From positions 1,253 through 65,252 of the forward strand of contig JBGAMJ010000013.1 in the NCBI GenBank assembly GCA_044223035.1: a stretch of 64,000 nucleotides of DNA. The letters run 5' to 3'. Positions 1-64,000 of this stretch are shown here, piece after piece. The translations under genes and the position numbers were made by a program. Every line of letters begins with the position of its first letter. Position 1 is the first letter of the stretch. Under the pieces are notes generated by a model, which saw only the letters and a program-made list of their open reading frames with translations, was not told the origin of the DNA and did no database searches. The DNA is from Piscinibacter sp. GTDB taxonomy: Bacteria > Pseudomonadota > Gammaproteobacteria > Burkholderiales > Burkholderiaceae_C.

Positions 1-132
1 CTGCGCCCGAACGCGGGCAACGCCTGGCGCCTGGACGCCAACGACGTCAACCTGGTGTTCACCTCGACGGTGCATGCGGCGCCGCCGCTTTCAGGTTCGC
101 CGACGGCTTCTGCCGGCGCCCTGCACGCCTGA
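1..132 (+). CDS. 3' end of an upstream CDS, possibly flhF by position ahead of the FlhG-like gene and fliA
   Basis: Frame 1 is open from the window edge to TGA at 130-132 (LRPNAGNAWRLDANDVNLVF...). No domain is recognisable in 43 aa; the call rests on position only. Confidence 0.25.
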   Translation: MRPNAGNAWRLDANDVNLVFTSTVHAAPPLSGSPTASAGALHA

Positions 133-209
133 CGCGGCGCCGGCGGCGTTGCGCCGCCCCTTCCGTCCCGCTGCCGAAACGACCCTCGACCCCCGACCCG
201 GGTGACGCG

Positions 210-1025
210 ATGACGATGAGCTTTTCGCACTCCCCTTCCCACGCCCATTCCCGCCCCGCGCCGCTGGACCAGGCGCAGGGCCTGCGCCAGTTGTTCGACC
301 ACGCCCGGGTGCGCTTCGTGCCCGTGGTCTCCAACCCGAACGTCGCGTTCGGCGGCGTGCTGCTGGAGCGGCTGTGCGCCGCCTTCGACGAGCACGGGCG
401 CCACACGCTGGTCGTCGACGCCGGCGAACGCGCGCCTGCGCACGACGCGATGGCGATGATGGACCTGGCCGACTGCATCGAGACCTTGTCGCCGCAGGTG
501 TCCTATCTGGCCGCGCGCGGGCTTCCGCCGCGCTTCGTCGACACCCACGGCTCGACCGCCGCGTTCCTGCAGGCGGTGGCCGACGCCGCGCCGCAGGCCG
601 ACGTGGTGCTGGTGCACGCCACCGCCGGCGACTTGGCGCGCCTGTTCGCGCGCAGCGCCGCCCGGCCGCTGCTGCTGGCCGACGACCGGCCGAGCAGCGT
701 GACGCACGCCTACGCCGCGATGAAGCAGCTGACGCAGCGCGCCGGCCTCGTCGTCTACGACCTGCTGCTCGGCGCCGCGCGCAACTCGCCGCGGGCCGAA
801 CGCATCGCGTTGCAGCTCGCGCAGTGCGGCGACGGCTTTCTCGGCGCGATGCTGCGCAGCTGGGTGCAGGTCGACCCCGCCACCGACGCGCGCGAGGCGC
901 CCACCGCCGGCTTGCTGCAGTGGGCGCAGGAGGTGCTGGCGGCCGAAGCCGACGGCCTGTCGTCGGGCTGGGGCATGCCTGCCGCCCCGGGCGCCGTGGG
1001 TGCCTCGCTTCACGCGATGAACTGA
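210..1025 (+). CDS. ParA/MinD-fold protein in the FlhG/FleN position, with a degenerate P-loop
   Basis: 271-aa ORF directly upstream of fliA. It has a MinD-like beta1 strand (VRFVPVVS), then NPNVAFGG where KGGxGK(T/S) is expected. TLVVDAGE and DVVLVHA resemble the switch and Walker-B strands. Confidence 0.6.
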   Translation: MTMSFSHSPSHAHSRPAPLDQAQGLRQLFDHARVRFVPVVSNPNVAFGGVLLERLCAAFDEHGRHTLVVDAGERAPAHDAMAMMDLADCIETLSPQVSYLAARGLPPRFVDTHGSTAAFLQAVADAAPQADVVLVHATAGDLARLFARSAARPLLLADDRPSSVTHAYAAMKQLTQRAGLVVYDLLLGAARNSPRAERIALQLAQCGDGFLGAMLRSWVQVDPATDAREAPTAGLLQWAQEVLAAEADGLSSGWGMPAAPGAVGASLHAMN

Positions 1026-1157
1026 CCCCGGAACGGCTGCGTTATCCCCGTCTCGCACCCACCGGTCCGGCAGAACAATGCGTGCAGTTTCCAGGGGCAT
1101 TCGAACCGTCGCCATGACGGGCCGGGTGTACCAGCCCAGGTCGATTCCGGAGTGACC

Positions 1158-1871
1158 ATGTACACCGCCAAAGGCCAACTCGACGTCAACTCGATGCTCA
1201 AGCAGTACAGCCCGCTGGTGCGGCGCCTCGCGCATCAGATGATCGCCAAGCTGCCGGCCAACGTCGAGATCGACGACCTGATCCAGGTCGGCATGATCGG
1301 TCTGACCGACGCGCTCAGCCGTTTCGATGCCGCCCAGGGCGTGCAGTTCGAGACCTTCGCCACGCAGCGCATCCGCGGCGCGATGCTCGACGAGCTGCGC
1401 GGCAACGACTACCTGTCGCGCGGCACCCGCAAGCAGCAGCGCAGCATCGAGTCGGCCGTGCACAAGCTGGAGCAGAAGCTCGGCCGCGCGCCGGCCGAGA
1501 GCGAGATCGCCCGCGAGATGGGCATCACGCTGGCCGAGTACCAGGAGCTGCTGGGCAAGGTGCGCGGCACCCAGCTCGTGTACCTGGAGGACATGTCGGG
1601 CGACGACGGCGACAACGATTTCCTCGACCGCCACGTCGCCGACGAAGGCTTCAATCCGCTCGCCCAGCTCCAGGACCAGCGCATGCGCGAGGCGCTGGTC
1701 GAGGCCATCAAGGCGCTGCCCGAGCGAGAGCAGTACGTGATGAGCATGTACTACGAGCACGACATGAACCTGAAGGAGATCGCGGCGGTGCTGAAGGTCA
1801 CCGAGTCGCGCGTCTGCCAGCTCCACAGCCAGTCGATCGCCCGCCTGCGCGTCAAGCTGCGCGAATACTGA
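1158..1871 (+). CDS. fliA: flagellar RNA polymerase sigma factor FliA (sigma-28)
   Basis: Sigma-70 family regions 2-4 are present (DDLIQVGMIGLTDALSRFD, FETFATQRIRGAMLDELR, LKEIAAVLKVTESRVCQLHSQ). ATG at 1158 lies 5 nt after GGAG; the track ORF starts at GTG 1152. Confidence 0.9.
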   Translation: MYTAKGQLDVNSMLKQYSPLVRRLAHQMIAKLPANVEIDDLIQVGMIGLTDALSRFDAAQGVQFETFATQRIRGAMLDELRGNDYLSRGTRKQQRSIESAVHKLEQKLGRAPAESEIAREMGITLAEYQELLGKVRGTQLVYLEDMSGDDGDNDFLDRHVADEGFNPLAQLQDQRMREALVEAIKALPEREQYVMSMYYEHDMNLKEIAAVLKVTESRVCQLHSQSIARLRVKLREY

Positions 1872-1908
1872 TCCGGCCCGCGCCGCTCGCCGCTCGCCGC
1901 GCCGTTCC

Positions 1909-2736
1909 ATGGTTTCCCTGCCTGCCGCACCGCGACTGCCGCGCGTGCGGCTTCGTCTCGTCTGGCCGCTGCCGGCGCTGGCCGCCTGGGCGGGCTGCTG
2001 GGCGCTGTTCGCCGGGCTGGTCGCGCTTGCCCTGCCGCCGGCCGCCGCCGTGCTCGCCGCCTCCTTCGCCGGCGTGACGGCCGCGCTGGCCGGCAGCACG
2101 CGCTGGCGGCGCGTCTTCATCGGCACCGGCTTCCCGCTGTCGTTCGCCGCCTCCGGCCTGGCCGGCGCGGTGCCGGCCTGGGCCTGGCTGCTGCCGCTGG
2201 CGCTGCTGGTGCTGCTGTACCCGGTGCATGCCTGGGGCGATGCGCCGATGTTCCCGACGCCCGCCGGCGCGCTGCAAGGCCTGGCCGCGCGCGTGCCGTT
2301 GCGGCCCGGTGCACTGATCCTCGATGCCGGCTGCGGTCTCGGCGACGGCCTGCGCGAACTGCACCGCGCCTATCCCGAGGCCCGCCTGCTCGGGCTCGAA
2401 TGGAGCTGGCCGCTGCGCCTCGCCGGTGCGCTGCGCGCCCCGTTCGCGACGGTGCGGCGTGCCGACATCTGGGCCGCCGACTGGTCCGGCTGCGACATGG
2501 TCTACCTGTTCCAGCGGCCCGAGAGCATGCCGCGCGCGGTCGAGAAGGCCGCCGCCGAGCTGAAGCCCGGCGCCTGGCTCGCGAGCCTGGAGTTCGAGTC
2601 GGCGGCGCTGGCGCCGACCGTCGTGCACCGCTGCCCGGACGGGCGGCCGGTGTGGCTGTACCGGATGCCGTTCCGGCCCGCCGCGCGGGCGTCAGCCGCC
2701 GCCGGCCGCGACGAGCGCCGCACCAGGCCGGGCTGA
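1909..2736 (+). CDS. membrane-anchored class I SAM-dependent methyltransferase
   Basis: Hydrophobic N-terminal half followed by motif I ILDAGCGLGDG and a C-terminal methyltransferase fold. The TGA stop coincides with the left edge of the MITE-like repeat. Confidence 0.75.
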   Translation: MVSLPAAPRLPRVRLRLVWPLPALAAWAGCWALFAGLVALALPPAAAVLAASFAGVTAALAGSTRWRRVFIGTGFPLSFAASGLAGAVPAWAWLLPLALLVLLYPVHAWGDAPMFPTPAGALQGLAARVPLRPGALILDAGCGLGDGLRELHRAYPEARLLGLEWSWPLRLAGALRAPFATVRRADIWAADWSGCDMVYLFQRPESMPRAVEKAAAELKPGAWLASLEFESAALAPTVVHRCPDGRPVWLYRMPFRPAARASAAAGRDERRTRPG

Positions 2737-2896
2737 GAGGGTGAGAGGCAATCCGCCATGGCCGCTCATCGCCACCGAACGCCGCCACTCGTCGTTTCAA
2801 TTGCTCGCCGTAGCCCGAGCTACGGCTGTGCTTTGCGCCTAGATTGGCGCCGCCCGGCGGGTCTGCTCGGCCACGCCGGATTGCCTCTCACCCTCT
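2736..2896 (+). repeat. MITE-like inverted-repeat element, copy 1 (161 bp)
   Basis: 14-bp terminal inverted repeats: AGAGGGTGAGAGGC (2736-2749) and GCCTCTCACCCTCT (2883-2896). Internal 8-bp-stem hairpin GCCGTAGC-ccga-GCTACGGC. About 90% identical to the copy at 7465-7625. Confidence 0.85.
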
Positions 2897-3828
2897 GAGC
2901 TCGCCGCCGCCGTTCCCGGCGGGGCAGCCGGCGCCGCCCGCCCCACGAATCCCATCACGTCGTCCAGTACCGGCGCCAGCCAGCGCAGCGGCCGGCCGAA
3001 CGCGCCGGCCAGCGTGGTGTGGTCGACGCGGTCGTACAGCACCTGCTCGACCGGCACGCCCGCGGCGCGCAGCCGCGCCGCCAGTCCCTCGCTGTTGCGC
3101 ACCGGGTCGACCAGCGTGTCGTGCCGCGCCGCGCCGAGGAAGGCCGGCGGCGCGCCGCTCCCGGCGTGCTCCACCGGCTGCGACCCGGCCGGATAGTCCG
3201 GGTGGAAGAACACCGGCTTGACCTCCGGATTGCCGATCGGCAGGAAGTCGTACGGCCCGGCCAGCCCGATCCAGCCCGCCAGCTCGCGCGGCGCGTGTCC
3301 GGTGGCGGCCAGCCAGCGCGGGTCCAGCGCCAGCATCGCGGCGTTGTAGGCGCCGGCGCTGTGGCCCATCACGAACACCCGCCGCGCATCGCCACCGAGG
3401 GCCGCCGCCTCGCGCAGCGCGAAGGCGAGCGCCCTCGCGCCATCCTCCAGGAAGGCCGGGTAGCGCACCTCCGGGTACAGCCGGTAGTCGGCGACCAGCA
3501 CCAGCGCGCCGCGCGACGCCAGCGCCTCGCCGACGAAGCGGTAGTCGGCGCGCTCGCCGTGGTTCCAGGAGCCGCCATAGAAGAACAGCACGACGGGGCG
3601 GCCGGACGGCGGACGCGTCGTCGTCGGCGTGTAGATGTCCAGCCGCTGCCGCGGCAGCGGGCCGTAGGCGACGCCGTCGGCCAGCGTGAAGGTGTCGCGC
3701 GCGGCGAACGCGTTCAGCGTCGCCACCGGCGCGCAGGCGATCGTGGCACCGAGCAGCACCACCGACGCGGCCAGCGCGCCGGCAAGGCGGATCGACGGGC
3801 GGCGCATCCAGCGGGGCAGGGGCGGCAT
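2839..3828 (-). CDS. alpha/beta hydrolase (esterase/lipase type), secreted or lipoprotein
   Basis: GxSxG nucleophile elbow (MGHSAGAY) and an HGG-like FFYGGSW motif. N-terminal signal MRRPSIRLAGALAASVVLLGATIAC. Alternative start at 3807. The last ~19 codons and the stop lie inside the MITE-like repeat. Confidence 0.8.
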   Translation of the reverse strand: MPPLPRWMRRPSIRLAGALAASVVLLGATIACAPVATLNAFAARDTFTLADGVAYGPLPRQRLDIYTPTTTRPPSGRPVVLFFYGGSWNHGERADYRFVGEALASRGALVLVADYRLYPEVRYPAFLEDGARALAFALREAAALGGDARRVFVMGHSAGAYNAAMLALDPRWLAATGHAPRELAGWIGLAGPYDFLPIGNPEVKPVFFHPDYPAGSQPVEHAGSGAPPAFLGAARHDTLVDPVRNSEGLAARLRAAGVPVEQVLYDRVDHTTLAGAFGRPLRWLAPVLDDVMGFVGRAAPAAPPGTAAASSEGERQSGVAEQTRRAAPI

Positions 3829-3981
3829 CGTGGTCTCGCGTTTCGGGCGGCGCGGGGTGCGCCCACGGGCGGGTCTACGCGCGCGCTTGCGGATCGGATG
3901 CAGGGCACGTGCGCCCCGAGCGCGGGGCGCGTGCCGTTCGCGCGGCGGGCGGGCTTTGTGCGCCGCCCTTTCCGCCGCCTC

Positions 3982-5379
3982 TCAGCCCAGCCGCGCCCGA
4001 TGCCGCTCCACCTGCGCACGCACCTGCGCCGGCGCGGTGCCGCCGAGCACGTTGCGCGCGTTCAGCGAGCCGCGCAGCGTCAGCACCGCATGCACGTCGT
4101 CGCCGATCGACGGGTGGAAGGTCTGCAGCGTGGCCAGTGGCAGCTCGGCCAGGTCGGCGCCGAGGGCGATCGCCGCCTTCACCGCATGCGCCACCGCCTC
4201 GTGCGCATCGCGGAAGGGCAGGCCCTTCTTGACCAGGTAGTCGGCCAGGTCGGTCGCGGTGGCGTAGCCCTTCAGCGCGGCGCGTTCCATCGCCTCGGGC
4301 TTGACGATGATGCCGTCGACCATCTCGGCCATGATGCGCAGCGTGTCGCGCACCGTGTCGACGGTGTCGAACAGCGGTTCCTTGTCTTCCTGGTTGTCCT
4401 TGTTGTAGGTCAGCGGCTGGCCCTTCATCAGCGTCAGCAGCGCCATCAGGTGGCCGACCACCCGGCCGCTCTTGCCGCGCGCCAGCTCGGCGACGTCCGG
4501 GTTGCGCTTCTGCGGCATGATCGAACTGCCGGTGCAGTAGCGGTCGGCCAGGTCGATGAAGCCGAAGTTCTGGCTCATCCACAGCACGATCTCCTCCGCC
4601 AGGCGCGACACGTGCACCATCGTGAGGCTCGCGAAGGCACTGAATTCGATCGCGAAATCGCGGTCGCTGACGGCGTCCAGGCTGTTCTGGCACACGCCGT
4701 CGAAGCCCAGCGTGCGCGCCACGCGCTCGCGGTCCAGCGGGTAGCTGGTGCCGGCCAGCGCCGCGGCGCCCAGCGGCAGCCGGTTCAGGCGGCGCCGCAG
4801 GTCGGCGAGCCGTTCGGCATCGCGCGAGAACATCTCCACGTACGCCAGAAGATGGTGCGCAAAGCTCACCGGCTGCGCCACCTGCAGGTGCGTGAAGCCC
4901 GGCAGGATGGTGTCGACGTGCTTCGCCGCCAGCTCGACCAGCGCGCGCTGCATCTGCGCCAGCAGCGGCGCCAGCGCGTCGACCTCGTCGCGCAGCCACA
5001 GCCGCACGTCGGTGGCGACCTGGTCGTTGCGCGAGCGGCCGGTGTGCAGCCGCTTGCCGGCGTCGCCCACCAGCGTGGTCAGCCGCGCCTCGATGTTCAG
5101 GTGCACGTCTTCCAGGTCGAGCTTCCACTCGAAACGGCCGGACTCGATCTCCTCGGTGATCTGCGCCATGCCGCGCTCGATGGCCGCGCGGTCGTCGGCG
5201 CTGATGATCCCCTGCGCGGCCAGCATCTCGGCGTGCGCCAGCGAGCCGGCGATGTCGGCCTTCCACAGGCGCTGGTCGAACGCCACGCTGGCGGTGTAGC
5301 GCTTGACCAGCTCGCTCATCGGCTCGGAGAACAGCGCGGACCAGGCTTCGGATTTCTTGTCGAGTTGGTTGGCGGACAT
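3982..5379 (-). CDS. argH: argininosuccinate lyase
   Basis: 465 aa with the fumarate-lyase signature [12 protein letters not shown] and typical ArgH N-terminal blocks ([23 protein letters not shown]). Confidence 0.95.
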
Positions 5380-5421
5380 GGGCGGTGCGGCAGCGCTCGG
5401 TGCCGGCCGGAGTTGGCGACA

Positions 5422-6615
5422 ATGCCAGGGGCGCGGATTTTATCGGCGCCCGACTCCGACTCCACCTCCGTACCCGCCGTGCCGCGCCCCTCCGCCGACG
5501 AGACTGTCACCGACACCGCGCGCGCCGGGCGGCGTGGCGGCACGGCCGGCGGTGATTCGGTGCCCAGCGCGTTCGGCGCGACGCAGTTCGACCTCACCCC
5601 CACGCCGCCGGCCGCCGCCGCGGCGCCGTTCGACGTCTGCCACGTCGGCGTGGTGCTGCGCACCGCGGGCTTCGTGCTGGGCACGCTGGCGATCGTGCAG
5701 AGCTTCGTCGCGGCCGCAGCGATCGACTGGCTGCCGCGCCTGGCCGTGACCTCGGTGGCGGCGCTCGCCGGCGTGCTGCTGTGGCTGGCCGTCTCCTGCG
5801 CGCTGCGCCGCGTGCTTGCGCAGTGCGCCGACGCGCTGCAGACGCTCGTGGCGGCGCTGCTCGGTGCCGCCTGCGGCGCGGTGGCGGGCGCCGTCGGCGT
5901 GCTGCTGGTGGCCGCGGCGGCGACGCCGGCGGTGCCGGAGCGCACCGACTTCGCGCCCGTCGGGCCGTCGGCGCTGGCCGGCCTGGCCTTCGCGCTGCTG
6001 GTCGCCGCCTGGCTGCGCCTGCGCGCGCGGGCGCAGGGCCCGGCGGACGCCACCGCGCGGCTGGCCGAGCTGCAATCGCGCATCCGGCCGCATTTCCTGT
6101 TCAACACGCTGAACACCGCACTCAGCCTGGTGCGGCTCGACCCGGCGCGGGCGGAGGCGGTGCTGGAAGACCTGGCCGAGCTGTTCCGCGTGGCGCTCAC
6201 CGACAGCGGCGAATCGGTCAGCCTGGGCGAGGAGGTGGAGCTGGCGCAGCGCTACCTGGCGATCGAGCAGATCCGCTTCGGCGACCGGCTGCAGGTGCAC
6301 TGGGAGCTCGACCCCGATGCCGCGCATGCCCGCGTGCCGCCGCTGCTGCTGCAACCGCTGGTCGAGAACGCGGTGCGGCACGGCGTCGAGCCGGCGCCCG
6401 AGGGCGGCGTGATCCGCGTGCGCACCCGGGTGAAGCTGGGCCGCGCGGTGGTGTCGATCGCCAACACCGTGGCCGACGGGCCGTCGCGGCCGGGCCACGG
6501 CATGGCGCTGCAGAACGTGCACGAGCGGCTGCGGCTGATGCACGACATGGCGTCGCAGTTCGAGACGCGCCGCGAGGGCTCGGTGTTCCGGGTGCAGCTC
6601 GCGGTGCCGCTGTGA
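5422..6615 (+). CDS. algZ: LytS/AlgZ(FimS)-type sensor histidine kinase (His_kinase + HATPase_c)
   Basis: C-terminal half carries [20 protein letters not shown] (the H-box of the LytS/YehU class), [16 protein letters not shown] and GHGMALQNV. The N-terminus is multi-pass hydrophobic. The start is uncertain; ATG 5422 is the first in-frame ATG after argH. Confidence 0.8.
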
Positions 6616-6628
6616 GCGCGTGGCGGCG

Positions 6629-7465
6629 ATGAGCGACGACGCCGACGATCGCCTCGTGGTGCTGCTGGTCGACGACGAGGCACTGGCGCGCGCGCGCCTG
6701 CGCGGCCTGGTCGAGGCCAACCCGGACCCGCCCTGCCGCGTCGCCGGCGAGGCGGCGCATGCGGCGCAGGCGCTGGCCTGGCTGGCCGCGCAGCCCTGCG
6801 ACGTGGTGCTGCTCGACATCCACATGCCGGGCCGCGACGGCCTGCAGCTCGCCGCCGAGCTGCGGCGCCTGCCGCGGCCGCCGGCGGTGGTGTTCGTCAC
6901 GGCGCACGCGGAACACGCGTTGACCGCGTTCGACCTGGAGGCGGTCGACTACCTGACGAAACCGGTGCGGCGCGAACGGCTGCAGGCGGCGCTGCAACGC
7001 GTGGCGCAGCGGCTCGCGCCGCGCCCGGGCGCGCGGACGGCGCATCCGCCGGCGGCGCCGGCGCCGGCGCCCGATGCCACCTCCGCCGGCGAGCCGGTGC
7101 TGGTCGTCAGCGACCGCGGGCGCGTGCTGCGCGTGCCGGTGCGCGAGGTGCTCTACCTGAAGGCCGAGCTGAAGTACGTGACGCTGCGCACCGCGCTGCA
7201 CACCCACGTGCTCGACGACGCGCTGAGCGAGCTGGAGCAACGCCTGGGCGATCGTTTCCTGCGCGTGCACCGCAACGCGCTGGTGGCGCGCCATGCCGTG
7301 CGCGCGCTGGAGCGCCGCGTGCTGGCCGGCGAGGGCGATGAGGACGGCGGCGGCGAGACCTGGGCGGTGCGCATCGGCGGCATCGTCGGGCCGGACGAAT
7401 GGCTGGCGGTGTCGCGCCGCCAGGTCAGCGCGGTGCGCGAGGCGCTGGCGGCGTCGGGGCTCTGA
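6629..7465 (+). CDS. algR: LytTR-family response regulator (AlgR type)
   Basis: Receiver domain (VLLVDDE..., DVVLLDIHMPGRDG, DYLTKP) plus a LytTR domain (LYLKAELKYVTLRT..., FLRVHRNALV). The argH-algZ-algR-hem gene order matches the Pseudomonas arrangement. The stop abuts MITE copy 2. Confidence 0.88.
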   Translation: MSDDADDRLVVLLVDDEALARARLRGLVEANPDPPCRVAGEAAHAAQALAWLAAQPCDVVLLDIHMPGRDGLQLAAELRRLPRPPAVVFVTAHAEHALTAFDLEAVDYLTKPVRRERLQAALQRVAQRLAPRPGARTAHPPAAPAPAPDATSAGEPVLVVSDRGRVLRVPVREVLYLKAELKYVTLRTALHTHVLDDALSELEQRLGDRFLRVHRNALVARHAVRALERRVLAGEGDEDGGGETWAVRIGGIVGPDEWLAVSRRQVSAVREALAASGL

Positions 7466-7625
7466 GAGGGTGAGAGGCCATCCGCCATGGCCGCTCATCC
7501 CCACCGAACGCCCCCACTCGTCGTTGCAAATGCTCGCCGTAGCCCGAGCTACGGCTGTGCTTTGCGCCTCGATTGGGGCCGCCCGGCGGGTCTGCTCGGC
7601 CACGCCGGACTGCCTCTCACCCTCT
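7465..7625 (+). repeat. MITE-like inverted-repeat element, copy 2 (161 bp)
   Basis: Same terminal inverted repeats and the same internal hairpin as copy 1, in the same orientation. Lies in the convergent gap between algR and ppc. Confidence 0.85.
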
Positions 7626-7681
7626 GTGGCGTTGCTCGGCGCCGCGCCCGCCACGAGCGTTCGGCGCCGCCCCGACCCGGA

Positions 7682-10531
7682 TCAGCCGGTGTTGCGCAAG
7701 CCGGCGGCCACGCCGTTGATTGAAATGTGGATGCCGCGCTGCACGCGCTCGATGCCGGGTTCCTTGTTGTCCTTGCGGCCGCGGTAGCGCCGCATCAGCT
7801 CGACCTGCAGGTGGTTCAGCGGGTCGAGGTAGGGGAAGCGGTGTTCGATCGAGCGTGCCAGCGTCGGGTTGGACGCCAGGCGCGAGGCCTCGCCGGTGAT
7901 CAGCGACAGCGCGTCGTCGGTGCGCTGCCATTCGGCGCGGACCAGGCCGAAGATCTTCTTGCCGAGCTTCTTGTCCTCGACCAGCTCGACGTAGCGCGCG
8001 GCGATCGCCAGGTCGCTCTTGGCGATCACCATGTCGAGGTTGGACAGCAGCGTGCGGAAGAACGGCCACTGCCGGTGCATGCGCTGCAGCAGCGCCAGGC
8101 GCTCGTCGCGCTGCGCGCCTTCCTCGCCGAGGAACTGCTCGATCGCGCTGCCGAAACCGCACCAGCCGGGCAGCGCCACGCGGCACTGGCCCCAGCTGAA
8201 GCTCCAGGGGATCGCGCGCAGGTCCTCGATCGCCCGCGTGGCCTTGCGCGAGGCCGGCCGCGAGCCGATGTTCAGCTCGGCGATCTCGCGGATCGGCGTG
8301 GCGCTGAAGAAGTATTCGGTGAAGCCAGGGGTCTCGTAGACCAGCTTGCGGTAGGCGGCGAAGCTCGCATCGCTGATCGCCGCGGCGGCTTCGAGGAAGC
8401 TCTTCGGCGCGCTCTTGGTCGGGTGCAGCAGCGTGGCCTCGAGCGTGGCGGCGACCAGCGTCTCGAGGTTGCGGCGGCCGATCTCCGGGTGGGCGTACTT
8501 CGAGGCGATCACCTCGCCCTGCTCGGTCAGGCGGATCTGGCCCTGCACGGTGCCGGGCGGCTGCGCGAGGATCGCCTGGTAGCTCGGGCCGCCGCCGCGG
8601 CCCACCGTGCCGCCGCGGCCGTGGAACAGCCGCAGCGTGATGCCGTGGTCGCGCCCCAGTTCGCCGAACAGCTCGACCAGCGCGATCTCGGCGCGGTACA
8701 GCTCCCAGTTGCTGGTGAAGGTGCCGCCGTCCTTGTTGCTGTCGCTGTAGCCGAGCATGATGTCCTGCTCGGCGCCGGAGCGGGTGATCAGCTCGGTGAT
8801 GCCGGGCAGCGCGTAGAAGGCGCGCATGATCGGCGCGGCATTGCGCAGGTCGCCGATGGTCTCGAACAGCGGCGAGACGATCAGGTCCGACTCGGCGGCG
8901 TCGTCCAGCGTGCCGCGCATCAGGCCCACTTCCTTCAGCAGCACGAGCACCTCGAGCAGGTCGCTCACGTCCTCGGTGTGCGAGATGATGTAGTGGCGCA
9001 TCGCCGCGCGGCCGTAGCGCGCGAGCATCACCACCGCCGCCTCGAAGATCGCGATCTCGCCCTGCGTGTGCTCGCTGTACTTGGCGGCGCGCACGCGCAG
9101 CGGCCGCGCGTCGTTGAGCATGCGCACGAGCAGCGCGCGGCGGCCTTCCTCGGGCAGCGCGCTGTAGTCGGCCTCGATCCTCGCCACCTTCAGCAGTTCG
9201 GCGACCACTGCCTCGTGCTTGTCGGAGCTCTGGCGCAGGTCGACCGTGGCGAGGTGGAAGCCGAACACCTGCACCGCGCGGATCAGCGGCCGCAGCCGCG
9301 GCGCGCTCAGCGCCTGCGCGTGGTGGGCAGCGAGCGAGGCCTCGATCACGCGCACGTCCGCCAGCAGTTCGTCGGAGCTGCGGTACGGGTTCTGCGGTGC
9401 CACCGCGTGGCGCAGCGCCTCGGTGCCGGTGAACTCGTGCAGCGTGGCGGCCAGGCGCGCGTACATGCCGATCAGCGCGCGGCGGTAGGGCTCGTCCTCG
9501 CGGTGGGTGCCGTGGTCGGGCGAGGCGTCGGCCAGCTTGCGCATCTCGGCCGTCACCGGCGCCAGCGTGGCCGAGATCGACAGCTCGGCGCCGAGCTGGT
9601 GGACCTCGGTCAGGTAGAAGCGCAGCACCGTCTCGCTCTGCCGGGCCAGCGCCATCTGCAGCGTGTCGGCGGTGACGAAGGGATTGCCGTCGCGGTCGCC
9701 GCCGATCCAGTTGCCCATGCGGAAGAACGGCGCGATCGGATGGCCCGGCAGTGCCGCCTCCAGCTCGCGGTACATGCGCGGGATCTGCCGCAGGAAGGTC
9801 GCGTGGTAGTAGCTGAGCGCGTTCTCGATCTCGTCGGAGACAGTCAGCTTGGCGGTGCGCAGCATGCGCGTCTGCCAGAGCTGCGTGACGCGGGCGCGGA
9901 TCAGCGATTCGTTCTCGAGCCGGTCGCGCTCGGTCTGCAGGCCGTCGCGCGCTTCCACCAGCTCGGCGATCGCGCGCTCGGCGTCGAGGATGCTCTTGCG
10001 CTGCACCTCGGTCGGGTGGGCGGTCAGCACGGGCGAGATGTAGGCGCGGTCCAGCGTGCGCACGATCTCCTCGGCGCGGATGTCGGCGGCGGCCAGGCGC
10101 TCGAAGGTCATCGCCAGCGAGCCCTCCTGCAGGTGGCCCTGGCGCTCGTGGTGGTCGCGCCGGCGCACGTGGTGTCGGTCTTCGGCGATGTTGGCCAGGT
10201 GCGAGAAATAGCTGAACGCGCGGATCACGCTCACCGTCTGGTCGCCCGACAGGTTCTTCAGCAGGCGGTCGAGCGCGCGGCCGGCCTGGGCGTCGCTCTT
10301 CAGGCGGAAGGCCACCGAGAGCTGGCGCACCTTCTCGACCAGGTCGAACGCCGCCTTGCCCTCCTGTTCGAGGATCACCTCGCCGAGGATGCGCCCGAGC
10401 AGGCGGATGTCCTCGACCAGGGGGCGGTTCTTCTCGGCGGCGTCGTTGGCGGCGGTGTTGACTCGGGGCATCGTCGTCTCGCTGGATGTCGCTGTCGCGA
10501 CGTTTGTCGGGCGGCGCACGGAGGGCGGCAT
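7682..10531 (-). CDS. ppc: phosphoenolpyruvate carboxylase
   Basis: Conserved PEPC blocks: [32 protein letters not shown], and a C-terminal ...AAGLRNTG. An alternative start at 10471 ([10 protein letters not shown]) is plausible. Confidence 0.95.
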
Positions 10532-10649
10532 TCGTGCGTCTGCGTATGTAATTTGGTTACGTATCGTGAAATGTTAGCAGCGGCTCGGTTACCGGGCGAG
10601 CACAACCGGGGCCGAACGATGCAAGAGATGGGCCTGATAGCATGGCCGG

Positions 10650-11576
10650 ATGAGTTCCACCCTCGTGATCGCCACCCGGGAAAGCCGCCTTGCCCTGTGG
10701 CAGGCAGAACACGTTCGCGACCTGCTCGGCGCGCGCTTCGGCCTGGCGGTGGAGCTGCTCGGCATGACGACGCGCGGCGACCAGATCCTCGACCGCAGCC
10801 TGTCCAAGGTCGGCGGCAAGGGCCTGTTCGTCAAGGAGCTCGAGACCGCGCTCGAAGAGGGCCGTGCCCAGCTCGCCGTGCACTCGCTGAAGGACGTGCC
10901 GATGGACCTGCCGGACGGCTTCGAGCTGGCCGCGGTGCTCGAGCGCGAGGATCCGCGCGATGCGCTGGTGTCGCCGCGGTTCGCGTCGATCGATGCGCTG
11001 CCCGAGGGCGCGACGGTCGGCACCTCCAGCCTGCGGCGCGTGGCGCAGTTGCGCGCCCGCCGGCCCGACCTGCGCATCGAGCCCTTGCGCGGCAACCTCG
11101 ACACCCGGCTGCGCAAGCTCGACGAAGGCCAGTACGACGCGATCGTGCTCGCCGCGGCCGGCCTGCGCCGGCTCGGCCTGGCCGAGCGCATCCGCTCGCT
11201 GTTCGAGCCCGAGGAGATGCTGCCCTGCGCCGGGCAGGGCGCGCTCGGCATCGAGGTGCGCGCCGATGCGCTGGCGCTGCGCGAGCGCCTCGCCGGCCTC
11301 GTCCACCGGCCGACCGAGCTGGCGGTGCAGGCGGAGCGTGCGGTGTCGCGCGCGCTCGGCGGCAGCTGCAGCATGCCGCTGGCAGCGCACGCGGTCTGGC
11401 AGGGTGACGCGCTCTGGCTGCGCGCGCTGCTCGGCCATCCCGAGCGCGCGGACCTCGTCCCGCTGCGCGCCGAAGCCCGTGCGGAAGCCGTGGACGTGTC
11501 CGCTGCCCGCGCACTCGGCGAGCAGGTGGCGGCGGACCTGCAGCGCCAGGGCGCCGCCGACTACCTGACGCAGTGA
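10650..11576 (+). CDS. hemC: hydroxymethylbilane synthase (porphobilinogen deaminase)
   Basis: 308 aa: [44 protein letters not shown] and [11 protein letters not shown] (cofactor cysteine). Confidence 0.95.
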
Positions 11577-11624
11577 GAGGCCGAGAGGCAAGCCGATGCG
11601 CGGGCCCGTCGGACTGCCTCCCGG
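11576..11624 (+). repeat. internally deleted mini-copy of the MITE-like element
   Basis: Immediately after the hemC TGA. GAGGCCGAGAGGCAAGCCG matches the left end of the full copies, and CGGACTGCCTCCCGG matches the right end (CCGGACTGCCTCTC). The two arms can pair (CCGAGAGGCA / TGCCTCCCGG). Confidence 0.55.
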
Positions 11625-11647
11625 ACGCTGAAGCGGCCGCCCGTCGC

Positions 11648-12406
11648 GTGCGCGCGATCGTCACCCGACCGGCCGGCCAGGCGACGACCTGGGTCGACGC
11701 ATTGCGCCGCCACGGCGTCGACGCGGTCGCACTCCCGCTGATCGAGATCGCGCCGGCGGCCGACCCGGCGCCGGTGCGCGCGGCCTGGTCGGGTCTGGCC
11801 GGGCGGCGGCTGGTGGTGTTCGTCAGCCCGAATGCGGCGCTGCAGTTCTTCGCCGAACGCCCGCCCGCCGCCGGCTGGCCCGACGGCGTGCGCGCCGCCT
11901 CGGTCGGGCCCGGCACCACGCAGGCGCTGCGACGGCTCGGCGTGCCCGCTACCGCCATCGCCGAGCCGGATGCGGCATCGGCGCAATTCGATTCCGAGGC
12001 CTTGTGGCAGGTGCTGCGCGACGCCGACGGGCACGGCGCCTCGGTGCTGGTCGTGCGCGGAGACGGCGGGCGCGACTGGCTGGCCGACACGCTGCGCGCA
12101 CACGGCGCAGCGCTGGACTTCGTCGCCGCGTATCGCCGGCGCGCGCCGACGCCCGACGCGGCCGGGCGCGCGCTGTTGGCCGAGGCGCAGGCGCGGCCGG
12201 CAGCGCATGCGTGGATCTTCAGCAGCTCGCAGGCGATCGACCACCTGCTCGAACTCGCACCGTCGGTGGCTGGCTCGGCCGCGACGGCGATCGTCACCCA
12301 CCCGCGCATCGGCGAACGCGCCCGCGCTGCCGGTTTCGGCCGTTTGCTCGACGCGCGGCCGACGCCGGACGGCGTGAGTGCTTGCCTACAATCCGCCGCA
12401 CCGTGA
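11648..12406 (+). CDS. hemD: uroporphyrinogen-III synthase
   Basis: HemD-like VRAIVTRPAGQA... start at GTG 11648. The track ORF starts at 11573, but its first ~25 codons are encoded by the MITE mini-copy. Position between hemC and hemX supports the call. Confidence 0.8.
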   Translation: MRAIVTRPAGQATTWVDALRRHGVDAVALPLIEIAPAADPAPVRAAWSGLAGRRLVVFVSPNAALQFFAERPPAAGWPDGVRAASVGPGTTQALRRLGVPATAIAEPDAASAQFDSEALWQVLRDADGHGASVLVVRGDGGRDWLADTLRAHGAALDFVAAYRRRAPTPDAAGRALLAEAQARPAAHAWIFSSSQAIDHLLELAPSVAGSAATAIVTHPRIGERARAAGFGRLLDARPTPDGVSACLQSAAP

Positions 12407-13623
12407 GCGACCCGACGATTCCATCCGCCGATGCGGCGCCCCCTGCGGCGCTTGCCGCGACGCCCCCCGCGGCTCCTGTCGCGGCGCCGCCTACCGCACC
12501 TGCTGCGCCCGCCGCCGCGCCCACGGCGGCCGCTGTTGCGCCGAGTTCCGTCGCGACGCCTGGCGGCGCGTTGTCGCCCACCGGCCGGCTGTGGATCGCC
12601 ACCGGCCTGATCGCCGTGCTCGGCGTGGTCGCGATCGTGCTGGGCTGGCAGAGCCAGCAGCGCGTGCGCAGCCTGGAGATCGAGCTGGTGCGCCGCCAGC
12701 AGGACGTGCAGGGCCAGTCGTCCGAAGCGCGCCTGGTCGCGAAGCAGGCCGAGGACGGCATGCGCGACGCGATCGCGAAGATCGCGCTGCTGGAGGCGCG
12801 GGTGGCCGAGGTGGCGGTGCAGCGCAGCCAGCTCGAGGACCTGATCCAGTCGCTGTCGCGCTCGCGCGACGAGAACCTGCTGGTCGACGTGGAGGCCGGC
12901 GTGCGTGTGGCGCAGCAGCAGTCGACGATCACCGGCAGCGTCGAGCCGCTGGTGGCGGTGCTGCGCCAGTCGGACGAGCGGCTCGCGCGCTACAACCAGC
13001 CGCGGCTCGAAGGCGTGCGGCGCGCGATCGCGCGCGACCTCGACCGCGTCAAGTCGGTCGGCGTGGCGGACATCCCGTCGCTCAGCATCCGGCTCGACGA
13101 GGCGGTGCGGCTGGTCGATGAACTGCCGCTGCTGTCCACCGCCGAGCCGCGCGGCCGGGCGCCGATCATGCCGGCGCCCAAGCCAGCGGCGTCGCGCGGC
13201 AGCGCGCCGGCGGCGAGCGAAGTCGCGTCCGGCCCGGCCGACTGGGTGAAGCCGTGGAAGGATGGCTGGAACAGCGCGCTGGAGCGGGTGTGGTTCGAGG
13301 TGCGTTCGCTGGTGCGCGTGACCCGCATCGACAACCCCGAGGCGATGCTGCTGGCGCCGGAACAGGCTTTCTTCCTGCGCGAGAACCTGAAGCTGCGGCT
13401 GCTCAACGCCCGCCTGGCGCTGCTGAGCCGGCAGTTCGACACCGCGCGGTCCGACCTGCAGAGCGCGCAGGTCACGCTCGAGCGCTACTTCGATCGTTCG
13501 TCGAAGCGCGTGACCCTGGCCGAGGAGGCGATCCGCCAGGTGGCCGCGCAGGCGCGCCAGGTCGGCGTGCCGCGCCCCGACGACACGCTGGCGGCCCTGG
13601 CGGCTGCCTCGGCCGGGCGCTGA
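12403..13623 (+). CDS. hemX: HemX-type membrane protein of the heme biosynthesis operon (annotated in databases as uroporphyrin-III C-methyltransferase-like)
   Basis: GTG 12403 is in frame with the 12004..13623 ORF. Ala/Pro-rich N-terminus, one TM segment (LWIATGLIAVLGVVAIVLGW), then a coiled-coil and HemX region. Position between hemD and hemY supports the call. Confidence 0.75.
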   Translation: MSDPTIPSADAAPPAALAATPPAAPVAAPPTAPAAPAAAPTAAAVAPSSVATPGGALSPTGRLWIATGLIAVLGVVAIVLGWQSQQRVRSLEIELVRRQQDVQGQSSEARLVAKQAEDGMRDAIAKIALLEARVAEVAVQRSQLEDLIQSLSRSRDENLLVDVEAGVRVAQQQSTITGSVEPLVAVLRQSDERLARYNQPRLEGVRRAIARDLDRVKSVGVADIPSLSIRLDEAVRLVDELPLLSTAEPRGRAPIMPAPKPAASRGSAPAASEVASGPADWVKPWKDGWNSALERVWFEVRSLVRVTRIDNPEAMLLAPEQAFFLRENLKLRLLNARLALLSRQFDTARSDLQSAQVTLERYFDRSSKRVTLAEEAIRQVAAQARQVGVPRPDDTLAALAAASAGR

Positions 13624-13641
13624 CGCGTCGCCGCACGGCCC

Positions 13642-14889
13642 ATGCGCGCGGTCATCTGGTTCCTGCTGCTGTTCGCGGTCGCGGTCGTCGCGGCCACCAC
13701 CCTGGGCACCAACGACGGCCTGGTCAGCGTCTACTGGGGAAGCTGGCGGCTCGATGCCTCGCTGAACCTGTTCCTGCTGGCGCTGGTGGCCACCTGCGTG
13801 GCGCTGGTGTCGATCGTGCACGCGATCGACTCGTTCCTCGGCCTGCCCAAGCGTGCGCGCGAATGGCGCGTCTCGCGGCGCGACCGCAATGCGCAGGCGG
13901 CGCTGCGCGAGGCGCTGGCGCAGTATTTCGGCGGCCGCTACAGCCGGGCGCAGACGGCCGCGCAGCGCGCGCTGGCAATCCAGGCCGAGACGCCGGAGCT
14001 GGCGCAGGACAACGAATTCACGGTACTCGGCCACCTGCTCGCTGCCGGCAGCGCCCACCGCCTGCAAGACCGGCCGAAGCGCGATGAATCGCTGCGCCGT
14101 GCGCTCGAACTCTCGCGCAGCAGCGCCGCCGCCCGATCGGCCGAGGAGGGCGCGCGCCTGCTCGCCGCCGAATGGGCGCTCGACGACCGCGACGCGCCGC
14201 GCGCATTGAGCCTGCTCGCCGACCTGCCGCCTGGCGTGTCCCGGCGCACGCATGCGCTGCGGCTGAAGCTGCAGGCCACGCGCCTCGGCGAATCGCCCCA
14301 GGAGGCGTTGAAGACGGCGCGGCTGCTGGCCAAGCACCAGGGCTTCTCGAAGCTCGCGGCACAGGGGCTGTTGCGCTCGCTCGGCTTCGAGGCGCTGGCG
14401 CGTTCGCACGACGTCGACCAGCTCGAGCGCGTCTGGGCCCAGTTCGACCCGGCGGACCGGCGCGATCCGTACGTCGCCTCGGCGGCCGCGGTGCGAGCGG
14501 CCGAGCTCGGCGCGCCGGACCATGGCCGCGGCTGGCTGAAGCCGTTCTGGGACCGGCTGGACGAGCTGGCACCGGAGGAGCGTGCGGTGCTGTCGCGTGG
14601 GCTGGTCGCCACCGTGACGGGCATCGGCGCCGAGTGGCTGCCGCGCCTCGAAGCCGCGGCGCAGACCCATGCGCGCGAGCCGGCGGTCGCCCATGCGGTG
14701 GGCACCGTGCTGGCCGAGCGCCAGTTGTGGGGCAAGGCCCGCCGCCTTCTCGAACAGGCCGCTACCGACAGCACGCTCGCCGCGGCGCAACGCCGCCAGG
14801 CCTGGCTGACGCTCGCCTCGCTGGCCGAGCACGAAGGCGACGTGGAACGCGCCGCGCGCTGCTACGAGCGCGCCGCACGCGCCGTGTGA
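13642..14889 (+). CDS. hemY: heme biosynthesis protein HemY (TPR membrane protein)
   Basis: 415 aa with two N-terminal TM helices (MRAVIWFLLLFAVAVVAA...) followed by a TPR-like helical region. Last gene of the hemCDXY order. Confidence 0.85.
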   Translation: MRAVIWFLLLFAVAVVAATTLGTNDGLVSVYWGSWRLDASLNLFLLALVATCVALVSIVHAIDSFLGLPKRAREWRVSRRDRNAQAALREALAQYFGGRYSRAQTAAQRALAIQAETPELAQDNEFTVLGHLLAAGSAHRLQDRPKRDESLRRALELSRSSAAARSAEEGARLLAAEWALDDRDAPRALSLLADLPPGVSRRTHALRLKLQATRLGESPQEALKTARLLAKHQGFSKLAAQGLLRSLGFEALARSHDVDQLERVWAQFDPADRRDPYVASAAAVRAAELGAPDHGRGWLKPFWDRLDELAPEERAVLSRGLVATVTGIGAEWLPRLEAAAQTHAREPAVAHAVGTVLAERQLWGKARRLLEQAATDSTLAAAQRRQAWLTLASLAEHEGDVERAARCYERAARAV

Positions 14890-14951
14890 GGCTGCCCGCC
14901 TGAGCCCGTCTGCCAGAGGCCACGAATTCTCGTGCTACACTAGCAGGCTAC

Positions 14952-15028
14952 GCGGCTGTAGCTCAGTTGGATAGAGTACTTGGCTACGAACCAAGGGGTC
15001 GTGGGTTCGAATCCTGCCAGCCGCGCCA
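14952..15028 (+). tRNA. tRNA-Arg (anticodon ACG)
   Basis: Hand-folded cloverleaf: acceptor GCGGCTG/CAGCCGC, D-arm GCTC-AGTTGGATA-GAGT, anticodon arm CTTGG-CTACGAA-CCAAG, T-arm GTGGG-TTCGAAT-CCTGC, discriminator G and an encoded CCA. Confidence 0.95.
14983..15028 (+). repeat. attL core: 3' 46 nt of tRNA-Arg
   Basis: GCTACGAACCAAGGGGTCGTGGGTTCGAATCCTGCCAGCCGCGCCA is repeated exactly at 24282-24327. Confidence 0.9.
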
Positions 15029-15038
15029 AAGTAATCAA

Positions 15039-15075
15039 CGGGTTAGCTCTCACAAGGAGCTAGCCCGTTTCCCTT
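15039..15075 (+). terminator. hairpin downstream of tRNA-Arg (island-borne)
   Basis: CGGGTTAGCTC-tcacaag-GAGCTAGCCCG, an 11-bp stem with one mismatch, followed by TTTCCCTTT. Confidence 0.45.
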
Positions 15076-15086
15076 TCCGGGCGCCG

Positions 15087-15109
15087 GGGGTCCACCCAGG
15101 GGTCCACCG
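15087..15109 (+). promoter_or_regulatory. tandem GGGGTCCACC repeats; candidate integrase arm-type sites on the attL arm
   Basis: GGGGTCCACCCAGGGGTCCACCG is identical to 24142-24164. It lies 58 bp inside the attL core. Confidence 0.45.
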
Positions 15110-15662
15110 ATGGTGGGTTTGCTGAGGACGTTCTGGCATCGCTCGGGACGGCTGCTGTATCCCACAGGCAAGCGGCGACAGCGTTAACGAGACTCGGACA
15201 CACGCTGCTCGCGACTGACGGTTGAGACTGGTGCGAGACGTTCCCGCTTCCGCCTAGAAGGTCCGCGCCGGCCTGAAGCGGTCATCGGGCGGCACCGAAG
15301 TCGACCGATCGCCTTTTCTTCGCGCAGCCCCTCGGCGCTCGAGGGCCACGAGAGCCCAACGGAACACCACCTGGCCTGTGACTCGTGCGCTCCAATTGGC
15401 ACTCTCGACCCGTCTCCGACGTTGTGCTCGCGAAAGTTGGCCGTCGTGAGCGAGCGCCTCCTCCTGGACGCGCTCTCCGAACAGGTTGAGGTCAGTGTCG
15501 CGGTCTGCGGTAGTTTGAGCAGCCCGGCCCCCCGATCATGAACGGCGGCAATACACCGTCGCGCGATCGGCGGATGCGTGGTTACAGCCGCATCAAGTTG
15601 AGAGTTTGCAGCCGTGCGAGCGTCAAGCGCAGAGGCGTGGCCCGCAGGCAAATCTGTTTACT

Positions 15663-16589
15663 TCAGCGGCCGACCCAGCGCGCCGGCCAGCGGCCGTCGT
15701 CGACCATCTGCCGCAGCACGTCGCCGACCAACTGCATGACCGCGGTGCCGGCGGCGGTGCCAGGACGCAACACGCTGCTGGCACACACGACCCGGCGCGA
15801 CATCGCCGGCGAGTCGATCGTCGAGGCTCGCAACTGGCCCGCGGCCACTTCGTCGGCGACCGCGCCCAGCGGCAGGATGGTGGCGCCGAGCCCGGCCTCC
15901 ACGGCGCGCTTGACGCTGGGCAGCGACTCGATCTCGGCCACGACATCCAGCACGATGCCCTGCGGTTCGCAGGCCTCGTCGACGATGCGGCGCAGGCCGT
16001 GCTCCCGCCCCGGAAGCACCAGCGGCCAGCGCGACAGCTGCGCGAGTGCCAGCTTGCGCGGAGCGGTCCGGCCTCGCGGGCTGGAGATGAACGCGAGGCG
16101 ATCGTCGAGCAGGGCCTGCCTGGCCAGCACCGGATCGGCCTGGTCGCCGAACAGCAGCGCCAGATCCAGCCGGCCGGAGACCAGCCACTCGCGCAGGAAG
16201 CCGCTGTAGGCCTCGACGACCTTGATGCGGACCTCGGGCAGTCGCTCCCGGCACGCCTGCAGGATCGGCACGGTTGCGATCAGCGTGATGGTCGTCGGCA
16301 GCCCGATCGCCACCTCGCCGCTGGGGATGAGGGCCGATTGGCGAACGGCGGTGCGTGCCCGCTCTGCGTCGGCCAACAGGACCTTGGCGTGTTCGAGGAA
16401 GGCCTTGCCCGCCTCGGTCAGCGTCACGCCCCGGCTGGAGCGGTGGAAAAGGCGCGCGCCCAGGCTGTGCTCGAGCGCCGCGATCTGCTGCCCCAGCGCG
16501 GGCTGGGCGATGTGTAGCCGCGTCGAGGCCTTCAGCAGGCTCCCGGCTTCGCTGACACCGACGAAATACCGGACCTGGCGCAGTTCCAT
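15663..16589 (-). CDS. LysR-family transcriptional regulator
   Basis: 308 aa with an N-terminal winged HTH (MELRQVRYFVGVSEAGSLLKASTRLHIAQPALGQQIAALE) and a LysR substrate-binding domain. Divergent from the dehydratase fragment. Confidence 0.9.
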   Translation of the reverse strand: MELRQVRYFVGVSEAGSLLKASTRLHIAQPALGQQIAALEHSLGARLFHRSSRGVTLTEAGKAFLEHAKVLLADAERARTAVRQSALIPSGEVAIGLPTTITLIATVPILQACRERLPEVRIKVVEAYSGFLREWLVSGRLDLALLFGDQADPVLARQALLDDRLAFISSPRGRTAPRKLALAQLSRWPLVLPGREHGLRRIVDEACEPQGIVLDVVAEIESLPSVKRAVEAGLGATILPLGAVADEVAAGQLRASTIDSPAMSRRVVCASSVLRPGTAAGTAVMQLVGDVLRQMVDDGRWPARWVGR

Positions 16590-16731
16590 GACGTCTTCAG
16601 CTAGCTGACTTTTGTATATCGGATGGTCGATATGAGTATTTCACAACTAGCTGGGCGTCCCGAAGAATCCGCTCCACCCCCGCTGCGCGAATCGTGCGGC
16701 GCGGTGCAGCGGCATCCCGGAGACATCGCAC

Positions 16732-17004
16732 GTGACCATCGCCACCCCGCCGATCGACATCGACCATCTGCGCCAGTGGATCGACCGTGGCGAATCCGTC
16801 GAGGACGTGGTCACGGTGGCTCCGCTGCGCGCGCTGGCCGCAACGCTGGACCGCGACGACGCGCTGCCGACCGCCGGCGACACCGTGCCGGCGTGCTGGC
16901 ACTGGCTGTACTTCCTGCCCGCGAACCGCCAGTCGGAGATCGGCCCGGACGGCCATCCGCGACGCGGCGAATTCCTGCCGCCCGTGCTGCTGCCGCGCCG
17001 CATG
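16732..17004 (+). pseudogene. 5' fragment of a MaoC/hotdog-type (acyl-CoA) dehydratase gene, truncated by IS21
   Basis: WHWLYFLP...IGPDGHPRRGEFLPPVLLPRRM matches the N-terminal hotdog-dehydratase motif and then runs into the IS21 left end at 17003. Confidence 0.6.
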
Positions 17005-17079
17005 TCAGTGGCATCCCAATAATCCCCAGTTGTGGCATCTGAATTTTCCCCACCCATCGACATCGCGAAGGAGCGAGAG

Positions 17080-18429
17080 ATGGAAGTGGAAGGAAGAGAG
17101 AAGGCAGGAGAGGCCGGTACCGTGCCCGTTCGCAGACGGAGCATGGAGGTGGCCGTGGTTGGCCAGGAGCAGTGGGAGTTGATCCGCAATCGCAGCGCCG
17201 AGGGGCACGGCGTGTCGGTGATCGCGCGGGAGCTGGGTCTGGACCGCAAGACGGTCAGGAACTGCCTCAAGCGCGAGGCATGGAAGCCGTACAGCCGCGA
17301 GGCGACCCGAGCGACGGTGCTGGATGAGCACATGGAGTGGCTGCGCCGGCGGGCCCCGCAGGTTGCGTTCTCGGCTCGGATCCTGCACCAGGAACTGCAG
17401 GCGCAGCGCGGCTTCACTGGCTGCTACGAGGTGGTCAAGGTGGCGGTGCGACCGTTGCGGGCGACGGCGTCGGTTGCGGCGCTCACGCAGATGCGCTTCG
17501 AGACGGCGCCGGGCGAGCAGGCGCAAGTCGACTGGGGCCAGGTCAAGGTTTGGCTGGGCGGTGAGCCGACGCGGGTGCACGTGTTCGTGATGACGCTGGG
17601 GTACAGCCGGCGCGGCTACGCCGAGGGGTATCTGAACGAGCGGATGGACAGCCTGCTGTCGGCACACGAGCGCGCGTTCGAGCACTTCGGCGGGGTCTGC
17701 CAGTCGTTGCTGTACGACCGGATGCGCACGGTCACCATCGGCACGACCGAAGACGACGCCGGCGTGCGGCGGGCGAAGCTGAACGCGACGTTCCAGGCGT
17801 TCGCCGGGCACTGGGGGTTCACGATCCGGCTGTGCCGGCCGTACCGGGCGAAGACCAAGGGCAAGGTCGAGTCCGGCGTGAAGTACATCAAGCGCAACTT
17901 CGTGCCGGGGCGGCAGTTCCGGGATCTGGAGGACTTCAATGGTCAGCTCGTCGCCTGGCAGCAAGAGGTTGCCGACGTGCGCGTGCATGGCACGACACAT
18001 CAGCGGCCGATCGATCGGTTCGCCGACGAGGCGAGCGCGCTGATGCCGGCGACCGGGCATCGCAGCTTCCTGCAGGCCCTGGTGCGCGAGCGCGTGGTTG
18101 CCGAAGACTGGCTGGTCGCGATCGATGCCAACCGCTACTCGGTGCCGTTCCGGCTGATCGGCAAGACCGTCCAGGTTGCTCGCGAGGGCGACCGATGGTT
18201 GATCCGTCATCGCGGCAAGCTCGTGGCCGAGCATCCGGTGCTGATCGGACGCGCGCAGCTGAGCGTCGAGCCCGAGCACGGCCCCGGAGCGGCCACGCGC
18301 AACCAGCGGCAGCGCTACGCCGAGTTGGGAGATCGGCCACCCGCACCACAGCCAACCGATCGCGACGTACAGGTCCGCGACCTGGCGGTCTACGACCAAC
18401 TGGTCCATGACGTGCGGGAGGCCGCATGA
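17080..18429 (+). CDS. istA: IS21-family transposase IstA
   Basis: HTH (WELIRNRSAEGHGVSVIARELGLDRKTVRNCL) plus a DDE integrase core (QVDWG..., ...YDRMRT..., ...YRAKTKGKVE). GAAGGAG lies 6 nt upstream of ATG 17080. Confidence 0.9.
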   Translation: MEVEGREKAGEAGTVPVRRRSMEVAVVGQEQWELIRNRSAEGHGVSVIARELGLDRKTVRNCLKREAWKPYSREATRATVLDEHMEWLRRRAPQVAFSARILHQELQAQRGFTGCYEVVKVAVRPLRATASVAALTQMRFETAPGEQAQVDWGQVKVWLGGEPTRVHVFVMTLGYSRRGYAEGYLNERMDSLLSAHERAFEHFGGVCQSLLYDRMRTVTIGTTEDDAGVRRAKLNATFQAFAGHWGFTIRLCRPYRAKTKGKVESGVKYIKRNFVPGRQFRDLEDFNGQLVAWQQEVADVRVHGTTHQRPIDRFADEASALMPATGHRSFLQALVRERVVAEDWLVAIDANRYSVPFRLIGKTVQVAREGDRWLIRHRGKLVAEHPVLIGRAQLSVEPEHGPGAATRNQRQRYAELGDRPPAPQPTDRDVQVRDLAVYDQLVHDVREAA

Positions 18430-18821
18430 CGAGCGCGTCCACTCGGTCCTCCAAGCTCGCCACGGCCGGCGTGACGGCCTCGGCGATGACCACGCCGGCG
18501 CAGCTCGAGCGGCTCGGCGAGCATCTGCGCAAGCTGCGTCTGCTCAAGAGCGGCGAACGCCTGGAGGCGATGCTGCAGCACGCCGCCGCCCAGGAGCTGC
18601 CCTACGCGGAGTTCCTCGAGCAGGTGCTCGGCGAGGAGGTCGCCGCCAAGACCAGCAAGAACATCGCGATGCGCACGGCGATGGCCCGGCTGCCGTTCGT
18701 CAAGCCGCTGGAGACCTTCGAGTTCGACTACCAGCCGTCGATCGACCGCAAGCAGGTCCAGGCGCTGGCGAGCTGCCACTTCATCGAGCACGGCGACAAC
18801 GTCATCGTGCTCGGGCCGCCC
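18426..18821 (+). pseudogene. istB: istB 5' part (IS21 helper ATPase), interrupted after ...NVIVLGPP
   Basis: The IstB N-terminal region (LRLLKSGERLEAMLQHAAAQELPYAEFLEQVL...FEFDYQPSIDRKQV) ends in the first half of the P-loop, then reads DHAT-stop from the inserted DNA. Confidence 0.85.
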
Positions 18822-18852
18822 GATCACGCGACATGATGCTCACCTCGCCACG

Positions 18853-20934
18853 TCATTGAATATCAAGGGAAATCTGTCGAGGATCCACTGTTAGCGGACC
18901 TCGTCCAGGGGAAGTTCGTGTTGCGTTGGTGCCCAGACGGTGAACGTCAGTGGCCCTGATGACCCAGGGCGCCCCCTTGCACGCCTGCGTGGCCGCGAGT
19001 TGCCCGGCGCCGATCATGCGCAGCACCGTCATCGTGCTGATACCAAGGGCCTCGGCGGCCTGCTCGAGTGTCAACTCACCGCGTGCCTCGCGTTCCCCGG
19101 TCTTGTAGACGTCGATGTGGTTGTCGCATCGGAATGAGCGCACGCGCATCTCGGTCCAGGTGTGGTCCTTGGCAGTGCGATGTCCGAGACGATTCAGCAG
19201 CGCAGCAATGCCGCCGTCATTGAGTTGGCGGGCGAGCTGCGTGATCAGTGTCTGGACCTCGACATTGGTCGTCCAGCGGTGCTGTCCGACGCGGTTCTTC
19301 ACCACGTTCAGCTCGGTATGGTCGCCACCGTGCCAATGGATGACGAGTTCGACGCGCGCGTCGGCCACGCGCGCCACGACCTCCCTGATGACGCAGCGCA
19401 GGATGCGCTTGCGCACTTCGTTGCCGGCCGAGGGGTGGGACCAGGCACGCGGCAAGTCGGCGCCGAGCGCCAACAGATCCTCGCGCTGCCGCGGCGTCAG
19501 GCCCGAATCGGCCTGCACCAGCAGCGCCTCGATCTGCGCCTCGCGCTGCACGACCTCGGCAAGCCGCTCGTTCCAGCGTCGCTCGAGCTCGGCGGCGACC
19601 AGGCGATTGCCGGGGTCCACGGCATCGAATTGCCGCTGGGCACGAGCGGCCTCGAAGCGCGCCTGCTCCAGTGCGAGTTCGAGCTGCCGGCGCTTGCCCT
19701 GTCCATCGTCGGCGCGTTGCTCGATGGCGTGCAGCGCCGCCTCTACGCCGATTGGCCCGAGCGCGCTCAGGACTTCGCGGCCGACCGCCTCGTCCACGCG
19801 CAGCGAGCCGAAGGAGATGCAGCCCTGGGGCAAACCGTGGTTGATCGCGGCACCCTTGCAGTGGTAGCGGCCCACAGTGCCTTGGCTCCCACCATAGGCC
19901 ACATGCAGCTTGCGTCCGCAGTGCGCACAACGCAGCAACCCAGGCAGCAGGGCCTCGCCGCGACGCAGCGCGCCTCGGGCCATGCCGCCGCCGCGCATGT
20001 TGGTGTTGTCGGCGATCACGCGCTGGTTGTGCTCGTAGGTGGTCCAGTCAATGTAGCCGTCGTGATGTTCCTGGATCAAGACCTGCCAGTGCTCGCGCGC
20101 ACGGCGGTGGCCCCGTACGACGCGCTTGCGCCCGGCTTCGATGCGCACGCGGGTCTCGGTGCGGCCGAAGGCGTAGGCGCCGGCGTACACAGGGTTGGAC
20201 AGGATGTGCAAGACGGTGTTGTAGCTCGGCAGCCTCCACACCACGCTGCGTCGGCCGTCGTCATAGATCGCGGCTGGCAGTTCGATGCGCTCCTGCCGGA
20301 ACCACAGCAGCACCTGGCGCACGCTGCCCGCCTGCGCGAACCGACTGAACACCGCCCCGATGGCCTCCCGGATGCGCAGGTCGGCGTCGAGTTCGATCCG
20401 GTCACCCTCGCTGCGGACGAAGCCGATGGCCACCGTGGTGTGCAGATCTCCCCGCGCAGCCTTGAGCTTGAGGGCCTCGACGGATCGCTGGCGCAGCAGC
20501 GACAGTTCCATCTCCGACATCGTTCCCTTCATGCCCAGCAGCAACCTGTCGTTGACGCTGCGCGGGTCGTAGACGCCGTCCTCATCGACGATGACGCTGC
20601 CCACCAGAGCGCAGAATTCCAGCAGCGTATGCCAGTCCCGCCCATTGCGTGCCAGCCGCGAGGCTTCGATGGAGACGACGGCACCGACCTGGCCGCCGCA
20701 GATCGCGGCCAGCAGCCGTTCGAAGCCGGGCCGGGCCACGCCGCCGGCGGATACGCCGAGATCGTCGTCGATCACCACGACTTCGGTCCATCCCAGCGCC
20801 CGAGCGCGATCGGCCAAGGCGTACTGGCGTCGGCGACTCTCGTGGTTGTTGCGCAACTGGTCGGCGGTGGACTGCCGCACGTACACGTAGGCACCACGGG
20901 CCAAGTGCTCAGGGCTGATCTTGCTCATCGTCAT
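18853..20934 (-). CDS. large serine recombinase (resolvase + recombinase + zinc-ribbon domains, coiled coil, C-terminal HTH)
   Basis: 693 aa. Catalytic-serine motif YVYVRQSTADQL, resolvase core (VVSIEASRLARNGRDW), a Cys pair set (CAHCGRKLH...YHCKG), a long helical region, and a C-terminal MerR/excisionase-like HTH (LTLEQAAEALGISTMTVLRMIGAGQL). Confidence 0.9.
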   Translation of the reverse strand: MTMSKISPEHLARGAYVYVRQSTADQLRNNHESRRRQYALADRARALGWTEVVVIDDDLGVSAGGVARPGFERLLAAICGGQVGAVVSIEASRLARNGRDWHTLLEFCALVGSVIVDEDGVYDPRSVNDRLLLGMKGTMSEMELSLLRQRSVEALKLKAARGDLHTTVAIGFVRSEGDRIELDADLRIREAIGAVFSRFAQAGSVRQVLLWFRQERIELPAAIYDDGRRSVVWRLPSYNTVLHILSNPVYAGAYAFGRTETRVRIEAGRKRVVRGHRRAREHWQVLIQEHHDGYIDWTTYEHNQRVIADNTNMRGGGMARGALRRGEALLPGLLRCAHCGRKLHVAYGGSQGTVGRYHCKGAAINHGLPQGCISFGSLRVDEAVGREVLSALGPIGVEAALHAIEQRADDGQGKRRQLELALEQARFEAARAQRQFDAVDPGNRLVAAELERRWNERLAEVVQREAQIEALLVQADSGLTPRQREDLLALGADLPRAWSHPSAGNEVRKRILRCVIREVVARVADARVELVIHWHGGDHTELNVVKNRVGQHRWTTNVEVQTLITQLARQLNDGGIAALLNRLGHRTAKDHTWTEMRVRSFRCDNHIDVYKTGEREARGELTLEQAAEALGISTMTVLRMIGAGQLAATQACKGAPWVIRATDVHRLGTNATRTSPGRGPLTVDPRQISLDIQ

Positions 20935-21109
20935 TCTCCGGGCATTGAGTGACGTCGGCCTGACGGACCACCTGCCAAAGCAGCTGGCTGAGCAGCTCGA
21001 CGAGTTCGTCGCGGTGCAGTTGCAGACTCGTCAAGGGCGCAGGGGCCGACGCGGTGCCGAACAGGTCGGGCTGCACCGGCAGATACGCCCGCGGCAGGAT
21101 TGGCTTCAT
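20909..21109 (-). CDS. small ORF (66 aa) overlapping the LSR start; function unknown
   Basis: MKPILPRAYLPVQPDLFG...LLSQLLWQVV... GGAGGTG lies just upstream of ATG 21109. The stop overlaps the LSR start by 26 nt. No recognisable domain. Confidence 0.35.
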   Translation of the reverse strand: MKPILPRAYLPVQPDLFGTASAPAPLTSLQLHRDELVELLSQLLWQVVRQADVTQCPENDDEQDQP

Positions 21110-21419
21110 CGACACCTCCAGGTGGCAGGGCAACGGTCGATGAAGATAGGACGGCGTCGAGTTCTCGCCGCAGCGCCAGCAACGAACTCAGCAGCTGTCG
21201 CGGCGGCCAATGCGTGGGGACGTCGCCGGCGGTGGGCAGCGTCATCCACTGCGGCAGATGTGCCCTGGTGCCGTCGGGCTGTCGAATGATCAGATAGTCG
21301 TCCGGGCCGTGCCTGGATCGGCCCAGCACCTCGACCTCTTCACCCACCCGCGGGTGGAATGGATAGTGGATGCGAACCAGCGCTACACGCTGTTCGCGGG
21401 CAGTATGTGACTGCTTCGC
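20931..21419 (-). CDS. small protein resembling the Y4bD/Y4pK (DUF5372-like) family; no canonical start inside the integrated element
   Basis: The frame is open from the element's right edge: (A)KQSHTAREQRVALVRIHYPFHPRVGEEVEVLGRSRHGPDDYLIIRQPDGTRAHLPQWMT... The first canonical start is GTG 21347, after the conserved HYPFHP motif. The C-terminal ~60 codons are low-complexity and overlap the 66-aa ORF. Confidence 0.4.
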   Translation of the reverse strand, partial: AKQSHTAREQRVALVRIHYPFHPRVGEEVEVLGRSRHGPDDYLIIRQPDGTRAHLPQWMTLPTAGDVPTHWPPRQLLSSLLALRRELDAVLSSSTVALPPGGVDEANPAAGVSAGAARPVRHRVGPCALDESATAPRRTRRAAQPAALAGGPSGRRHSMPGE

Positions 21420-21886
21420 CGGGCGTGGGCAAGACGCACCTGGCCGTCTCGCTCGGGCTCAAGGCGATCGCCTGCGGCTACCGCGTGCTCTTCACGACTG
21501 CGGCGAACCTGATCACCGCGCTGACTCGGGCGCACACCGAGGGCCGCCTCGACGAGAAGCTGAAGGTCTACGCCACGCCGCGGCTGCTGATCATCGACGA
21601 GATCGGGTACCTGCCCATCGACCGGCTGGGCGCGAACCTGTTCTTCCAGCTGATCAGCCGGCGCTACGAGCGCGGGCCGATGATCCTGACGAGCAACCAG
21701 AGCTTCTCGGCATGGGGCGACGTCTTCGGCGACAGGATCATCGCCACGGCCATCCTCGATCGGCTGCTGCACCACGCCGTCACGCTCAACATCCGCGGCA
21801 ACTCGTACCGCCTCAAGGACAAGCTCAAGGCCGGTCTGATCCGGGCCCATGACAACGACGGTTCCCAACCGGGTGGGGAAATTTAG
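21419..21886 (+). pseudogene. istB: istB 3' part (Walker A onward)
   Basis: PGVGKTHLAVSLGLKAIACGYRVLFTT..., Walker B LLIIDEIGYLP, ...TSNQSFSAWGDVF...AILDRLLHH: the IstB AAA+ core. Confidence 0.85.
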
Positions 21887-21923
21887 GCTGCCACGAGTGG
21901 GGAAAATTGAAATGCCGTTGACA

Positions 21924-21992
21924 GTCCTCCTTCGTCGTGTCCGCGCGCTGCTTGAGCCGGGCCCGGATCGACGCGGCGCGGTTGACCGTCAT
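21924..21992 (-). pseudogene. 5' stub (23 codons) of an AbiEii-type nucleotidyltransferase toxin gene, cut by the IS21 right end
   Basis: MTVNRAASIRARLKQRADTTKED matches the characteristic AbiEii N-terminus. Its ATG overlaps the AbiEi stop (ATGA). The reading frame then runs into the IS21 inverted repeat. Confidence 0.6.
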
Positions 21993-22603
21993 GCGGTGAT
22001 GGCCTCGACGTACGGCCGCATCACGCGCGTCATGCGGCCGGCCTCGGCATGGCGCCACAGCTCGTCGATGGTGAACTTTCGCTTCGACCAGCCGTCGCGC
22101 AGCGCTTCGATGGCGACATCGACGCCGATCTTGTTGCGGAAGCGGAAGGTATCGACCACCGTCTTCGCGGCGCTGAACACGGGAACGGCAACACCGTCCA
22201 CCATGATGTGCTGGACCCCGTCGACGAGGGACTGGTCGGACATGCGGATGACGCGCAGCTGCGGCTGGACAAGCCTGGGCACGGCGGCGCGGTGCGGGAG
22301 TGCGAGCCACACTTCGAAGGGCGCCTGCGTGCCGATGTCGTGCACGCGAAGCGCCGAGAGCAGGCAGACCACGCCCTTGGGCACCCGCAGCGCCACCTCG
22401 GCCAGCGACCGGTGCTCGCTGACGGATGCACCCGGAAGCCCGTACATCCCGCGTGCGAGCCGCTCCAGCTTTCCGGCCTGCACCAGGCGTGTCAGTGCCA
22501 CCGTCGGCAGCCCGTACGCGGCCAGGTCACGGGCACGCAGCAGTCTGCGCAGCTTCGCCAGGCGCAGCACTTGGGCTTCGTGCGTTGGGCTCGCGGGAGC
22601 CAT
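21989..22603 (-). CDS. type IV toxin-antitoxin AbiEi-family antitoxin/transcriptional regulator
   Basis: 204 aa: N-terminal wHTH (RARDLAAYGLPTVALTRLVQAGKLERLARGMY) and the AbiEi C-terminal domain (...VPVFSAAKTVVDTFRFRNKIGVDVAIEALRD). Confidence 0.8.
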   Translation of the reverse strand: MAPASPTHEAQVLRLAKLRRLLRARDLAAYGLPTVALTRLVQAGKLERLARGMYGLPGASVSEHRSLAEVALRVPKGVVCLLSALRVHDIGTQAPFEVWLALPHRAAVPRLVQPQLRVIRMSDQSLVDGVQHIMVDGVAVPVFSAAKTVVDTFRFRNKIGVDVAIEALRDGWSKRKFTIDELWRHAEAGRMTRVMRPYVEAITA

Positions 22604-22687
22604 GATAGGTGTTGCAAAAAGTAGGAGATTATCGTCCAAATCCGAGAAAACACAACGACGCCACGGCGCACGAACCTGACTCTCGCT

Positions 22688-24127
22688 TCACGTCGACCCA
22701 CTCACCAGCCGCAGCCGCCGCGCCAGCGCCGCCTCGATGGCAGCGCCCAGCTTTGCCCAGGCTTGCTTCGTCTCGTCGGCATAGTCGTGCTTCACGTAGT
22801 GCCGCCGAACGCGGCTGCCGGCGAGCACGTGGTTCTGGCAGCGGTCGATCACGTCGGGCATCACGCCCAGCGCCTGCATCATCGTGGCGCCGGTGCGGCG
22901 CAGGTCGTGCGGCGTCCATTCGCCGTTCTCGCCGCCCGAGAGCACCAGGCTGTTGTCGTTGCGCCGGTTGCGCAGGGCTTTGCGCTGCTTGAAGCGGTGC
23001 TGGCGGTCGCCGACCTGCTTGCTCACCGACTTCACGTCCACGTGGGACTCGCCGTCGCGGCCGGGGAAGCACCAGCACGTCTTCCCGGTGCGTGCATGCA
23101 GCGCGCGGAACTGGCGCAGCGCGAACGGCGACAGGTAAACGAAGTGATCGCGCTTCTTGCCGCGCGAGCCTTTCACATTCTCCTTCGGCACGAACCAGGT
23201 ACCGGCCTCGAAGTCCACATGCCGCCACTCGGTCATCAACAGCTCGCCGATGCGGCACAGCGTGGACAGGCACAGCCACAGCGCGGCTTGCGTCTCGGGC
23301 TCGACGGGGCGCACCGCGCTGCGCTTGTCGGGTGCGGTTTCGTAGTCGCGTGCCATCTGCTCGAAGCGGTCGCGCAGCTCGCGGATCTCGTCGTCATTCA
23401 GCACGCGCGAACGGATGTTGCTCAGGTCGTAGTCGGGATCGACGATCTTCGCAATCTCGACCAGCTCGGCCGGATTGCCGTCCTGCAGCAGCCTGCGCCA
23501 GGGCTGGCGCTTCTCGGCCCAGCGGAACATCTGCTTGATATTACGGTGGACCTCGACCGCCGTGCGGTTGACGCCGCGGGCCACCAGCGCGCGCAGCGCG
23601 CTGCGTACGTCGTGCTCAGTCACCGAGCGTACGGGTTTGGCACCGAGCGCCGGCAGCACGTCGCGCTCGAACGATCGGTTCAGTGCGGCATTGCCGTCGC
23701 GGCGCAGCACGCCGTCGCGGATCCACTGTTCGTAGAGGTCCTGCACCGAGGCGTCCTCGGAGCGGCGCCGTTCCTCGGCTGCAAGCGTGGCCTTCACCTG
23801 CTCGCGCGCCTCGATGCGATCGGCCTCGCGCTTGGCATTGGGGTCGAGGCCGCGCCGGAGCGTCTCGCGAGCCTCGTCGCGCGCGCGGCGGATGGCGGTG
23901 AGAGACGACATCGGCCAGGTTCCGCAGTAGTGCCATGCCTTCTTGCCCTCCCGTTTGTACTCGTAGCGGAAGTGCACGCGCGGCGCGCTGTCGCCGGCGG
24001 TGAACCGCACTGCGCCGACGAGCCCGTCGCCATCGCGCAGCGTGTCGCCGCGCCAGTCCGGCGGGACGGCTTTCAGCTCCGCCACGGTCCACTTTCGGCC
24101 GCGGCCCGACTTGGGGTAGCGGGTCAT
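22688..24127 (-). CDS. tyrosine-type site-specific integrase (P4-like, DUF4102-type N-terminus)
   Basis: 479 aa with arm-binding N-terminal domain, SAM-like core and a catalytic domain carrying R (LSTLCRIGELL), HDLRRTGATMM and a C-terminal ...RRHYVKHDY. Adjacent to the attR repeat. Confidence 0.9.
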   Translation of the reverse strand: MTRYPKSGRGRKWTVAELKAVPPDWRGDTLRDGDGLVGAVRFTAGDSAPRVHFRYEYKREGKKAWHYCGTWPMSSLTAIRRARDEARETLRRGLDPNAKREADRIEAREQVKATLAAEERRRSEDASVQDLYEQWIRDGVLRRDGNAALNRSFERDVLPALGAKPVRSVTEHDVRSALRALVARGVNRTAVEVHRNIKQMFRWAEKRQPWRRLLQDGNPAELVEIAKIVDPDYDLSNIRSRVLNDDEIRELRDRFEQMARDYETAPDKRSAVRPVEPETQAALWLCLSTLCRIGELLMTEWRHVDFEAGTWFVPKENVKGSRGKKRDHFVYLSPFALRQFRALHARTGKTCWCFPGRDGESHVDVKSVSKQVGDRQHRFKQRKALRNRRNDNSLVLSGGENGEWTPHDLRRTGATMMQALGVMPDVIDRCQNHVLAGSRVRRHYVKHDYADETKQAWAKLGAAIEAALARRLRLVSGST

Positions 24128-24141
24128 CTCGAACTTCTCCA

Positions 24142-24164
24142 GGGGTCCACCCAGGGGTCCACCG
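24142..24164 (+). promoter_or_regulatory. tandem GGGGTCCACC repeats in the integrase leader; candidate arm-type sites or operator
   Basis: Identical 23-mer to 15087-15109. Located between the predicted integrase promoter and the integrase ATG (24127). Confidence 0.45.
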
Positions 24165-24172
24165 GAAGTGGG

Positions 24173-24201
24173 ATTATGCGGGCAGATCCGGGATGGTCTA
24201 A
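24173..24201 (-). promoter_or_regulatory. candidate sigma-70 promoter of the integrase gene
   Basis: Minus strand reads TTAGAC (24201-24196), a 17-bp spacer, then CATAAT (24178-24173), in an AT-richer stretch upstream of the integrase gene. Confidence 0.35.
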
Positions 24202-24281
24202 GACGTAGTGTAGAGACTAAGTCATTGATATACAAAGGAATTTTCAGTCCAAGGAGATCCCGGGAAGTCTCGTCTTAATGC

Positions 24282-24327
24282 GCTACGAACCAAGGGGTCG
24301 TGGGTTCGAATCCTGCCAGCCGCGCCA
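24282..24327 (+). repeat. attR core: displaced 3' 46 nt of tRNA-Arg
   Basis: Exact copy of 14983-15028 with no 5' half of a tRNA in front of it. Confidence 0.9.
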
Positions 24328-24419
24328 GAATTTCGGTTCTGGATCAACGCCTTAGAGGTTTGCGCCTCTTGGGCGGTTTTTTGCGCCGCGTCGGCTCCTG
24401 CAACATCCGTACGCTCGGC

Positions 24420-25158
24420 GCCCGCTCGATCCATTCCCACTCGCGCTCGCACTTTCGCAGGATCGCGCGCACGATCTCCAACACGCGGTTGGTTGTCGCC
24501 GGTGTACGGCCTCGAGAACTTCTTCCAGCATGAGTGCCACCTGCTGGTGCGCACGCCGCGGGCGAAGCTGCCTGACGGCCCGGTTCAACTGGTCAAGCCG
24601 GTCGGCGGAGGCCCCTCGGGCTTCACCCTGCCGTTCGAGGCGTTGATCCTGACGCTGGCCCGGCAGATGCCATTTGCGGCCGTGGCACGCATGGTGGGTG
24701 GATCGGCGTGCCGCGTGATGGCGGTGTGCCGAAGCCATGTCGTCCCGGCGCTGGAAGCGGCCGGCTTCAGCCAGGCCAAGGCGCTGGCGATCGACGAGAC
24801 AGCGCGCTCGCGCAGACACGACTACATCACCCTGGCCGCGGACGCCCTCGAGCGTCGGGTGCCCGGCGTCATCGCGGGACGGGACGCCGCGACCATCAAG
24901 ACCATCGCCACCGAACGGGACGAGTACGGCTGCCCGCCGGACAAGTCGCTCAAGGGCCTGCGCTGGGCACTGCGGAAGGATCGCGCCGCTCTCGAGCCCA
25001 AGGCCGCCGACCCGGACGCACCGATTGCTCGGATGACGCGCGAACGACCGCCCGAGCCTGGGTCTACAAGGAGCCGTTCCAGGCCGGCAAGCTCGACATC
25101 GCCGCCCTCAATCCTCATGCCCGATAAACCACTCGTCTTTCAACCGTGCCTCAAATGA
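24420..25158 (+). pseudogene. ISL3-family transposase remnant with an internal deletion
   Basis: ...LENFFQHECHLLVRTPRAKLPDG..., SGFTLPFEALILTLARQMPFAAVARMVG, AKALAIDETARSRRHDYITLAADA..., then a jump to a C-terminal-like LKGLRWALRKDRAAL. The DDE core is missing. Confidence 0.65.
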
Positions 25159-25197
25159 GGGCAACGAAGCCCAGCGCAGGCCCGGCGCGCGGCGAGG

Positions 25198-26241
25198 TCA
25201 TGAGGTGCGGCCGATGGCGCTGCCGGCCTCGCGCAGGCGCGACTTCAGGCCGCCGAAGCGACGCCGGTACTGCGTCGGCGACATCATCACCTTGCGGCGG
25301 AACAGCCGGTTGAAGAAGCTCGTGTCGCGGTAGCCGACCTCGAACGCGATGGCATCGATCGAGGCGTCGCCTGACTCGAGCATCTGCTTGGCCTCCTCCA
25401 GCCGCAGGTGGTGCACGTAGTCGAGAGGGCTCATGCCGGTGGCTTACATGAAACGGCGCTTGAAGGTGCGTTCGGCGAGCCCTGCGATCGCGATCATCTG
25501 CGCCACCGGCGCCTGGTGCCGGTAGTGCTCCGCTGCCCAGGCCTGCGCCGCGGATACCGCTGCGTCGCTCGACTGCGCACCATGGCGCAGCGACGCGTAG
25601 GCGACCGGGCTGGTCGCGGCCCAGTCGATCAGGTTGATACGGGCCACCTGCATCGCCGCCTCGGCGCCGGCGAAGCGGCTGATGAGCGCCATCACGAGCT
25701 GGTGCCAGGCGATGCCGCTGCCGGCCATCACGATGCGCTGCCCTGCACCGGCGAACAGCAGGCCACGCTCCGGATGCCAGCGCGTGCCCGGATAGTCGCG
25801 CTGGAGCACGTCGCAATAGGCCCAGTGCGACGTGGCGTCCAGCCCCTCGAGCAGGCCGGTGCGCGCGAGCAGCACCGCCCCCGAGCACGACGACGCGAGG
25901 ATCGAGCCCTGCGCATGGCGCTCGCGCAGCCAGCCGACCTCGGCGTCGTAGGCCGCGCCGAGCGGCTCGCCGGGCGGCACCGCGATGTCGGTCACGCACA
26001 CCACGTCGGGTTGGCAGTCTTCGAACGAGCCCTGCGGGAGGATGCGCACTCCGTTCGCGCCCTCGAGCGGCTCGCCATCTCGGCTGACGATCATCGAGCG
26101 GAACGGTGACTCGGCATGGCTGCCGTGCACCATCGACCAGTCGCGGTGCACGCCGGCAAACAGGTCGTGGAATCCATACAGCGTCGCGGCGGTGACGCTG
26201 GGCATCGCGAGCAATGCCACGGTGATCCGTCGGCTCGTCAT
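25198..26241 (-). pseudogene. GlxA-family (DJ-1/PfpI + AraC HTH) transcriptional regulator with an in-frame TAA
   Basis: N-terminal part 25444-26241 (...ILASSCSGAVLLARTGLL..., ...LAERTFKRRFM-stop) and C-terminal part 25198-25434 (MSPLDYVHHLRLEEAKQML...) are in the same frame, separated by TAA GCC ACC GGC. Confidence 0.8.
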
Positions 26242-26364
26242 GGCTTCCTCCGCGTGGCAGGAACGGACGGATTCTTGCCGAAACGCCGCTGTCCGGCGAG
26301 ACCCTGCGTCTGCAGACTGCCGGCACCCATCCTTCTTCAGCCAACCTCTCACCGGAGCGTTCCC

Positions 26365-27138
26365 ATGCCGACCCCTCTCGAGATCTTGCGCGATCCGATC
26401 ACCCTGACCACGCTCGCGTTGTTTGCCGCGCTCTCGCTCGCTGAACGCCTTTTCCCGGGCCGCCCGCTGCCGCATGTGCGCGGCTGGCAGGCACGCGCGC
26501 TGGTCGTGTTCGCCGCCTACACCCTGCTGTCGTCCTACCTGCCGCTGCTGTGGGCCGACGCACTGGCGCCGCTGCAGGTTTTCGACCTGTCCGGCTGGCC
26601 CACCTGGGCCGCCGCCACGCTCGGTCTGCTCGTCTATGAGCTGTTCGGGTATGCGTACCACCGCGGCATGCACGGCGTCGACGCCTGGTTCCGGCTCTCG
26701 CACCAGATGCACCACAGCGCCGAGCGGGTCGATGTCTACGGCGCATTCTGGTTCAGCCCGCTCGACATCGTCGGCTGGACGCTGGTGCCCAGCGTGGCAC
26801 TCACACTGCTCGGCCTGCCGCCGGCTGCGGCAACGACGACGATCCTCGTCATCACCTTCCTGGCCATCTTCCAGCACGCCAACCTGCGCACGCCGCGCTG
26901 GCTGGGCTACGTCGTGCAGCGCCCGGAGAGCCACACGATCCACCATGCGCGCGGCATCCATGCCAAGAACTACGCCGACCTGCCGTTGATCGACATGCTG
27001 TTCGGCACTTTCGACAACCCGCGCGGCTTCGAGCATGCCACTGGATTCTGGGACGGCGCCTCGGCTCGCGTGCTCGACATGCTGCTCGCCCGCGACGTTT
27101 CCCGGCCCGCCACCACCACCACCACCAGCCGACCCTGA
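26365..27138 (+). CDS. sterol desaturase / fatty-acid hydroxylase superfamily membrane protein
   Basis: Histidine boxes HRGMH, HQMHH and HTIHH in a multi-pass hydrophobic protein. ATG 26365 is in frame with the longer track ORF. Confidence 0.85.
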   Translation: MPTPLEILRDPITLTTLALFAALSLAERLFPGRPLPHVRGWQARALVVFAAYTLLSSYLPLLWADALAPLQVFDLSGWPTWAAATLGLLVYELFGYAYHRGMHGVDAWFRLSHQMHHSAERVDVYGAFWFSPLDIVGWTLVPSVALTLLGLPPAAATTTILVITFLAIFQHANLRTPRWLGYVVQRPESHTIHHARGIHAKNYADLPLIDMLFGTFDNPRGFEHATGFWDGASARVLDMLLARDVSRPATTTTTSRP

Positions 27139-27148
27139 GGACCTCACG

Positions 27149-27391
27149 ATGAAACCGACCCTTCGCCGGATCCAGCTCCCCGGCCGCGTGCGGCTCGAGG
27201 TCGCCGAACAAGGCGAACGCACGGGCACCCCGATCATCGTCCTGCATGGCGCCACCGACTCCTGGCGCTCCTTCGAGCCGATGCTGCCCCGCCTGCCGCC
27301 CGACCTGCGTGTGACGGCTCGTCTGGGGACGCAACGATCCGTTCTGCTCGGTCGCCGCCGCCGCGGCGATGGCCTGAACCTGGAGAACTGA
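27149..27391 (+). pseudogene. N-terminal fragment of an alpha/beta hydrolase gene
   Basis: VRLEVAEQGERTGTPIIVLHGATDSWRSFEPMLPRLPPDLRV is a typical alpha/beta-fold N-terminus. The remainder is non-homologous and stops after 80 codons, with no nucleophile elbow. Confidence 0.5.
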
Positions 27392-27393
27392 CG

Positions 27394-28710
27394 ATGAACG
27401 TTCTGATCGACACACTGGGACATCCGGTGAGTGGAGCCACTGCCGCCGCGATCGACCAGTACGAACGGGCTGCGCACGAGCTGCGCTGCCTGATTGGCGA
27501 CCCGCTGGCGGCGGTCGACCGTGCGCTGGCCGGGGCGCCTGGGATGTCGATCGCGCACACGCTGCGCGCCTGGCTGCACCTGCTCGGCACCGAGGCCTCG
27601 GCGCTGGCGATCGCGGGCGAAGCGGCCCAGGCCGCGGCGTGCCACGCCGGCACCGATCGCGAGCGGCTGCATGCGCAGGCGGCCAGGCTCGTCGCCAGCG
27701 GCCGCGGGCGCGACCGCGCGCGCCTGCTCGAAGACCTGAGCGCGGCCTGGCCGCTCGATGCGCTGGCGCTGCAGGCCGGCCACCAGGTGGACTTCTTCAC
27801 CGGCGACTCGCGCATGCTGCGCGACCGCATTGCCCGCGTGCTGCCGCACTGGAACGACGCGATGCCCGGCCACCACGCGGTGCTCGGCATGCACGCCTTC
27901 AGCCTGGAGGAGACCGGCGACCATGCGCAGGCCGAGCGCAGCGGGCGCCGCGCGATCGAGCTGCAGCCGCGCGACACCTGGGCCTGGCACGCGGTGGCCC
28001 ATGTGCACGAGATGCGCAATGCGCCGAAGGACGGCATCGCCTGGCTGGAGCCGAATGCGGCGCACTGGTCGCGGGACAGCTTCTTCGCGGTGCACAACTG
28101 GTGGCACCTCGCGCTGTTCAAGCTCGAGCAGGACCGGCACGACGAGGTGCTCGCGATGTACGACGAATCGATTGGCGGGCCAGGCTCGGGCGTCGTGCTC
28201 GACATGATCGACCAGAGCGCGCTGCTGTGGCGCCTGGCACTGCGCGGCGTGGACGTCGGCGACCGCTGGCAGCCGCTGGCCGAACGCTGGGCGCCGCATG
28301 TCGCCGCGGGCAACTATGCCTTCAACGACCTGCACGCGATGATGGCCTTCGCGAGCGCCGGGCGCAGCGAACTCGCCGCGCAGCTGCGCGAGACGCAGCG
28401 CGCCGCAATCGCCGGCGGCGGCGACAACCGCGCCTTCACCGCCGAGGTCGGCGAGGCGGCCACGCGCGCCGTCCAGGCCTTCGTGGTGGGCGACCACGCG
28501 GATGCCGTCGCGCTGCTGCGGACGGTCCGTTCGTACGCCCATCGCTTTGGCGGCAGCCACGCCCAGCGTGACCTGCTGGACCTGACGCTCGTCGAGGCGG
28601 CGCTGCGCAGCGGCGATCGACCGCTCGCGGCCGCGCTCGCGTCCGAGCGCGCCGCGATGCGACCGGCGAGCCCGCTCGCTCGGCGCTTCGTCTCACGCGC
28701 CGCGATGTGA
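27394..28710 (+). CDS. TTC38-family tetratricopeptide-repeat protein
   Basis: 438 aa, all-helical, with blocks such as ...HQVDFFTGDSRMLRDR..., ...HAFSLEETGDHAQAERSGRRAIELQPRDTWAWHAVAHVHEM... that I recognise from TTC38 homologues. Confidence 0.7.
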   Translation: MNVLIDTLGHPVSGATAAAIDQYERAAHELRCLIGDPLAAVDRALAGAPGMSIAHTLRAWLHLLGTEASALAIAGEAAQAAACHAGTDRERLHAQAARLVASGRGRDRARLLEDLSAAWPLDALALQAGHQVDFFTGDSRMLRDRIARVLPHWNDAMPGHHAVLGMHAFSLEETGDHAQAERSGRRAIELQPRDTWAWHAVAHVHEMRNAPKDGIAWLEPNAAHWSRDSFFAVHNWWHLALFKLEQDRHDEVLAMYDESIGGPGSGVVLDMIDQSALLWRLALRGVDVGDRWQPLAERWAPHVAAGNYAFNDLHAMMAFASAGRSELAAQLRETQRAAIAGGGDNRAFTAEVGEAATRAVQAFVVGDHADAVALLRTVRSYAHRFGGSHAQRDLLDLTLVEAALRSGDRPLAAALASERAAMRPASPLARRFVSRAAM

Positions 28711-28816
28711 CCGTTGGCTGCATCGCCGTGGCGCCGGGGCGGCGACGTCCGGCGCGACCGGCCAGCGCCAGGCCAACCCCTCCAGTCCGCGCCTGTAGTC
28801 CAGCCATTCGATCGAA

Positions 28817-30328
28817 TCAGCCGTTGATCGCGGGCGCGATTCCCCCGTGGCCTTGCAGGTCTGACAATGCCTGCGACCAGCATCGGATGCCTCGTTCGAT
28901 CTCCGTGACGGCAAGGCTTGCGTATCCCACGACGAAGCCGGCCGATGCGGATGGACGACGCCTGCCCGTCGCTGCGAACAGGCCTGACACGGCGTGAAGA
29001 CCCACCCCCCGTCGGCGTGCGGCCTCGATCACGCCGGCCTCATCTCCCGCAGGAATCCAGGGCAGCCAGACCACGACGTGCAGGCCTGCCGAAGATCCCT
29101 CCACGCGCGTCGCGCTGGGCATCCAGCGTGCGATCGCGTCCAGCAGGGCCGCGCGGCGGCGTTCGTTCTCGCGCCGGATCCGGCGCACGTGACGCTCGTA
29201 GGCGCCGCTGTCAATCAGCGACGCCAGCACGCGTTGCTCCAGCACGGGGGCATGGCGGTCGGTCAATCGCTTGGCCTGGCGGAAGGCGCCCACCAGCGAC
29301 GCAGGCAGCACCAGGTATCCCAGCCGCATCTGTGGCGACAGCGCCTTGGAGAAGGTGCCCACGTAGATGACGCGGCCCTCGGTGTCGATGGCCTGCAGGG
29401 CATCGATCGGGCGCTGGCCGTAGCGGAACTCGCCGTCGTAGTCGTCCTCGATCACCCAGGCCCGCTGCCGCCTGGCCCAGCCGAGCAATGCCTGGCGCCG
29501 CACGATCGGCAGCGTGCCGCCCAGCGGGAACTGGTGTGACGGCGTCACGTAGGCCAGGCGAATGCGGGTGTCGCGGGGCAGGCGCTCGGTGTCCAGGCCA
29601 TGGGCGTCCACCGGGATCGACAGCAGCCGCGCGCCGGTGGCCTCGAAGCAGCGCCGTGCCATCAAGTAGCCGGGGTCCTCAAAGACAAAGGCGTCGTCCG
29701 CATCCAGCAGCACACGAGCGCACAGGTCGATGGCCTGCTGCGAGCCGTGCACGATGACGATCTGCTCGGCGTCGCAGTGCAGTCCACGCGCACGCCCGAG
29801 ATAGCCTTGCAGTGCGCGACGAAGTGCGGCGTCACCTTCGGGTGGCGCGTAGTACAGCCGCGAAGGCGGGCTCATCAGGGCCGCGAGGTAGGCGCGCCTC
29901 CAGCTCAGGGCCGGAAAATCCGTCGTGGCAATCGCGCCGTAGAGGAAGTCGACTTCAGCGGGCTGTGCCTTCGGCAGCGCCGACAGGACCATCTTCTCGA
30001 CGCGGCGTCCGAATCTCGACAGCGGCGCGACCGCCCGGCTTCCGCGCCCGACCGGCGCCGGGGCGCTCGACGTCGCCATGCTGGCCACACGTGCCGCACG
30101 ACCGGCCGCCGTGAGCAGGAAGCCTTCCGCCGCCAGTTGCTCGTAGACCGCGGTGACGGTCGTGCGCGAGACGCCGAGTTCTGCCGCCAGAGCCCGAGTG
30201 GAAGGCGCCCGCGCGCCCAGCGGCAGTGTCCCGTTGGCAATCTGCGCGCGCATGAGGTCGTAGATCCGTCGACCCGCGCCCGTCGCGCCAGGGTGCCGGG
30301 GTGCAGGCGGTACTTTCAACTGGACCAT
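28817..30328 (-). CDS. MocR/PdxR-type regulator (GntR HTH fused to an aminotransferase class I/II domain)
   Basis: 503 aa from ATG 30328: HTH (PSTRALAAELGVSRTTVTAVYEQLAAEGFL) followed by a PLP fold-type I domain (...YVGTFSKALSPQMRLGYLV...). Confidence 0.9.
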   Translation of the reverse strand: MVQLKVPPAPRHPGATGAGRRIYDLMRAQIANGTLPLGARAPSTRALAAELGVSRTTVTAVYEQLAAEGFLLTAAGRAARVASMATSSAPAPVGRGSRAVAPLSRFGRRVEKMVLSALPKAQPAEVDFLYGAIATTDFPALSWRRAYLAALMSPPSRLYYAPPEGDAALRRALQGYLGRARGLHCDAEQIVIVHGSQQAIDLCARVLLDADDAFVFEDPGYLMARRCFEATGARLLSIPVDAHGLDTERLPRDTRIRLAYVTPSHQFPLGGTLPIVRRQALLGWARRQRAWVIEDDYDGEFRYGQRPIDALQAIDTEGRVIYVGTFSKALSPQMRLGYLVLPASLVGAFRQAKRLTDRHAPVLEQRVLASLIDSGAYERHVRRIRRENERRRAALLDAIARWMPSATRVEGSSAGLHVVVWLPWIPAGDEAGVIEAARRRGVGLHAVSGLFAATGRRRPSASAGFVVGYASLAVTEIERGIRCWSQALSDLQGHGGIAPAING

Positions 30329-30418
30329 TGAAAATCTCCAGGACTGGACCTTGTCATTGTGCCGGTTGCCTTGGATAGTCTTCGGCGTGCACATTGACGC
30401 ACGTTGATCGATTGAGCC

Positions 30419-31042
30419 ATGTACATCCCAGCCCACTTTGCCGTGTCCGACCCTGCCGTGCTTCATCGGCTCATCCGCGAGCACCCGTTGGGCATGCTGG
30501 TGCGACAAGGCGGCGACGGCCTCGATGCGGACCACATCCCGTTCGAGCTCGACCCGGCCACCGGCCCACTGGGTACCTTGACGGCGCATGTGGCGCGCGC
30601 CAACCCGTTGTGGCGTCAGTGCGCCACCGGGTCCCCGGTGATGGTGGTCTTCCGGGGGGCCGAGGCGTTCATCTCGCCCAGCTGGTATCCGAGCAAGCAC
30701 GAGTCGCACCGCCAGGTGCCGACCTGGAACTACGAGGTGGTCCACGCGCATGGCACGCTCACCGTGCGCGACGACGAGCGTTTCGTGCGCGGCCTGGTGG
30801 CGCGGCTGACGCGTCGGCACGAAGCCGCCGAGCCCAGGCCCTGGAAGATGACCGATTCGGCGCCTGACTACATCGACGCAATGTTGCGCAACATCGTCGG
30901 GGTCGAAGTGACCATCACGTCGCTGGTGGGCAAGTCCAAGCTCAGCCAGAACCGGGAAGCGCGTGATCGACTGGGCGCCGCCGAGGTGCTCGGCGAGCGT
31001 GGGCGTGCCGAACTGGCGCTGCGCATGCGCGATCCCGGCTGA
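30419..31042 (+). CDS. FMN-binding negative transcriptional regulator (PaiB family)
   Basis: MYIPAHFAVSDPAVLHRLIREHPLGMLV..., ...SPSWYPSKHESHRQVPTWNYEVVHAHG..., ...KLSQNREARDR: typical PaiB blocks. Divergent from the MocR gene. Confidence 0.85.
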   Translation: MYIPAHFAVSDPAVLHRLIREHPLGMLVRQGGDGLDADHIPFELDPATGPLGTLTAHVARANPLWRQCATGSPVMVVFRGAEAFISPSWYPSKHESHRQVPTWNYEVVHAHGTLTVRDDERFVRGLVARLTRRHEAAEPRPWKMTDSAPDYIDAMLRNIVGVEVTITSLVGKSKLSQNREARDRLGAAEVLGERGRAELALRMRDPG

Positions 31043-31068
31043 ACCCGAGCAATCCGCACGCTTCGCCG

Positions 31069-31401
31069 ATGTACGCCGCCACTTTCACCTTCGCCAAGCG
31101 CGATTTCGACGATGCGTTCCACGCGCTCGACCAGGTCATCTCGCGGGTCGCCCGGTCCGTCCCCGGTTACCGGGGAGAAGAGAGCTGGGAGAACGCGGCC
31201 AACGGACTCATCTGCAACGTTTACTACTGGGACAGCCTGGAAGCCCTGCAGCAGCTGATCGAGCACCCCGCACATCAGGCGGCCAAGCAGCAGCAGGGGC
31301 AATGGCTCGCCGGCTACCAGGTCACGATCGCGCAGGTCCTGAAAAGCTATGGCGACGGCGCCGTAGAACATCCGCTGGCGAAAGGAACCGCTGGGACTTG
31401 A
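31069..31401 (+). CDS. antibiotic-biosynthesis-monooxygenase (ABM) domain protein
   Basis: 110 aa with ferredoxin-like ABM pattern (...GYRGEESWENAANGLICNVYYWDSLEALQQLIEHPAHQAAK...). Confidence 0.75.
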   Translation: MYAATFTFAKRDFDDAFHALDQVISRVARSVPGYRGEESWENAANGLICNVYYWDSLEALQQLIEHPAHQAAKQQQGQWLAGYQVTIAQVLKSYGDGAVEHPLAKGTAGT

Positions 31402-31781
31402 CGGTGCCGACCGTGGCCACTTGCTCGCGCGACGATGGAACACCGGCCTGGGACGCGCTGGAAGAACCCGTCGGCGGTCTGGAGTCGGGCCGGGCTGTCG
31501 CATTCGCGTCCGGCATGGCCGCCATCGCTGCAGTCTCCGACCCGTTGCCCGCGGGTTCGATCGTGGTGTTGCCGGACACACCGCTACCCGGGCGCTGCCG
31601 GCCTGGCTGCGGCGGGGGCGCAGCACGGCCGATGGTCGGTCCTGCGCGTGGCACTGGACGACACGGCAGGCTGGGTCCGGGCCCTTCCAGGCGTCCTGGT
31701 TCCTGTTCAGGACATCGTTCTTGAACCGCGCGTCGGCATCGTTGGCCGCCCGGGCCGCAGGCCGTGGGCTGATCGGTCCGG
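31402..31781 (+). pseudogene. fragment of a Cys/Met-metabolism PLP enzyme gene (cystathionine gamma-synthase/lyase family), frameshifted
   Basis: ...WDALEEPVGGLESGRAVAFASGMAAIAAVSDPLPAGSIVVLPD... in one frame, and ...VLRVALDDTAGWVRAL... in another. No start, no lysine motif and no proper end. Confidence 0.45.
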
Positions 31782-33350
31782 CTAGGCACCCGTGTGCGTG
31801 GCGGGCGGTGCCGACATCTCCTGCTGGAACAGCGCGATCTGCCGGTACTGTGCTTCGAGTTGCACGGGCATCGCCAGGAAGATCGGCAGCAGGCGCTCGT
31901 AGACGGCCACGTTCTTCGGCAGCGGGACGTGCCGGTGCGTGGCGCCGACCATGCCGCCGACGACGTCCAGCGAATCCACCCGTCCCAGCGCATACAGGCC
32001 GAGCACTGCCGCACCGAGGCAGGAACTCTCGAACGTCTCCGGCACCACCACTTCGCGGTTGAACACGTCGGCCATCATCTGCCGCCAAAGTCCGGAACGG
32101 GCAAAGCCGCCTGTCGCCTTGATGCTCTGGCTCCTGCCGACGAGCGATTCCACGGCCGGCAGAATGCTGTACAGGTTGAGGATCACCCCCTCGAGCGCCG
32201 CGCGGATCATGTGCTCCTTGCGGTGGTGCATCGCCAGGCCGAAGAATGAGCCGCGCAGGTTGGCGTTCCACAGAGGCGCGCGTTCGCCCGCCAGATACGG
32301 ATGAAAGAGCAGGCCCTCGGCGCCCGCCGGGACGCGTTCGGCGATACGGGTCAGCACCTCGTAGGGGTCCAGCCCCAGGCGCTTCGCGGTCTCGCATTCC
32401 GAGGCAGCGAACTCGTCGCGCACCCAGCGAAAGATGATGCCGCCGTTGTTGACCGGGCCGCCGACCACCCAGTGGCGTTCGGTCAGCGCGTAGCAGAAGG
32501 TGCGGCCGGACGGATCGGTTCGCGGTTTGTCGACCACCGCGCGCATCGCTCCGCTGGTGCCGATGGTCACCGCCACCTCGCCCGGCTGGATCGCGTTCAC
32601 GCCCAGGTTCGACAACACGCCGTCGTTCGCGCCGACGACGAAGGTGACCTCGGCGGACAGTCCGAGCTCGCGCGCCAACGCGGCATCCAGTCCCTGCAGG
32701 TGGTGGGTCGTCGGCACCAGGGTCGAGAGCTGGTCGCGCCGAACGCCGGCGACCGCGAGCGCCTCGTCGTCCCAGTCGAGCCGCTCCAGGTTGAACAGGC
32801 CCGTTGCCGAAGCGATCGAATGATCGACGAGGTATTGCCCGAAGAGGCGGAAGAACACGTACTCCTTGATGCCGATGAAGCGCGCCGTCCGGGTGAACAG
32901 TTCCGGCTGTTCGTCGCGCAGCCAGGCCAGCTTGGCCAGCGGCGACATCGGGTGGATCGGCGTGCCGGTGCGCCGGTAGATCGCGTCGCCGCCCGGCCCC
33001 GCCTTGATGCGCTCGGCCCATGCCGCCGCGCGGTTGTCGGCCCAGGTGATGCTGCGGGTGAGCGGCCGGCCCTGCGCATCGACGGCGATGACGCTGTGCA
33101 TCGCGGCGCTGAACGAGACGCAGACGATGTCGCCGGTCGGCAATGGGCAGCGCTTCAGGCTCGTGCGGATCGTCTCCAGAACCGCCTGGAAGATCTGCTC
33201 GGGATCCTGCTCGGCGGCGGCGGTGGCCGGCCGCAGCAACGGGTAGTCGACGGCGTGGTGGGCGACCGGCTTGCCGTCCAGCGTGAAGACGACGGCCTTG
33301 GTGCTGGTGGTGCCGATGTCGACACCGATCATCAGGGCGGGCATGGTCAC
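31782..33350 (-). CDS. gntK: FGGY-family gluconokinase
   Basis: 522 aa: MIGVDIGTTSTKAVVF..., ...GANDGVLSNLG..., ...ATGGFARSGLWRQMMADVF... Directly downstream of the gluconate permease gene. Confidence 0.85.
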   Translation of the reverse strand: MTMPALMIGVDIGTTSTKAVVFTLDGKPVAHHAVDYPLLRPATAAAEQDPEQIFQAVLETIRTSLKRCPLPTGDIVCVSFSAAMHSVIAVDAQGRPLTRSITWADNRAAAWAERIKAGPGGDAIYRRTGTPIHPMSPLAKLAWLRDEQPELFTRTARFIGIKEYVFFRLFGQYLVDHSIASATGLFNLERLDWDDEALAVAGVRRDQLSTLVPTTHHLQGLDAALARELGLSAEVTFVVGANDGVLSNLGVNAIQPGEVAVTIGTSGAMRAVVDKPRTDPSGRTFCYALTERHWVVGGPVNNGGIIFRWVRDEFAASECETAKRLGLDPYEVLTRIAERVPAGAEGLLFHPYLAGERAPLWNANLRGSFFGLAMHHRKEHMIRAALEGVILNLYSILPAVESLVGRSQSIKATGGFARSGLWRQMMADVFNREVVVPETFESSCLGAAVLGLYALGRVDSLDVVGGMVGATHRHVPLPKNVAVYERLLPIFLAMPVQLEAQYRQIALFQQEMSAPPATHTGA

Positions 33351-33354
33351 TCCT

Positions 33355-34707
33355 TCAGACGACGAACGACAAGGCCATGATCAGGACGATCGCGACCACC
33401 GAGATGATGGTTTCCATGGCCGTCCAGGTCTTGAAGGTCTCGACCACGGTCATGTTGAAGTACTGCTTGACCAGCCAGAAACCGGCGTCGTTGACGTGCG
33501 ACAGGATCAACGAGCCGGCACCGGTGGCCAGCACCAGCAGTTCGCGGTTCACGCCCGGCACCATGGTCGCCAGGGGCGCGACGATACCGGCACCGGTGAT
33601 GGTGGCCACCGTGGCCGAGCCGGTGGCGATGCGGATCAGCCCCGCCACCAGCCAGGCCAGCAGGATCGGCGAGATCTGCGCATGCAGCGCCATCTGCCCG
33701 ATCGCATTGCCCACGCCGCTGGCGACCAGCATCTGCTTGAAGCCGCCGCCGGCGCCGATGATGACCACGATGGCCGCAGTCGGCGCCAGGCTCTCGTCGA
33801 CGAACTTCAGGATCTGCCTGGAGGTGAAGCCGCGCGCCGCGCCGAAGGTGTACAGCGCGAGCAGGAGCGCCGCCAGCAGTGCGGTGATCGGGTGGCCGGC
33901 CAGATCCATCCACTGACGGAACAGGTTCTTGTCGTCGAAGGCGATGTCGGCGAAGGCCTTGAGCAGCATCAGGAACACCGGCAGCAGCACGGTGACCAGC
34001 GTGACGCCGAAGCCGGGCAGGTCACGCGCTTCGGCGTCGCCGGCCAGCTGGCCCATGAGTTCGGCCGACGGCTCCGGACGCACGTACCTGGAAACCAGGC
34101 TCCCGAAGATCGGGCCGGCGATGATGGCCGTCGGCAGGCCGACGATCAGCCCGTAGAAGATCGTCTTGCCGATGTCCGCGCCGAACACGCCGATCGCGAG
34201 CAACGGGCCCGGGTGCGGCGGCACCAGGCCGTGCACCACCGACAGGCCCGCCAGCAGCGGGATGCCGACCTTGATCAGCGGCACGCCGGTACGGCGCGCG
34301 ACGATGAAGACTAGCGGGATCAGCAGCACGAAGCCGATCTCGAAGAACAGCGGGATGCCCACCAGGAAGGCAGCGATCATCATCGCCCAGTGCACCCGTT
34401 TTTCACCGAACGCATTGACGAGGGTGCGGGCGATCTGGTCCGCACCGCCCGATTCGGCCATCAGCTTGCCGAGCATGGTGCCCAGCGCCAGCACGATGCC
34501 GACAAAGCCGAGCACGCCACCGAAACCGTCCTGGTAGGACTTCATCACGAGGGCCACCGGCATGCCCGAGGTCAGGCCGAGGAAGCCGGCCGCCAGGGTC
34601 AATGCGATGAAGGGGTGGATGCGAAAGCGCGTGATCAGCGCGATCAGGCCGATGATCGCGACGAGCGCGTCCAGCAGCAGAAAGGTCTCGTTGCTCAAGC
34701 CGAACAT
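33355..34707 (-). CDS. gntP: GntP-family gluconate:H+ symporter
   Basis: 450 aa, about 12 TM segments, with GntP blocks (IALTLAAGFLGLTSGMP..., ...GPLLAIGVFGADIGKTI..., ...SHVNDAGFWLVKQYF...). Confidence 0.9.
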   Translation of the reverse strand: MFGLSNETFLLLDALVAIIGLIALITRFRIHPFIALTLAAGFLGLTSGMPVALVMKSYQDGFGGVLGFVGIVLALGTMLGKLMAESGGADQIARTLVNAFGEKRVHWAMMIAAFLVGIPLFFEIGFVLLIPLVFIVARRTGVPLIKVGIPLLAGLSVVHGLVPPHPGPLLAIGVFGADIGKTIFYGLIVGLPTAIIAGPIFGSLVSRYVRPEPSAELMGQLAGDAEARDLPGFGVTLVTVLLPVFLMLLKAFADIAFDDKNLFRQWMDLAGHPITALLAALLLALYTFGAARGFTSRQILKFVDESLAPTAAIVVIIGAGGGFKQMLVASGVGNAIGQMALHAQISPILLAWLVAGLIRIATGSATVATITGAGIVAPLATMVPGVNRELLVLATGAGSLILSHVNDAGFWLVKQYFNMTVVETFKTWTAMETIISVVAIVLIMALSFVV

Positions 34708-34753
34708 GGTGTTCTCCGGGAGGGCGATGGTGACGTCAGTTGCGCTGATTGGT

Positions 34754-34771
34754 TTGGACAGCGCTATCCAA
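34754..34771. promoter_or_regulatory. LacI-type palindromic operator candidate upstream of gntP
   Basis: TTGGACAGCGCTATCCAA is an 18-bp palindrome with one mismatched pair and a central GCGC core, 47 bp upstream of the gntP start. Confidence 0.45.
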
Positions 34772-34859
34772 ATTGATCAAAAAAATGACCGCAGACCAGG
34801 CCGCGATCGTTCCGGCCTTTGCGAGCAACGTGACGAAAGGCTGCTGGCCGAGGGATTCG

Positions 34860-34871
34860 GATAGCGCTATC
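34860..34871. promoter_or_regulatory. second copy of the operator core
   Basis: GATAGCGCTATC is a perfect 12-bp palindrome sharing the ATAGCGCTAT core with 34754-34771. Confidence 0.4.
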
Positions 34872-34949
34872 TTAGGACTCGCATCACGCTGCCGACATAG
34901 TATTTACCCGCATGTGCGGAGAACGCCTCCGCGCCGACTTTCAGGAGGA

Positions 34950-35115
34950 TGGCCTCGTGCCGCTGCCTCCGGCTCGAGGGCGACCACCTTCACGCCCGCC
35001 TCGAGCAGCCGGTCCACGATCGCCTCGTGGTCATCGAGGCCGGTCAGCGCGACAACGTCGTCCCAGCGCGGCAGGCAGACGTCGGTGGGTCGGAATGCCT
35101 CGATCGTCGGCCGCG
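34950..35115 (-). pseudogene. internal fragment of a PfkB-family sugar kinase gene (KdgK-like)
   Basis: ...LPRWDDVVALTGLDDHEAIVDRLLEAGVKVVALEPEAAARG resembles the C-terminal third of 2-keto-3-deoxygluconate kinases. There is no N-terminus and no proper end. Confidence 0.35.
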
Positions 35116-35564
35116 CCGCCGCGCCGCCGCGATGGCTGGCAGGGGCAGGCCCGACGCCGCATGGCGACGCGCGGCCGAACCGGCGCGCAAGTGGCCCGCT
35201 CGACAGCCGCACGCAGCACCGGGTCGGTCACCTGCTCGGCCAGTGCCTGGCGCATGCACAGCATCCATTCGTCGCGTTCCACCGTGCCGATCGCATATGG
35301 CGCGTGCCGCATGCGCAGCCGGGGATGGCCTCGCTCCTGGATGTACAGCGGCGGCCCGCCGAACCAGCCGCTCAGGTACTTGAAGAGGCTGTCGGCGCTG
35401 CCGGCCAGGCTCTCGGGGTGCAACTGGCGCACGGTGTAGGCCTCGGGCAACTCGTCCATCAGCGGGTAGAAGCGGTCCACCAGGGAGCGGACGGCCGACG
35501 CGCCGCCCAGGCGGACGTAGACGCTGTCGGTCGCGACAGCGGGGGACTCCAGGGTTTTGGTCAT
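35031..35564 (-). CDS. group II truncated haemoglobin (GlbO type) with an aberrant extended C-terminus
   Basis: VYVRLGGASAVRSLVDRFY..., ...YLSGWFGGPPLYIQERGHPRLRMRHAPYAIG..ERDEWMLCM... is a clear trHbO match. After ...LRAAVERA the sequence becomes Arg/Pro-rich and runs about 40 codons longer than usual. Confidence 0.75.
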   Translation of the reverse strand: MTKTLESPAVATDSVYVRLGGASAVRSLVDRFYPLMDELPEAYTVRQLHPESLAGSADSLFKYLSGWFGGPPLYIQERGHPRLRMRHAPYAIGTVERDEWMLCMRQALAEQVTDPVLRAAVERATCAPVRPRVAMRRRACPCQPSRRRGGAADDRGIPTHRRLPAALGRRCRADRPR

Positions 35565-35595
35565 GGTGTGCAGGGCTTTCAGGTTCAGCGGTACG

Positions 35596-36741
35596 TCAGC
35601 GGTACTGACGCAGGTAGTTCCACTCGAAGCCGCGTTTGGCCCAATGGAGCAAGCGTGTGGACGGCAGCAGCCAGTTGCGATCCGGCGTGCGCCAGATCAG
35701 CGTGCCGTGGTCGATGGCGTCGACGATGCAGATGAGCTCGACCTTGAAAGTGGCGTTGGCGGCGCGGCCTAGCAGGTCGGCGAGCAGGTTCTCGGCCGCG
35801 GCCGCCGCCTGCAGGTCGGCCATGTGCGCCTGCTTGGGCATCCAGTCGGGGCCTGGGAAGCTGCCCGAATCGCCCACCACATAGGTGCGCTCGGCGCCCG
35901 GAACGCGGCAGTGCACATCGGCCTGCAGCAGGCCGCCCGGCGAGCGTGGCAGCTCGGTGGAATCGAACCAGGCATTGCCGGTCATGCCGGGCATGAAGAG
36001 GATCAGGTCGGCGGCGAACTCGCCGCCCTCGGTCACGACCTTGTCGGCCTCGAATCGCTTGAGCTTGTGGCCCAAGTGGGTGCGGATGCCGCGCCGCGCC
36101 ATCTCGCCCAGCAGGTGCTTCACCGCCTTCGGCCCCAGGCGGTTGCCGGGTTCGGTGCTCGGGTTGAAAAAGACGACCTCGAAACGTTCTCGCCGACCCT
36201 CGCGCTTGAGTTGTTCGTCGATGCCGAAGAGGAACTCGAACATCGGCCCGCCGCGCACCGCGGTGGGCTCGTTCGGGTTGCCGGCGAAGCCAACGGCGAT
36301 CGTGCCGCCCTGCATCTCGCGCAGGCGGTCGCGGATGCGCTCGGCGGCCGTGATGCCTTCGCAAGGCGTGATGGCGTGTTCGATGCCCGGCAGCTTCTTG
36401 ATGAAGCGGCCACCGGTGGCGATGACCAGGGCGTCGTTGGCCACGTCGCCTTGGGTGGTGTGTACCGTGCGCCCACCATCGGCCAGCCCAGTGACTTCGG
36501 CCGGGTGGAACTCCACATCCATGCGCCGCAGGAAGTTGTCCAGCGGCACCACCAGGTCGGCGCGCGTGCGCAGGCCGCTGGGAATCCAGATGATGCCAGG
36601 CAGGTAGTGCAACTCGGCGCGCGGTGCCACCAGCGTGATGCGCGCGGCGGGATCGCGGCGACGCAGTTCGCGCACCGTGGACAGAGCCCCGAAGCCTGCG
36701 CCCAGCACGGTGATGCGCGCCGGGTCTCGACCGGATGTCAT
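35596..36741 (-). CDS. FAD/NAD(P)-dependent oxidoreductase, SQR/NDH-2-like but lacking the SQR redox cysteines
   Basis: 381 aa from ATG 36741. Rossmann motif ITVLGAGFGALST, second dinucleotide fold IAVGFAG, and YVVGDSGSF. Colinear with the bona fide SQR at 52455. Confidence 0.8.
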   Translation of the reverse strand: MTSGRDPARITVLGAGFGALSTVRELRRRDPAARITLVAPRAELHYLPGIIWIPSGLRTRADLVVPLDNFLRRMDVEFHPAEVTGLADGGRTVHTTQGDVANDALVIATGGRFIKKLPGIEHAITPCEGITAAERIRDRLREMQGGTIAVGFAGNPNEPTAVRGGPMFEFLFGIDEQLKREGRRERFEVVFFNPSTEPGNRLGPKAVKHLLGEMARRGIRTHLGHKLKRFEADKVVTEGGEFAADLILFMPGMTGNAWFDSTELPRSPGGLLQADVHCRVPGAERTYVVGDSGSFPGPDWMPKQAHMADLQAAAAAENLLADLLGRAANATFKVELICIVDAIDHGTLIWRTPDRNWLLPSTRLLHWAKRGFEWNYLRQYR

Positions 36742-37166
36742 GCGGCACTCGCCGGCTGGCTCGCGGTGCCGTTGGCCAGCCGCGCCACCACCCGCTGCAG
36801 CGCTGCGGTCGCCAGCTCGCACGCGGCATGCACGACTTGGTTGTGGGTGGCTGCCGCGATGACGGCCGGGTCCTGCAGCGCGATGCGCGTCACACCCGGC
36901 CGTGCTTCGGCCACGCCGCAGCCGCATGGCAGCATCGCACCCATGTCGGGCTCGGCGCTCAGGATGGCGTGGGCCACCTTGGGGCTGCAGATGCCCAGCA
37001 GCTTCTGCGGATGGCTGTCCAGGCCCAGCTTGGCCTTCAGCGTGGCCTGCACGTCGACCTCGCTGACGATGCCCATCTGTTCGGCGGCGAGTGCCGCCCG
37101 CAGTGTCTCGATCGCGGCCGCCAGGGGCTGAGGCAGGTCAATGGTGAGGACGTAGGCGGTGGTCAT
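36738..37166 (-). CDS. DUF302 domain protein
   Basis: 142 aa: ...MGIVSEVDVQATLKAKLG...KLLGICSPKVAHAILSAEPDMGAMLPCG... matches the DUF302 pattern. ATGA overlap with the downstream oxidoreductase gene. Confidence 0.75.
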   Translation of the reverse strand: MTTAYVLTIDLPQPLAAAIETLRAALAAEQMGIVSEVDVQATLKAKLGLDSHPQKLLGICSPKVAHAILSAEPDMGAMLPCGCGVAEARPGVTRIALQDPAVIAAATHNQVVHAACELATAALQRVVARLANGTASQPASAA

Positions 37167-37200
37167 GGTCTCGGTTCTCGTTGTCGGGGTGAAGGTCGGG

Positions 37201-37830
37201 TCAGGAGGGTTCGGCTGCCGGCAGCTCACGTACCCGTGCCAGGAACTCATCGCGTGTGGCACCGCTGAACCAGGGGTGCCAACGGCGCTGCTCAAGCACG
37301 TTGGAAACGGCACGCGAGCGTTGGGCGTGGCCGGTGAACAGCAGCGTCTCGGATGGCCGTAGGAACACGTCGTTCACAACGCTGTCCCACAGGGCTTCGG
37401 GCAGGGCCGGGCGCGGCTGAAAGGGGCAGGCGTCCACGGCGAGGAGCCCGCCGCAGAACAGGCGGTCACGCCACAGGTAGCTCAGGCACCAGGCGGTGTG
37501 ACCCGGCGTGCGCAGCACCTGGACATGCTCGTTACCGAAGGTCAGGATGGAGTGCTCTGCCTCGGCCGCTGTCGCGGACGCGGGAAGGCTGTGCTGGATG
37601 CGGGGTGCACCCAGCGCGTCCAGCGCGGCGGCTTCACCCGCCAGCGGCGCGTCGTGCTCATGGGTGCGCAGCAGCCAGCGCAGGCGCAGCTGATGCTCGT
37701 CGAGCATGGTGCCGAGCAGGGGAACGTCAGCGCCGCGCGGGTCGATCAGCACGGCCTCACCGGCGTCGAGGTCGGCAAGCAGATAGCTCACCGCGCCGCT
37801 GCGTTCGTCGTGCAGGAGTCGGAAGTACAT
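37201..37830 (-). CDS. MBL-fold protein related to persulfide dioxygenases, with a degenerate metal-ligand set
   Basis: 209 aa: ...VLIDP..., LLRTHEHDAP (in place of THxHxDH), LRTPGHTAWC, LFCGGLL (in place of GD). The overall pattern parallels the PDO at 54076. Confidence 0.75.
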   Translation of the reverse strand: MYFRLLHDERSGAVSYLLADLDAGEAVLIDPRGADVPLLGTMLDEHQLRLRWLLRTHEHDAPLAGEAAALDALGAPRIQHSLPASATAAEAEHSILTFGNEHVQVLRTPGHTAWCLSYLWRDRLFCGGLLAVDACPFQPRPALPEALWDSVVNDVFLRPSETLLFTGHAQRSRAVSNVLEQRRWHPWFSGATRDEFLARVRELPAAEPS

Positions 37831-37852
37831 GGATCGCTCCTTCCGCAGTCGT

Positions 37853-38143
37853 TCAGTGCTGAAGCTTCAGCACGGCGGCCAGCAGCAGCGCGGCTGCGCA
37901 GGACCAGCCGGAGAACAGCGCACGCCAGACCCACAGCCGGGGCACGAAGCCCACGCCGCGCACGAAACCCGCACTCATGGCCCAGAACAGCGCCATGGCC
38001 AGGTTGTGGGCGGCCTTGCCGGCCGCATCGGCCATCAGTGGCGGATACAGCGTGCCGGCCACCATGATCACCAGCGCTGCCGTCAGGCTGGGCCACTGGA
38101 TGCGCGGCGGGGCAGGCGCGGCAGGCACCGTCGGGGTGTTCAT
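37853..38143 (-). CDS. ybgE: cyd operon protein YbgE
   Basis: 96 aa hydrophobic protein: ...ALFWAMSAGFVRGVGFVPRLWVWRALFSGW... resembles E. coli YbgE (WAVCAGVIHGVGFRP). ATGA overlap with cydX. Confidence 0.7.
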   Translation of the reverse strand: MNTPTVPAAPAPPRIQWPSLTAALVIMVAGTLYPPLMADAAGKAAHNLAMALFWAMSAGFVRGVGFVPRLWVWRALFSGWSCAAALLLAAVLKLQH

Positions 38144-38271
38144 TGCCGCGCTCCATCGTCGCCATCACGGCTGGCCTGGGCGCGAGCCGCTTCGTTCTCG
38201 CCCCACATGGCGTTCACGATTGCCAGCAAAACCGCGAAGCCGACACCGAGCATCCAGGCGAAGTACCACAT
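38140..38271 (-). CDS. cydX: cytochrome bd oxidase small subunit CydX (43 aa; too short for the ORF track)
   Basis: MWYFAWMLGVGFAVLLAIVNAMWGENEAARAQASRDGDDGARQ; the MWYFAW start is diagnostic of CydX. Confidence 0.8.
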   Translation of the reverse strand: MWYFAWMLGVGFAVLLAIVNAMWGENEAARAQASRDGDDGARQ

Positions 38272-38283
38272 GATTCAGATCTT

Positions 38284-38907
38284 TCAGGCTGCGGCGTCGT
38301 CGCCGATGAGGATCCGCGTGTCGCCCGCGTAGCGGTGCGGCGGGATCTCCAGGTTGGTCGGCGCCGGCTTGTTCCTGAACACCCGGCCGGCGCCGTCGAA
38401 GGTGGATCCATGGCAGGGGCAGAAGAAGCCGCCGGGCCAGTCTGCCGGCAGGCTGGGGTTGTTGCCGCCCTTGGGCGCGTCACTGGGCGAGCAGCCCAGG
38501 TGGGTGCAGATGCCGATGGCCACGAACACCTCGGGCTTGATGGCCCGCGCCGCGTTCCTGGCGTAGGCCGGTTGCCGCTCTTTCGTGGACTGCGGGTCCA
38601 CGAGCTCGGCGTCATGGCCTTGCAGCGCGGCCAGCATCTCCGGCGTGCGGCGCACCACCCAGACGGGCTTGCCGCGCCACTCCACGGTCTTCACGCCACC
38701 GGGAGGGATGTCGGAGATGTCCACTTCGACGGGGCCGCCGGCGGCCTTGGCCCGTTCGCTCGGCGCAAAGGTCGAGACGAAGGGAATGGCCGTGGCCAGG
38801 GCCGCGGCACCGCCGGCAGCGCCGGTGGCGATGAGCCACAGCCGCTTGTCCGGATCGTGCGCCGTTGCCTGGACGGACGGGCAGTTGATGGGCAGGGTGG
38901 GGTTCAT
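38284..38907 (-). CDS. bc1-type Rieske [2Fe-2S] subunit paralogue (PetA-like), orphan
   Basis: 207 aa from ATG 38907. PetA N-terminus (KRLWLIATGAAGGAAALATAIPFVSTFAPSERAKAAG) and Rieske boxes CTHLGCSP and CPCHGSTF. No cytochrome b or c1 gene lies nearby. Confidence 0.9.
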   Translation of the reverse strand: MNPTLPINCPSVQATAHDPDKRLWLIATGAAGGAAALATAIPFVSTFAPSERAKAAGGPVEVDISDIPPGGVKTVEWRGKPVWVVRRTPEMLAALQGHDAELVDPQSTKERQPAYARNAARAIKPEVFVAIGICTHLGCSPSDAPKGGNNPSLPADWPGGFFCPCHGSTFDGAGRVFRNKPAPTNLEIPPHRYAGDTRILIGDDAAA

Positions 38908-38939
38908 GGTCGGTTCCTCGTGGCAGGCTGAGCTTGGGA

Positions 38940-40079
38940 TCAATATGCCGTGTGTTCGTTGGCGCGTATGTGCGCCAGGGTGACCTTGCCGCGCATCACT
39001 CGGTAGGCCCAGGACGTGTAGAACACGATCAGCGGCATGAAGATCAGCGTGGCCCAGAACATCAGGCCCAGCGTCAGGTGGCTGGAGACGCTGTCCCACA
39101 CCGTCAGGCTGGCGTTGGGCTGGCTCGACGAGGGCATCACGAAGGGGAACATCGCCGCGCCGGCCGTGCCGATCACACCCACGATGGCCAGCGCCGAAGC
39201 CACGAAGGCGCTGAGCGTGCGGCCTGCCAGCACCAGGGCGGCAGCGGCCAGCGCGCCGGCAATGCCGAGTGCCGGCAGCGCCCACAACAGCGGCTGTTGG
39301 CGATAGTTGATCCACCAGCCATCGGCGCTGCGCGCCACGGTCTTGGCCAACGGGTCGGGCAGGGCACCCGGGTCGATGGCCGAGGTGATGACGAAACCCT
39401 CGATGCCACCGTACTTCAGCCACAGGCCGGCGCCGACGAAGGCCAGCACCATCAGCGCCGCCGCACCCACTGCGCCGCGGATTGCGCGCCCTTGGATGGC
39501 GCCCTCGGTGCGGTGCGCCAGGTACATGCCGCCGTGCATGGTGATCATCGCGCTGCTCACCACGCCGGCCAGCAGCGCAAACGGGTTGAGTAGCTGCCAG
39601 AACGTGCCGGTGTAGGTGCTGATCAGGTAGTCGTCGAAGCCAAAGGGCACGCCCTGCAGCAGGTTGCCGAAGGCCACGCCGAAGATCAGCGGTACGGCGC
39701 CGCCGACGAACAGGCCCCAGTCCCAGGTGCTGCGCCAGGTCGCGTTGTGGATCTTGCTGCGGTAGTCGAAGACCACCGGGCGGAAGAACAGCGCCCACAG
39801 CACGGCGAGCATGGCCCAGTAGAAGCCGCTGAAGGCCGTGGCATAGACCAGCGGCCAGGCGGCGAAGATGGCGCCGCCGCCGGTGATGAACCAGACCTGG
39901 TTGCCGTCCCAGTGCGGGCCGACGGTGTTGATGACGACACGGCGCTCGTCGTCACCCTTGCCGACGAAGGGCAGCAGGGTGCCCACGCCCATGTCGTGGC
40001 CGTCCATGATGGCGAAGCCGACGAGCAGCACACCCACCAGCAGCCACCAGATGATCTTGAGGGTCTGATAGTCGATCAT
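38940..40079 (-). CDS. cydB: cytochrome bd ubiquinol oxidase subunit II
   Basis: 379 aa: MIDYQTLKIIWWLLVGVLLVGFAIMDGHDMGVG..., ...GPHWDGNQVWFITGGGAIFAAWP... Confidence 0.95.
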   Translation of the reverse strand: MIDYQTLKIIWWLLVGVLLVGFAIMDGHDMGVGTLLPFVGKGDDERRVVINTVGPHWDGNQVWFITGGGAIFAAWPLVYATAFSGFYWAMLAVLWALFFRPVVFDYRSKIHNATWRSTWDWGLFVGGAVPLIFGVAFGNLLQGVPFGFDDYLISTYTGTFWQLLNPFALLAGVVSSAMITMHGGMYLAHRTEGAIQGRAIRGAVGAAALMVLAFVGAGLWLKYGGIEGFVITSAIDPGALPDPLAKTVARSADGWWINYRQQPLLWALPALGIAGALAAAALVLAGRTLSAFVASALAIVGVIGTAGAAMFPFVMPSSSQPNASLTVWDSVSSHLTLGLMFWATLIFMPLIVFYTSWAYRVMRGKVTLAHIRANEHTAY

Positions 40080-40096
40080 GATGTGTCTCGGTGAGC

Positions 40097-41653
40097 TCAG
40101 GCGTGCGCCGGTTCGAACTGGTAGCGGCCTGTGCCCAGGCTGCCGGGACCTTGCCTTGCGAACTTCTGCATCAGGTAGATCTCGACGATCAGCAGCACGG
40201 TGTAGAAGCCGATGAAGCCGGCCAGCGATCCGTACAGGCTGTTGACGCTGAGCGTGGACACGCTCATGTGCGTGGGCAGCACGCCGTAGATGGTCCAGGG
40301 CTGGCGGCCGTACTCGGCCACCACCCAGCCCAGTTCGCTGGCGATCCAGGGGGCGGGCAGCATCAGCACCGCCGCGCGCAGCAGCCACGGGCGGGCGCGG
40401 CACTCGCTCTTGAGCGTGCTCCAGAAGCTCAAGGCGAACAGCAGCAGCATCGCAAAGCCCAGGCCCACCATGATGCGGAAGCTCCAGAACATCGGCGTCA
40501 CCTTGGGCACGGTGTCGTGCATGGCGCGATCGATCATCTCGGGCGTGGCCTGGCGCACGTCGGTGGTGTACTTCTTCAGCAGCAGCCCGAAGCCGAGGTC
40601 GCCCTTGGTGGCTTCCAGCATGCGCTTGGCCTCTTCGTCGCCACGGTTCTTGCGCAGGGTTTCGAGCGCGGTGACGGCGGTGATGCCGTTGACGATGCGC
40701 TCGCGGTTCCTGGCCTTGATCTCGTGGATGCCGGGGATCTGCTTGCTGATCGAGCGCGTCCCGATCAGACCCATCACGTAGGGAACCTCGATCTCCCAGT
40801 CGTTTTCCTGGGCTTGTTCGTTGATGCCGGCGATCAGCTTCAGGCCGGCGGGTGCGGGCTCGGTCTCCCACATGGCTTCCAGCGCGGCCATCTTGGTCTG
40901 CTGGGCCTCGCCTACGGTGTAGCCGCTCTCGTCGCCAAGCACGATGACGCTCAGCACGCTGGCCAGGCCGAAGGCCGATGCCACGCGGAAGCTGCGCTTG
41001 GCGAACTCGACATCGCGGCCCTTGAGAAGGTACCAGCTCGACACCGACAGCACGAACATCGCGCCGGTCACATACCCGGCCGACACGGTGTGCACGAACT
41101 TGGCCTGCGCGTCGGGGTTGAACACCACCGCCCAGAAGTCCGTCATCTCCATGCGCATGGTCTGGTAGCTGAACTCGGCGCCCACCGGGTTTTGCATCCA
41201 GCCGTTGGCGATCAGGATCCACAGCGCACTGAGATTGGTGCCCACCGCCATCAGCGTGGTCACCATCAGGTGCTGGGTCTTCGTGAGCCGGTCCCAGCCG
41301 AAGAAGAACAGGCCGATGAAGGTGCTCTCCAGGAAGAAGGCCATCAAGCCCTCGATGGCGAGCGGCGCGCCGAAGATGTCGCCCACGTAGTGCGAGTAGT
41401 AGGCCCAGTTGGTGCCGAACTGGAACTCCAGCGTGATGCCGGTGGTGACGCCGAGGGCGAAGTTGATGCCGAAGAGCTTGCCCCAGAAGCGGGTCATGTC
41501 CTTCCAGATGACGTTGCCCGTCATCACATAGACGCTCTCCATGATGACCAGCAGCCACACCATGCCCAGCGTCAGCGGCACGAAGAGAAAGTGGTACATC
41601 GCCGTGGCGGCAAACTGCAGCCGCGACAGGTCGACGAGTTGTTCCGAAATCAA
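40097..41653 (-). CDS. cydA: cytochrome bd ubiquinol oxidase subunit I
   Basis: 518 aa from TTG 41653, with GGAG 8 nt upstream. (M)ISEQLVDLSRLQFAATAMYHFLFVPLTLG..., a Q-loop, and ...GWVVAEYGRQPW... Confidence 0.95.
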   Translation of the reverse strand: MISEQLVDLSRLQFAATAMYHFLFVPLTLGMVWLLVIMESVYVMTGNVIWKDMTRFWGKLFGINFALGVTTGITLEFQFGTNWAYYSHYVGDIFGAPLAIEGLMAFFLESTFIGLFFFGWDRLTKTQHLMVTTLMAVGTNLSALWILIANGWMQNPVGAEFSYQTMRMEMTDFWAVVFNPDAQAKFVHTVSAGYVTGAMFVLSVSSWYLLKGRDVEFAKRSFRVASAFGLASVLSVIVLGDESGYTVGEAQQTKMAALEAMWETEPAPAGLKLIAGINEQAQENDWEIEVPYVMGLIGTRSISKQIPGIHEIKARNRERIVNGITAVTALETLRKNRGDEEAKRMLEATKGDLGFGLLLKKYTTDVRQATPEMIDRAMHDTVPKVTPMFWSFRIMVGLGFAMLLLFALSFWSTLKSECRARPWLLRAAVLMLPAPWIASELGWVVAEYGRQPWTIYGVLPTHMSVSTLSVNSLYGSLAGFIGFYTVLLIVEIYLMQKFARQGPGSLGTGRYQFEPAHA

Positions 41654-41859
41654 GGTTGTGCTCCGCTTCTTGGGCTGACAGGGGCCGATGACAGGGGACG
41701 GGCGTCGACAACGGCGCCCAGATGGGCAGCGGCACGATCGGCATCGACGCCGACCCGTTCGTCTCGCACGAAGGCCCACCAGAGCCCGGTCAGCACCACG
41801 AGCTTCAGCGCGACGGTGATGACGAGGTGGCGGACGAGACGGTCCTGGGCGGCCTTCAT
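41650..41859 (-). CDS. cydP: CydP-like small membrane protein preceding cydA
   Basis: 69 aa: MKAAQDRLVRHLVITVALKLVVLTGLWWAFV... TTGA overlap with the cydA start. A paralogue at 55766-55945 has the same arrangement. Confidence 0.65.
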   Translation of the reverse strand: MKAAQDRLVRHLVITVALKLVVLTGLWWAFVRDERVGVDADRAAAHLGAVVDARPLSSAPVSPRSGAQP

Positions 41860-41907
41860 ACCCTAATAGGTATCAAGACGCATGCCACCCGAATGGCAGG
41901 CAAAGAG

Positions 41908-41921
41908 TTGTTTGAAATCAA
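41908..41921. promoter_or_regulatory. FNR/ANR-type box upstream of cydP
   Basis: TTGTT-TGAA-ATCAA matches TTGAT-N4-ATCAA in 9 of 10 positions. Its centre is about 55 bp upstream of the cydP ATG. Confidence 0.4.
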
Positions 41922-41963
41922 GAACTTGCAGCGCCAAAGTCGCCGGCACTGCCAAGCCGGCTC

Positions 41964-41979
41964 AGCACGGGCTATGCCA
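41964..41979 (-). promoter_or_regulatory. sigma-54-type promoter candidate facing the cyd cluster
   Basis: Minus strand reads TGGCATAGCCCGTGCT, with GG and GC at the canonical -24/-12 spacing (consensus TGGCAC-N5-TTGCW). It lies about 105 bp upstream of the cydP ATG. Confidence 0.4.
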
Positions 41980-41990
41980 GATTGGCGGCG

Positions 41991-42009
41991 AACTGCCAGA
42001 ATGGCAGTT
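41991..42009. promoter_or_regulatory. perfect 8-3-8 palindrome AACTGCCA-GAA-TGGCAGTT (regulator site candidate)
   Basis: One of three TGCCA-N3-6-TGGCA dyads in the cydP/rhodanese divergent region. The others are at 41883-41898 and 41975-41986. Confidence 0.4.
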
Positions 42010-42217
42010 GGATCGAGCGGCGGCGGGCTTTGGACTTCAGTCGACGCTTATATGCAGAATGGATTAATTGCCGTCGAGCGGATGACGCGAGACTTCGACA
42101 CGACGCCCGCTATCCAGGATTGCGACCGCATACACCGACACTGCCCACATGGACCTCCATTTCCCGACACACCCACCACCGCGCCAAGTCACCTGTTGCC
42201 AGCATCGTCGCGAGTGG

Positions 42218-42622
42218 ATGCATCGAGCGGCGGTGACGCTGCTGGCAGCGGCGCTGGCGGGATGCGGCCAGACCGAGGCTTCGACGGACGCTGTGAGTCT
42301 GGAGACGGCCCGGGCTGAGCACGAGGCCGGGCGCGCGGTGCTGATCGACATCCGGGAGCCCGAGGAACATGCCACCGGCGGCGTTGCAGCGGGCGCCAAG
42401 CTGCTGCCGATGCGGCAGTTGAACCAAAGGGGCCATGAGATCCCGACCCGTGCGGACCAGCCGGTGCTGCTGATCTGCAACACGCAGAACCGATCGAGCG
42501 CGACTCTGCGGGCACTGCGTGAACGGGGCTACGCCCACGTGCGCTATGTGAACGGCGGCATGAGCGAGTGGGCGCGCCGGGGATGGCCGATGGTGAAGCC
42601 TGCCGCTGGACCGGGGTCCTGA
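42218..42622 (+). CDS. rhodanese-domain lipoprotein (sulfurtransferase)
   Basis: 134 aa from ATG 42218. Lipobox LLAAALAGC; rhodanese active-site loop CNTQNRS; ...VLIDIREPEEH... Confidence 0.8.
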   Translation: MHRAAVTLLAAALAGCGQTEASTDAVSLETARAEHEAGRAVLIDIREPEEHATGGVAAGAKLLPMRQLNQRGHEIPTRADQPVLLICNTQNRSSATLRALRERGYAHVRYVNGGMSEWARRGWPMVKPAAGPGS

Positions 42623-42663
42623 CTCCTCCCCTGGACTTGAGCCCGTCATCTTCATCGGCACCC

Positions 42664-43392
42664 ATGCAGACCATACCGATCTATTGTCAGGACGGGGCCC
42701 ATCCCCAGGCGCGGGCCTGCGCCGCCTGCGAGGTGCGCAGCACGGCAATCTTCGGCGTGCTGGACGATGCGGGGCTGGACCGCATCCATACCCAGATCGC
42801 CACGCTGACCCTCGGGCCCGACGCCACGGTGTATGACCGCGGCACGGCTGGGCTGGCGGTGTTCACGATCCGCGAGGGCCTGGTGCGCTTCGAACGCAGC
42901 AGCGAACACGGCGATCGCCGCATCGTGCGCATTGCCGGCCGCGGCGATCTGATCGGCCAGGAAGCGCTGCTTCAACGTCCCTACGCCGATGACGCCATCG
43001 CCTGCACAGAGGTCCATCTGTGCCGCATACCGCGCGCCCTGGTCGATCAGCTGACCCAAGGCCGCGACGCGCTGCCGCGCGAACTGATGCTGCGCTGGCA
43101 GGGGGCGCTGGATGCTGCCGAAGCCTGGGTGTCGGACCTGTCCACGGGACCGGTGCGGCGCAGGCTGCTGCACCTGCTGAGGCGTCTGGGCGAACACGCA
43201 GGCCCCGACAGCACCATCTGGTTGCCGCGCCGCGAGGAGATCGGGGCGATGCTGGACATGACAGTGGAAACGGCCAGCCGTCTGGTCAGCGCCCTGCGTC
43301 GCGAAGGCGTGCTCACCCTGGCCCCGGGGCGCAGTGCGTTGCTCGACCGCGCCGCCTTGCGCCAGGCCTTGCTGGCCGAGGGCGCGGCGTGA
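42664..43392 (+). CDS. Crp/Fnr-family transcriptional regulator with an N-terminal cysteine cluster
   Basis: 242 aa. C8-x10-C19-x2-C22 (YCQDGAHPQARACAAC) precedes a cNMP-binding-like barrel, and there is a C-terminal HTH (REEIGAMLDMTVETASRLVSALRREG). Confidence 0.85.
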   Translation: MQTIPIYCQDGAHPQARACAACEVRSTAIFGVLDDAGLDRIHTQIATLTLGPDATVYDRGTAGLAVFTIREGLVRFERSSEHGDRRIVRIAGRGDLIGQEALLQRPYADDAIACTEVHLCRIPRALVDQLTQGRDALPRELMLRWQGALDAAEAWVSDLSTGPVRRRLLHLLRRLGEHAGPDSTIWLPRREEIGAMLDMTVETASRLVSALRREGVLTLAPGRSALLDRAALRQALLAEGAA

Positions 43393-43424
43393 TCCACCGA
43401 CTGGCTTTGCCGAGGCCCTGACGC

Positions 43425-44771
43425 ATGGCCACCGTCCTGCCCGAACTGGTGTCGTACCTGGAAGGCCTTCCTGAGCCGCACATCCTGTTCGACAGCCAGT
43501 ACCGCATCATCGCGGCCAACGCCGCCTACCGGCGCCAGTTCAGCCCGCAGGCCTCGGTGGTCGGGCGCACCTGCTACGAGGTGTCGCACCACTTCAGCCT
43601 GCCTTGTGACCAGGCGGGCGAGAGCTGTCCGCTGGCCCGCTCGCGCGAGTCGGGGCAGCGCGAGCGCGTGCTGCACCTGCATCACACGCCGCAGGGCGAG
43701 TCCTACGTCAACATCGAACTCGTGCCACTGCGCGACGGGCGTGGTGAGCAGGCCTACTTCATCGAAAAGATGGAGCCCTTGCGCGTGGCGCAGGGCCAGC
43801 CGGCAGCGCAGGGCCTGATCGGGCGCTCGCCGGCCTTTCAGCGCATGCTGGAACTGGTGTCGCGCGTCGGACCGTCGCAGGCCAGCGTGCTGCTGCTGGG
43901 TGAGTCGGGCACCGGCAAGGAACTGTTGGCGCAGGCCGTGCATGAAGCCAGCCCGCGAGCCGCCAATGCCCTGGTGGTGGTCGACTGCGCCAGCCTGCCG
44001 GAGACCTTGTTCGAGAGCGAACTCTTCGGCCACGAACGCGGTGCCTTCACGGGCGCCAACACCAGCAAGCCCGGACTGGTGGAGGCCGCCAGCGGCGGCA
44101 CCTTGTTCCTGGACGAGGTGGGCGACATTCCGCTGCCGATGCAGGTGAAGCTGCTGCGGCTGCTGGAGAGCGGCACCTACCGCCGCGTGGGCAGCACCGA
44201 GCTGCGGCGCACCGATGTGCGCGTGGTGGCAGCGACGCACCGGGACCTGAAGAGGATGGTCGCCGAGGGGCGCTTCCGCGAGGATCTCTACTACCGGCTG
44301 AGCACGTTCCCGATCACGCTCCCCGCTTTGCGGGACCGTGTCGAAGACATCCCTTTGCTGGCGGTGGCCTTGCTGGCACGGGTGGCGCCGCAGCGCCGGA
44401 TGTCACTGTCCACCGGCGCACTGGCGGTGCTGCAGCGCCATGCGTTCCCGGGCAATGTGCGGGAGCTGCGCAATGTGCTGGAGCGTGCCGCCCTGCTGGC
44501 CGATGGCGCCAGCATCGAGCCCGTGCATGTGGAGCGCGCCCTGGGCTCCGATGAGCCCGCTTCCGCCAGGCGCGCCTCAGGCCCAGCATCGCCCGAAAGC
44601 CTGGCCGCGTCGGCAACCGACGCGTCGCTGCGAAGCGTGGAGCGCGCAGCTTTGCAGGCCCAGCTCAAGGCTCACCGCGGCAGCCGCGCCGAACTGGCAC
44701 GAAAGCTCGGCATCAGCGAACGCTCGCTGTATCGCAAGCTGCGCGACATCGACCAGGAGCCGCCCGCCTGA
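43425..44771 (+). CDS. sigma-54-dependent Fis-family activator, FisR-like (PAS-like Cys-rich sensor + AAA+ + HTH)
   Basis: 448 aa. Sensor region with C50-x10-C61-x6-C68; AAA+ core ([14 protein letters not shown], the sigma-54 contact loop [22 protein letters not shown]); C-terminal HTH ([16 protein letters not shown]). Confidence 0.9.
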
Positions 44772-44794
44772 GGGCGGCGGCCAGGCTGCATCGG

Positions 44795-45037
44795 TCAGCT
44801 CTTAGGCGTGCCGGCGAACTTGTCGAAGGCCTTGATGGCGCTGGCGGCATACATGAGTGACGGCCCGCCACCCATGTAGACAGCCACGCCGAGGGTTTCG
44901 TGGACCTCCTGGCGAGTGGCTCCCAGCTTGGCCAGCGCCTGGGTGTGAAAGCCGATGCACGGGTCGCAGCGCACCGCCACGCTCAAGGCCAGGGCGATCA
45001 ACTCCTTGGTCTTCTTGTCGAGTTCATACCGCTGCTT
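44795..45037 (-). pseudogene. 5'-truncated carboxymuconolactone decarboxylase (AhpD-like) family gene
   Basis: ...ELDKKTKE(L)IALALSVAVRCDPCIGFHTQALAKLGATRQEV...GGGPSLMYA... contains the CxxC core. An in-frame TAA at 45038-45040 removes about 45 N-terminal codons; only a TTG start remains. Confidence 0.6.
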
Positions 45038-45318
45038 TTAGACGGCGTTCGCACCGCTGCCGACACGGCTGCCCTGAAGGTCGGCTATCTGGCACCGAAG
45101 CGAACTGTCAGTTCCGGCCAGGAGCGGCCGTTGGCGACGGTCCGGTCCCCGGCACTCTGGTCTTGTGGTCGTCTCGGCCCTGCAGGCCAAATCCAAGCTG
45201 CCTCATAGTCGTTCGTTGCCCGGCTCGGCTTCACGCGCTACGCGGGTCGGTCGGTGCCTTGAGAACGCTCAAGACTCGCAGGCGCGGCCACGTCAATATC
45301 CGCCGGATGGACCGCTGC

Positions 45319-45732
45319 TCAGGCCTTGCTCCGCCCCCGCTTGACCGCCGGCTGTACGCTGCGCACGAAGGCGCGGTGGTCGCCGGCCGCGCGCTCCAGC
45401 TGGCGCGCGATGCTGCCGCAGACCAGGTCGCACAGCGCATACACCGACGCGTCGGCGATGCGGTAGTACACGGCGGTGCCACGGCTTTCGCGCTCCACCA
45501 GGCCGTGCTGCATCAGCAGCGCCAGGTGGCGCGAGATGTTGGCCGAGGTGTAGCCCGTGGCTTGGGCCAGCTCGCCCACGTTGCGCTCGCCGCTGCGCAG
45601 CAGGTTGAGGATCTGCAGGCGCGTCGGCTCCGACAGCGCCTGGAAGTACGCCGCCACCTGGTTCAGCGCCTCCGGGGGCAAGCCTTCCATGCTCGGACAC
45701 GAGGGAGTGGTCGAAGCGGAATCATGCCTCAT
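45319..45732 (-). CDS. ArsR/SmtB-family transcriptional regulator
   Basis: FQALSEPTRLQILNLLRSGERNVGELAQATGYTSANISRHLALLMQHGLVERESRGTAVYYRI is a classic ArsR wHTH. C-terminal cysteine pair in ALCDLVCGS. The start may be the internal MEGLPPE. Confidence 0.85.
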   Translation of the reverse strand: MRHDSASTTPSCPSMEGLPPEALNQVAAYFQALSEPTRLQILNLLRSGERNVGELAQATGYTSANISRHLALLMQHGLVERESRGTAVYYRIADASVYALCDLVCGSIARQLERAAGDHRAFVRSVQPAVKRGRSKA

Positions 45733-45757
45733 CGCGAGCCGCCTTGAAAAAAGCTGA

Positions 45758-45773
45758 TCAAGTAGCTACTTGA
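45758..45773. promoter_or_regulatory. perfect 16-bp palindrome TCAAGTAGCTACTTGA (operator candidate) overlapping a -35 box
   Basis: Lies in the 82-bp AT-rich gap between the divergent arsR-like and RND-adaptor genes. TTGACT (45770-45775), 17 bp, then AATACT (45793-45798) forms a plus-strand sigma-70 promoter candidate. Confidence 0.5.
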
Positions 45774-45814
45774 CTGTTTACCTATCTAGCTAAATACTAC
45801 AACACATCGAACCG

Positions 45815-46948
45815 ATGTCACAGCCCCGCATGCAACGGATGAACCAAGCAACCCACGCGCTCGCCGCGGCCGGCGCCACCCTTGCGGCCGCCGCGGCGCT
45901 GGCCTTTGCCCTGGCAGGCGCCGTGCCCTCGCTGGCCGCCGACGCCCCACTGGCCACCGCACCGGTGGCCGCTTCCTCCGCTGCCGGCGCCACCGCCTTC
46001 GACGGCGTGGTGCAGGCGGTGCGGCAGACCGTGCTGGCCGCGCAGGTGCCCGGCGCGGTGGTGGCGCTCGACGTCAAGGCCGGCGAGCGGGTGAAGACCG
46101 GCCAGGTGCTGCTGCGGCTCGACGCGCGCGCGGCCGAGCAGCAGGCCGGCGCCGCCGCCGCGCAGGTGCAGGCCGCGCGCGCCGCGCAGGAGGCCGCCAC
46201 CAAGGAGTTCGAGCGCCAGAAGCTTCTCTTCCAGAAGCACTACATCAGCCAGGCCGCGCTGGACCGCGCCGAGGCGCAGTACAAGGCCGCCCAGGCCGGC
46301 GCCGCCGCGCAGCTGGCCGAGGCCGGCGCCATGCGCACGCAATCCGGCTTCTACGTGGTGAAGGCGCCCTACGCGGGCGTGGTGTCGGAGGTGTCGGTGG
46401 TGCTGGGCGACATGGCCATGCCGGGCCGCCCGCTGCTGACGGTGTACGACCCCGCCGCCTTGCGCGTGAGCGCCGCGGTGCCGCAGACGGCTGCCGCGCG
46501 GCTGGGCACGCCCATCGAGCCGCAAACTGCATCGCCACCGGGATCGCCCGCGGCGCCGCAACCCATGCCGCAGGTGGAGCTGCCTGGCGCGGCGCCGGCG
46601 CGGATCGCGCCCACGCACTGGCAGCTGATGCCCTCGGTGGACCCGGCCACCCACACGCAGGAGCTGCGGCTGGACCTGCCCGCGGGCCTGAATGCCAGCC
46701 CCGGCATGTTCGCCCGCGCCTGGCTGCCGGGCGGTGCCGGCGAGGCGCCGCGCCTGGCCGTGCCGGCCGCCGTGGTGGTGCGCCGGGCCGAGCTGACCGC
46801 GGTGTACGTGGTGGCGCCCGACGGCAAGCCGCTGCTGCGCCAGGTGCGCCTGGGCCGCGCGAGCGGCGAGCAGGTGGAGGTGCTCGCCGGGCTGGCCGCC
46901 GGCGAGCGCGTGGCGCTGGATCCGCAGGCCGCGGCCCGGGTGCGCTGA
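45815..46948 (+). CDS. RND efflux periplasmic adaptor (membrane fusion protein)
   Basis: 377 aa with signal/anchor, a coiled-coil hairpin (AAEQQAGAAAAQVQAARAAQEAATKEFERQKLLFQKHYISQAALDRAEAQYKAAQAG) and beta-barrel domains. Its last base overlaps the RND gene start. Confidence 0.9.
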   Translation: MSQPRMQRMNQATHALAAAGATLAAAAALAFALAGAVPSLAADAPLATAPVAASSAAGATAFDGVVQAVRQTVLAAQVPGAVVALDVKAGERVKTGQVLLRLDARAAEQQAGAAAAQVQAARAAQEAATKEFERQKLLFQKHYISQAALDRAEAQYKAAQAGAAAQLAEAGAMRTQSGFYVVKAPYAGVVSEVSVVLGDMAMPGRPLLTVYDPAALRVSAAVPQTAAARLGTPIEPQTASPPGSPAAPQPMPQVELPGAAPARIAPTHWQLMPSVDPATHTQELRLDLPAGLNASPGMFARAWLPGGAGEAPRLAVPAAVVVRRAELTAVYVVAPDGKPLLRQVRLGRASGEQVEVLAGLAAGERVALDPQAAARVR

Positions 46949-49900
46949 TGGAACCGATGGGCATCTCCGGCCGCATCGCGCGCTACTTCCAGGCCGCGCA
47001 GATCACGCCGCTGCTGGCGCTGGTGGCGCTGCTGCTGGGCGTGTTCGCGGTACTGGTCACGCCGCGCGAGGAGGAGCCGCAGATCAACGTGACCATGGCC
47101 AACGTGCTGATCCCGTTTCCCGGCGCCTCGGTGAAGGACGTGGAGCAGATGGTGGCGGTGCCGGCCGAGCAGGTGCTGTCCCAGATCGCGGGCACCGAGC
47201 ACGTGATGAGCGTGTCGCGGCCGGGGCTGGCGATCGTCACCGTGCAGTTCAAGGTGGGCGTGCCGCGCACCGAGGCGCTGGTGCGGCTGTACGACACGGT
47301 GAACGCCAACGCCGACTGGCTGCCCCGGGGCCTGGGCGTGGGCGAGCCGCTGATCAAGCCCAAGGGCATCGACGACGTGCCCATCGTCACGCTCACGCTG
47401 CACACGAAAGACCCGCTGGGCAGCGCCTTCGACCTGGAGCGGGTGGCGCACACGCTGGAAGCAGAGCTGAAGCGCGTGCCCGGCACGCGCGAGATCAACA
47501 CGATCGGCGGCCCGGGCCGCGCGGTGCGGGTGGAGATCGACCCCGCACGCATGGCCGGCGCCGGCGTCACCGTGGCCGAGCTGCGGCAGGCGCTGCAATC
47601 GGCCAACCTCGGTGCGCCGATGGGCGATCTGCTGGGCGGCGACCGCGCGGTGGCGCTGGAGGCCGGCCCCTACCTGCGCGATGCGCGCGACGTGGGCGAG
47701 CTGGTGGTGAGCGTGCGCGGCGGCAAGCCGGTGTTCCTGCAGGACGTGGCCCGGGTGGTCGACGGGCCGCTGCCGCCGCAGCGCTATGCGTGGTTCGGCG
47801 ACAAGGCCGGCGAGGCACCGGCCGTGACGATCGCCATCACCAAGAAGCCCGGCGAGAACGCGATCACTGTGGCCGACGCGGTGATGCAGCGGGTGCAGGC
47901 CGTGCGCAACACGCTGGTGCCCGCCAGCGTGGAGGTGCGCGAGACGCGCAACTACGGCGCCACCGCAAACGACAAGGCGATGAAGCTGATCCAGAAGCTG
48001 CTCTTCGCCACCGCCTCGGTGGTGGCGCTGGTGTTCATCGCGCTGGGCCGGCGCGAAGCGGCGATCGTGGGCAGCGCGGTGATCCTCACGCTCACGGTCA
48101 CGCTCTTCGCCTCCTGGGCCTGGGGCTTCACGCTCAACCGCGTGTCGTTGTTCGCGCTGATCTTCTCGATCGGCATCCTGGTCGATGACGCGATCGTGGT
48201 GGTGGAAAACATTCATCGCCACCTGGCGATGAATGTTTCGGCGCAGGCTGACTTGGCCAAAGGCCAAGTTAAGGACGCGCAAGCGTCCGGCCGGAGGCAA
48301 AACATCCTGGTCGAAGTCATTCCGCGCGCGGTGGACGAGGTGGGCGGCCCCACCATCCTCGCCACGCTGACCGTGATCGCGGCGCTGCTGCCGATGGCTT
48401 TCGTGTCGGGGCTGATGGGCCCGTACATGAGCCCCATCCCCATCAACGCGAGCATGGGCATGCTGCTCTCGCTGGCCATCGCGTTCGTCGTCACGCCGTG
48501 GCTCTCGCGGCTGTGGATGAAGCACACGGGCCACGGCCATGCTGAAGGCAAGGGCCTGGCCGCGAAGCTCGGCCCCTTGTTCGACCGCGTGTTCCGCCCT
48601 CTGCTCGACAACCAGCGCGGCGCGCGCAACCGGGCCTTGCTGGGCGCCGGCGTCGCGGGGCTGATCGCCCTGTCCCTCGCGCTGCCGGTGCTGGGCCTCG
48701 TGGTGCTGAAGATGCTGCCCTTCGACAACAAGTCGGAGTTCCAGGTGGTGGTGGACATGCCCGCCGGCACGCCGGTGGAGCGCACGGGAGCGGCCCTGCG
48801 CGAGATGGGCGCCTACCTCGCGCGCCAGCCGGAGGTGACCGACTACCAGGCCTATGCCGGCACGGCCGCGCCGATCAACTTCAACGGCCTGGTGCGGCAG
48901 TACTACCTGCGCACCGGCGGTGAGGTGGGCGACCTGCAGGTGAACCTGGTCGACAAGCACCAGCGCAGCGAGCAGAGCCATGCCATCGCCACGCGGCTGC
49001 GCCCGGCGCTGCAGAAGATCGGCCGCCGCCACGGCGCCAACGTGAAGGTGGTGGAGGTGCCGCCCGGGCCGCCGGTGCTCTCACCCATCGTGGCCGAGGT
49101 GTACGGGCCGGAGGCCGAGGGCCGGCGCCAGGTGGCGCAGGCGGTGCGCAATGTGTTCGAGCAGACGCCCGGCGTGGTGGACGTGGACGCCTCGGGCATC
49201 GCCGACGCGTCGCGCAGGCTGCTGCTGGTCGACCGCCGCAAGGCCGCGCTGCTGGGCGTGCCGCAGGCCGCGATCGTGAGCACGCTGCGCGCAGGCCTGG
49301 CCGGCGAGGCCACCGCCTACCTGCACGACCAGAGCAAGTACCCCGCGGCCGCCACGATCCAGCTGCCGGCCGAAAGCCACGGCGACCTGAACACGCTGCT
49401 GCAGCTGGGCGTGCGCGGCGCGGCTGGCCAGATCGTGCCCGTCCGTGAGCTGGTGACGGTGATCGACACGCTGCGTGAGCAGCCCGCGTTCCACAAGGAC
49501 GGGCTGCCGGTGCACTACGTGGTGGGCGACATGGCCGGCGCGGTGGACAGCCCGCTGTACGGCATGTTCAAGATGCGCAGCGCCCTCGCCGCTATCCCAA
49601 CGCCGGGCGGTGGCAGCTTGGGCGAAACCTTCATCCGGCAGCCCGCCGACGCCTGGCGCGACTACGCGATCAAGTGGGACGGCGAGTGGCAGATCACCTA
49701 CGAGACCTTCCGCGACATGGGCGCGGCATATGCGGTGGGCCTGATCCTGATCTACCTGCTGGTGGTGGCGCAGTTCGGCTCGTACCTCACGCCGCTGATC
49801 ATCATGGCGCCGATCCCGCTGACCATTGTGGGCGTGATGCCGGGCCACGCGCTGCTGGGCGCGCCCTTCACCGCCACCAGCATGATCGGCATGATCGCGC

Positions 49901-50238
49901 TGGCCGGGATCATCGTGCGCAACTCGATCCTGCTGGTGGACTTCATCCGCCTGCAGGTGGCGCAGGGCATGCCGCTGAAGGAAGCGGTGGTGCGCTCGGC
50001 CGCCACGCGCGCTCAGCCCATCCTGCTGACCGGCCTGGCCGCGATGCTGGGCGCGCTCTTCATCCTCGACGACCCGATCTTCAACGGGTTGGCGATTTCG
50101 CTGATCTTCGGCATCTTCGTGAGCACCGTGCTCACGCTGGTGGTGATCCCGCTGCTGTATTTCGTGGCCTACCGGCGGCAGCTGGTGCCCGCCTCCCCTT
50201 CCTCATCCTCCTCGACTCCTGAAGGAGCACACGCATGA
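46948..50238 (+). CDS. RND efflux transporter permease (AcrB/CzcA superfamily)
   Basis: 1096 aa with 12-TM RND architecture and two large periplasmic loops (...FSIGILVDDAIVVVENIHRH..., ...IALAGIIVRNSILLVDF...). Confidence 0.95.
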   Translation: MEPMGISGRIARYFQAAQITPLLALVALLLGVFAVLVTPREEEPQINVTMANVLIPFPGASVKDVEQMVAVPAEQVLSQIAGTEHVMSVSRPGLAIVTVQFKVGVPRTEALVRLYDTVNANADWLPRGLGVGEPLIKPKGIDDVPIVTLTLHTKDPLGSAFDLERVAHTLEAELKRVPGTREINTIGGPGRAVRVEIDPARMAGAGVTVAELRQALQSANLGAPMGDLLGGDRAVALEAGPYLRDARDVGELVVSVRGGKPVFLQDVARVVDGPLPPQRYAWFGDKAGEAPAVTIAITKKPGENAITVADAVMQRVQAVRNTLVPASVEVRETRNYGATANDKAMKLIQKLLFATASVVALVFIALGRREAAIVGSAVILTLTVTLFASWAWGFTLNRVSLFALIFSIGILVDDAIVVVENIHRHLAMNVSAQADLAKGQVKDAQASGRRQNILVEVIPRAVDEVGGPTILATLTVIAALLPMAFVSGLMGPYMSPIPINASMGMLLSLAIAFVVTPWLSRLWMKHTGHGHAEGKGLAAKLGPLFDRVFRPLLDNQRGARNRALLGAGVAGLIALSLALPVLGLVVLKMLPFDNKSEFQVVVDMPAGTPVERTGAALREMGAYLARQPEVTDYQAYAGTAAPINFNGLVRQYYLRTGGEVGDLQVNLVDKHQRSEQSHAIATRLRPALQKIGRRHGANVKVVEVPPGPPVLSPIVAEVYGPEAEGRRQVAQAVRNVFEQTPGVVDVDASGIADASRRLLLVDRRKAALLGVPQAAIVSTLRAGLAGEATAYLHDQSKYPAAATIQLPAESHGDLNTLLQLGVRGAAGQIVPVRELVTVIDTLREQPAFHKDGLPVHYVVGDMAGAVDSPLYGMFKMRSALAAIPTPGGGSLGETFIRQPADAWRDYAIKWDGEWQITYETFRDMGAAYAVGLILIYLLVVAQFGSYLTPLIIMAPIPLTIVGVMPGHALLGAPFTATSMIGMIALAGIIVRNSILLVDFIRLQVAQGMPLKEAVVRSAATRAQPILLTGLAAMLGALFILDDPIFNGLAISLIFGIFVSTVLTLVVIPLLYFVAYRRQLVPASPSSSSSTPEGAHA

Positions 50239-50444
50239 CCTCGTGGCAACTGGTCCGCCTGTTCGCCGGCCTGTTCATCCTGCTCTCGCTCGCGCTGGGC
50301 GTGCCTGGCAGCCCGCTGTACGTGAGCAGCTGGTGGTTGGGCTTCACCGCCTTCGTGGGCGCGAACCTGCTGCAGAGCTCGTTCACACGCTGGTGCCCGC
50401 TGGAGATCGTCCTGCGCAAGCTCGGCGTGAAGGCCGGCTGCTGA
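50235..50444 (+). CDS. DUF2892 (YgaP C-terminal-like) small membrane protein
   Basis: 69 aa: RLFAGLFILLSLALG...GFTAFVGANLLQSSFTRWCPLEIVLRKLG, a typical DUF2892 two-helix hairpin with a conserved Cys. ATGA overlap with the RND gene stop. Confidence 0.75.
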   Translation: MTSWQLVRLFAGLFILLSLALGVPGSPLYVSSWWLGFTAFVGANLLQSSFTRWCPLEIVLRKLGVKAGC

Positions 50445-50461
50445 CATGGACCACCCCCGCA

Positions 50462-50490
50462 GCGCCTGCGGCGCTTCCCCCTCAAGGGGG
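50462..50490. repeat. pair of short GC hairpins (REP-like)
   Basis: GCGCC-TGC-GGCGC (50462-50474) and CCCCC-TCAA-GGGGG (50477-50490) in the 183-bp gap before trxC. No T-tract follows. Confidence 0.4.
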
Positions 50491-50627
50491 CGTCGCCAGC
50501 GGACCGGCAGAGCCGGATCCGCGGCGGCCGCCGGGCTGCGGCCGCTGCACGCGGCGCAGAGTTCGCGGGCGGGGCGAAGCACAACGCGGCTGGACGACTG
50601 AACGTCCGTCATCAAAGGAAGACCACC

Positions 50628-51053
50628 ATGCAACTCGTCTGTCCTTCCTGCGGCACCAAGAACCGCGTGCCCGACGAACGCCTCGGTGATGAGCCCGCGT
50701 GCGGCCGCTGCGGCTCGGCGCTGATGGCGCCGGAGCCCGTGGCGCTGGACGACGCGCGCTTCTTTCCCTTCATCGAAGGCACCGAGCTGCCGGTGCTGGT
50801 GGACTACTGGGCCGACTGGTGCGGGCCCTGCAAGATGATGGCGCCGCAGTTCGAGGCCGCGGCCGCGCAGTTGCCGCAGGTGCGCTTTGCGAAAGTGGAC
50901 ACCGAGGCCTCGCCCAAGGTCAGCGTGCGGCACCGCATCCGCAGCATTCCGACGATGGTGCTGTTCCACCGCGGGCAGGAGGTGGCGCGCCGCTCTGGTG
51001 CCATGCCGGCGAACGAGATCGTGAACTGGGTGCGCCAGCAACTGGGCGCGTGA
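50628..51053 (+). CDS. trxC: thioredoxin 2 (zinc-finger N-terminus)
   Basis: 141 aa: CPSCGTKN...CGRCGS zinc-finger motifs followed by WADWCGPCKMMAP. Confidence 0.9.
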   Translation: MQLVCPSCGTKNRVPDERLGDEPACGRCGSALMAPEPVALDDARFFPFIEGTELPVLVDYWADWCGPCKMMAPQFEAAAAQLPQVRFAKVDTEASPKVSVRHRIRSIPTMVLFHRGQEVARRSGAMPANEIVNWVRQQLGA

Positions 51054-51064
51054 AGGATGCGGCC

Positions 51065-52432
51065 ATGAAGCTCCCCCGCACCTTGCTCGCCTGGGCCACC
51101 GCCGTGCTGCTGGCGCCCGCCGCGCAGGCGCTGGACCTGGTGCAGGCCTGGCAAGGCGCGCAGCAGCATGCGCCCGATGCCGCCGCGGCCCAGGCGGCCC
51201 GCGCGGCCGGTGCGGCGCGCGGCGCCCAGGCCCGCGCGCTGTGGCGGCCCAGCGTGTTCGTCGAAGGCGGGGCCTCCTACGCCACGAGCGAAACCGCCAC
51301 CCGCGGCGCGCAGTTCTCGGCGCCGGGCTTCGGTCAGTCCAACGGCGTGGCCTTCGACACCTCGGTGACCGGCGGCACCGCCACGCGCTATGCCGTGGTG
51401 CTCAAGCAGCCGGTGTACAGCCGAGAGCGCAGCGCGCGCAGCCAGGCACTGGAGATCGCCGCGCAGGCATCGGAGTTGGAGTGGGCGCAATCGCGGCAGG
51501 CGCTGATGCTCGCCACCACCGAGGCCTATTTCAACGCCGCGCTGGCCGCCGAGCGGCTGCGACTGCTGCAGCGCCAGCAGCAGGCCGTGGACCAGGCGGC
51601 CACCGAGGCACGCGACCGCTTCCGCATCGGCGACCGGCCGGTGATCGACGTGCACGAAGCCACGGCCCGCGCCGCCGCGCTGCAGGCCGAGCGCCTGTCC
51701 GCCGACACGCAGCTGCAGCTGGCCCGCAGCGCGCTGGCCGACATCACCGGCCTGCCGGCCGATCCATCACCGCTGCCGCTGCCCGGCGAGTTGCGCATCG
51801 ACGAGCTCGGCACGCTGCCCGAATGGCTGGCGCGCGCCCAGCGCCGCAACCCGGGGCTGCAGCTCGCCGAGGCACAGCTGCACACTGCCGAAGCACAAGC
51901 CCGCGCCTCGAGCGCCGCCTTCTCGCCCACGGTGGACGTGGTGGCGCAGGTCGCGCGCGAACGGATCTCTGGCGACGGCGACTTCGGCATCGCCAGCAAC
52001 ACCAGCCGCAACGCCGCCATCGGCGTGCAACTGGCCGTGCCGCTGTACACCGGCGGGCTGCGCAGCGCGCAGAACGCCGAGAGCCGCGCCCTCGTGGACA
52101 AGGCCCGCGCCGAGCTGGAGCGCGCACGCCAGCAGGTGGCGCAGCAGACCCGCGCCGCCTGGCTCGACCTGGCCGTGGGCCAAAGCCAGGCGGGTGCGCT
52201 CGCCGCCGCGCTGCAGGCCAGCCAGACACGGCTCGACGCCACGCGCGTGGGCCTGCAGGCCGGCGACCGCACCACGCTCGACCTGCTGAATGCCGAGAAC
52301 GACGCGGCAGCCGCCGAACTGGCGCTGCTGCAGGCCCGCATCCACTTGCTCACCGCCCGGCTGCGCCTGGCCGCGATGGCCGGCGAACTCGACGACACGG
52401 CCTTGCAGCAGGCCAATGCACAGCTGCGCTGA
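51065..52432 (+). CDS. TolC-family outer-membrane efflux protein
   Basis: 455 aa from ATG 51065. Signal peptide (MKLPRTLLAWATAVLLAPAAQA) and two internal repeats of the coiled-coil/beta pattern (...RFRIGDRPVIDVHEA..., ...GLQAGDRTTLDLLNAEN...). Confidence 0.85.
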   Translation: MKLPRTLLAWATAVLLAPAAQALDLVQAWQGAQQHAPDAAAAQAARAAGAARGAQARALWRPSVFVEGGASYATSETATRGAQFSAPGFGQSNGVAFDTSVTGGTATRYAVVLKQPVYSRERSARSQALEIAAQASELEWAQSRQALMLATTEAYFNAALAAERLRLLQRQQQAVDQAATEARDRFRIGDRPVIDVHEATARAAALQAERLSADTQLQLARSALADITGLPADPSPLPLPGELRIDELGTLPEWLARAQRRNPGLQLAEAQLHTAEAQARASSAAFSPTVDVVAQVARERISGDGDFGIASNTSRNAAIGVQLAVPLYTGGLRSAQNAESRALVDKARAELERARQQVAQQTRAAWLDLAVGQSQAGALAAALQASQTRLDATRVGLQAGDRTTLDLLNAENDAAAAELALLQARIHLLTARLRLAAMAGELDDTALQQANAQLR

Positions 52433-52442
52433 TCCACCCTGA

Positions 52443-53744
<1,302 letters not shown>

Positions 53745-53757
53745 AGGAGGCGGCGCG

Positions 53758-54072
53758 ATGCAACTCGAAGCTCCGCAATGCGCCGAGGCGCTGGCCGCCG
53801 GCGCCTGGCTCATCGACGTGCGCGAGCCGCACGAGACCGCGCGCCTGGCCTTCGACCACCCGCATTGCGTGGCCATGCCGCTGAGCCAGTTCCAGCAGCG
53901 CTTCCACGAGCTGCCGCGCGACCGCCAACTGGTGCTGGCCTGCGCCAGCGGCGGCCGCAGCTTCCAGGCGGCGCAATTCCTGGTGCACCACGGCTACACG
54001 CAGGTGGCCAACCTGCAGGGCGGCATCGGCATGTGGGCAGCGCACGGCCTGCCCGTGCGACGCGGGAGCTGA
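53758..54072 (+). CDS. single-domain rhodanese sulfurtransferase
   Basis: 104 aa: ...LIDVREPHE..., active-site loop CASGGRS, ...LQGGIGMW... Confidence 0.85.
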   Translation: MQLEAPQCAEALAAGAWLIDVREPHETARLAFDHPHCVAMPLSQFQQRFHELPRDRQLVLACASGGRSFQAAQFLVHHGYTQVANLQGGIGMWAAHGLPVRRGS

Positions 54073-54075
54073 GCG

Positions 54076-54957
54076 ATGGACACGGCACTCCAGGTCGAAT
54101 CGTTCCACGACGCCGCCACCGGCACCTTCAGCCACCTGGTGCTCGACCCCGCCACGCGGCAATGCGCGCTGGTGGACACGGTGCTCGATTTCGATCCCAA
54201 GTCGGGCCGCACCGCCACCACCGGCGCCGACCGGCTGATCGCCCGCGTGCGCGAGCTGGGCGCGCAGCTGCAATGGCTGCTGGAGACGCACGTGCATGCC
54301 GACCATCTCTCGGCCGCGCCGTACATCCAGCAGGCGCTGGGCGGCAAGATCGGCATCGGCGACCGCATCACCACCGTGCAGGCCACCTTCGGCCGGCTGT
54401 TCAATGCCGGCCCGGAGTTCCAGCCCGACGGCAGCCCCTGCGACCGACTCTTCGCCAATGGCGAGACCTTCCACATCGGCGAGCTGCGCGTAAGCGTGCT
54501 GCACACGCCGGGCCACACGCCCGCCTGCACCACCTACGTCGTCAAGGGCGGCCGCGGGCCGGCCGCCGCCTTCATCGGCGACACCCTGTTCCGCCCCGAC
54601 TACGGCACCGCGCGCTGCGACTTTCCGGGTGGCAACGCCAATGCGCTGTACCGCTCGATCCACTTCCTGCTCTCGCTGACCAGCGACACGCGGCTGTACT
54701 TCTGCCACGACTATCCCGACGAAGGCGCCACGCCGCGCGCCTGGAGCACGGTGGAAGAGCAGCGCCATGCCAACGTGCACGTGCACGCCGGCGTGAGCGA
54801 GGAGGCTTTCGTTTCGATGTGCCGCGCGCGCGACGCCACGCTGCAGATGCCGGTGCTCATGCTGCCCGCGGTGCAGGTGAACATGCGCGCCGGGCGCCTG
54901 CCGCCGCCGGAAAGCAACGGCATCCGCTACCTCAAGATCCCTCTCGACGCGATCTGA
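54076..54957 (+). CDS. pdo: persulfide dioxygenase (MBL fold, ETHE1/Blh type)
   Basis: 293 aa with the canonical ETHVHADH, HTPGHTPAC and FIGDTLF motifs. Position between rhodanese and tauE matches known sqr-pdo clusters. Confidence 0.9.
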   Translation: MDTALQVESFHDAATGTFSHLVLDPATRQCALVDTVLDFDPKSGRTATTGADRLIARVRELGAQLQWLLETHVHADHLSAAPYIQQALGGKIGIGDRITTVQATFGRLFNAGPEFQPDGSPCDRLFANGETFHIGELRVSVLHTPGHTPACTTYVVKGGRGPAAAFIGDTLFRPDYGTARCDFPGGNANALYRSIHFLLSLTSDTRLYFCHDYPDEGATPRAWSTVEEQRHANVHVHAGVSEEAFVSMCRARDATLQMPVLMLPAVQVNMRAGRLPPPESNGIRYLKIPLDAI

Positions 54958-54968
54958 GCCCGCCGGCC

Positions 54969-55769
54969 ATGACGCAGCCCTTGTGGATCGCCTCGCTCGG
55001 TGCCCTGGTGGGCCTGGTGCTCGCGCTCACCGGCGCGGGCGGCGGCGCGATCGCGGTGCCGCTGCTGATGTTCGGCGCCGGGCTCTCGGTGCAGCAGGCC
55101 GCGCCGGTGTCGCTGGCGGCGGTGGGGCTGGCCGCGGTGCTGGGGGCGCTGCTGGGCTTGCGAGAGGGCGTGGTGCGCTACCGCGCGGCGCTGGTGATCG
55201 GCGCGGCCGGCATGGCGATGGCGCCGCTGGGCGTGATGCTGGCGCAGCGCCTGCCCGCCACGCCCGTGCTGAGCGCTTTCGCGGCGTTCATGCTGTTCAC
55301 CTCATGGCGCATGCTGCGCACTGCGGCCGCCACCATGCCCGGAACGCTCAGCCCCGCCTGCCAGCGCGCCCCCGGCGCACGCCAGCTGAGCTGGACGCCG
55401 CGCTGCGCCGCGGTGCTGGCGTCGGTGGGCGGTGTGTCGGGGCTGATGAGCGGCCTGCTGGGCATCGGCGGCGGCTTCGTCATCGTGCCGGCGCTGGAGC
55501 GCCGCACCAACCTCGACTTCGCCAGCATCCAGGCCACCTCGCTCACGGTGATCGCGCTGGTGGCGGCCAGCGGCTTCGCGGCTGCCGCCTGGCGCGGGAG
55601 CATCGCGCCGTTCACCGCCGCGCCCTTCGCGGCCGGCGCGGTGGCCGGCCTGCTGGCGGGGCGTCACCTCGCGCGCCGGCTGCCGCTGCGGCAGCTGCGC
55701 CGCGCCTTCGCGCTCGTGGCCGGCGGCACCGCCTTGTGGATCATCGCGCGCGCATGGGAGATCGCATGA
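54969..55769 (+). CDS. TauE/SafE-family sulfite/anion exporter
   Basis: 266 aa from ATG 54969, with a duplicated 4-TM pattern and the GAGGGAIAVPLL / GIGGGFVIVPAL motifs. Confidence 0.85.
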   Translation: MTQPLWIASLGALVGLVLALTGAGGGAIAVPLLMFGAGLSVQQAAPVSLAAVGLAAVLGALLGLREGVVRYRAALVIGAAGMAMAPLGVMLAQRLPATPVLSAFAAFMLFTSWRMLRTAAATMPGTLSPACQRAPGARQLSWTPRCAAVLASVGGVSGLMSGLLGIGGGFVIVPALERRTNLDFASIQATSLTVIALVAASGFAAAAWRGSIAPFTAAPFAAGAVAGLLAGRHLARRLPLRQLRRAFALVAGGTALWIIARAWEIA

Positions 55770-55945
55770 AGAACACCCTCGCCCGCCACCTGGCGGTGCT
55801 GCTCGTGGTGAAGCTGCTGCTGCTCACCGGCCTGTGGTTCGCCTTCGTGCGCGGCCAGGCCACGCACCCCGATGCCTCGCGCGTCACCGACCACCTGCTG
55901 AACGCCACACCCTCCCCCTCGTCTTCCTCACAAGAAACACCATGA
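55766..55945 (+). CDS. cydP: second CydP-like small membrane protein
   Basis: 59 aa: MKNTLARHLAVLLVVKLLLLTGLWFAFVRG..., a paralogue of 41650-41859. Its stop overlaps the following cydA-like ATG (ATGA). Confidence 0.6.
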   Translation: MKNTLARHLAVLLVVKLLLLTGLWFAFVRGQATHPDASRVTDHLLNATPSPSSSSQETP

Positions 55946-55987
55946 TCTCCGAGCAACTCGCCAACCTCTCGCGGCTGCAGTTCGCCG
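55942..55987 (+). pseudogene. cydA: 15-16-codon stub of a second cydA gene
   Basis: MISEQLANLSRLQFAE compares with cydA at 41653, (M)ISEQLVDLSRLQFAA. The frame then continues directly into IS66 transposase sequence. Confidence 0.6.
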
Positions 55988-57370
55988 AGACCATGGTCGA
56001 GGACGAGGCCAGCCTGCAGGCGCAGTTGGCCGAATTGCAGCGCGGCCTGCCCGAGATACCCAAGACGCCGAAGGCGCCACCGCGCAAACCGCGGCGCCAA
56101 GCGCTGCCAGAGCACCTGGAGCGCGTCGAGCACCGCCACGAGCCCGAGGACACCACCTGCCCGAACGCCGACTGCGGCCGCGCGATGCAGCGCATCGGCG
56201 AGGACGTCAGCGAGAAGCTGGACATCATCCCGGCGAAGTTCTTCGTGCACCGGCACATCTACGGCAAGTGGGCCTGCAGGTGCTGCCAGCTGCTGCGCCA
56301 GGAGCCGGCCGAGCCGGACGTGGTCGACGGTGGCATCCCGGCGGCCGGGCTGGTGGCGCACACGCTGATCAGCCGCTTCGTCGACCACCTGCCGTACTAC
56401 CGGCAGGCGCCGATCAACGCCCGCTCGGGCGTGCACACGCCGCGCTCGACGCTGGCGTCCTGGGGCGGCGCCGGCGGCGCATCGCTGGAGCCGCTGTTCG
56501 AGTTGCAACGGCGCTTCATCCTCAGTTGCCGGGTGCTGCACGCCGACGAGACGCCGCTGCCGCTGCTGGACCCGGGCGCGGGCAAGACCAAGAAGGTCTA
56601 CGTCTGGGCCTGGGCGCGCAGCCACCACGATCCGCACCCGGGCGTGGTCTACGAGTTCTGCCTGGGACGCGGGGCGCAGTACCCGAGTGGCCTTCCTCGG
56701 CGGCAAGGGGCCGCCATCGCCCGAGCCGGCATGGAACGGCACCTTGATCACCGACCAGTACGCCGGCTACAACGGCGTGCTCGACGCCAAGGTCTACCCG
56801 CAGCGCAAGTCGGCGGCGTGCGCGGCACACGCCCGGCGCCGCTTCGAGGAGCTCAGCCGCGGCCGCCACAGTGCCAGCGCGGTGGCCACCGAGGCGATGC
56901 TGCGCTGGACCCGGATCTACCGGGCCGAGGCGGCCTTCGCCGAGATGGGCTGCGAGGAGCGTGGGCACGCCCGTCAGGTGCTGAGCCGGCCGCTGTGGGA
57001 GGAGTTCGAGGTGTGGCTGAAGCTGCAGCGCACGCAGGTGCCGGACGGCACCAAGATCGCCGAGGCCATCGACTACAGCCTGAACGCCTGGAAGGCGCTG
57101 ACGCTGCACCTGGACGACGGGGCGGTGGCCATCGACAACAACCTGATCGAGCGGCAGATCAAGCCCTGGAAGCTGGGTGCCAAGAACTGGCTGTTCGCCG
57201 GCAGCGCACTGGCCGGGCAGCGCGCTGCGGTGGTGATGAGCCTGGTGCAGTCGGCCAAGCTCAACGGCCTGGATCCGTGGGCCTACCTGCGCGACGTGCT
57301 GGTGCGCATCCACGCGCATCCGAGCCACCGGCTCGACGAACTGCTACCGCACCGCTGGCGGCCGGCCTGA
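55988..57370 (+). pseudogene. IS66-family transposase (TnpC), 5'-truncated and frameshifted near 56686
   Basis: ...PEDTTCPNADCGRAMQRIGEDVSEKLDIIPAKFFVHRHIYGKWACRCC... (zinc finger), ...LHADETPLPLLDPGAGKTKK.YVWAW..., then in a different frame ...LITDQYAGYNGV..., ...IDNNLIERQIKPWKLGAKNWLFAGS... Confidence 0.8.
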
Positions 57371-57372
57371 AG

Positions 57373-57876
57373 ATGGGACTGATCACGCAATCGGTGATCG
57401 TGCAGGCCGCCATCGATGTCAACCGCATGGGCCAGGCACAGAAGGTGGCGCTGGCCGACGAGATCTTCCTGCAGCAGCCGAACATGCTCGCCTCGATCCT
57501 GGTGCTGCCACGCATGGCGGTGGGCAAGGTGCAGTTGGAGGTGCCAATCCACATCCTGCTCGTCACGTTCCAGGCGATGAAGCTCAGCGGGCACAAGTGG
57601 CCCATCGTCACCGAGGACATCCAAGACGGATGCCTGCAGCGCCTGACGGCCCGTGCGCGCTTCAACGAAGGGTTGCCGGGCGACCTGGCCACCCAAGTCG
57701 TCCAGCAGTTCTGCGACGAGCATCGCGAGCGCTACCTGCTGGCCTTCGTCTACGGCCACCTCCGCGACCACGACTTGCTTGCCGTGCGCACCGAGGCCGA
57801 GAAGTACCTCCTGATGGGCGCCCTCAACCTCGTGGAGTGCGTCGCCTTCGTCGGATCTGCCGCTGCGGCTCGGTGA
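57373..57876 (+). CDS. hypothetical protein (167 aa) tightly following IS66 tnpC
   Basis: Balanced, helical-looking composition (MGLITQSVIVQAAIDVNRMGQAQKVALADEIFLQQPNMLASILVL...). ATG is 2 nt after the tnpC stop. No domain recognised. Confidence 0.45.
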   Translation: MGLITQSVIVQAAIDVNRMGQAQKVALADEIFLQQPNMLASILVLPRMAVGKVQLEVPIHILLVTFQAMKLSGHKWPIVTEDIQDGCLQRLTARARFNEGLPGDLATQVVQQFCDEHRERYLLAFVYGHLRDHDLLAVRTEAEKYLLMGALNLVECVAFVGSAAAAR

Positions 57877-57895
57877 TCACGGACGCGCACTCGAG

Positions 57896-58216
57896 TCAAG
57901 ATGGAGTGGCCGGACGCTCACCGCTGACCGATGCCGCACGCGCCTCCACGCGCACCTCCGCCGTACTCGCCGCCAGCGCAGCGGCCACGAATCCCGCCGG
58001 CGCCTCTCGCGCCGCCGACTCGCCCGTCACGCCCTGCAGCCGCGCACGCCAACGCCTTGCGTGCCCGCACCAACTCGCCAGGTCGCGCAGCCCCACGCCA
58101 TGGGCCGCCGCCCACGCGCTGGCCTTCTGCCCCGACGCCTCGTATGCGTCCACCACCGCCAGACAGCTCTCGATTCGCTCTCGTTCCTTCGTCATCTCGG
58201 CCCCCGCGTCGTTCAA
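57896..58216 (-). pseudogene. IS66-family TnpA-like accessory gene, 3'-truncated (a second IS66 copy in opposite orientation)
   Basis: ...CLAVVDAYEASGQKASAWAAAHGVGLRDLASWCGHARRWRARL... fits the IS66 orf1 HTH pattern. Its last codons are encoded by an IS66-end-like sequence at 57901-57921. Confidence 0.45.
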
Positions 58217-58253
58217 CGCCGCCAGCTTCCCAGCCTTGCGATCGACGGTGAAT

Positions 58254-58274
58254 ATGGATTCGCGGAACGCTTAC
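58254..58274 (-). repeat. IS66-type terminal inverted repeat (GTAAGCG... on the minus strand)
   Basis: Minus strand starts GTAAGCGTTCCGCGAATCCAT at 58274, and GTAAGCG is the usual IS66 terminus. A related sequence (16 of 21 matches) in the same plus-strand orientation lies at 57901-57921. Confidence 0.5.
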
Positions 58275-58369
58275 GATGCAGCGGTAGTCGTCGTCGACGG
58301 CGTGTTCATGCGGGGCACCGAACCCACGACGGCGCGCAGGTTCAAGCCCGTGCTGGTCAGCGGCCTGTA

Positions 58370-59089
58370 TCAGGCGCCCAGGTAGGCTTCCTGCACGCGC
58401 GGCTCGGCCAGCAGGCCCGAGCCGCTGCCTTCGAGCACGATGCGCCCGGTCTCCAGCACGTAGCCGCGGTGGGCGATCTTCAGCGCCTGCCGCACGTTCT
58501 GCTCGACCAGGAAGATCGTCAGCCCCTGGGCGTTGATCTCGCGCAGCGTGCGAAAGATGCCTTGCACGACGATCGGCGCGAGCCCCATCGAGGGCTCGTC
58601 GAGCAGCAGCACGCGCGGGCGCGCCATCAGCGCGCGGCCGATGGCGAGCATCTGCTGCTCGCCGCCCGAGAGGTTGCCGGCGAGGCCGGCCTCGCGCTCC
58701 TTCAGACGCGGGAACAGCGTATAGACGCGCTCCAGGTCGCGCGCGCGCTCGCCGGCGCTGTCGCGCCGTGTGTAGGCGCCGAGCTCGAGGTTCTCGCGCA
58801 CGCTCAGCGTCGTCAGCGTCGCCCGCCCTTCGGCCACCTGAACGACGCCGGCGGACACGATCTTGTGCGGGGCCAGGCGGCCGATGTCGCGCCCCTCGAA
58901 GAGCACGCGGCCCGACGCCTTGGGCACCAGCCCCGACAGCGCCATCAGCGTGGTCGACTTGCCGGCGCCGTTGGCGCCCACCAGGGCGGTGATCTGGCCC
59001 GCCTGCAGTTCCAGGCTGATGCCCTTGACTGCCTCGATGTGGCCGTAGTTCACGGCCAGGTCCTGGACCGACAGCAGGCCCTGGGTCAT
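58370..59089 (-). CDS. livF: branched-chain amino acid ABC transporter ATP-binding protein LivF
   Basis: 239 aa from ATG 59089: GANGAGKSTTL, LSGGEQQMLAIGRAL, LLLDEPSMGLAP. Confidence 0.9.
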   Translation of the reverse strand: MTQGLLSVQDLAVNYGHIEAVKGISLELQAGQITALVGANGAGKSTTLMALSGLVPKASGRVLFEGRDIGRLAPHKIVSAGVVQVAEGRATLTTLSVRENLELGAYTRRDSAGERARDLERVYTLFPRLKEREAGLAGNLSGGEQQMLAIGRALMARPRVLLLDEPSMGLAPIVVQGIFRTLREINAQGLTIFLVEQNVRQALKIAHRGYVLETGRIVLEGSGSGLLAEPRVQEAYLGA

Positions 59090-59883
59090 GCCGTGGCTCC
59101 GGCCGCCGCCGCGGCGTCCGGCTCGTCCTCGTCGTCGCGGCCGAGATAGGCTTCGATCACCTGCGGATCGTTGCGGATCTGCTCGGGCCCGCCCAGCGCG
59201 ATGATGCGGCCGAAGTTGAGCACGGCGATCTGCTCGCACAGGCCCATCACGAAGCGCATGTCGTGCTCGATCATGAAAATCGTGTAGCCGCGGTCGCGGA
59301 TGTTGACGATCTCGCGCATCAGCTCGGTCTTCTCGGCGCTGTTCATGCCGGCCACCGGCTCGTCGAGCAGTAGCAGCGTCGGCTCCGTGGCGAGCGCACG
59401 CGCCAGCTCGAGCTTGCGCTGCTCGCCGTAGGACAGGTTGTCGGCGAGCTCGTCGGTCTTGTGGTCCAGCCGCATCCAGCTCAGCAGCTCGCGCGCGCGC
59501 TCGCGGGCCCGTCGCTCGTCGGCGCGGAAAGCCGGCAGCGACAGCAGCGTCGACGGCCAGCCGGCGTGCAGGTGCCGGTGCATGCCGACGACGACGTTGT
59601 CCAGCAGGCTCATCTCCTTGAAGACGCGGATGTTCTGGAAGGTGCGTGCGATGCCCGCCTGCGTGATGCGGTGGGTGGGCTGGCCGACGAGGCTGCGCCC
59701 GTCGAAGCGAATCTCCCCGGATGTCGGCGCGAGCAGGCCGGTGACGAGGTTGAAGACGGTCGTCTTGCCCGCGCCGTTGGGGCCGATGAGTCCGAAGATG
59801 CGCCCCGGCGGCACGCTCAGCGTCACGTCCTGCAGCACCTTCAGGCCGCCGAAGTGGCGCGAGACGGAAGTCAGTTCCAGCAT
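59086..59883 (-). CDS. livG: branched-chain amino acid ABC transporter ATP-binding protein LivG
   Basis: 265 aa: GPNGAGKTTVFN, LSYGEQRKLELARAL, LLLDEPVAGMN. Acidic C-terminal extension. Confidence 0.9.
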   Translation of the reverse strand: MLELTSVSRHFGGLKVLQDVTLSVPPGRIFGLIGPNGAGKTTVFNLVTGLLAPTSGEIRFDGRSLVGQPTHRITQAGIARTFQNIRVFKEMSLLDNVVVGMHRHLHAGWPSTLLSLPAFRADERRARERARELLSWMRLDHKTDELADNLSYGEQRKLELARALATEPTLLLLDEPVAGMNSAEKTELMREIVNIRDRGYTIFMIEHDMRFVMGLCEQIAVLNFGRIIALGGPEQIRNDPQVIEAYLGRDDEDEPDAAAAAGATA

Positions 59884-59893
59884 GGCAGGCGGC

Positions 59894-60757
59894 TCAGGGG
59901 CGGGCGCCGCGGCCGGCGAGGCGGCGCAGCCGCGCCGGATCCCACAGCCCGCGCGGCAGGAACAGCACGATCACCACCAGGATCAGGCCGTTGGCCATCA
60001 GCCGCCAGTCGTGCAGGCTGCGCAGCAGCTCGGGCAGCAGCGTCACGATCAGCGCACCCATGACCGGCCCCATCAGGCCGTGGATACCGCCCAGGATCGT
60101 CATCGTCAGGATCTCGACGCCGCGGTCGAAGCCGAACTCGTTGGGGCCGATGAAGAAGGTCAGGTGCGCGTTGAGGGTGCCGGCCAGCCCGGCCAGGGCC
60201 GCACCCAGCACGAAGGCCAGCATCTTGTGCGCGTTGACGTCGATACCCATCAGGCCGGCAGCGGTCTCGTCCTCCTTGATCGCCTCGAAGGCGCGGCCGA
60301 CCTTGCTGCCGCGCAGGCGCGCCAGCACGAACAGCACGAGCAGCAGCGCCGCGAGCACGTGCCACCATTGCGTGAGCTGCGGGATGCCGTTCAGGCCCAA
60401 CGCTCCGCCCGTCAGCGATTCGGTGTTCAGGATCGCGATGCGCACGACCTCGCCGAAGGCCAGCGTCGCCATCGCCAGGTACACGCCGGACAGTCGCAGC
60501 GTGGGCTTGCCGATGACCCAGGCCACCAGTGCGGGCGCGGCCACGCCGCCGGCGATCGCCAGCGGGAACGGAACGCCGGCATTCATCGTCAGCAGCGCCG
60601 AAGCGTAGGCGCCGATGCCCATGAACGCGGCGTTGGCCATCGCCAGCAGGCCGCAGGACAGCGTCAGGTAGATCGAAAGGGCCAGCAGCGCGTTGGTGCC
60701 CAAGGTGAGCACCAGGTTGCTGTAGACCGACCAGAAGTTGGACAGCGCGTCGATCAT
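59894..60757 (-). CDS. livM: branched-chain amino acid ABC transporter permease (LivM type)
   Basis: 287 aa multi-pass protein: ...LSCGLLAMANAAFMGIGAYASAL..., ...YLAMATLAFGEVVRI... Confidence 0.88.
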   Translation of the reverse strand: MIDALSNFWSVYSNLVLTLGTNALLALSIYLTLSCGLLAMANAAFMGIGAYASALLTMNAGVPFPLAIAGGVAAPALVAWVIGKPTLRLSGVYLAMATLAFGEVVRIAILNTESLTGGALGLNGIPQLTQWWHVLAALLLVLFVLARLRGSKVGRAFEAIKEDETAAGLMGIDVNAHKMLAFVLGAALAGLAGTLNAHLTFFIGPNEFGFDRGVEILTMTILGGIHGLMGPVMGALIVTLLPELLRSLHDWRLMANGLILVVIVLFLPRGLWDPARLRRLAGRGARP

Positions 60758-60781
60758 CCCGGGGCCCTGTGCATCATCGGC

Positions 60782-61663
60782 TCAGACCTTGCGTTCCTGC
60801 AGGCTGCCGAACAGGCCCTTGGGCCGCACCAGCAACACGAGGAACAGCAGGCCGAAGGCCACCGCGTCGCGCATCGTCGAGCCGATGTAGGCCACCGACA
60901 GCACCTCGGCGAAGCCGAGGAACAGGCCCGCCAGCATCGCGCCGCGGATGTCGCCCATGCCGCCCAGGATGATCACCGCGATGCCCTTGTGCAGCACCGG
61001 CTGCCCCATCAGCGGGAACAGCGCGTTCGAGTACAGGCCGATCAGCACCCCGGCCACGCCGCCCAGCCCGGCGGCGGCGAACGAGGTCAGCATGAACAGG
61101 CCCTCGACGTCGATGCCCAGCAGCAGCGCCGCCTTGGGCGACTCGGCGATCGCGCGCAGCGCCCGCCCGAGCTGCGTCTTCTTCAGCGTCAGCAGCAGCA
61201 CCGTCATCAGCGCGAACGACAGCAGCACGATGCCGAGTTCGAGCGCGGTCACGTCCAGGCCGGCCAGGTGCAGCGTCTCCTGGGGCAGCAGCTCGGGCGG
61301 AAAGCGCCGGTTCTCGGCGCCGAACAGGCCCTGCGCCAGGCTGTTCAGCGCGATGCCCAGGCCGATCGTGGCGATCATCGGGATCAGGTGCGGTGCACCG
61401 CGCGCGCGCAGCGGCCGCAGCACCAGGACATCGACCAGCAGGCCCACCAGCCCCGAGAACACGAAGGCGAAGGCGAGCGCCGCCCAGAGCGGAAAGTGCA
61501 GCAGCGTCGCGGCCTGCAGTGCCGCGTAGGCGCCGAGCATGAACACCGCGCCGTGCGACAGGTTGATCACGCCGAGCACGCCGAACACGAGCGTGAATCC
61601 GAGCGCGAAGAGCGCGTAGACGCCCCCGAGCGACAAGGCGTTGAAGAGCTGCTGGGCCAGCAT
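60782..61663 (-). CDS. livH: branched-chain amino acid ABC transporter permease (LivH type)
   Basis: 293 aa from ATG 61663: MLAQQLFNALSLGGVYALFALGFTLVFGVLGVINLSHGAVFMLGAY... Confidence 0.9.
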   Translation of the reverse strand: MLAQQLFNALSLGGVYALFALGFTLVFGVLGVINLSHGAVFMLGAYAALQAATLLHFPLWAALAFAFVFSGLVGLLVDVLVLRPLRARGAPHLIPMIATIGLGIALNSLAQGLFGAENRRFPPELLPQETLHLAGLDVTALELGIVLLSFALMTVLLLTLKKTQLGRALRAIAESPKAALLLGIDVEGLFMLTSFAAAGLGGVAGVLIGLYSNALFPLMGQPVLHKGIAVIILGGMGDIRGAMLAGLFLGFAEVLSVAYIGSTMRDAVAFGLLFLVLLVRPKGLFGSLQERKV

Positions 61664-61735
61664 GGCGGGGTGGGTGCGAAGCGGTGCGGAACCCGGGCCG
61701 CGGCCCCGTGCGCGGGCCCGCGGCACCCGGGCAGG

Positions 61736-62899
61736 CTACTTCACGATCTCGTAGCGCACGCCGCGCGTGACGCTGACGATGGGCAGCTGGTCGGCGTCGT
61801 AGCCGGCCGGCTTGCCGCTCTTGTCGTTGGCGCGGCGGAATGCGAAGTCGCCGGTCGCGCCGTTCCACTTGACGGACGGCAGCGCATCGCGCAGCGCCGT
61901 GCGGTCCTTCGCGAGATCGCCGCTGAGCTTGATCTTCTTGATCGCCGCGGCCGCAATGTGCAGGGCGTCGAAGGCCTGTGCGGCGAACTGGTCGGGCGCG
62001 GACTTGAACTTCTGCGTGTAGGCGACGATGAAGCTGTTGTTGACCGGCGCGCGGTTCTCGATCGACCACGGGCTGCCGATCCACAGGTTGTCGGACGCAC
62101 CCTTGGCCAGGTCGAACACCTTGACCGAGTTCATGCCGTTGCCACCGATCACCGGCACGTTCAACCCGAGCTGGCGTGCCTGAACCATGATCGGCGCGCC
62201 CTCGGCCAGCAGCGCCGACAGCACGAGCGCGTCGGGGTTGGTGGCCTTGATCTTGGTGAGCTGGGCCTTGAAGTCGACGTCGCCCTTCGCGAAGGTCTCG
62301 GTCGTCGTGACCGGGATCTTGAGGTTGTCCAGCGCCTTGACGAAGTTGTCGTAGCCGCTCTTGGTGAAGACGTCGTCGTTGCCGTAGAGCACCGCCACCT
62401 TCTTGATCTTGGCCTCGCGCACCGCGGTGCGGATCGTCACCGGCAGCACGTCCGCCTCGGTGACCGAGTTGCGGAAGACGTAGTCGCCGATCGAGGTGAT
62501 CCCGTCGGCGGTGTTCGAGGTGCCGAAGACGACGATCTTGGCCGCCTGCGCGATCGGATCGGCGGCCTGCGCCGAGTTCGACAGCGTCGGCCCGAACAGC
62601 ATCAGCACCTTGTCCTGGAAGATCAGCTTCTTGAACGCGTTGATCGCCTCTTCCTTCTTGCCCTGCTCGTCCTCGATGACGAGCGCGAACTTGTCGCCGC
62701 CCACGCCGCCGGCCGCATTGATCTGCTCCGCCGCGAGCTGGAATCCGTTGCGGATGCTCGCGCCGTACTGCGCGGCGCCGCCCGACAAGGCCTCGGCCAC
62801 GCCGATCCGCAGGTCCGCCGCCCCGGCAGCGCCCAGCCCCAGCGTGCCGGCCAGGGCGACGGACAGAAGTCTCCAATGCTTCAAGGTCGTCAGGATCAC
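61736..62899 (-). CDS. periplasmic amino-acid-binding protein of the Liv (ABC type I) family
   Basis: 387 aa from GTG 62899, with GGAG 6 nt upstream. Signal peptide ...LLSVALAGTLGLGAAGAADL, then LRIGVAEALSGGAAQYG...INAAGGVGG... Confidence 0.88.
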   Translation of the reverse strand: MILTTLKHWRLLSVALAGTLGLGAAGAADLRIGVAEALSGGAAQYGASIRNGFQLAAEQINAAGGVGGDKFALVIEDEQGKKEEAINAFKKLIFQDKVLMLFGPTLSNSAQAADPIAQAAKIVVFGTSNTADGITSIGDYVFRNSVTEADVLPVTIRTAVREAKIKKVAVLYGNDDVFTKSGYDNFVKALDNLKIPVTTTETFAKGDVDFKAQLTKIKATNPDALVLSALLAEGAPIMVQARQLGLNVPVIGGNGMNSVKVFDLAKGASDNLWIGSPWSIENRAPVNNSFIVAYTQKFKSAPDQFAAQAFDALHIAAAAIKKIKLSGDLAKDRTALRDALPSVKWNGATGDFAFRRANDKSGKPAGYDADQLPIVSVTRGVRYEIVK

Positions 62900-62998
62900 G
62901 TAGGACTCCGCAGTTCGAGGAACCGCGAATCTTAACGTTGCCCAAGCGGGCCGAGCACCCGGCATCCTGCCGACGACGCCCCGCTACCATCGCCGCCC

Positions 62999-64000
62999 AT
63001 GGCCCAGCACCCAGGCGATTTCGAGCGCCGCATGCGCCCGTTCATCGCGCTGCAGGCGGCTGTCAGTGCGATCGGCGGCTTCGCCGGGGTGTTCGTGCAG
63101 GCGCAGCATGGCGCTGCCGCGACGACGCGCTACGCGGCCATCATGCTGACGGCGATCGCTCTGTGCATCGTGCTGTCCTATGCCTTCGGGCCGCGGCTGC
63201 GCCTGAGTGGCCGGCGGCTCTTGCGGGCGGGGTTCGCACTGCCTGCGGCGCTGCTGTGGTGGGCCGAAGGCCGGCCCGACGTGCTCGCGCTGGCCGTCGG
63301 CGGCTTCATCGGGCTCACCTGGGGTGCGCGGCATGCCCTGGAACTGCACCTGCTGGGCGATGACGAGCGCGACGCCTACGCCGCCCACGCGATCGCGCTG
63401 GCAGTCGGTGTGTCGCTGGTCACGACGCTGGTGGTGAGTGTCGTGCTCGCGTTCTCGGGCGAGGCCCGGATGCCGGTGTACCGCCTGTTTGCGGTGCTGG
63501 CGGCGGTGGGCGCCCTGTTCGCCGGGCGCCGCGTGCCGGAGGCGCCCCCGGTCGCGCTGCACGCGCCCTGGGCCGTCGTCCGCCAGCGCCAGTATCTGGC
63601 CTGTCTGCCGCTGTTCTTTCTCGAATCGGGGCTGCTGGGCGTCGGCCTGGTGCTCACCGCCAACGGCGCCGTGCGGTCGCTGGAGGGCGCCAGCCACTAC
63701 GGCTGGGCCGCCAGCGCCGCCACGCTGGTCGGCGCGGTCGCGCTGCGCGCGGCCCGCGGCCTGCGTCACGGCGGCAACCGCGACGGCTGGATGCTCGGCG
63801 CCTGCGTCGGCGTCGTCATGGCAGCAGGGCTGCTCGGCGCGAGCGTCGCGTGGCCGGCGATCTTCGTGCTGCACCTGCTGCTGCAATCGATGGTGGCGCC
63901 GTTCTGGATGGCCAGCGAGCACGTGCTCAACCAGCGCGCCCTGGACATCCGCGGTGCCGTCGGCGATCGCATCGTGGCGCGTGAAGCCGCACTGGGCCTG
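62999..64000 (+). CDS. multi-pass membrane protein, 5' part (continues beyond the window)
   Basis: Frame open from ATG 62999 to the window end; it is not in the ORF track because no stop is reached. Repeated hydrophobic helices (AIMLTAIALCIVLSYAF, LALAVGGFIGLTW, GVSLVTTLVVSVVLAF, LGACVGVVMAAGLLGA). MFS-like, but the family is not established. Confidence 0.45.
   Translation, partial: MAQHPGDFERRMRPFIALQAAVSAIGGFAGVFVQAQHGAAATTRYAAIMLTAIALCIVLSYAFGPRLRLSGRRLLRAGFALPAALLWWAEGRPDVLALAVGGFIGLTWGARHALELHLLGDDERDAYAAHAIALAVGVSLVTTLVVSVVLAFSGEARMPVYRLFAVLAAVGALFAGRRVPEAPPVALHAPWAVVRQRQYLACLPLFFLESGLLGVGLVLTANGAVRSLEGASHYGWAASAATLVGAVALRAARGLRHGGNRDGWMLGACVGVVMAAGLLGASVAWPAIFVLHLLLQSMVAPFWMASEHVLNQRALDIRGAVGDRIVAREAALGL

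Follow-up and report, generated by a model that had tools for sequence, protein, structure and literature searches.

An IS21-family insertion sequence in the window (the whole 64,000-nucleotide stretch of DNA analysed here) has its istB gene split by a 2.6-kb unit which, judged from its sequence and that of its relatives, is most probably an autonomous, IS-like element that relies on a large serine recombinase (LSR) for its movement. The attB of this element would be the DNA encoding the Walker-A motif (P-loop) of IS21 istB, and translation of the recombinase and of a small preceding gene, ORF1, would be specific to the circular form. Relatives occur at the same spot in dozens of bacteria, and the unit seems to be a ‘parasite of a parasite’, not described before, whose DNA address is very precise; no description of a family of istB-targeting LSR elements was found in the searchable literature. 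The unit is a variant of the serine-recombinase transposons, and one that is itself new.

The host element occupies 17003..21923 on the plus strand, has terminal inverted repeats (TGTCAGTGGCAT... and ...ATGCCGTTGACA) and measures 2,321 bp without the inserted DNA. Its assignment to IS21 rests on these repeats, on istA (17032..18429, plus strand), which encodes a DDE transposase with the Pfam domains rve (E 1.2e-13) and Mu-transpos_C_2 (E 2e-20), and on istB, which follows istA and encodes the AAA+ helper. The first-pass annotation had placed the break in istB after ...NVIVLGPP, and it does lie there, at 18820/18821. The 5′ part of the gene, the left half of attB, runs from 18426 to 18820 on the plus strand and ends in ...NVIVLGP(P) (tblastn of the joined IstB, residues 1-132, 100% identity); reading resumes with GVGKTHLAVSLG from 21421, the 3′ part and right half of attB ((P)GVGKTHLAVSLG... 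to the stop) occupying 21421..21886 on the same strand (tblastn, residues 128-286). Joining 18813-18820 (GGGCCGCC) to the bases from 21421 onwards (GGGCGTGGGCAAGACG) gives GGG CCG CCG GGC GTG GGC AAG ACG without the gain or loss of a base, as had also been claimed. When the unit and one copy of the core are taken out of the window, a full-length IstB of 286 aa is regained, which matches Pfam IstB_IS21 end to end (2-238/238, E 7.5e-87) and NCBIfam IS21_help_AAA at 281.8 bits (cutoff 200).

Element-specific DNA extends from 18821 to 21418 (2,598 bp, minus strand), boundaries that were taken from the register of 52 related elements; the circle of the window copy, core included, is 2,600 bp, of which only about 20 nt are non-coding, ORF1, ORF2 and the LSR gene being the entire gene content. 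The same comparison corrects the sequence thought to be shared by the junctions: CGCC is indeed present at both in the window, but the true core is CC alone, 2 nt and not 4. This dinucleotide (18819..18820 at the istB-5′ junction, with a second copy at 21419..21420 at the istB-3′ junction) is the sole position common to both junctions across the 52 elements, and the CG before it comes from the element (TCG) at one junction and from the target (a CCG codon) at the other. At both junctions of these elements, attL consists of target nt 1-8 followed by CGA... and attR of ...TCG followed by target nt 7-24, in agreement with the earlier reading of the ends as an attP with a central crossover dinucleotide. 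Because exactly two target bases occur at both junctions, there is no duplication of the DDE type. The 2-bp core is as expected from the 2-bp staggered cut that a serine recombinase would make, and on these alignments it would be common to attP, attB, attL and attR, without further duplication, as defines an LSR system.

When joined, the element ends, ...TCG and CGA..., form a palindromic TCG-NN-CGA centre with imperfect inverted arms on either side, which is the attP. The arms previously picked out, GCAGTATGT (21400-21408) and ACATGATGC (18831-18839), are at the positions claimed for them and match the most conserved symmetric block of the family attP consensus (GCA..ATG / CAT..TGC). The P arm (18821..18852, minus strand; attP consensus), which stretches from the LSR stop to the element end, doubles as the start module of ORF1, with a Shine–Dalgarno (SD) sequence, GAGGTGA, at 18840-18846, an ATG at 18832-18834 and then 11 nt to the end; the order stop-SD-ATG-11 nt-core is kept in nearly all loci. 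The P′ arm (21389..21418, minus strand), CGAAGCAGTCACATACTGCCCGCGAACAGC on the LSR strand, lies within ORF1 codons 6-15 and was placed from a left-end alignment of ~60 loci, the attP consensus and arm symmetry.

The target is the same throughout the family. In 47 non-redundant related loci the insertion has one register relative to the G-x-x-G-x-G-K-T/S codons, between target nt 8 and 9 of GGN NNN NNN GGN NNN GGN AAR (A/T)CN, with the core dinucleotide at positions 1 and 2 of the third Walker-A codon; the LSRs of these loci are 60-97% identical, the IstBs only 27-77%. By tblastn, IstB halves (27-77% identical to the window IstB) flank the LSR in ~60 of 80 loci, and the element nearly always has the orientation opposite to that of istB. 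Of the evaluable loci, 58 of 63 have the left junction in register and 45 of 51 the right, those out of register being inverted copies, masked sequence or rearranged flanks. That attB is the P-loop DNA of IS21 IstB, as originally proposed, is borne out by the reconstructed non-redundant targets, 46 of 47 of which encode a hydrophobic strand followed by G-x-(P/T/S/A)-G-x-G-K-(T/S); the exception (L077) has a flank rearranged on one side. The ten most divergent reconstructed targets all give a full-length IstB_IS21 match (E 1e-63 to 1e-74).

The first-pass annotation had asked whether relatives would share both the istB site and the core; their flanks place them at the same istB spot, but the conserved core is the position of the dinucleotide only. 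In istB orientation it reads CC, AC, AG, TC or GC, and it is equal at both junctions in 40 of the 52 elements and unequal in 12, in 11 of these by a single base. To our knowledge, canonical serine recombinases do not tolerate unequal core dinucleotides, and some of these elements could be explained instead by homologous recombination between copies. Relatives number 394 across many phyla in a genome collection with one genome per species.

The LSR gene lies at 18853..20928 on the minus strand. A 693-aa frame (18853-20934, minus strand) had been read as a serine recombinase, and profile searches agree, with Resolvase (2.1e-25, positions 1-144/145; the catalytic serine motif YVRQSTADQ is in the translation), Recombinase (PF07508, E 1.2e-13), Zn_ribbon_recom (PF13408, E 5.3e-6, 27.2 bits, cutoff 25.3) and a C-terminal excisionase-type HTH (HTH_17, 1e-7), along with a PHROG match to integrase phrog_95 (2.1e-49, residues 13-554). 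The predicted order, a resolvase catalytic domain, then the Recombinase domain, then the zinc ribbon, is that of an LSR. The real start is likely to be the ATG at 20928 (691 aa) and not 20934 (693 aa); the database protein P0001 is 100% identical to the LSR and has 691 aa.

Two small ORFs had been reported upstream of the LSR gene, and one of them is complete. This is ORF2 (20909..21109, minus strand; 66 aa), which has its own SD, GGAGGTG, stays in one relative frame in every element examined, overlaps the tail of ORF1 and the LSR start, and has the family motif Q-x-D-L-F ... LL-x-E. It has zero matches in Pfam, NCBIfam and PHROG and may be considered a candidate directionality factor. The other, a DUF5372 ORF, has no start codon at its element end; that the DUF5372 gene is split went unnoticed in the first-pass annotation.

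The body of this gene, ORF1, occupies 20931..21418 on the minus strand; it opens with the final two bases of codon 6 and closes with a TGA stop (20931-20933). The translation of 20931-21419 belongs to DUF5372 (PF17342; 27.0 bits, cutoff 25, residues 17-60), a profile family in which 2,510 clusters were counted at E<=1e-3. There is no ATG, GTG or TTG between the junction and the folded domain in the window clade (window sequence and ORF list), the first listed ORF1 start in the window, 21347, lying inside the DUF5372 domain. The SD, ATG and first 4⅔ codons are found at the opposite end of the element, directly past the recombinase stop, where the near-perfect anti-SD match stands 5 nt ahead of the ATG. 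Joining the ends regains the frame in 52 of 52 elements (158-170 aa in 51, 98 aa in one), and the indels that lie between junction and domain are of whole codons. The frame is open throughout the ORF2 overlap in 15 of 15 divergent elements (per-element chance 0.06-0.81, product 3e-12), and the ORF1 stop overlaps the LSR ATG in 48 of 52, as ATGA (36) or TGATG (12), with a spacing of +2 nt in 2 of 52. Database ORF1 proteins with exactly the predicted N-terminus come from junction contigs only; other gene calls have heterogeneous N-termini, flank-derived or truncated. No promoter was found by a sigma-70 consensus scan. A search for structural relatives of ORF1 returned none that was informative and, with ORF2 matching no family, the roles of both proteins are therefore guesses.

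There is evidence that the element moves. It had been thought a minimal, IS-like unit, and the relatives conform to this in having an element-specific length of 2541-2598 bp everywhere and in being multi-copy within single genomes; many stand-alone contigs of ~2.6 kb are also known. The same element (L019/L021; 99.8% identity over exactly 2,594 bp) is present in two unrelated IS21s of one genome. The circular junction predicted earlier was found, in that joined ends occur on seven public contigs, each with the centre TCG-NN-CGA. Excised circles of the Tn4451/Tn5397 type are represented by three circular assemblies, whose terminal overlaps are 101 nt in L089 (leaving a unique length of 2,593), 141 nt in L090 (leaving 2,570) and ~119 nt in L088, and by three joined-end junction fragments (L081, L083, L095), with tandem copies as an alternative source, L087 being a tandem dimer inside one istB. 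Circular short-read contigs may also arise from such tandem copies. Identical composite IS21::element blocks of 5,081 bp (L079/L080) and 5,104 bp (L036/L039) have TGT...ACA bounds and differing surroundings, and the composite occurs at several places in one genome.

From these comparisons we infer how excision, integration and expression of the element might proceed. The LSR would excise it as a 2.6-kb circle, perhaps with the 66-aa ORF2 as directionality factor. Circularisation would join the SD, ATG and first 4⅔ codons to the ORF1 (DUF5372) body, and ORF1 would be translatable only, or mainly, in the circle. Because the stop of ORF1 and the start codon of the LSR overlap, translation of the LSR may be coupled to that of ORF1 and would rise in the circle; the raised LSR would drive re-integration into another istB, which would re-split ORF1 and quieten the element. 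The core dinucleotide would determine which alleles of istB are usable, the third P-loop codon specifying Pro, Thr, Ser or Ala, and occasional one-base-mismatched events would let the core change. In a fuller version, which we put forward tentatively, as a serious possibility rather than an expectation, the element would be a ‘state sensor’: its attachment site cuts ORF1, ORF1 and the LSR are efficiently translated from the circle only, the reversible split of the IstB P-loop is an on/off switch for IS21, and the element rides IS21 copies mobilised in trans.

It is conceivable, if rather unlikely, that the element and its target are as described and that there is no circle switch, the distal SD and ATG being kept only as a recombinase-binding arm and ORF1 being made in the integrated state from an internal or flank start, as an ordinary accessory or directionality protein. 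The attP arm motif has two symmetric halves, mirror images of each other, one being the ORF1 ATG and the other the CAT codon of His-10; conservation of the ATG could therefore partly reflect a recombinase-binding and not a coding constraint; ORF1 residues 1-17 are predicted to be disordered. An alphaproteobacterial clade has an in-frame GTG or TTG directly ahead of the folded domain, which gene callers use (NCBI names one such protein ‘DUF5372 family protein’), and with some targets the antisense flank gives an in-frame ATG (GK(S/T)W coded TCA/ACA-TGG), so that integrated ORF1 is not strictly untranslatable. However, the window clade has no such codon between junction and domain, whole-codon indels hold the frame in every one of the 52 elements, the frame stays open as far as the LSR start overlap, and GAGGTGA, a near-perfect match to the anti-SD, stands 5 nt ahead of the ATG.

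We consider it very improbable that the unit is a domesticated intervening element, comparable to the XisF fdxN element or the SpoIVCA skin element, in which regulated excision turns IS21 transposition on and which is a host or IS21 control device and not selfish. Excision would regain istB exactly, and XisF is the best NCBIfam match of the LSR, but that match (NF041201, 95.8 bits against a cutoff of 375) falls short of equivalog-level similarity; moreover, the element is multi-copy, moves between unrelated IS21s, occurs in many phyla and in 327 plasmid records, and interrupts a gene of the transposon, not of the host. That the unit inserted by chance, or is a block of passenger genes belonging to a single IS21 variant, without real target specificity, could not have been dismissed from the single window copy; this is rejected, with practically no probability left to it, because 47 non-redundant independent targets, in IstBs 27-77% identical, share one register, and the boundaries are the same to the base across loci.

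Several known systems bear comparison with the element preferred here, an LSR unit specific to istB. The clostridial transposons Tn4451/Tn4453 (TnpX) and Tn5397 (TndX) likewise have an LSR as ‘transposase’ and share with the proposed element circle excision and a 2-bp core without longer duplication. They carry cargo (resistance and mobilisation genes) in 6-21 kb and choose targets loosely, whereas the window element has no cargo in 2.6 kb and its family has one very specific target. In the Tn4451/Tn5397 family the dinucleotide is fixed as GA, in the targets as well as at each end, in contrast to the varying core (CC/AC/AG/TC/GC) of the window element family. Joined ends alter recombinase expression in Tn4451, a likeness to the switch proposed here; Lyras & Rood (2000) reportedly showed that the Tn4451 circle joint forms the tnpX promoter, whereas that of the window element appears to rebuild coding sequence. 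In ICEclc (Pcirc) and ICEKp1 (P3'end), too, it takes circularisation to bring a far-end signal to the recombinase gene (PMC13023037), but these are tyrosine-integrase ICEs of tens of kb with a joined promoter, whereas what the window element joins is a ribosome-binding site together with the start codon and the codons that open the gene.

The IS607 family (PMC6188088) resembles the window element in comprising small insertion sequences with a serine recombinase, a circle route and neither inverted repeats of the DDE kind nor target duplication. IS607 TnpA, however, is a small recombinase that binds DNA through an N-terminal domain and shows next to no target specificity, whereas the window LSR has Recombinase and zinc-ribbon domains; membership of IS607 was rejected (NF033518, 22.7 bits against a cutoff of 110; no tnpB). 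Phage and prophage LSR integrases (Bxb1, phiC31, SPbeta SprA) and excision elements (XisF, SpoIVCA) have the same domain set as the window LSR and likewise use precise attP x attB recombination in coding sequence, with small directionality factors. The core dinucleotide of phage LSR integrases is modular, as in the window family (PMC10083194, in whose text and supplements there is no mention of IstB or IS21), but the elements concerned are large, single-copy per genome and targeted to host genes, unlike the window family, and none of them is reported to have istB as its target. Specialisation on a conserved gene of another mobile element has been described for helper-embedded satellites, an integrase clade of which targets prophage late genes (PMC10111431); these are phage satellites with tyrosine integrases inside prophages, whereas the window holds an LSR mini-element inside an insertion sequence.

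If this interpretation is true, the element provides a clear case of a transposon living on another transposon. Its address would be the most conserved stretch of DNA carried by IS21 elements, and would therefore give it, in many phyla, a landing site that is harmless, occurs in multiple copies and travels horizontally. The family is large yet unnamed (394 relatives, 327 plasmid records, 2,510 ORF1 clusters), its annotation being only ‘recombinase family protein’. For engineering, it would offer compact LSRs with a short, well-defined attB and a naturally varying core dinucleotide, and possibly a built-in expression switch. The element silently inactivates IS21 copies and is a source of assembly breaks and mis-called genes; were the switch reading true, its joint would do at the level of translation what junction promoters do in IS circles and in Tn4451.

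An IS21-family element occupies 17003-21923 of the window, with termini TGTCAGTGGCAT.../...ATGCCGTTGACA. Its istA (17032-18429) is followed by an istB that starts at 18426, loses its sense past ...NVIVLGPP and is picked up again, with GVGKTHLAVSLG, from 21421. When 18820 is joined to 21421 the sequence reads GGG CCG CCG GGC GTG GGC AAG ACG, and the joined IstB (286 aa) has profile matches to Pfam IstB_IS21 (E 7.5e-87, spanning positions 2-238 of 238) and to NCBIfam IS21_help_AAA, with 281.8 bits against a cutoff of 200. Checked against the window sequence, what the first-pass annotation had read from it was correct throughout, at the coordinates it gave. The surroundings are island-like. A tRNA-Arg(ACG) (14952-15028) and a LysR regulator gene (15663-16589) lie near the IS21, an adjacent 96-aa ORF (16732-17022) that looks truncated by it ends 20 bp within its left end, an AbiEi-type antitoxin gene (21989-22639) abuts its right end, and a P4-type tyrosine integrase gene follows at 22688-24235. 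No direct repeat was seen flanking the window IS21.

The minus strand of the inserted DNA carries the gene for a protein of 691/693 aa with Pfam Resolvase, Recombinase and Zn_ribbon_recom domains and a C-terminal HTH_17, so that the serine recombinase proposed from the sequence is borne out by profile search; a PHROG integrase profile spans residues 13-554. It is a bona fide large serine recombinase (LSR). Beyond the usual LSR domains the protein continues at its C-terminus for some 140 aa (window 18853-19400, residues ~555-691); this extension contains an excisionase/MerR-type helix-turn-helix (HTH_17, residues 621-666) and might provide an additional DNA contact or a built-in directionality function. 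A small upstream gene, ORF2 (66 aa, 20909-21109, minus strand), has its own Shine-Dalgarno sequence, GGAGGTG, is conserved in a third frame and has a Q-x-D-L-F motif. Searches of PHROG, Pfam and NCBIfam gave no family match for ORF2, which is the best candidate for a putative excision (directionality) factor.

Thousands of database proteins are related to this LSR, and many of them come from free-standing contigs of roughly 2.6 kb. When one genome per species was scanned, relatives were encoded in 394 stretches; 80 loci were kept (LSR identity 60-97%; Beta- and Alphaproteobacteria, Acidobacteriota and others), several of their genomes having many element copies each. Bradyrhizobium sp. RDM12 and Cupriavidus pinatubonensis LMG 23994 are among the strains with the element. 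With the joined window IstB as tblastn query, the C-terminal part of an IstB (from residue ~128-133 onward) was found on one side of the LSR and the N-terminal part (to ~130-135) on the opposite side, antisense to the recombinase. The flanking IstBs are just 27-77% identical to that of the window, yet they are split in the same way. Base-by-base reading puts the left junction of 58 of 63 evaluable loci in register with the antisense of G-x-G-K-T/S; L056 is in register too but was missed by the pattern, three of the remaining loci are inverted copies and one is masked. At the right junction the register is kept in 45/51 loci. Two of the exceptions have rearranged flanks, one shows a 1-nt irregularity, and the others are explained by the inverted copies or by a match that was mis-anchored. 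It was possible to rebuild 47 non-redundant targets, 46 of which encode a hydrophobic strand followed by G-x-(P/T/S/A)-G-x-G-K-(T/S); the sole misfit, L077, has a rearranged N-side flank. Each of the ten most divergent rebuilt proteins is one full-length IstB_IS21 match (E 1e-63 to 1e-74). The junction register and the rebuilt IstBs together define the target, to the base, as the P-loop DNA of IS21 IstB. This is the attB that the first-pass annotation had suggested, and the istB halves bracket the LSR in other genomes too, a point that it had proposed to check.

The exact crossover can be located by numbering the target GGN NNN NNN GGN NNN GGN AAR (A/T)CN as nt 1-24. The istB-5' junction consists of target 1-8 followed by CGA(T/G)C..., and the istB-3' junction of ...TCG followed by target 7-24, so that positions 7-8 are the only ones present at both. 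The window core is therefore CC (18819-20 and 21419-20) and the element-specific DNA is 18821-21418, 2,598 bp; in the shared core CGCC proposed earlier, the CC stands and the CG is coincidental. A crossover at a CG flanking the core was rejected, as target 5-6 and 9-10 are not conserved CG; also against it, the core varies at both junctions among near-identical copies within one genome. Joining the ends gives ...ATGTCGCGTGATCG-NN-CGAAGCAGTCACAT..., in which a TCG-NN-CGA centre is flanked by imperfect inverted arms. The most conserved symmetric arm block, GCA..ATG / CAT..TGC, corresponds to the pair of 9-mers already picked out in the window. The layout matches the attP predicted for a serine recombinase that crosses over at 2 bp, in agreement with the central dinucleotide first proposed.

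In istB orientation the core dinucleotide is AC, CC, TC, AG or GC, with which a codon for Thr, Pro, Ser or Ala begins. It is the same at both junctions in 40/52 elements; in the other 12 the junctions are unequal, 11 of them by one base, a pattern expected from replication of a one-mismatch heteroduplex joint. Three copies (L036, L039 and L020, the last at 1-60) are inverted relative to istB, and L036/L039 have unequal junction dinucleotides, GG and AG. We take these patterns to reflect occasional mismatch-tolerant events, which would allow the core to change and, in rare cases, the orientation too. Some hybrids, for example L040 and L026, could stem from homologous recombination between copies. 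The genome of L036/L039 also has the same IS21 type with an element in the usual orientation (L038, AG/AG), in addition to the hybrid-flank copy L040.

There is evidence that the element moves by itself. One element (99.8% identical over exactly 2,594 bp) is found in two unrelated IS21s of one metagenome-assembled genome (L019/L021), and joined ends are present on seven public contigs. These include junction fragments (L081, L083 and L095), circular assemblies with terminal overlaps (L089, 101 nt, unique length 2,593; L090, 141 nt, unique length 2,570; L088, about 119 nt with one mismatch) and a 95-kb ENA long-read contig, L087, with two tandem copies within a single istB (2450-10040). The joint core, on the recombinase strand, is GG in five contigs and GT in two. 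These observations uphold the description of a minimal IS-like LSR element offered by the first-pass annotation. The L087 tandem places an attP-type joint in the genome itself, where ORF1 is intact, and the recombinase gene of its second copy is interrupted by a Tn5-like DDE transposase/IS, giving three levels of nesting. A metagenome pattern scan for the joint gave one true match, L083; L082 was a chance match in an unrelated gene. The stand-alone contigs L084, L085 and L086 were rejected as circles, since they stop at element boundaries or enter istB flank, as expected for collapsed repeats. In L084 and L085 (Logan/JGI contigs of 2,601 and 2,599 bp) the assembly breaks 0-4 nt from the core, so that in metagenomes the family can in practice be recognised by stand-alone recombinase contigs of ~2.6 kb.

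The host transposon appears to move as well. In two pairs of loci a composite IS21::element, bounded by TGT...ACA, is found identical in different surroundings (L079/L080, 5,081 bp; L036/L039, 5,104 bp), which suggests that the interrupted IS21 can still move; clear target duplications were not seen at either pair. The disabled IS21 is presumably mobilised in trans, with IstB from another copy.

The second small gene, ORF1 (20931-21418, minus strand), encodes a DUF5372 protein. The Pfam match begins 17 residues into the translation from 21419, and the earliest ATG, GTG or TTG of the frame, at 21347, is within the domain; the integrated window ORF1 therefore lacks a start. At the opposite end of the element, on the same strand, the LSR stop codon (18853-55) is followed by 6 nt, GAGGTGA, 5 nt, an ATG (18832-34) and 11 nt before the end, a layout kept in nearly all loci. 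Joining the ends brings this ATG in frame with ORF1 in 52/52 elements, restoring a protein of 158-170 aa in 51 and 98 aa in one, with the N-terminus M-x-R-x-R-x-x-Q-R-H-T-A (alignment A1). The core dinucleotide then spans two codons, closing codon 5 (CGN, Arg) and opening codon 6, and length differences between junction and domain are whole codons. The predicted N-terminus is found exactly in P0122, P0134, P0160, P0176, P0188 and P0214, database proteins that all come from joined-end contigs; the remaining gene calls have flank-derived leader peptides or start within the domain. As judged from these sequences, the attachment site lies within a gene of the element and divides it. Nine proteins (P0137, P0142, P0257, P0270, P0273, P0289, P0295, P0309 and P0355) are called with an M-(F/I/T)-C-R... 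leader; where istB alleles code GK(S/T)W as ...TCA/ACA TGG, the antisense strand gives the integrated ORF1 an in-frame ATG.

ORF1 stays open through its overlap with ORF2 in 15/15 divergent elements. Under synonymous reshuffling of ORF2 it is open with probability 0.06-0.81 each, the product of 3e-12 being overstated because the lineages are related. AlphaFold models P0122 (mean pLDDT 77.9) with a small beta-barrel and a helix as its confident core (residues 18-99), between a disordered N-terminus of 17 residues and a disordered tail that starts at residue 100. Foldseek found no PDB match to this model below E 0.009, and a resemblance to KOW/Tudor/SH3-like barrels that is too faint to point to a function. 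In P0124 and P0130, homologues of window 20909-21347 (minus), the ORF1 frame continues into that of ORF2; these natural fusions could be sequencing errors, real variants or a hint of frameshifting.

The ORF1 stop meets the recombinase ATG (n=52) as ATGA in 36 elements and TGATG in 12, and lies 2 nt upstream in two, the window included. Circularisation would build a translatable ORF1, termination-reinitiation at its stop would then supply ribosomes to the recombinase start, and recombinase would be made mainly in the circle, where it would drive integration. We give such a circle-dependent translational switch an even chance. Part of the conservation on which it draws may have another origin: the ATG and the codon for His-10 form the two mirrored sides of the attP arm motif, so that a DNA-binding constraint would help to keep them. 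The restoration of the frame in every element speaks on the other side. Against a strict switch are alpha-clade elements with a GTG or TTG directly before the domain, and the in-frame antisense ATG provided by some targets. A scan of window 18600-21700 for sigma-70 promoters and terminators found none, and is uninformative in such G+C-rich DNA.

Like Tn4451, Tn4453 and Tn5397, the element behaves as an LSR transposon; unlike them, it has neither a fixed GA core nor cargo, and its target is highly specific. Lyras and Rood are said to have reported in 2000 that the tnpX promoter is formed at the circle joint of Tn4451. The element also has a parallel in IS607, an IS that is likewise moved by a serine recombinase, but the LSR of the element reaches 22.7 on the profile for IS607 TnpA, which has a cutoff of 110; identity as XisF was likewise rejected (95.8 against 375). 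The y4bD/y4pK proteins of pNGR234a may be relatives. On annotated plasmids the element is labelled merely 'recombinase family protein', beside istA. Conceptually related are ICEclc and ICEKp1, whose integrase promoters are state-dependent (PMC13023037), and an integrase clade aimed at prophage late genes (PMC10111431). IstB and IS21 are absent from the text and supplements of the LSR survey of Durrant et al. (PMC10083194), and no description was found in the literature searched on DUF5372, on LSRs with istB or on istB as an integration site. The core reading and the translational switch, taken in combination, seem to us probable. On the sequence evidence, the element is very probably an LSR-driven, cargo-free, IS-like unit whose address is the P-loop DNA of another transposon's ATPase.

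Follow-up and report, generated by a model that had tools for sequence, protein, structure and literature searches.

Ten co-directional genes for a bd-I quinol oxidase, a Rieske protein and a set of sulfur-type accessory proteins are best read as a single sigma-54-dependent operon under a divergently encoded FisR-family enhancer-binding protein, a reading to which we assign a probability of roughly 0.7. The genes lie on the minus strand of the window, that is, the whole 64-kb stretch of Piscinibacter sp. DNA that was analysed. From the homology of the regulator and of its sites, the operon would be induced by sulfide.

Gene order and operon architecture

The minus-strand order was found to be cydP-cydA-cydB-Rieske-cydX-ybgE-MBL-DUF302-flavoprotein-globin. 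The first gene, cydP (41650-41859), encodes a small membrane protein (NF045611, 51 bits; cut-off 29.6) and carries a name given in B. cenocepacia (PMC9104464). In Burkholderiales, cydP precedes cydA. Subunit I of the oxidase is encoded by cydA (40097-41653; TTG start; PF01654, E = 2e-176), and alignment with E. coli CydA (PDB 6RKO) over residues 4-514 gave 718 bits; the protein is of the bd-I type with a long Q-loop. Subunit II is encoded by cydB (38940-40079; TIGR00203, 482 bits; cut-off 117) and the bd-I small subunit by cydX (38140-38271; PF08173 and TIGR02106, each above its cut-off). Between cydB and cydX lies a gene for a Rieske protein, a PetA paralogue (38284-38907; TIGR01416, 205.7 bits; cut-off 97.4), whose best PDB matches are Rieske subunits of bc1 complexes. 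All 44 orthologues keep its CTHLGC and CPCHGS boxes unchanged, and the protein is a bc1-type subunit of full length that includes a membrane anchor.

Downstream of ybgE (37853-38143), which encodes a cyd operon protein (PF09600, 78.7 bits; cut-off 25.2), follow genes for an MBL-fold protein of 209 aa with weak family matches (37201-37830), a DUF302 protein (36738-37166; PF03625, 66 bits), an SQR-like FAD flavoprotein of the Pyr_redox_2 type with 381 aa (35596-36741; PF07992) and a Bac_globin ORF (35031-35564; PF01152, profile positions 1-105 of 121). Neighbouring genes overlap by 4 nt at cydP/cydA, cydX/ybgE and DUF302/flavoprotein, and the remaining six gaps measure, in gene order, 17, 32, 12, 22, 34 and 31 nt. 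The gene order, the gaps of 12-34 nt and the three overlaps given in the sequence-only reading thus agree with all gene calls and junctions, as does its placement of the cluster opposite a rhodanese, a Crp/Fnr regulator and a FisR-like activator, all three of which were called on the plus strand. A search between 34800 and 42700 revealed no match to a sigma-70-like promoter. The ten genes are probably co-transcribed as one unit, within whose coding sequence further promoters may lie.

Control region upstream of cydP

The region upstream of cydP is predicted to be a complete sigma-54 control region consisting of enhancer, IHF-like site and promoter. A candidate FisR binding site, the palindrome CTGCCATTCTGGCAG (41993..42007, minus strand), has the pattern CTGCCA-N3-TGGCAG and is the sole perfect copy of the enhancer in the 64-kb window; two overlapping degenerate copies follow it and reach 41974. 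Between enhancer and promoter lies the IHF-like site CAAGTTCTTGATT (41916..41928, minus strand; YAA-N4-TTGATW), starting 41 nt 5' of the -24 element. The sigma-54 type -24/-12 promoter TGGCATGCGTCTTGAT (41872..41887, minus strand) was read straight from the sequence and ends 12 nt before the cydP ATG. Just one enhancer-promoter pair of the type seen at fisR loci is present in the whole window. The -12 element of the cydP promoter reads TTGA against the canonical TTGC, which counts against the FisR-operon reading.

All three elements recur in relatives. All 48 related loci carry CTGCCA-N3-4-TGGCAG about 100-120 nt 5' of the -24 element (4.1 expected from shuffles), and 38 of these 48 have an IHF-like site at -40 to -45 (3.35 expected from shuffles). 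TGGCACG-N4-TTG(A/T/C) is kept 5' of the first gene, whichever gene this is, in about 47 loci. The enhancer is also found at the C. metallidurans CH34 fisR-pdo locus and at a fisR locus of Methylibium; at canonical fisR-pdo loci (L081, L083), it comes with the same promoter.

The divergent regulator

Opposite the operon, a rhodanese gene with a lipoprotein-type signal (about 42218-42622, with an alternative start at 42149; PF00581) is the first of a rhodanese-crp-fisR unit, followed by genes for a Crp/Fnr-family regulator (42664-43392; PF00027, PF13545) and a sigma-54 activator (43425-44771) with the Pfam domains PAS_4, Sigma54_activat (AAA+) and HTH_8 (Fis-type HTH), all on the plus strand. 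Over residues 3-445 (99% of its length), the activator is 52% identical to the C. metallidurans CH34 protein encoded divergently from a type II PDO, whose cysteines fall at 53, 64 and 71. The activator's own Cys50, Cys61 and Cys68 are conserved without exception in 66 orthologues. These features assign the activator to the FisR family, with a conserved cysteine triad predicted to be the sensor, and its identity of about 52% to canonical FisR therefore places it in a separate subclade. For C. pinatubonensis FisR, C53-C64 was reported as the site of a tetrasulfide cross-link (PMC8614764); A. baumannii FisR is functional without the triad cysteines (PMC7315123).

The operon might instead answer low oxygen or nitrosative stress. 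NO, O2 or peroxide would then be sensed by the activator or the Crp/Fnr protein, while the bd oxidase would sustain NO-resistant respiration and the truncated haemoglobin would detoxify NO. Links to NO and microoxia are established for bd oxidases as well as for truncated globins, and the Crp/Fnr-family gene sits between rhodanese and activator. In B. cenocepacia, cydPABX is a determinant of anoxic survival and was studied alongside Anr regulators (PMC9104464), and PexR, a cysteine-based enhancer-binding protein, senses H2O2 (PMC12754779). However, activator architecture, cysteine triad and enhancer are common to fisR loci controlling pdo and sqr, and sulfur genes recur in the same operons, genes for bona fide PDO, TauE and rhodanese forming part of the co-directional cluster in L034, L079 and L060. 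Moreover, the Crp/Fnr gene is present in just about 9 of the 67 loci surveyed below, and its product in the window matches FnrL, Fnr and FixK models weakly and below the cut-offs (46-51 bits versus 228-300 for Fnr). We therefore regard control by low oxygen or NO as unlikely and retain FisR-type control as the preferred reading.

Accessory gene products

A profile search with the MBL-fold protein matched the PDO structures 4YSB, 5VE3 and 4CHL. The protein has CGG in place of TGD and HEHDA in place of HxHxDH, and across 81 sequences H57, H59, H111, C115, C126 and C135 vary little or not at all. By these motifs, it is classed as a degenerate PDO paralogue of the ETHE1 type without the metal-binding aspartate. 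C60, C81 and C116 of the DUF302 protein are invariant in 15 orthologues. The best PDB matches of the flavoprotein are the SQRs 3SZW and 3HYV (E = 3e-19); it has Arg at the position of SQR Cys160 and retains the equivalent of Cys356, and 22 orthologues all retain its C127, C278 and C338.

Motif comparison revealed no catalytically intact PDO or SQR within the ten-gene operon, which also counts against the FisR-operon reading. The SQR/PDO-type pathway that had been proposed for the downstream genes was thus not borne out, with the MBL-fold protein lacking the carboxylate ligand and the DH pair and the flavoprotein lacking one redox cysteine. Instead of forming the canonical pathway, the accessory proteins most likely serve in the binding, transport or buffering of sulfide or sulfane sulfur; the roles suggested here for the MBL-fold, DUF302, flavoprotein and globin proteins, and for the Rieske protein, are to be read as predictions.

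Globin breakpoint and second locus

The globin ORF at the 3' end of the operon is chimeric and broken in this window, a further point against the FisR-operon reading. DNA alignment to the related locus L006 and comparison with eight orthologues mapped the limit of homology to 35193, at codon 124 of about 143, so that the homologous part of the truncated haemoglobin comprises the first 124 codons (35193..35564, minus strand; PF01152), whereas 35031-35192 is unrelated sequence.

The sequence-only reading had held that the association of cyd and sulfide-oxidation genes occurs twice in the window. The second locus was confirmed on the plus strand with genes for a type I SQR (52455-53744), rhodanese (53758-54072), PDO (54076-54957) and TauE (54969-55769), called with Pfam and NCBIfam models, and a second cydP (55766-55945; NF045611, 44 bits). 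Its cydA, however, is a 16-codon stub that runs into the remnant of an IS66-family transposase (PF13007, PF13005, PF03050), which is split over two reading frames. Stub and remnant together span 55942..57370 (plus strand), the IS66 debris 55990-57370. The adjacency of tauE and cydP was absent from every other locus retrieved.

Conservation in relatives

The survey of gene neighbourhoods comprised 67 species-level loci found via the MBL-fold gene with the regulator in view. The slot between these two genes is empty or holds a Rieske gene only, a CIO-type oxidase or a bd-I oxidase. A bd oxidase occupies it in 30/67 loci (24 bd-I, 6 CIO-type), and a Rieske gene is present in 34/67. The exact ten-gene order was found in L001, L002 (Sphaerotilus sulfidivorans D-501) and L007. 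Contexts sampled via cydA (Rubrivivax albus, Paucibacter and Giesbergeria) had a FisR-like gene beside cydP in three of three cases, each with the cysteine triad and the cis-elements and one without any MBL-fold gene. From these counts, the linkage is conserved and modular and not specific to one strain, the juxtaposition recurring across many Burkholderiales. On gene content, a modular FisR operon with a variable slot for a bd oxidase (bd-I or CIO) and/or a Rieske gene describes the cluster better than a fusion does. Related carriers of the arrangement include many freshwater bacteria.

The variable content of the slot is also what cassette-like insertion would give, and a housekeeping cydPABX-ybgE cassette might have landed behind a FisR promoter that originally drove the MBL-fold gene and the genes downstream of it, leaving two parts that are expressed and used independently. 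The rearrangement scars in the window, at the globin breakpoint and in the IS66 debris, are in line with such an event. Against it, just 22 nt separate ybgE from the MBL-fold gene, too few for a terminator followed by a promoter, and in cyd-containing loci the sigma-54 promoter and enhancer always lie before cydP or cydA and never before the MBL-fold gene. Furthermore, two unrelated types of bd oxidase were recruited to the same slot, which argues for selection for a bd oxidase there, and the cydA-sampled loci are FisR-linked even where the MBL-fold gene is missing. Juxtaposition without coupling is thus improbable, and a FisR-controlled oxidase operon remains the favoured interpretation.

It is very improbable that the Rieske protein serves as a dedicated partner or subunit of the bd oxidase, in a novel Rieske/bd quinol oxidase, instead of as an alternative bc1 subunit. 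Its gene occupies the exact interval from cydB to cydX in at least 12 species-level loci, plus L085 and L086, and accompanies CIO-type cydAB in four, but an orthologue occurs without any cyd genes in 18/67 loci and alone under its own FisR enhancer and sigma-54 promoter in L082 and L083, the protein is of the anchored bc1 type, and the second Rieske protein of Rubrivivax gelatinosus is, in the secondary descriptions cited, interchangeable within bc1 (Ouchane 2005, cited in PMC4013037 and PMC6256036).

Proposed mechanism

In the FisR-controlled operon, an SQR, e.g. the type I SQR at 52455, would oxidise sulfide to sulfane sulfur (polysulfide or persulfide), which would cross-link the conserved PAS-domain cysteines of the activator. 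Bound at CTGCCA-N3-TGGCAG about 120 nt upstream, the activator may contact sigma-54 RNA polymerase at TGGCAT-N5-TTGAT, assisted by DNA bending at the IHF-like site, and the transcript would run from cydP through all ten genes to the globin gene. The cell would thereby gain a bd-I quinol oxidase, which belongs to a type that is reportedly insensitive to sulfide, so that quinol, including that made by SQR, could still be oxidised while haem-copper oxidases are poisoned; the bd oxidase would then receive electrons from SQR. Co-expression would also supply cysteine-rich accessory proteins and an alternative Rieske subunit of the bc1 type. Sulfide induction of cydAB in A. baumannii, E. coli and M. 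tuberculosis and the refractoriness of bd oxidase to sulfide are on record (PMC7315123, PMC5702731). Of the sulfide-tolerant respiration module proposed earlier, the coupling of the oxidase to a sulfide or reactive-sulfur response is supported, by the predicted FisR-type control and by conservation, whereas a working SQR/PDO pathway and the term "fusion" are not.

Comparison with known systems

The MBL-fold protein is homologous over the whole fold to ETHE1-type PDOs (human 4CHL, Myxococcus xanthus 4YSB, BpPRF 5VE3) and retains the HxH motif and the PGHT histidine. Unlike these enzymes, it has Gly for the carboxylate ligand of the 2-His-1-carboxylate triad, has lost the DH of HxHxDH, is about 25-30 residues shorter and carries three cysteines that are invariant or nearly so.

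As far as the cited description goes, PetA2, the exchangeable second Rieske protein of Rubrivivax gelatinosus, is likewise of the bc1 type and encoded outside petABC, in a species closely related to carriers of the present operon; the Rieske gene here differs in being embedded in a cyd operon behind FisR-type elements.

With cydPABX of B. cenocepacia H111 and cydABX-ybgE of E. coli, the operon shares the subunit set and the order cydP, cydA, cydB, cydX, ybgE, with a CydA that aligns full-length with E. coli bd-I. It differs from both by the Rieske gene between cydB and cydX, by four more genes after ybgE, and by predicted control of the sigma-54/FisR type as opposed to the oxygen-responsive control in those two species.

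In the FisR regulon of C. pinatubonensis JMP134 and A. baumannii, a sigma-54 activator lies divergent from pdo-sqr(-tauE). The present locus likewise has a divergent activator with PAS/regulatory, AAA+ and Fis-type HTH domains and a predicted sigma-54 promoter before the first target; the conserved cysteine triad is shared with Cupriavidus-type FisR, and the CTGCCA-N3-4-TGGCAG enhancer about 100 nt upstream with the fisR-pdo loci of C. metallidurans and Methylibium. Unlike the genes here, the sulfide-induced cydAB genes of A. baumannii occupy a separate genomic site and are not listed among the members of the FisR operon (PMC7315123). The predicted targets in the window are, in place of active PDO and SQR, a bd-I oxidase, a Rieske protein, a degenerate PDO paralogue, a DUF302 protein, an SQR-like flavoprotein and a globin.

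Gene Content and Layout of the cyd Cluster

Because the G+C content of the window is about 69%, raw ORF lists were noisy, and the genes were settled by reading the minus-strand junctions together with Pfam and NCBIfam scans. This revealed ten co-directional minus-strand genes in the order that the sequence-only reading had proposed: cydP (41650-41859; NCBIfam match above the cut-off), cydA (40097-41653; TTG start, above the Pfam cut-off), cydB (38940-40079) and cydX (38140-38271), both above the Pfam and NCBIfam cut-offs and separated by a gene for a bc1-type Rieske protein (38284-38907), ybgE (37853-38143; above the Pfam cut-off), and the genes for a 209-aa MBL-fold protein (37201-37830), a DUF302 protein (36738-37166), a Pyr_redox_2 flavoprotein (35596-36741) and a Bac_globin (35031-35564). 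The tight spacing noted in that reading was confirmed, with three junctions being 4-nt start/stop overlaps and the other six being gaps of 12-34 nt. On the opposite strand, divergent from the cluster as in that reading, are genes for a rhodanese of lipoprotein type, a regulator of the Crp/Fnr family and an activator with PAS_4, Sigma54_activat and HTH_8 domains. The bd-I set is complete (CydA with long Q-loop, CydB, CydX, YbgE and CydP); CydA is a typical long-Q-loop bd-I subunit matching E. coli CydA (PDB 6RKO) over its full length with 718 bits.

The Divergent Activator

The activator (43425-44771, plus strand) is composed of a PAS domain (PF08448, residues 12-112), an AAA+ domain (PF00158, residues 131-297) and a Fis-type HTH (PF02954, residues 402-440). 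When plasmid and chromid records were searched by tblastn, a protein of Cupriavidus metallidurans CH34 was found with 52% identity over residues 3-445, whose gene is divergent from that of a type II persulfide dioxygenase (PDO), which is the fisR-pdo arrangement. Residue counting along this homologue placed its cysteines at positions 53, 64 and 71; in the window protein, Cys50, Cys61 and Cys68 are likewise 11 and 7 residues apart, share the VPCDQAGExCP context with it, and are invariant in 66 orthologues. In FisR of C. pinatubonensis, sulfane sulfur is reported to cause a C53-C64 tetrasulfide cross-link (PMC8614764). NCBIfam offered no FisR-specific model, and the activator matched generic sigma-54 activator families there, all below their cut-offs. 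Judged by its sequence, the divergent activator is a FisR-family protein. FisR-type systems are further marked by an active PDO and/or sulfide:quinone oxidoreductase (SQR) in the target operon; the operon in the window holds degenerate PDO-like and SQR-like proteins only, and an intact PDO and TauE are co-clustered in a few related loci (L034, L079, L060).

Control Region Upstream of cydP

A sigma-54-type -24/-12 motif, TGGCATGCGTCTTGAT, is located on the minus strand at 41887-41872 and ends 12 nt before the ATG of cydP. Its pattern, TGGCACG-N4-TTG(A/T/C), recurs in about 47 related loci, always before the first co-directional gene, which, depending on the locus, is cydP, a CIO-type (short Q-loop) cydA, the Rieske gene or the MBL-fold gene. 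Approximately 41 nt upstream of the motif lies an IHF-type site, YAA-N4-TTGATW (41916-41928, minus), found in 38 of 48 loci versus 3.35 expected from shuffles. A candidate enhancer palindrome, CTGCCA-N3-4-TGGCAG, follows about 100-120 nt upstream (41993-42007, minus); it is present in 48/48 loci versus 4.1 expected from shuffles, often in two or three overlapping copies. The 64-kb window contains a single perfect palindrome, and no other copy there is coupled to a sigma-54 motif; the sequence of this palindrome, CTGCCATTCTGGCAG, represents the candidate FisR operator. Palindrome and promoter also stand together ahead of pdo in the fisR locus of C. metallidurans, ahead of ygaP-pdo-sqr-tauE in a fisR locus of Methylibium, and ahead of the lone Rieske genes of Methylibium and Rubrivivax sp. 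RP6-9.

The cluster is, accordingly to this layout, a divergent operon behind a sigma-54 promoter (41872-41887) with an upstream enhancer (41993-42007), as in FisR-type systems. The classic succession of enhancer, IHF site and sigma-54 promoter argues that the activator would bind upstream of cydP and drive the cluster. FNR boxes (a TTGAT beside the -12 element and an upstream TTGATTTCAAACAA) were considered for the same region and rejected, the conserved feature being the IHF-type YAA-N4-TTGATW at a fixed position.

The distance between the sigma-54 motif and the cydP start codon is 12-13 nt in the window (41859-41887, minus) and in at least 12 other species (related loci L001, L003, L007, L008, L016, L021, L033, L034, L035, L044, L047 and L072); in other loci, the distance from motif to start is about 30 nt. 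At the usual sigma-54 geometry, the short spacing leaves a leader of about 2 nt, which predicts translation of cydP from an essentially leaderless mRNA.

Conservation and Modularity across Burkholderiales

A neighbourhood survey was carried out with the MBL-fold protein as a query and one genome per species. Relatives were found in 199 stretches, of which 80 loci were kept, all from Burkholderiales, with genera including Rubrivivax, Sphaerotilus, Aquabacterium, Methylibium, Hydrogenophaga, Rhodoferax, Polaromonas, Azohydromonas, Acidovorax, Ottowia, Comamonas and Glaciimonas. The closest loci are those of a Burkholderiaceae MAG (L001) and of Sphaerotilus sulfidivorans D-501 (L002), and the exact ten-gene order occurs in both of these and in the related locus L007. 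According to tblastn synteny, the activator is divergent and upstream in 67/67 loci whose contig extends that far. The slot between the activator gene and the MBL-fold gene is variable among these 67 loci, being occupied by a bd-I operon with (12 loci) or without (12 loci) the Rieske gene, by CIO-type cydAB with (4 loci) or without (2 loci) the Rieske gene, or by the Rieske gene alone (18 loci), and being empty in 19 loci. Downstream of the MBL-fold gene, the 62 loci with enough sequence carry genes for globin (26), flavoprotein (20), rhodanese (17), DUF302 (11), PDO (4) and TauE (3).

Since the MBL-fold gene had served to select the main sample, close homologues of cydA were looked up independently in three organisms, Rubrivivax albus, Paucibacter sp. 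KCTC 42545 and a Giesbergeria MAG. In each of them (3/3), cydP adjoins this activator with its cysteine triad as well as the enhancer and the promoter; the R. albus locus is without any MBL-fold gene. Taken together with the survey, these loci indicate that the linkage of bd oxidase and FisR is a clade-wide feature recurring across Burkholderiales, and not an accident of, or unique to, one strain. The presence of two different bd oxidase types in the same slot suggests selection for a bd oxidase at this place.

CIO-type cydAB fills the slot in six related loci (L004, L006, L022, L030, L032, L036), with only 32-36% identity to cydA of the window. In one of them, L006, the regulator, flavoprotein and globin are 93-95% identical to those of the window despite the CIO-type oxidase; this near-identity outside the slot suggests a recent cassette exchange of the oxidase type.

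The Rieske Paralogue

With 205.7 bits, the Rieske protein exceeds the cut-off (97.4) of the proteobacterial model TIGR01416; among known structures it is closest to bc1 subunits, and the cluster-binding boxes CTHLGC and CPCHGS are invariant. PetA is expected in petABC with cytochromes b and c1; the gene described here sits between cydB and cydX and, in relatives, adjoins fisR with or without cyd genes. No petABC locus was present among the fetched loci. The N-terminus, DKRLWLIATGAAGG, has KR in place of the RR of the twin-arginine signal-anchor, and the PF10399 match is weak; among close homologues in which the motif was found, KR occurs in 74 and RR in 15. In the CPCHGSTFD motif, the window protein has Phe at the position of a Tyr in the Rieske proteins of P. 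aeruginosa and mitochondria. This Phe was discarded as the mark of a special low-potential isoform upon finding it also in 71 of the 93 nearest motif-containing cluster representatives. Being common to most of the nearest relatives, KR and Phe are clade traits and not marks of this Rieske copy.

For Rubrivivax gelatinosus, a second Rieske protein is reported as an alternative bc1 subunit in work cited by two papers (PMC4013037, PMC6256036). The most economical reading is that the Rieske protein of the window would likewise be an alternative bc1 subunit.

Lone Rieske paralogues with 80-83% identity to that of the window were observed in two further loci (L082, 8001-8645, and the Methylibium locus L083, 8001-8618), both having an enhancer (CTGCCA-N3-TGGCAG) and a sigma-54 promoter of their own. 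The lone Rieske gene of Methylibium directly adjoins the canonical fisR / ygaP-pdo-sqr-tauE locus and sox genes.

MBL-Fold Protein, Flavoprotein and DUF302 Protein

The sequence-only reading had described a sulfide-metabolism-like module with PDO-like and SQR-like members; judged by their catalytic residues, these do not make up a standard pathway of sulfide oxidation. The MBL-fold protein is homologous to ETHE1-type PDOs (profile E = 1e-30 for 4YSB, 1e-22 for 5VE3 and 2e-20 for 4CHL). When compared with the 2-His-1-carboxylate iron triad of PDO as defined in PMC12856154, alignments to 9RHQ and 4YSB revealed H59 and H111 to be kept and the Asp of FTGD to be replaced by Gly (FCGG), so that the metal carboxylate is missing. 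Gly occupies this position in at least 90% of the MBL-fold family; furthermore, HxHxDH is changed to HEHDA, and three cysteines are invariant. The best structural relatives of the flavoprotein are SQRs. Of the redox cysteine pair of SQR (Cys160 and Cys356 in the A. ferrooxidans enzyme), the equivalent of Cys356 is invariant, together with two other cysteines, and an Arg stands at the position aligned with Cys160. Against the NCBIfam SQR model, the flavoprotein scored 85 bits, with the cut-off being 525. The DUF302 protein has three invariant cysteines. Given the missing catalytic residues in the MBL-fold protein and the flavoprotein, we take these two and the DUF302 protein for putative handlers of sulfane sulfur or sulfide rather than for PDO and SQR.

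Globin Breakpoint and Downstream Flank

The globin domain of Bac_globin is incomplete. PF01152 is covered over profile positions 1-105 of 121 and homology ends at codon 124, orthologues having about 143 residues. Eight globin orthologues end in ...AVERAFTGMAEHMVNTGNAAGCPR; the window protein diverges after AVERA, and the DNA homology of the region to L006, a locus with a CIO-type oxidase, stops at 35193. A frameshift was dismissed, as no reading frame restores the conserved ...FTGMAEHMVNTG... tail. Absence of this tail in every frame points to a breakpoint at 35193 and to a chimeric globin ORF, in which unrelated sequence (35031-35193) replaces approximately the last 20 codons of the globin gene. 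The globin stop codon of relatives overlaps one more gene; beyond globin, the cluster of L001, the locus of the Burkholderiaceae MAG, goes on with two secreted proteins without Pfam match, followed by SCO1/SenC, PCuAC and a Tat-signal flavoprotein. What comes next in the window is a GntP permease and an FGGY kinase, both unrelated. The regulated end of the cluster is not beside scars.

The Second Locus

On the plus strand, a second locus (from 52455) comprises type I SQR, rhodanese, PDO, TauE, cydP2 and a cydA stub. Translation and comparison with the A. ferrooxidans SQR sequence revealed the type I SQR to be canonical, with all three cysteines in recognisable motifs, and the PDO is full-length (350 bits versus the Blh dioxygenase model). 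cydP2 is intact; of cydA, only 16 codons are present, and the sequence then passes into the remnant of an IS66 transposase, spread over two frames. This tnpC-like IS66-family debris (55942-56745 and 56687-57370, plus) joins the second cydA in frame at codon 16, and a short ORF without Pfam match (57896-58216) lies on the opposite strand. The tauE-cydP adjacency was not seen in any fetched locus, and a metagenome scan with TauE gave one locus, without cydP. The statement that the association of cyd and sulfide genes occurs twice in the window is literally true but weak.

The locus belongs to a long co-directional plus-strand string (45319-55945) downstream of a divergent ArsR-family gene, with genes for an RND membrane-fusion protein and pump, a YgaP-like TM protein, thioredoxin 2, a TolC-like outer membrane protein, type I SQR, rhodanese, PDO, TauE and cydP2. 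Neither a FisR enhancer nor a sigma-54 motif was found before this string. The ArsR-family gene (45319-45732) was rejected as a BigR/SqrR-type persulfide repressor for the second locus, scoring 36 bits versus the BigR cut-off of 155. A tRNA-Arg (ACG) at 14952-15028, the sole Rfam or ARAGORN match in the window, is unrelated to the cluster.

Discussion

Haem-copper oxidases are poisoned by sulfide, and cytochrome bd resists sulfide and is sulfide-induced in several bacteria. In the cluster, the wiring of this induction can be read from the genome, with a FisR-type sulfane-sulfur sensor, an enhancer and a sigma-54 promoter standing directly in front of the oxidase genes. What is observed directly is which genes are present, the family of the regulator, the cis-elements and the conservation across related loci.

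The best-supported model, to which we give a probability of roughly 0.7, is that sulfane sulfur arising from sulfide would activate the FisR-type protein, which would act from the CTGCCA-N3-TGGCAG enhancer with IHF-assisted looping, open the sigma-54 promoter at cydP and cause transcription of the whole ten-gene operon. The cell would thereby gain a sulfide-insensitive quinol oxidase, a Rieske paralogue and cysteine-rich accessory proteins. We infer which signal acts, that the genes are co-transcribed, and what roles the five proteins outside the oxidase play. The model fits published reports of cydAB induction by sulfide and of bd oxidase being refractory to it (PMC7315123, PMC5702731). The sulfide-tolerant respiration module proposed in the sequence-only reading is strengthened in its FisR-type control and conserved linkage, and weakened in that the downstream genes are not canonical SQR/PDO and the sulfide signal is a deduction.

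A broader and rather doubtful proposal is that, in bacteria of the Sphaerotilus/Rubrivivax type and in Comamonadaceae, FisR would remodel the respiratory chain instead of mainly switching on sulfide-oxidising enzymes, providing a sulfide-insensitive bd oxidase (bd-I or CIO), a dedicated sulfide-inducible bc1 Rieske isoform and non-catalytic PDO- and SQR-like sulfane-sulfur handlers. We know of no sulfide-specific Rieske isoform switch described so far.

The arrangement occurs in dozens of species of environmentally important, sulfide-exposed Burkholderiales (Sphaerotilus, Rubrivivax, Rhodoferax, Hydrogenophaga), and the locus points to unrecognised members of the sulfide response, namely a bc1-type Rieske paralogue, a PDO paralogue without the metal carboxylate, DUF302 and an SQR-like flavoprotein. 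It also supplies a defined candidate FisR operator that is open to testing, and the existence of cultured carriers, such as S. sulfidivorans D-501, makes the predictions directly testable.

Full-text literature searches turned up neither a FisR-controlled cyd operon nor one that contains a Rieske gene. The components and their logic are already known, with FisR, control by sigma-54 and a bd oxidase that withstands sulfide; the novelty lies in what the regulon comprises, in the sequence of the operator, and in the Rieske protein and the degenerate PDO as members.
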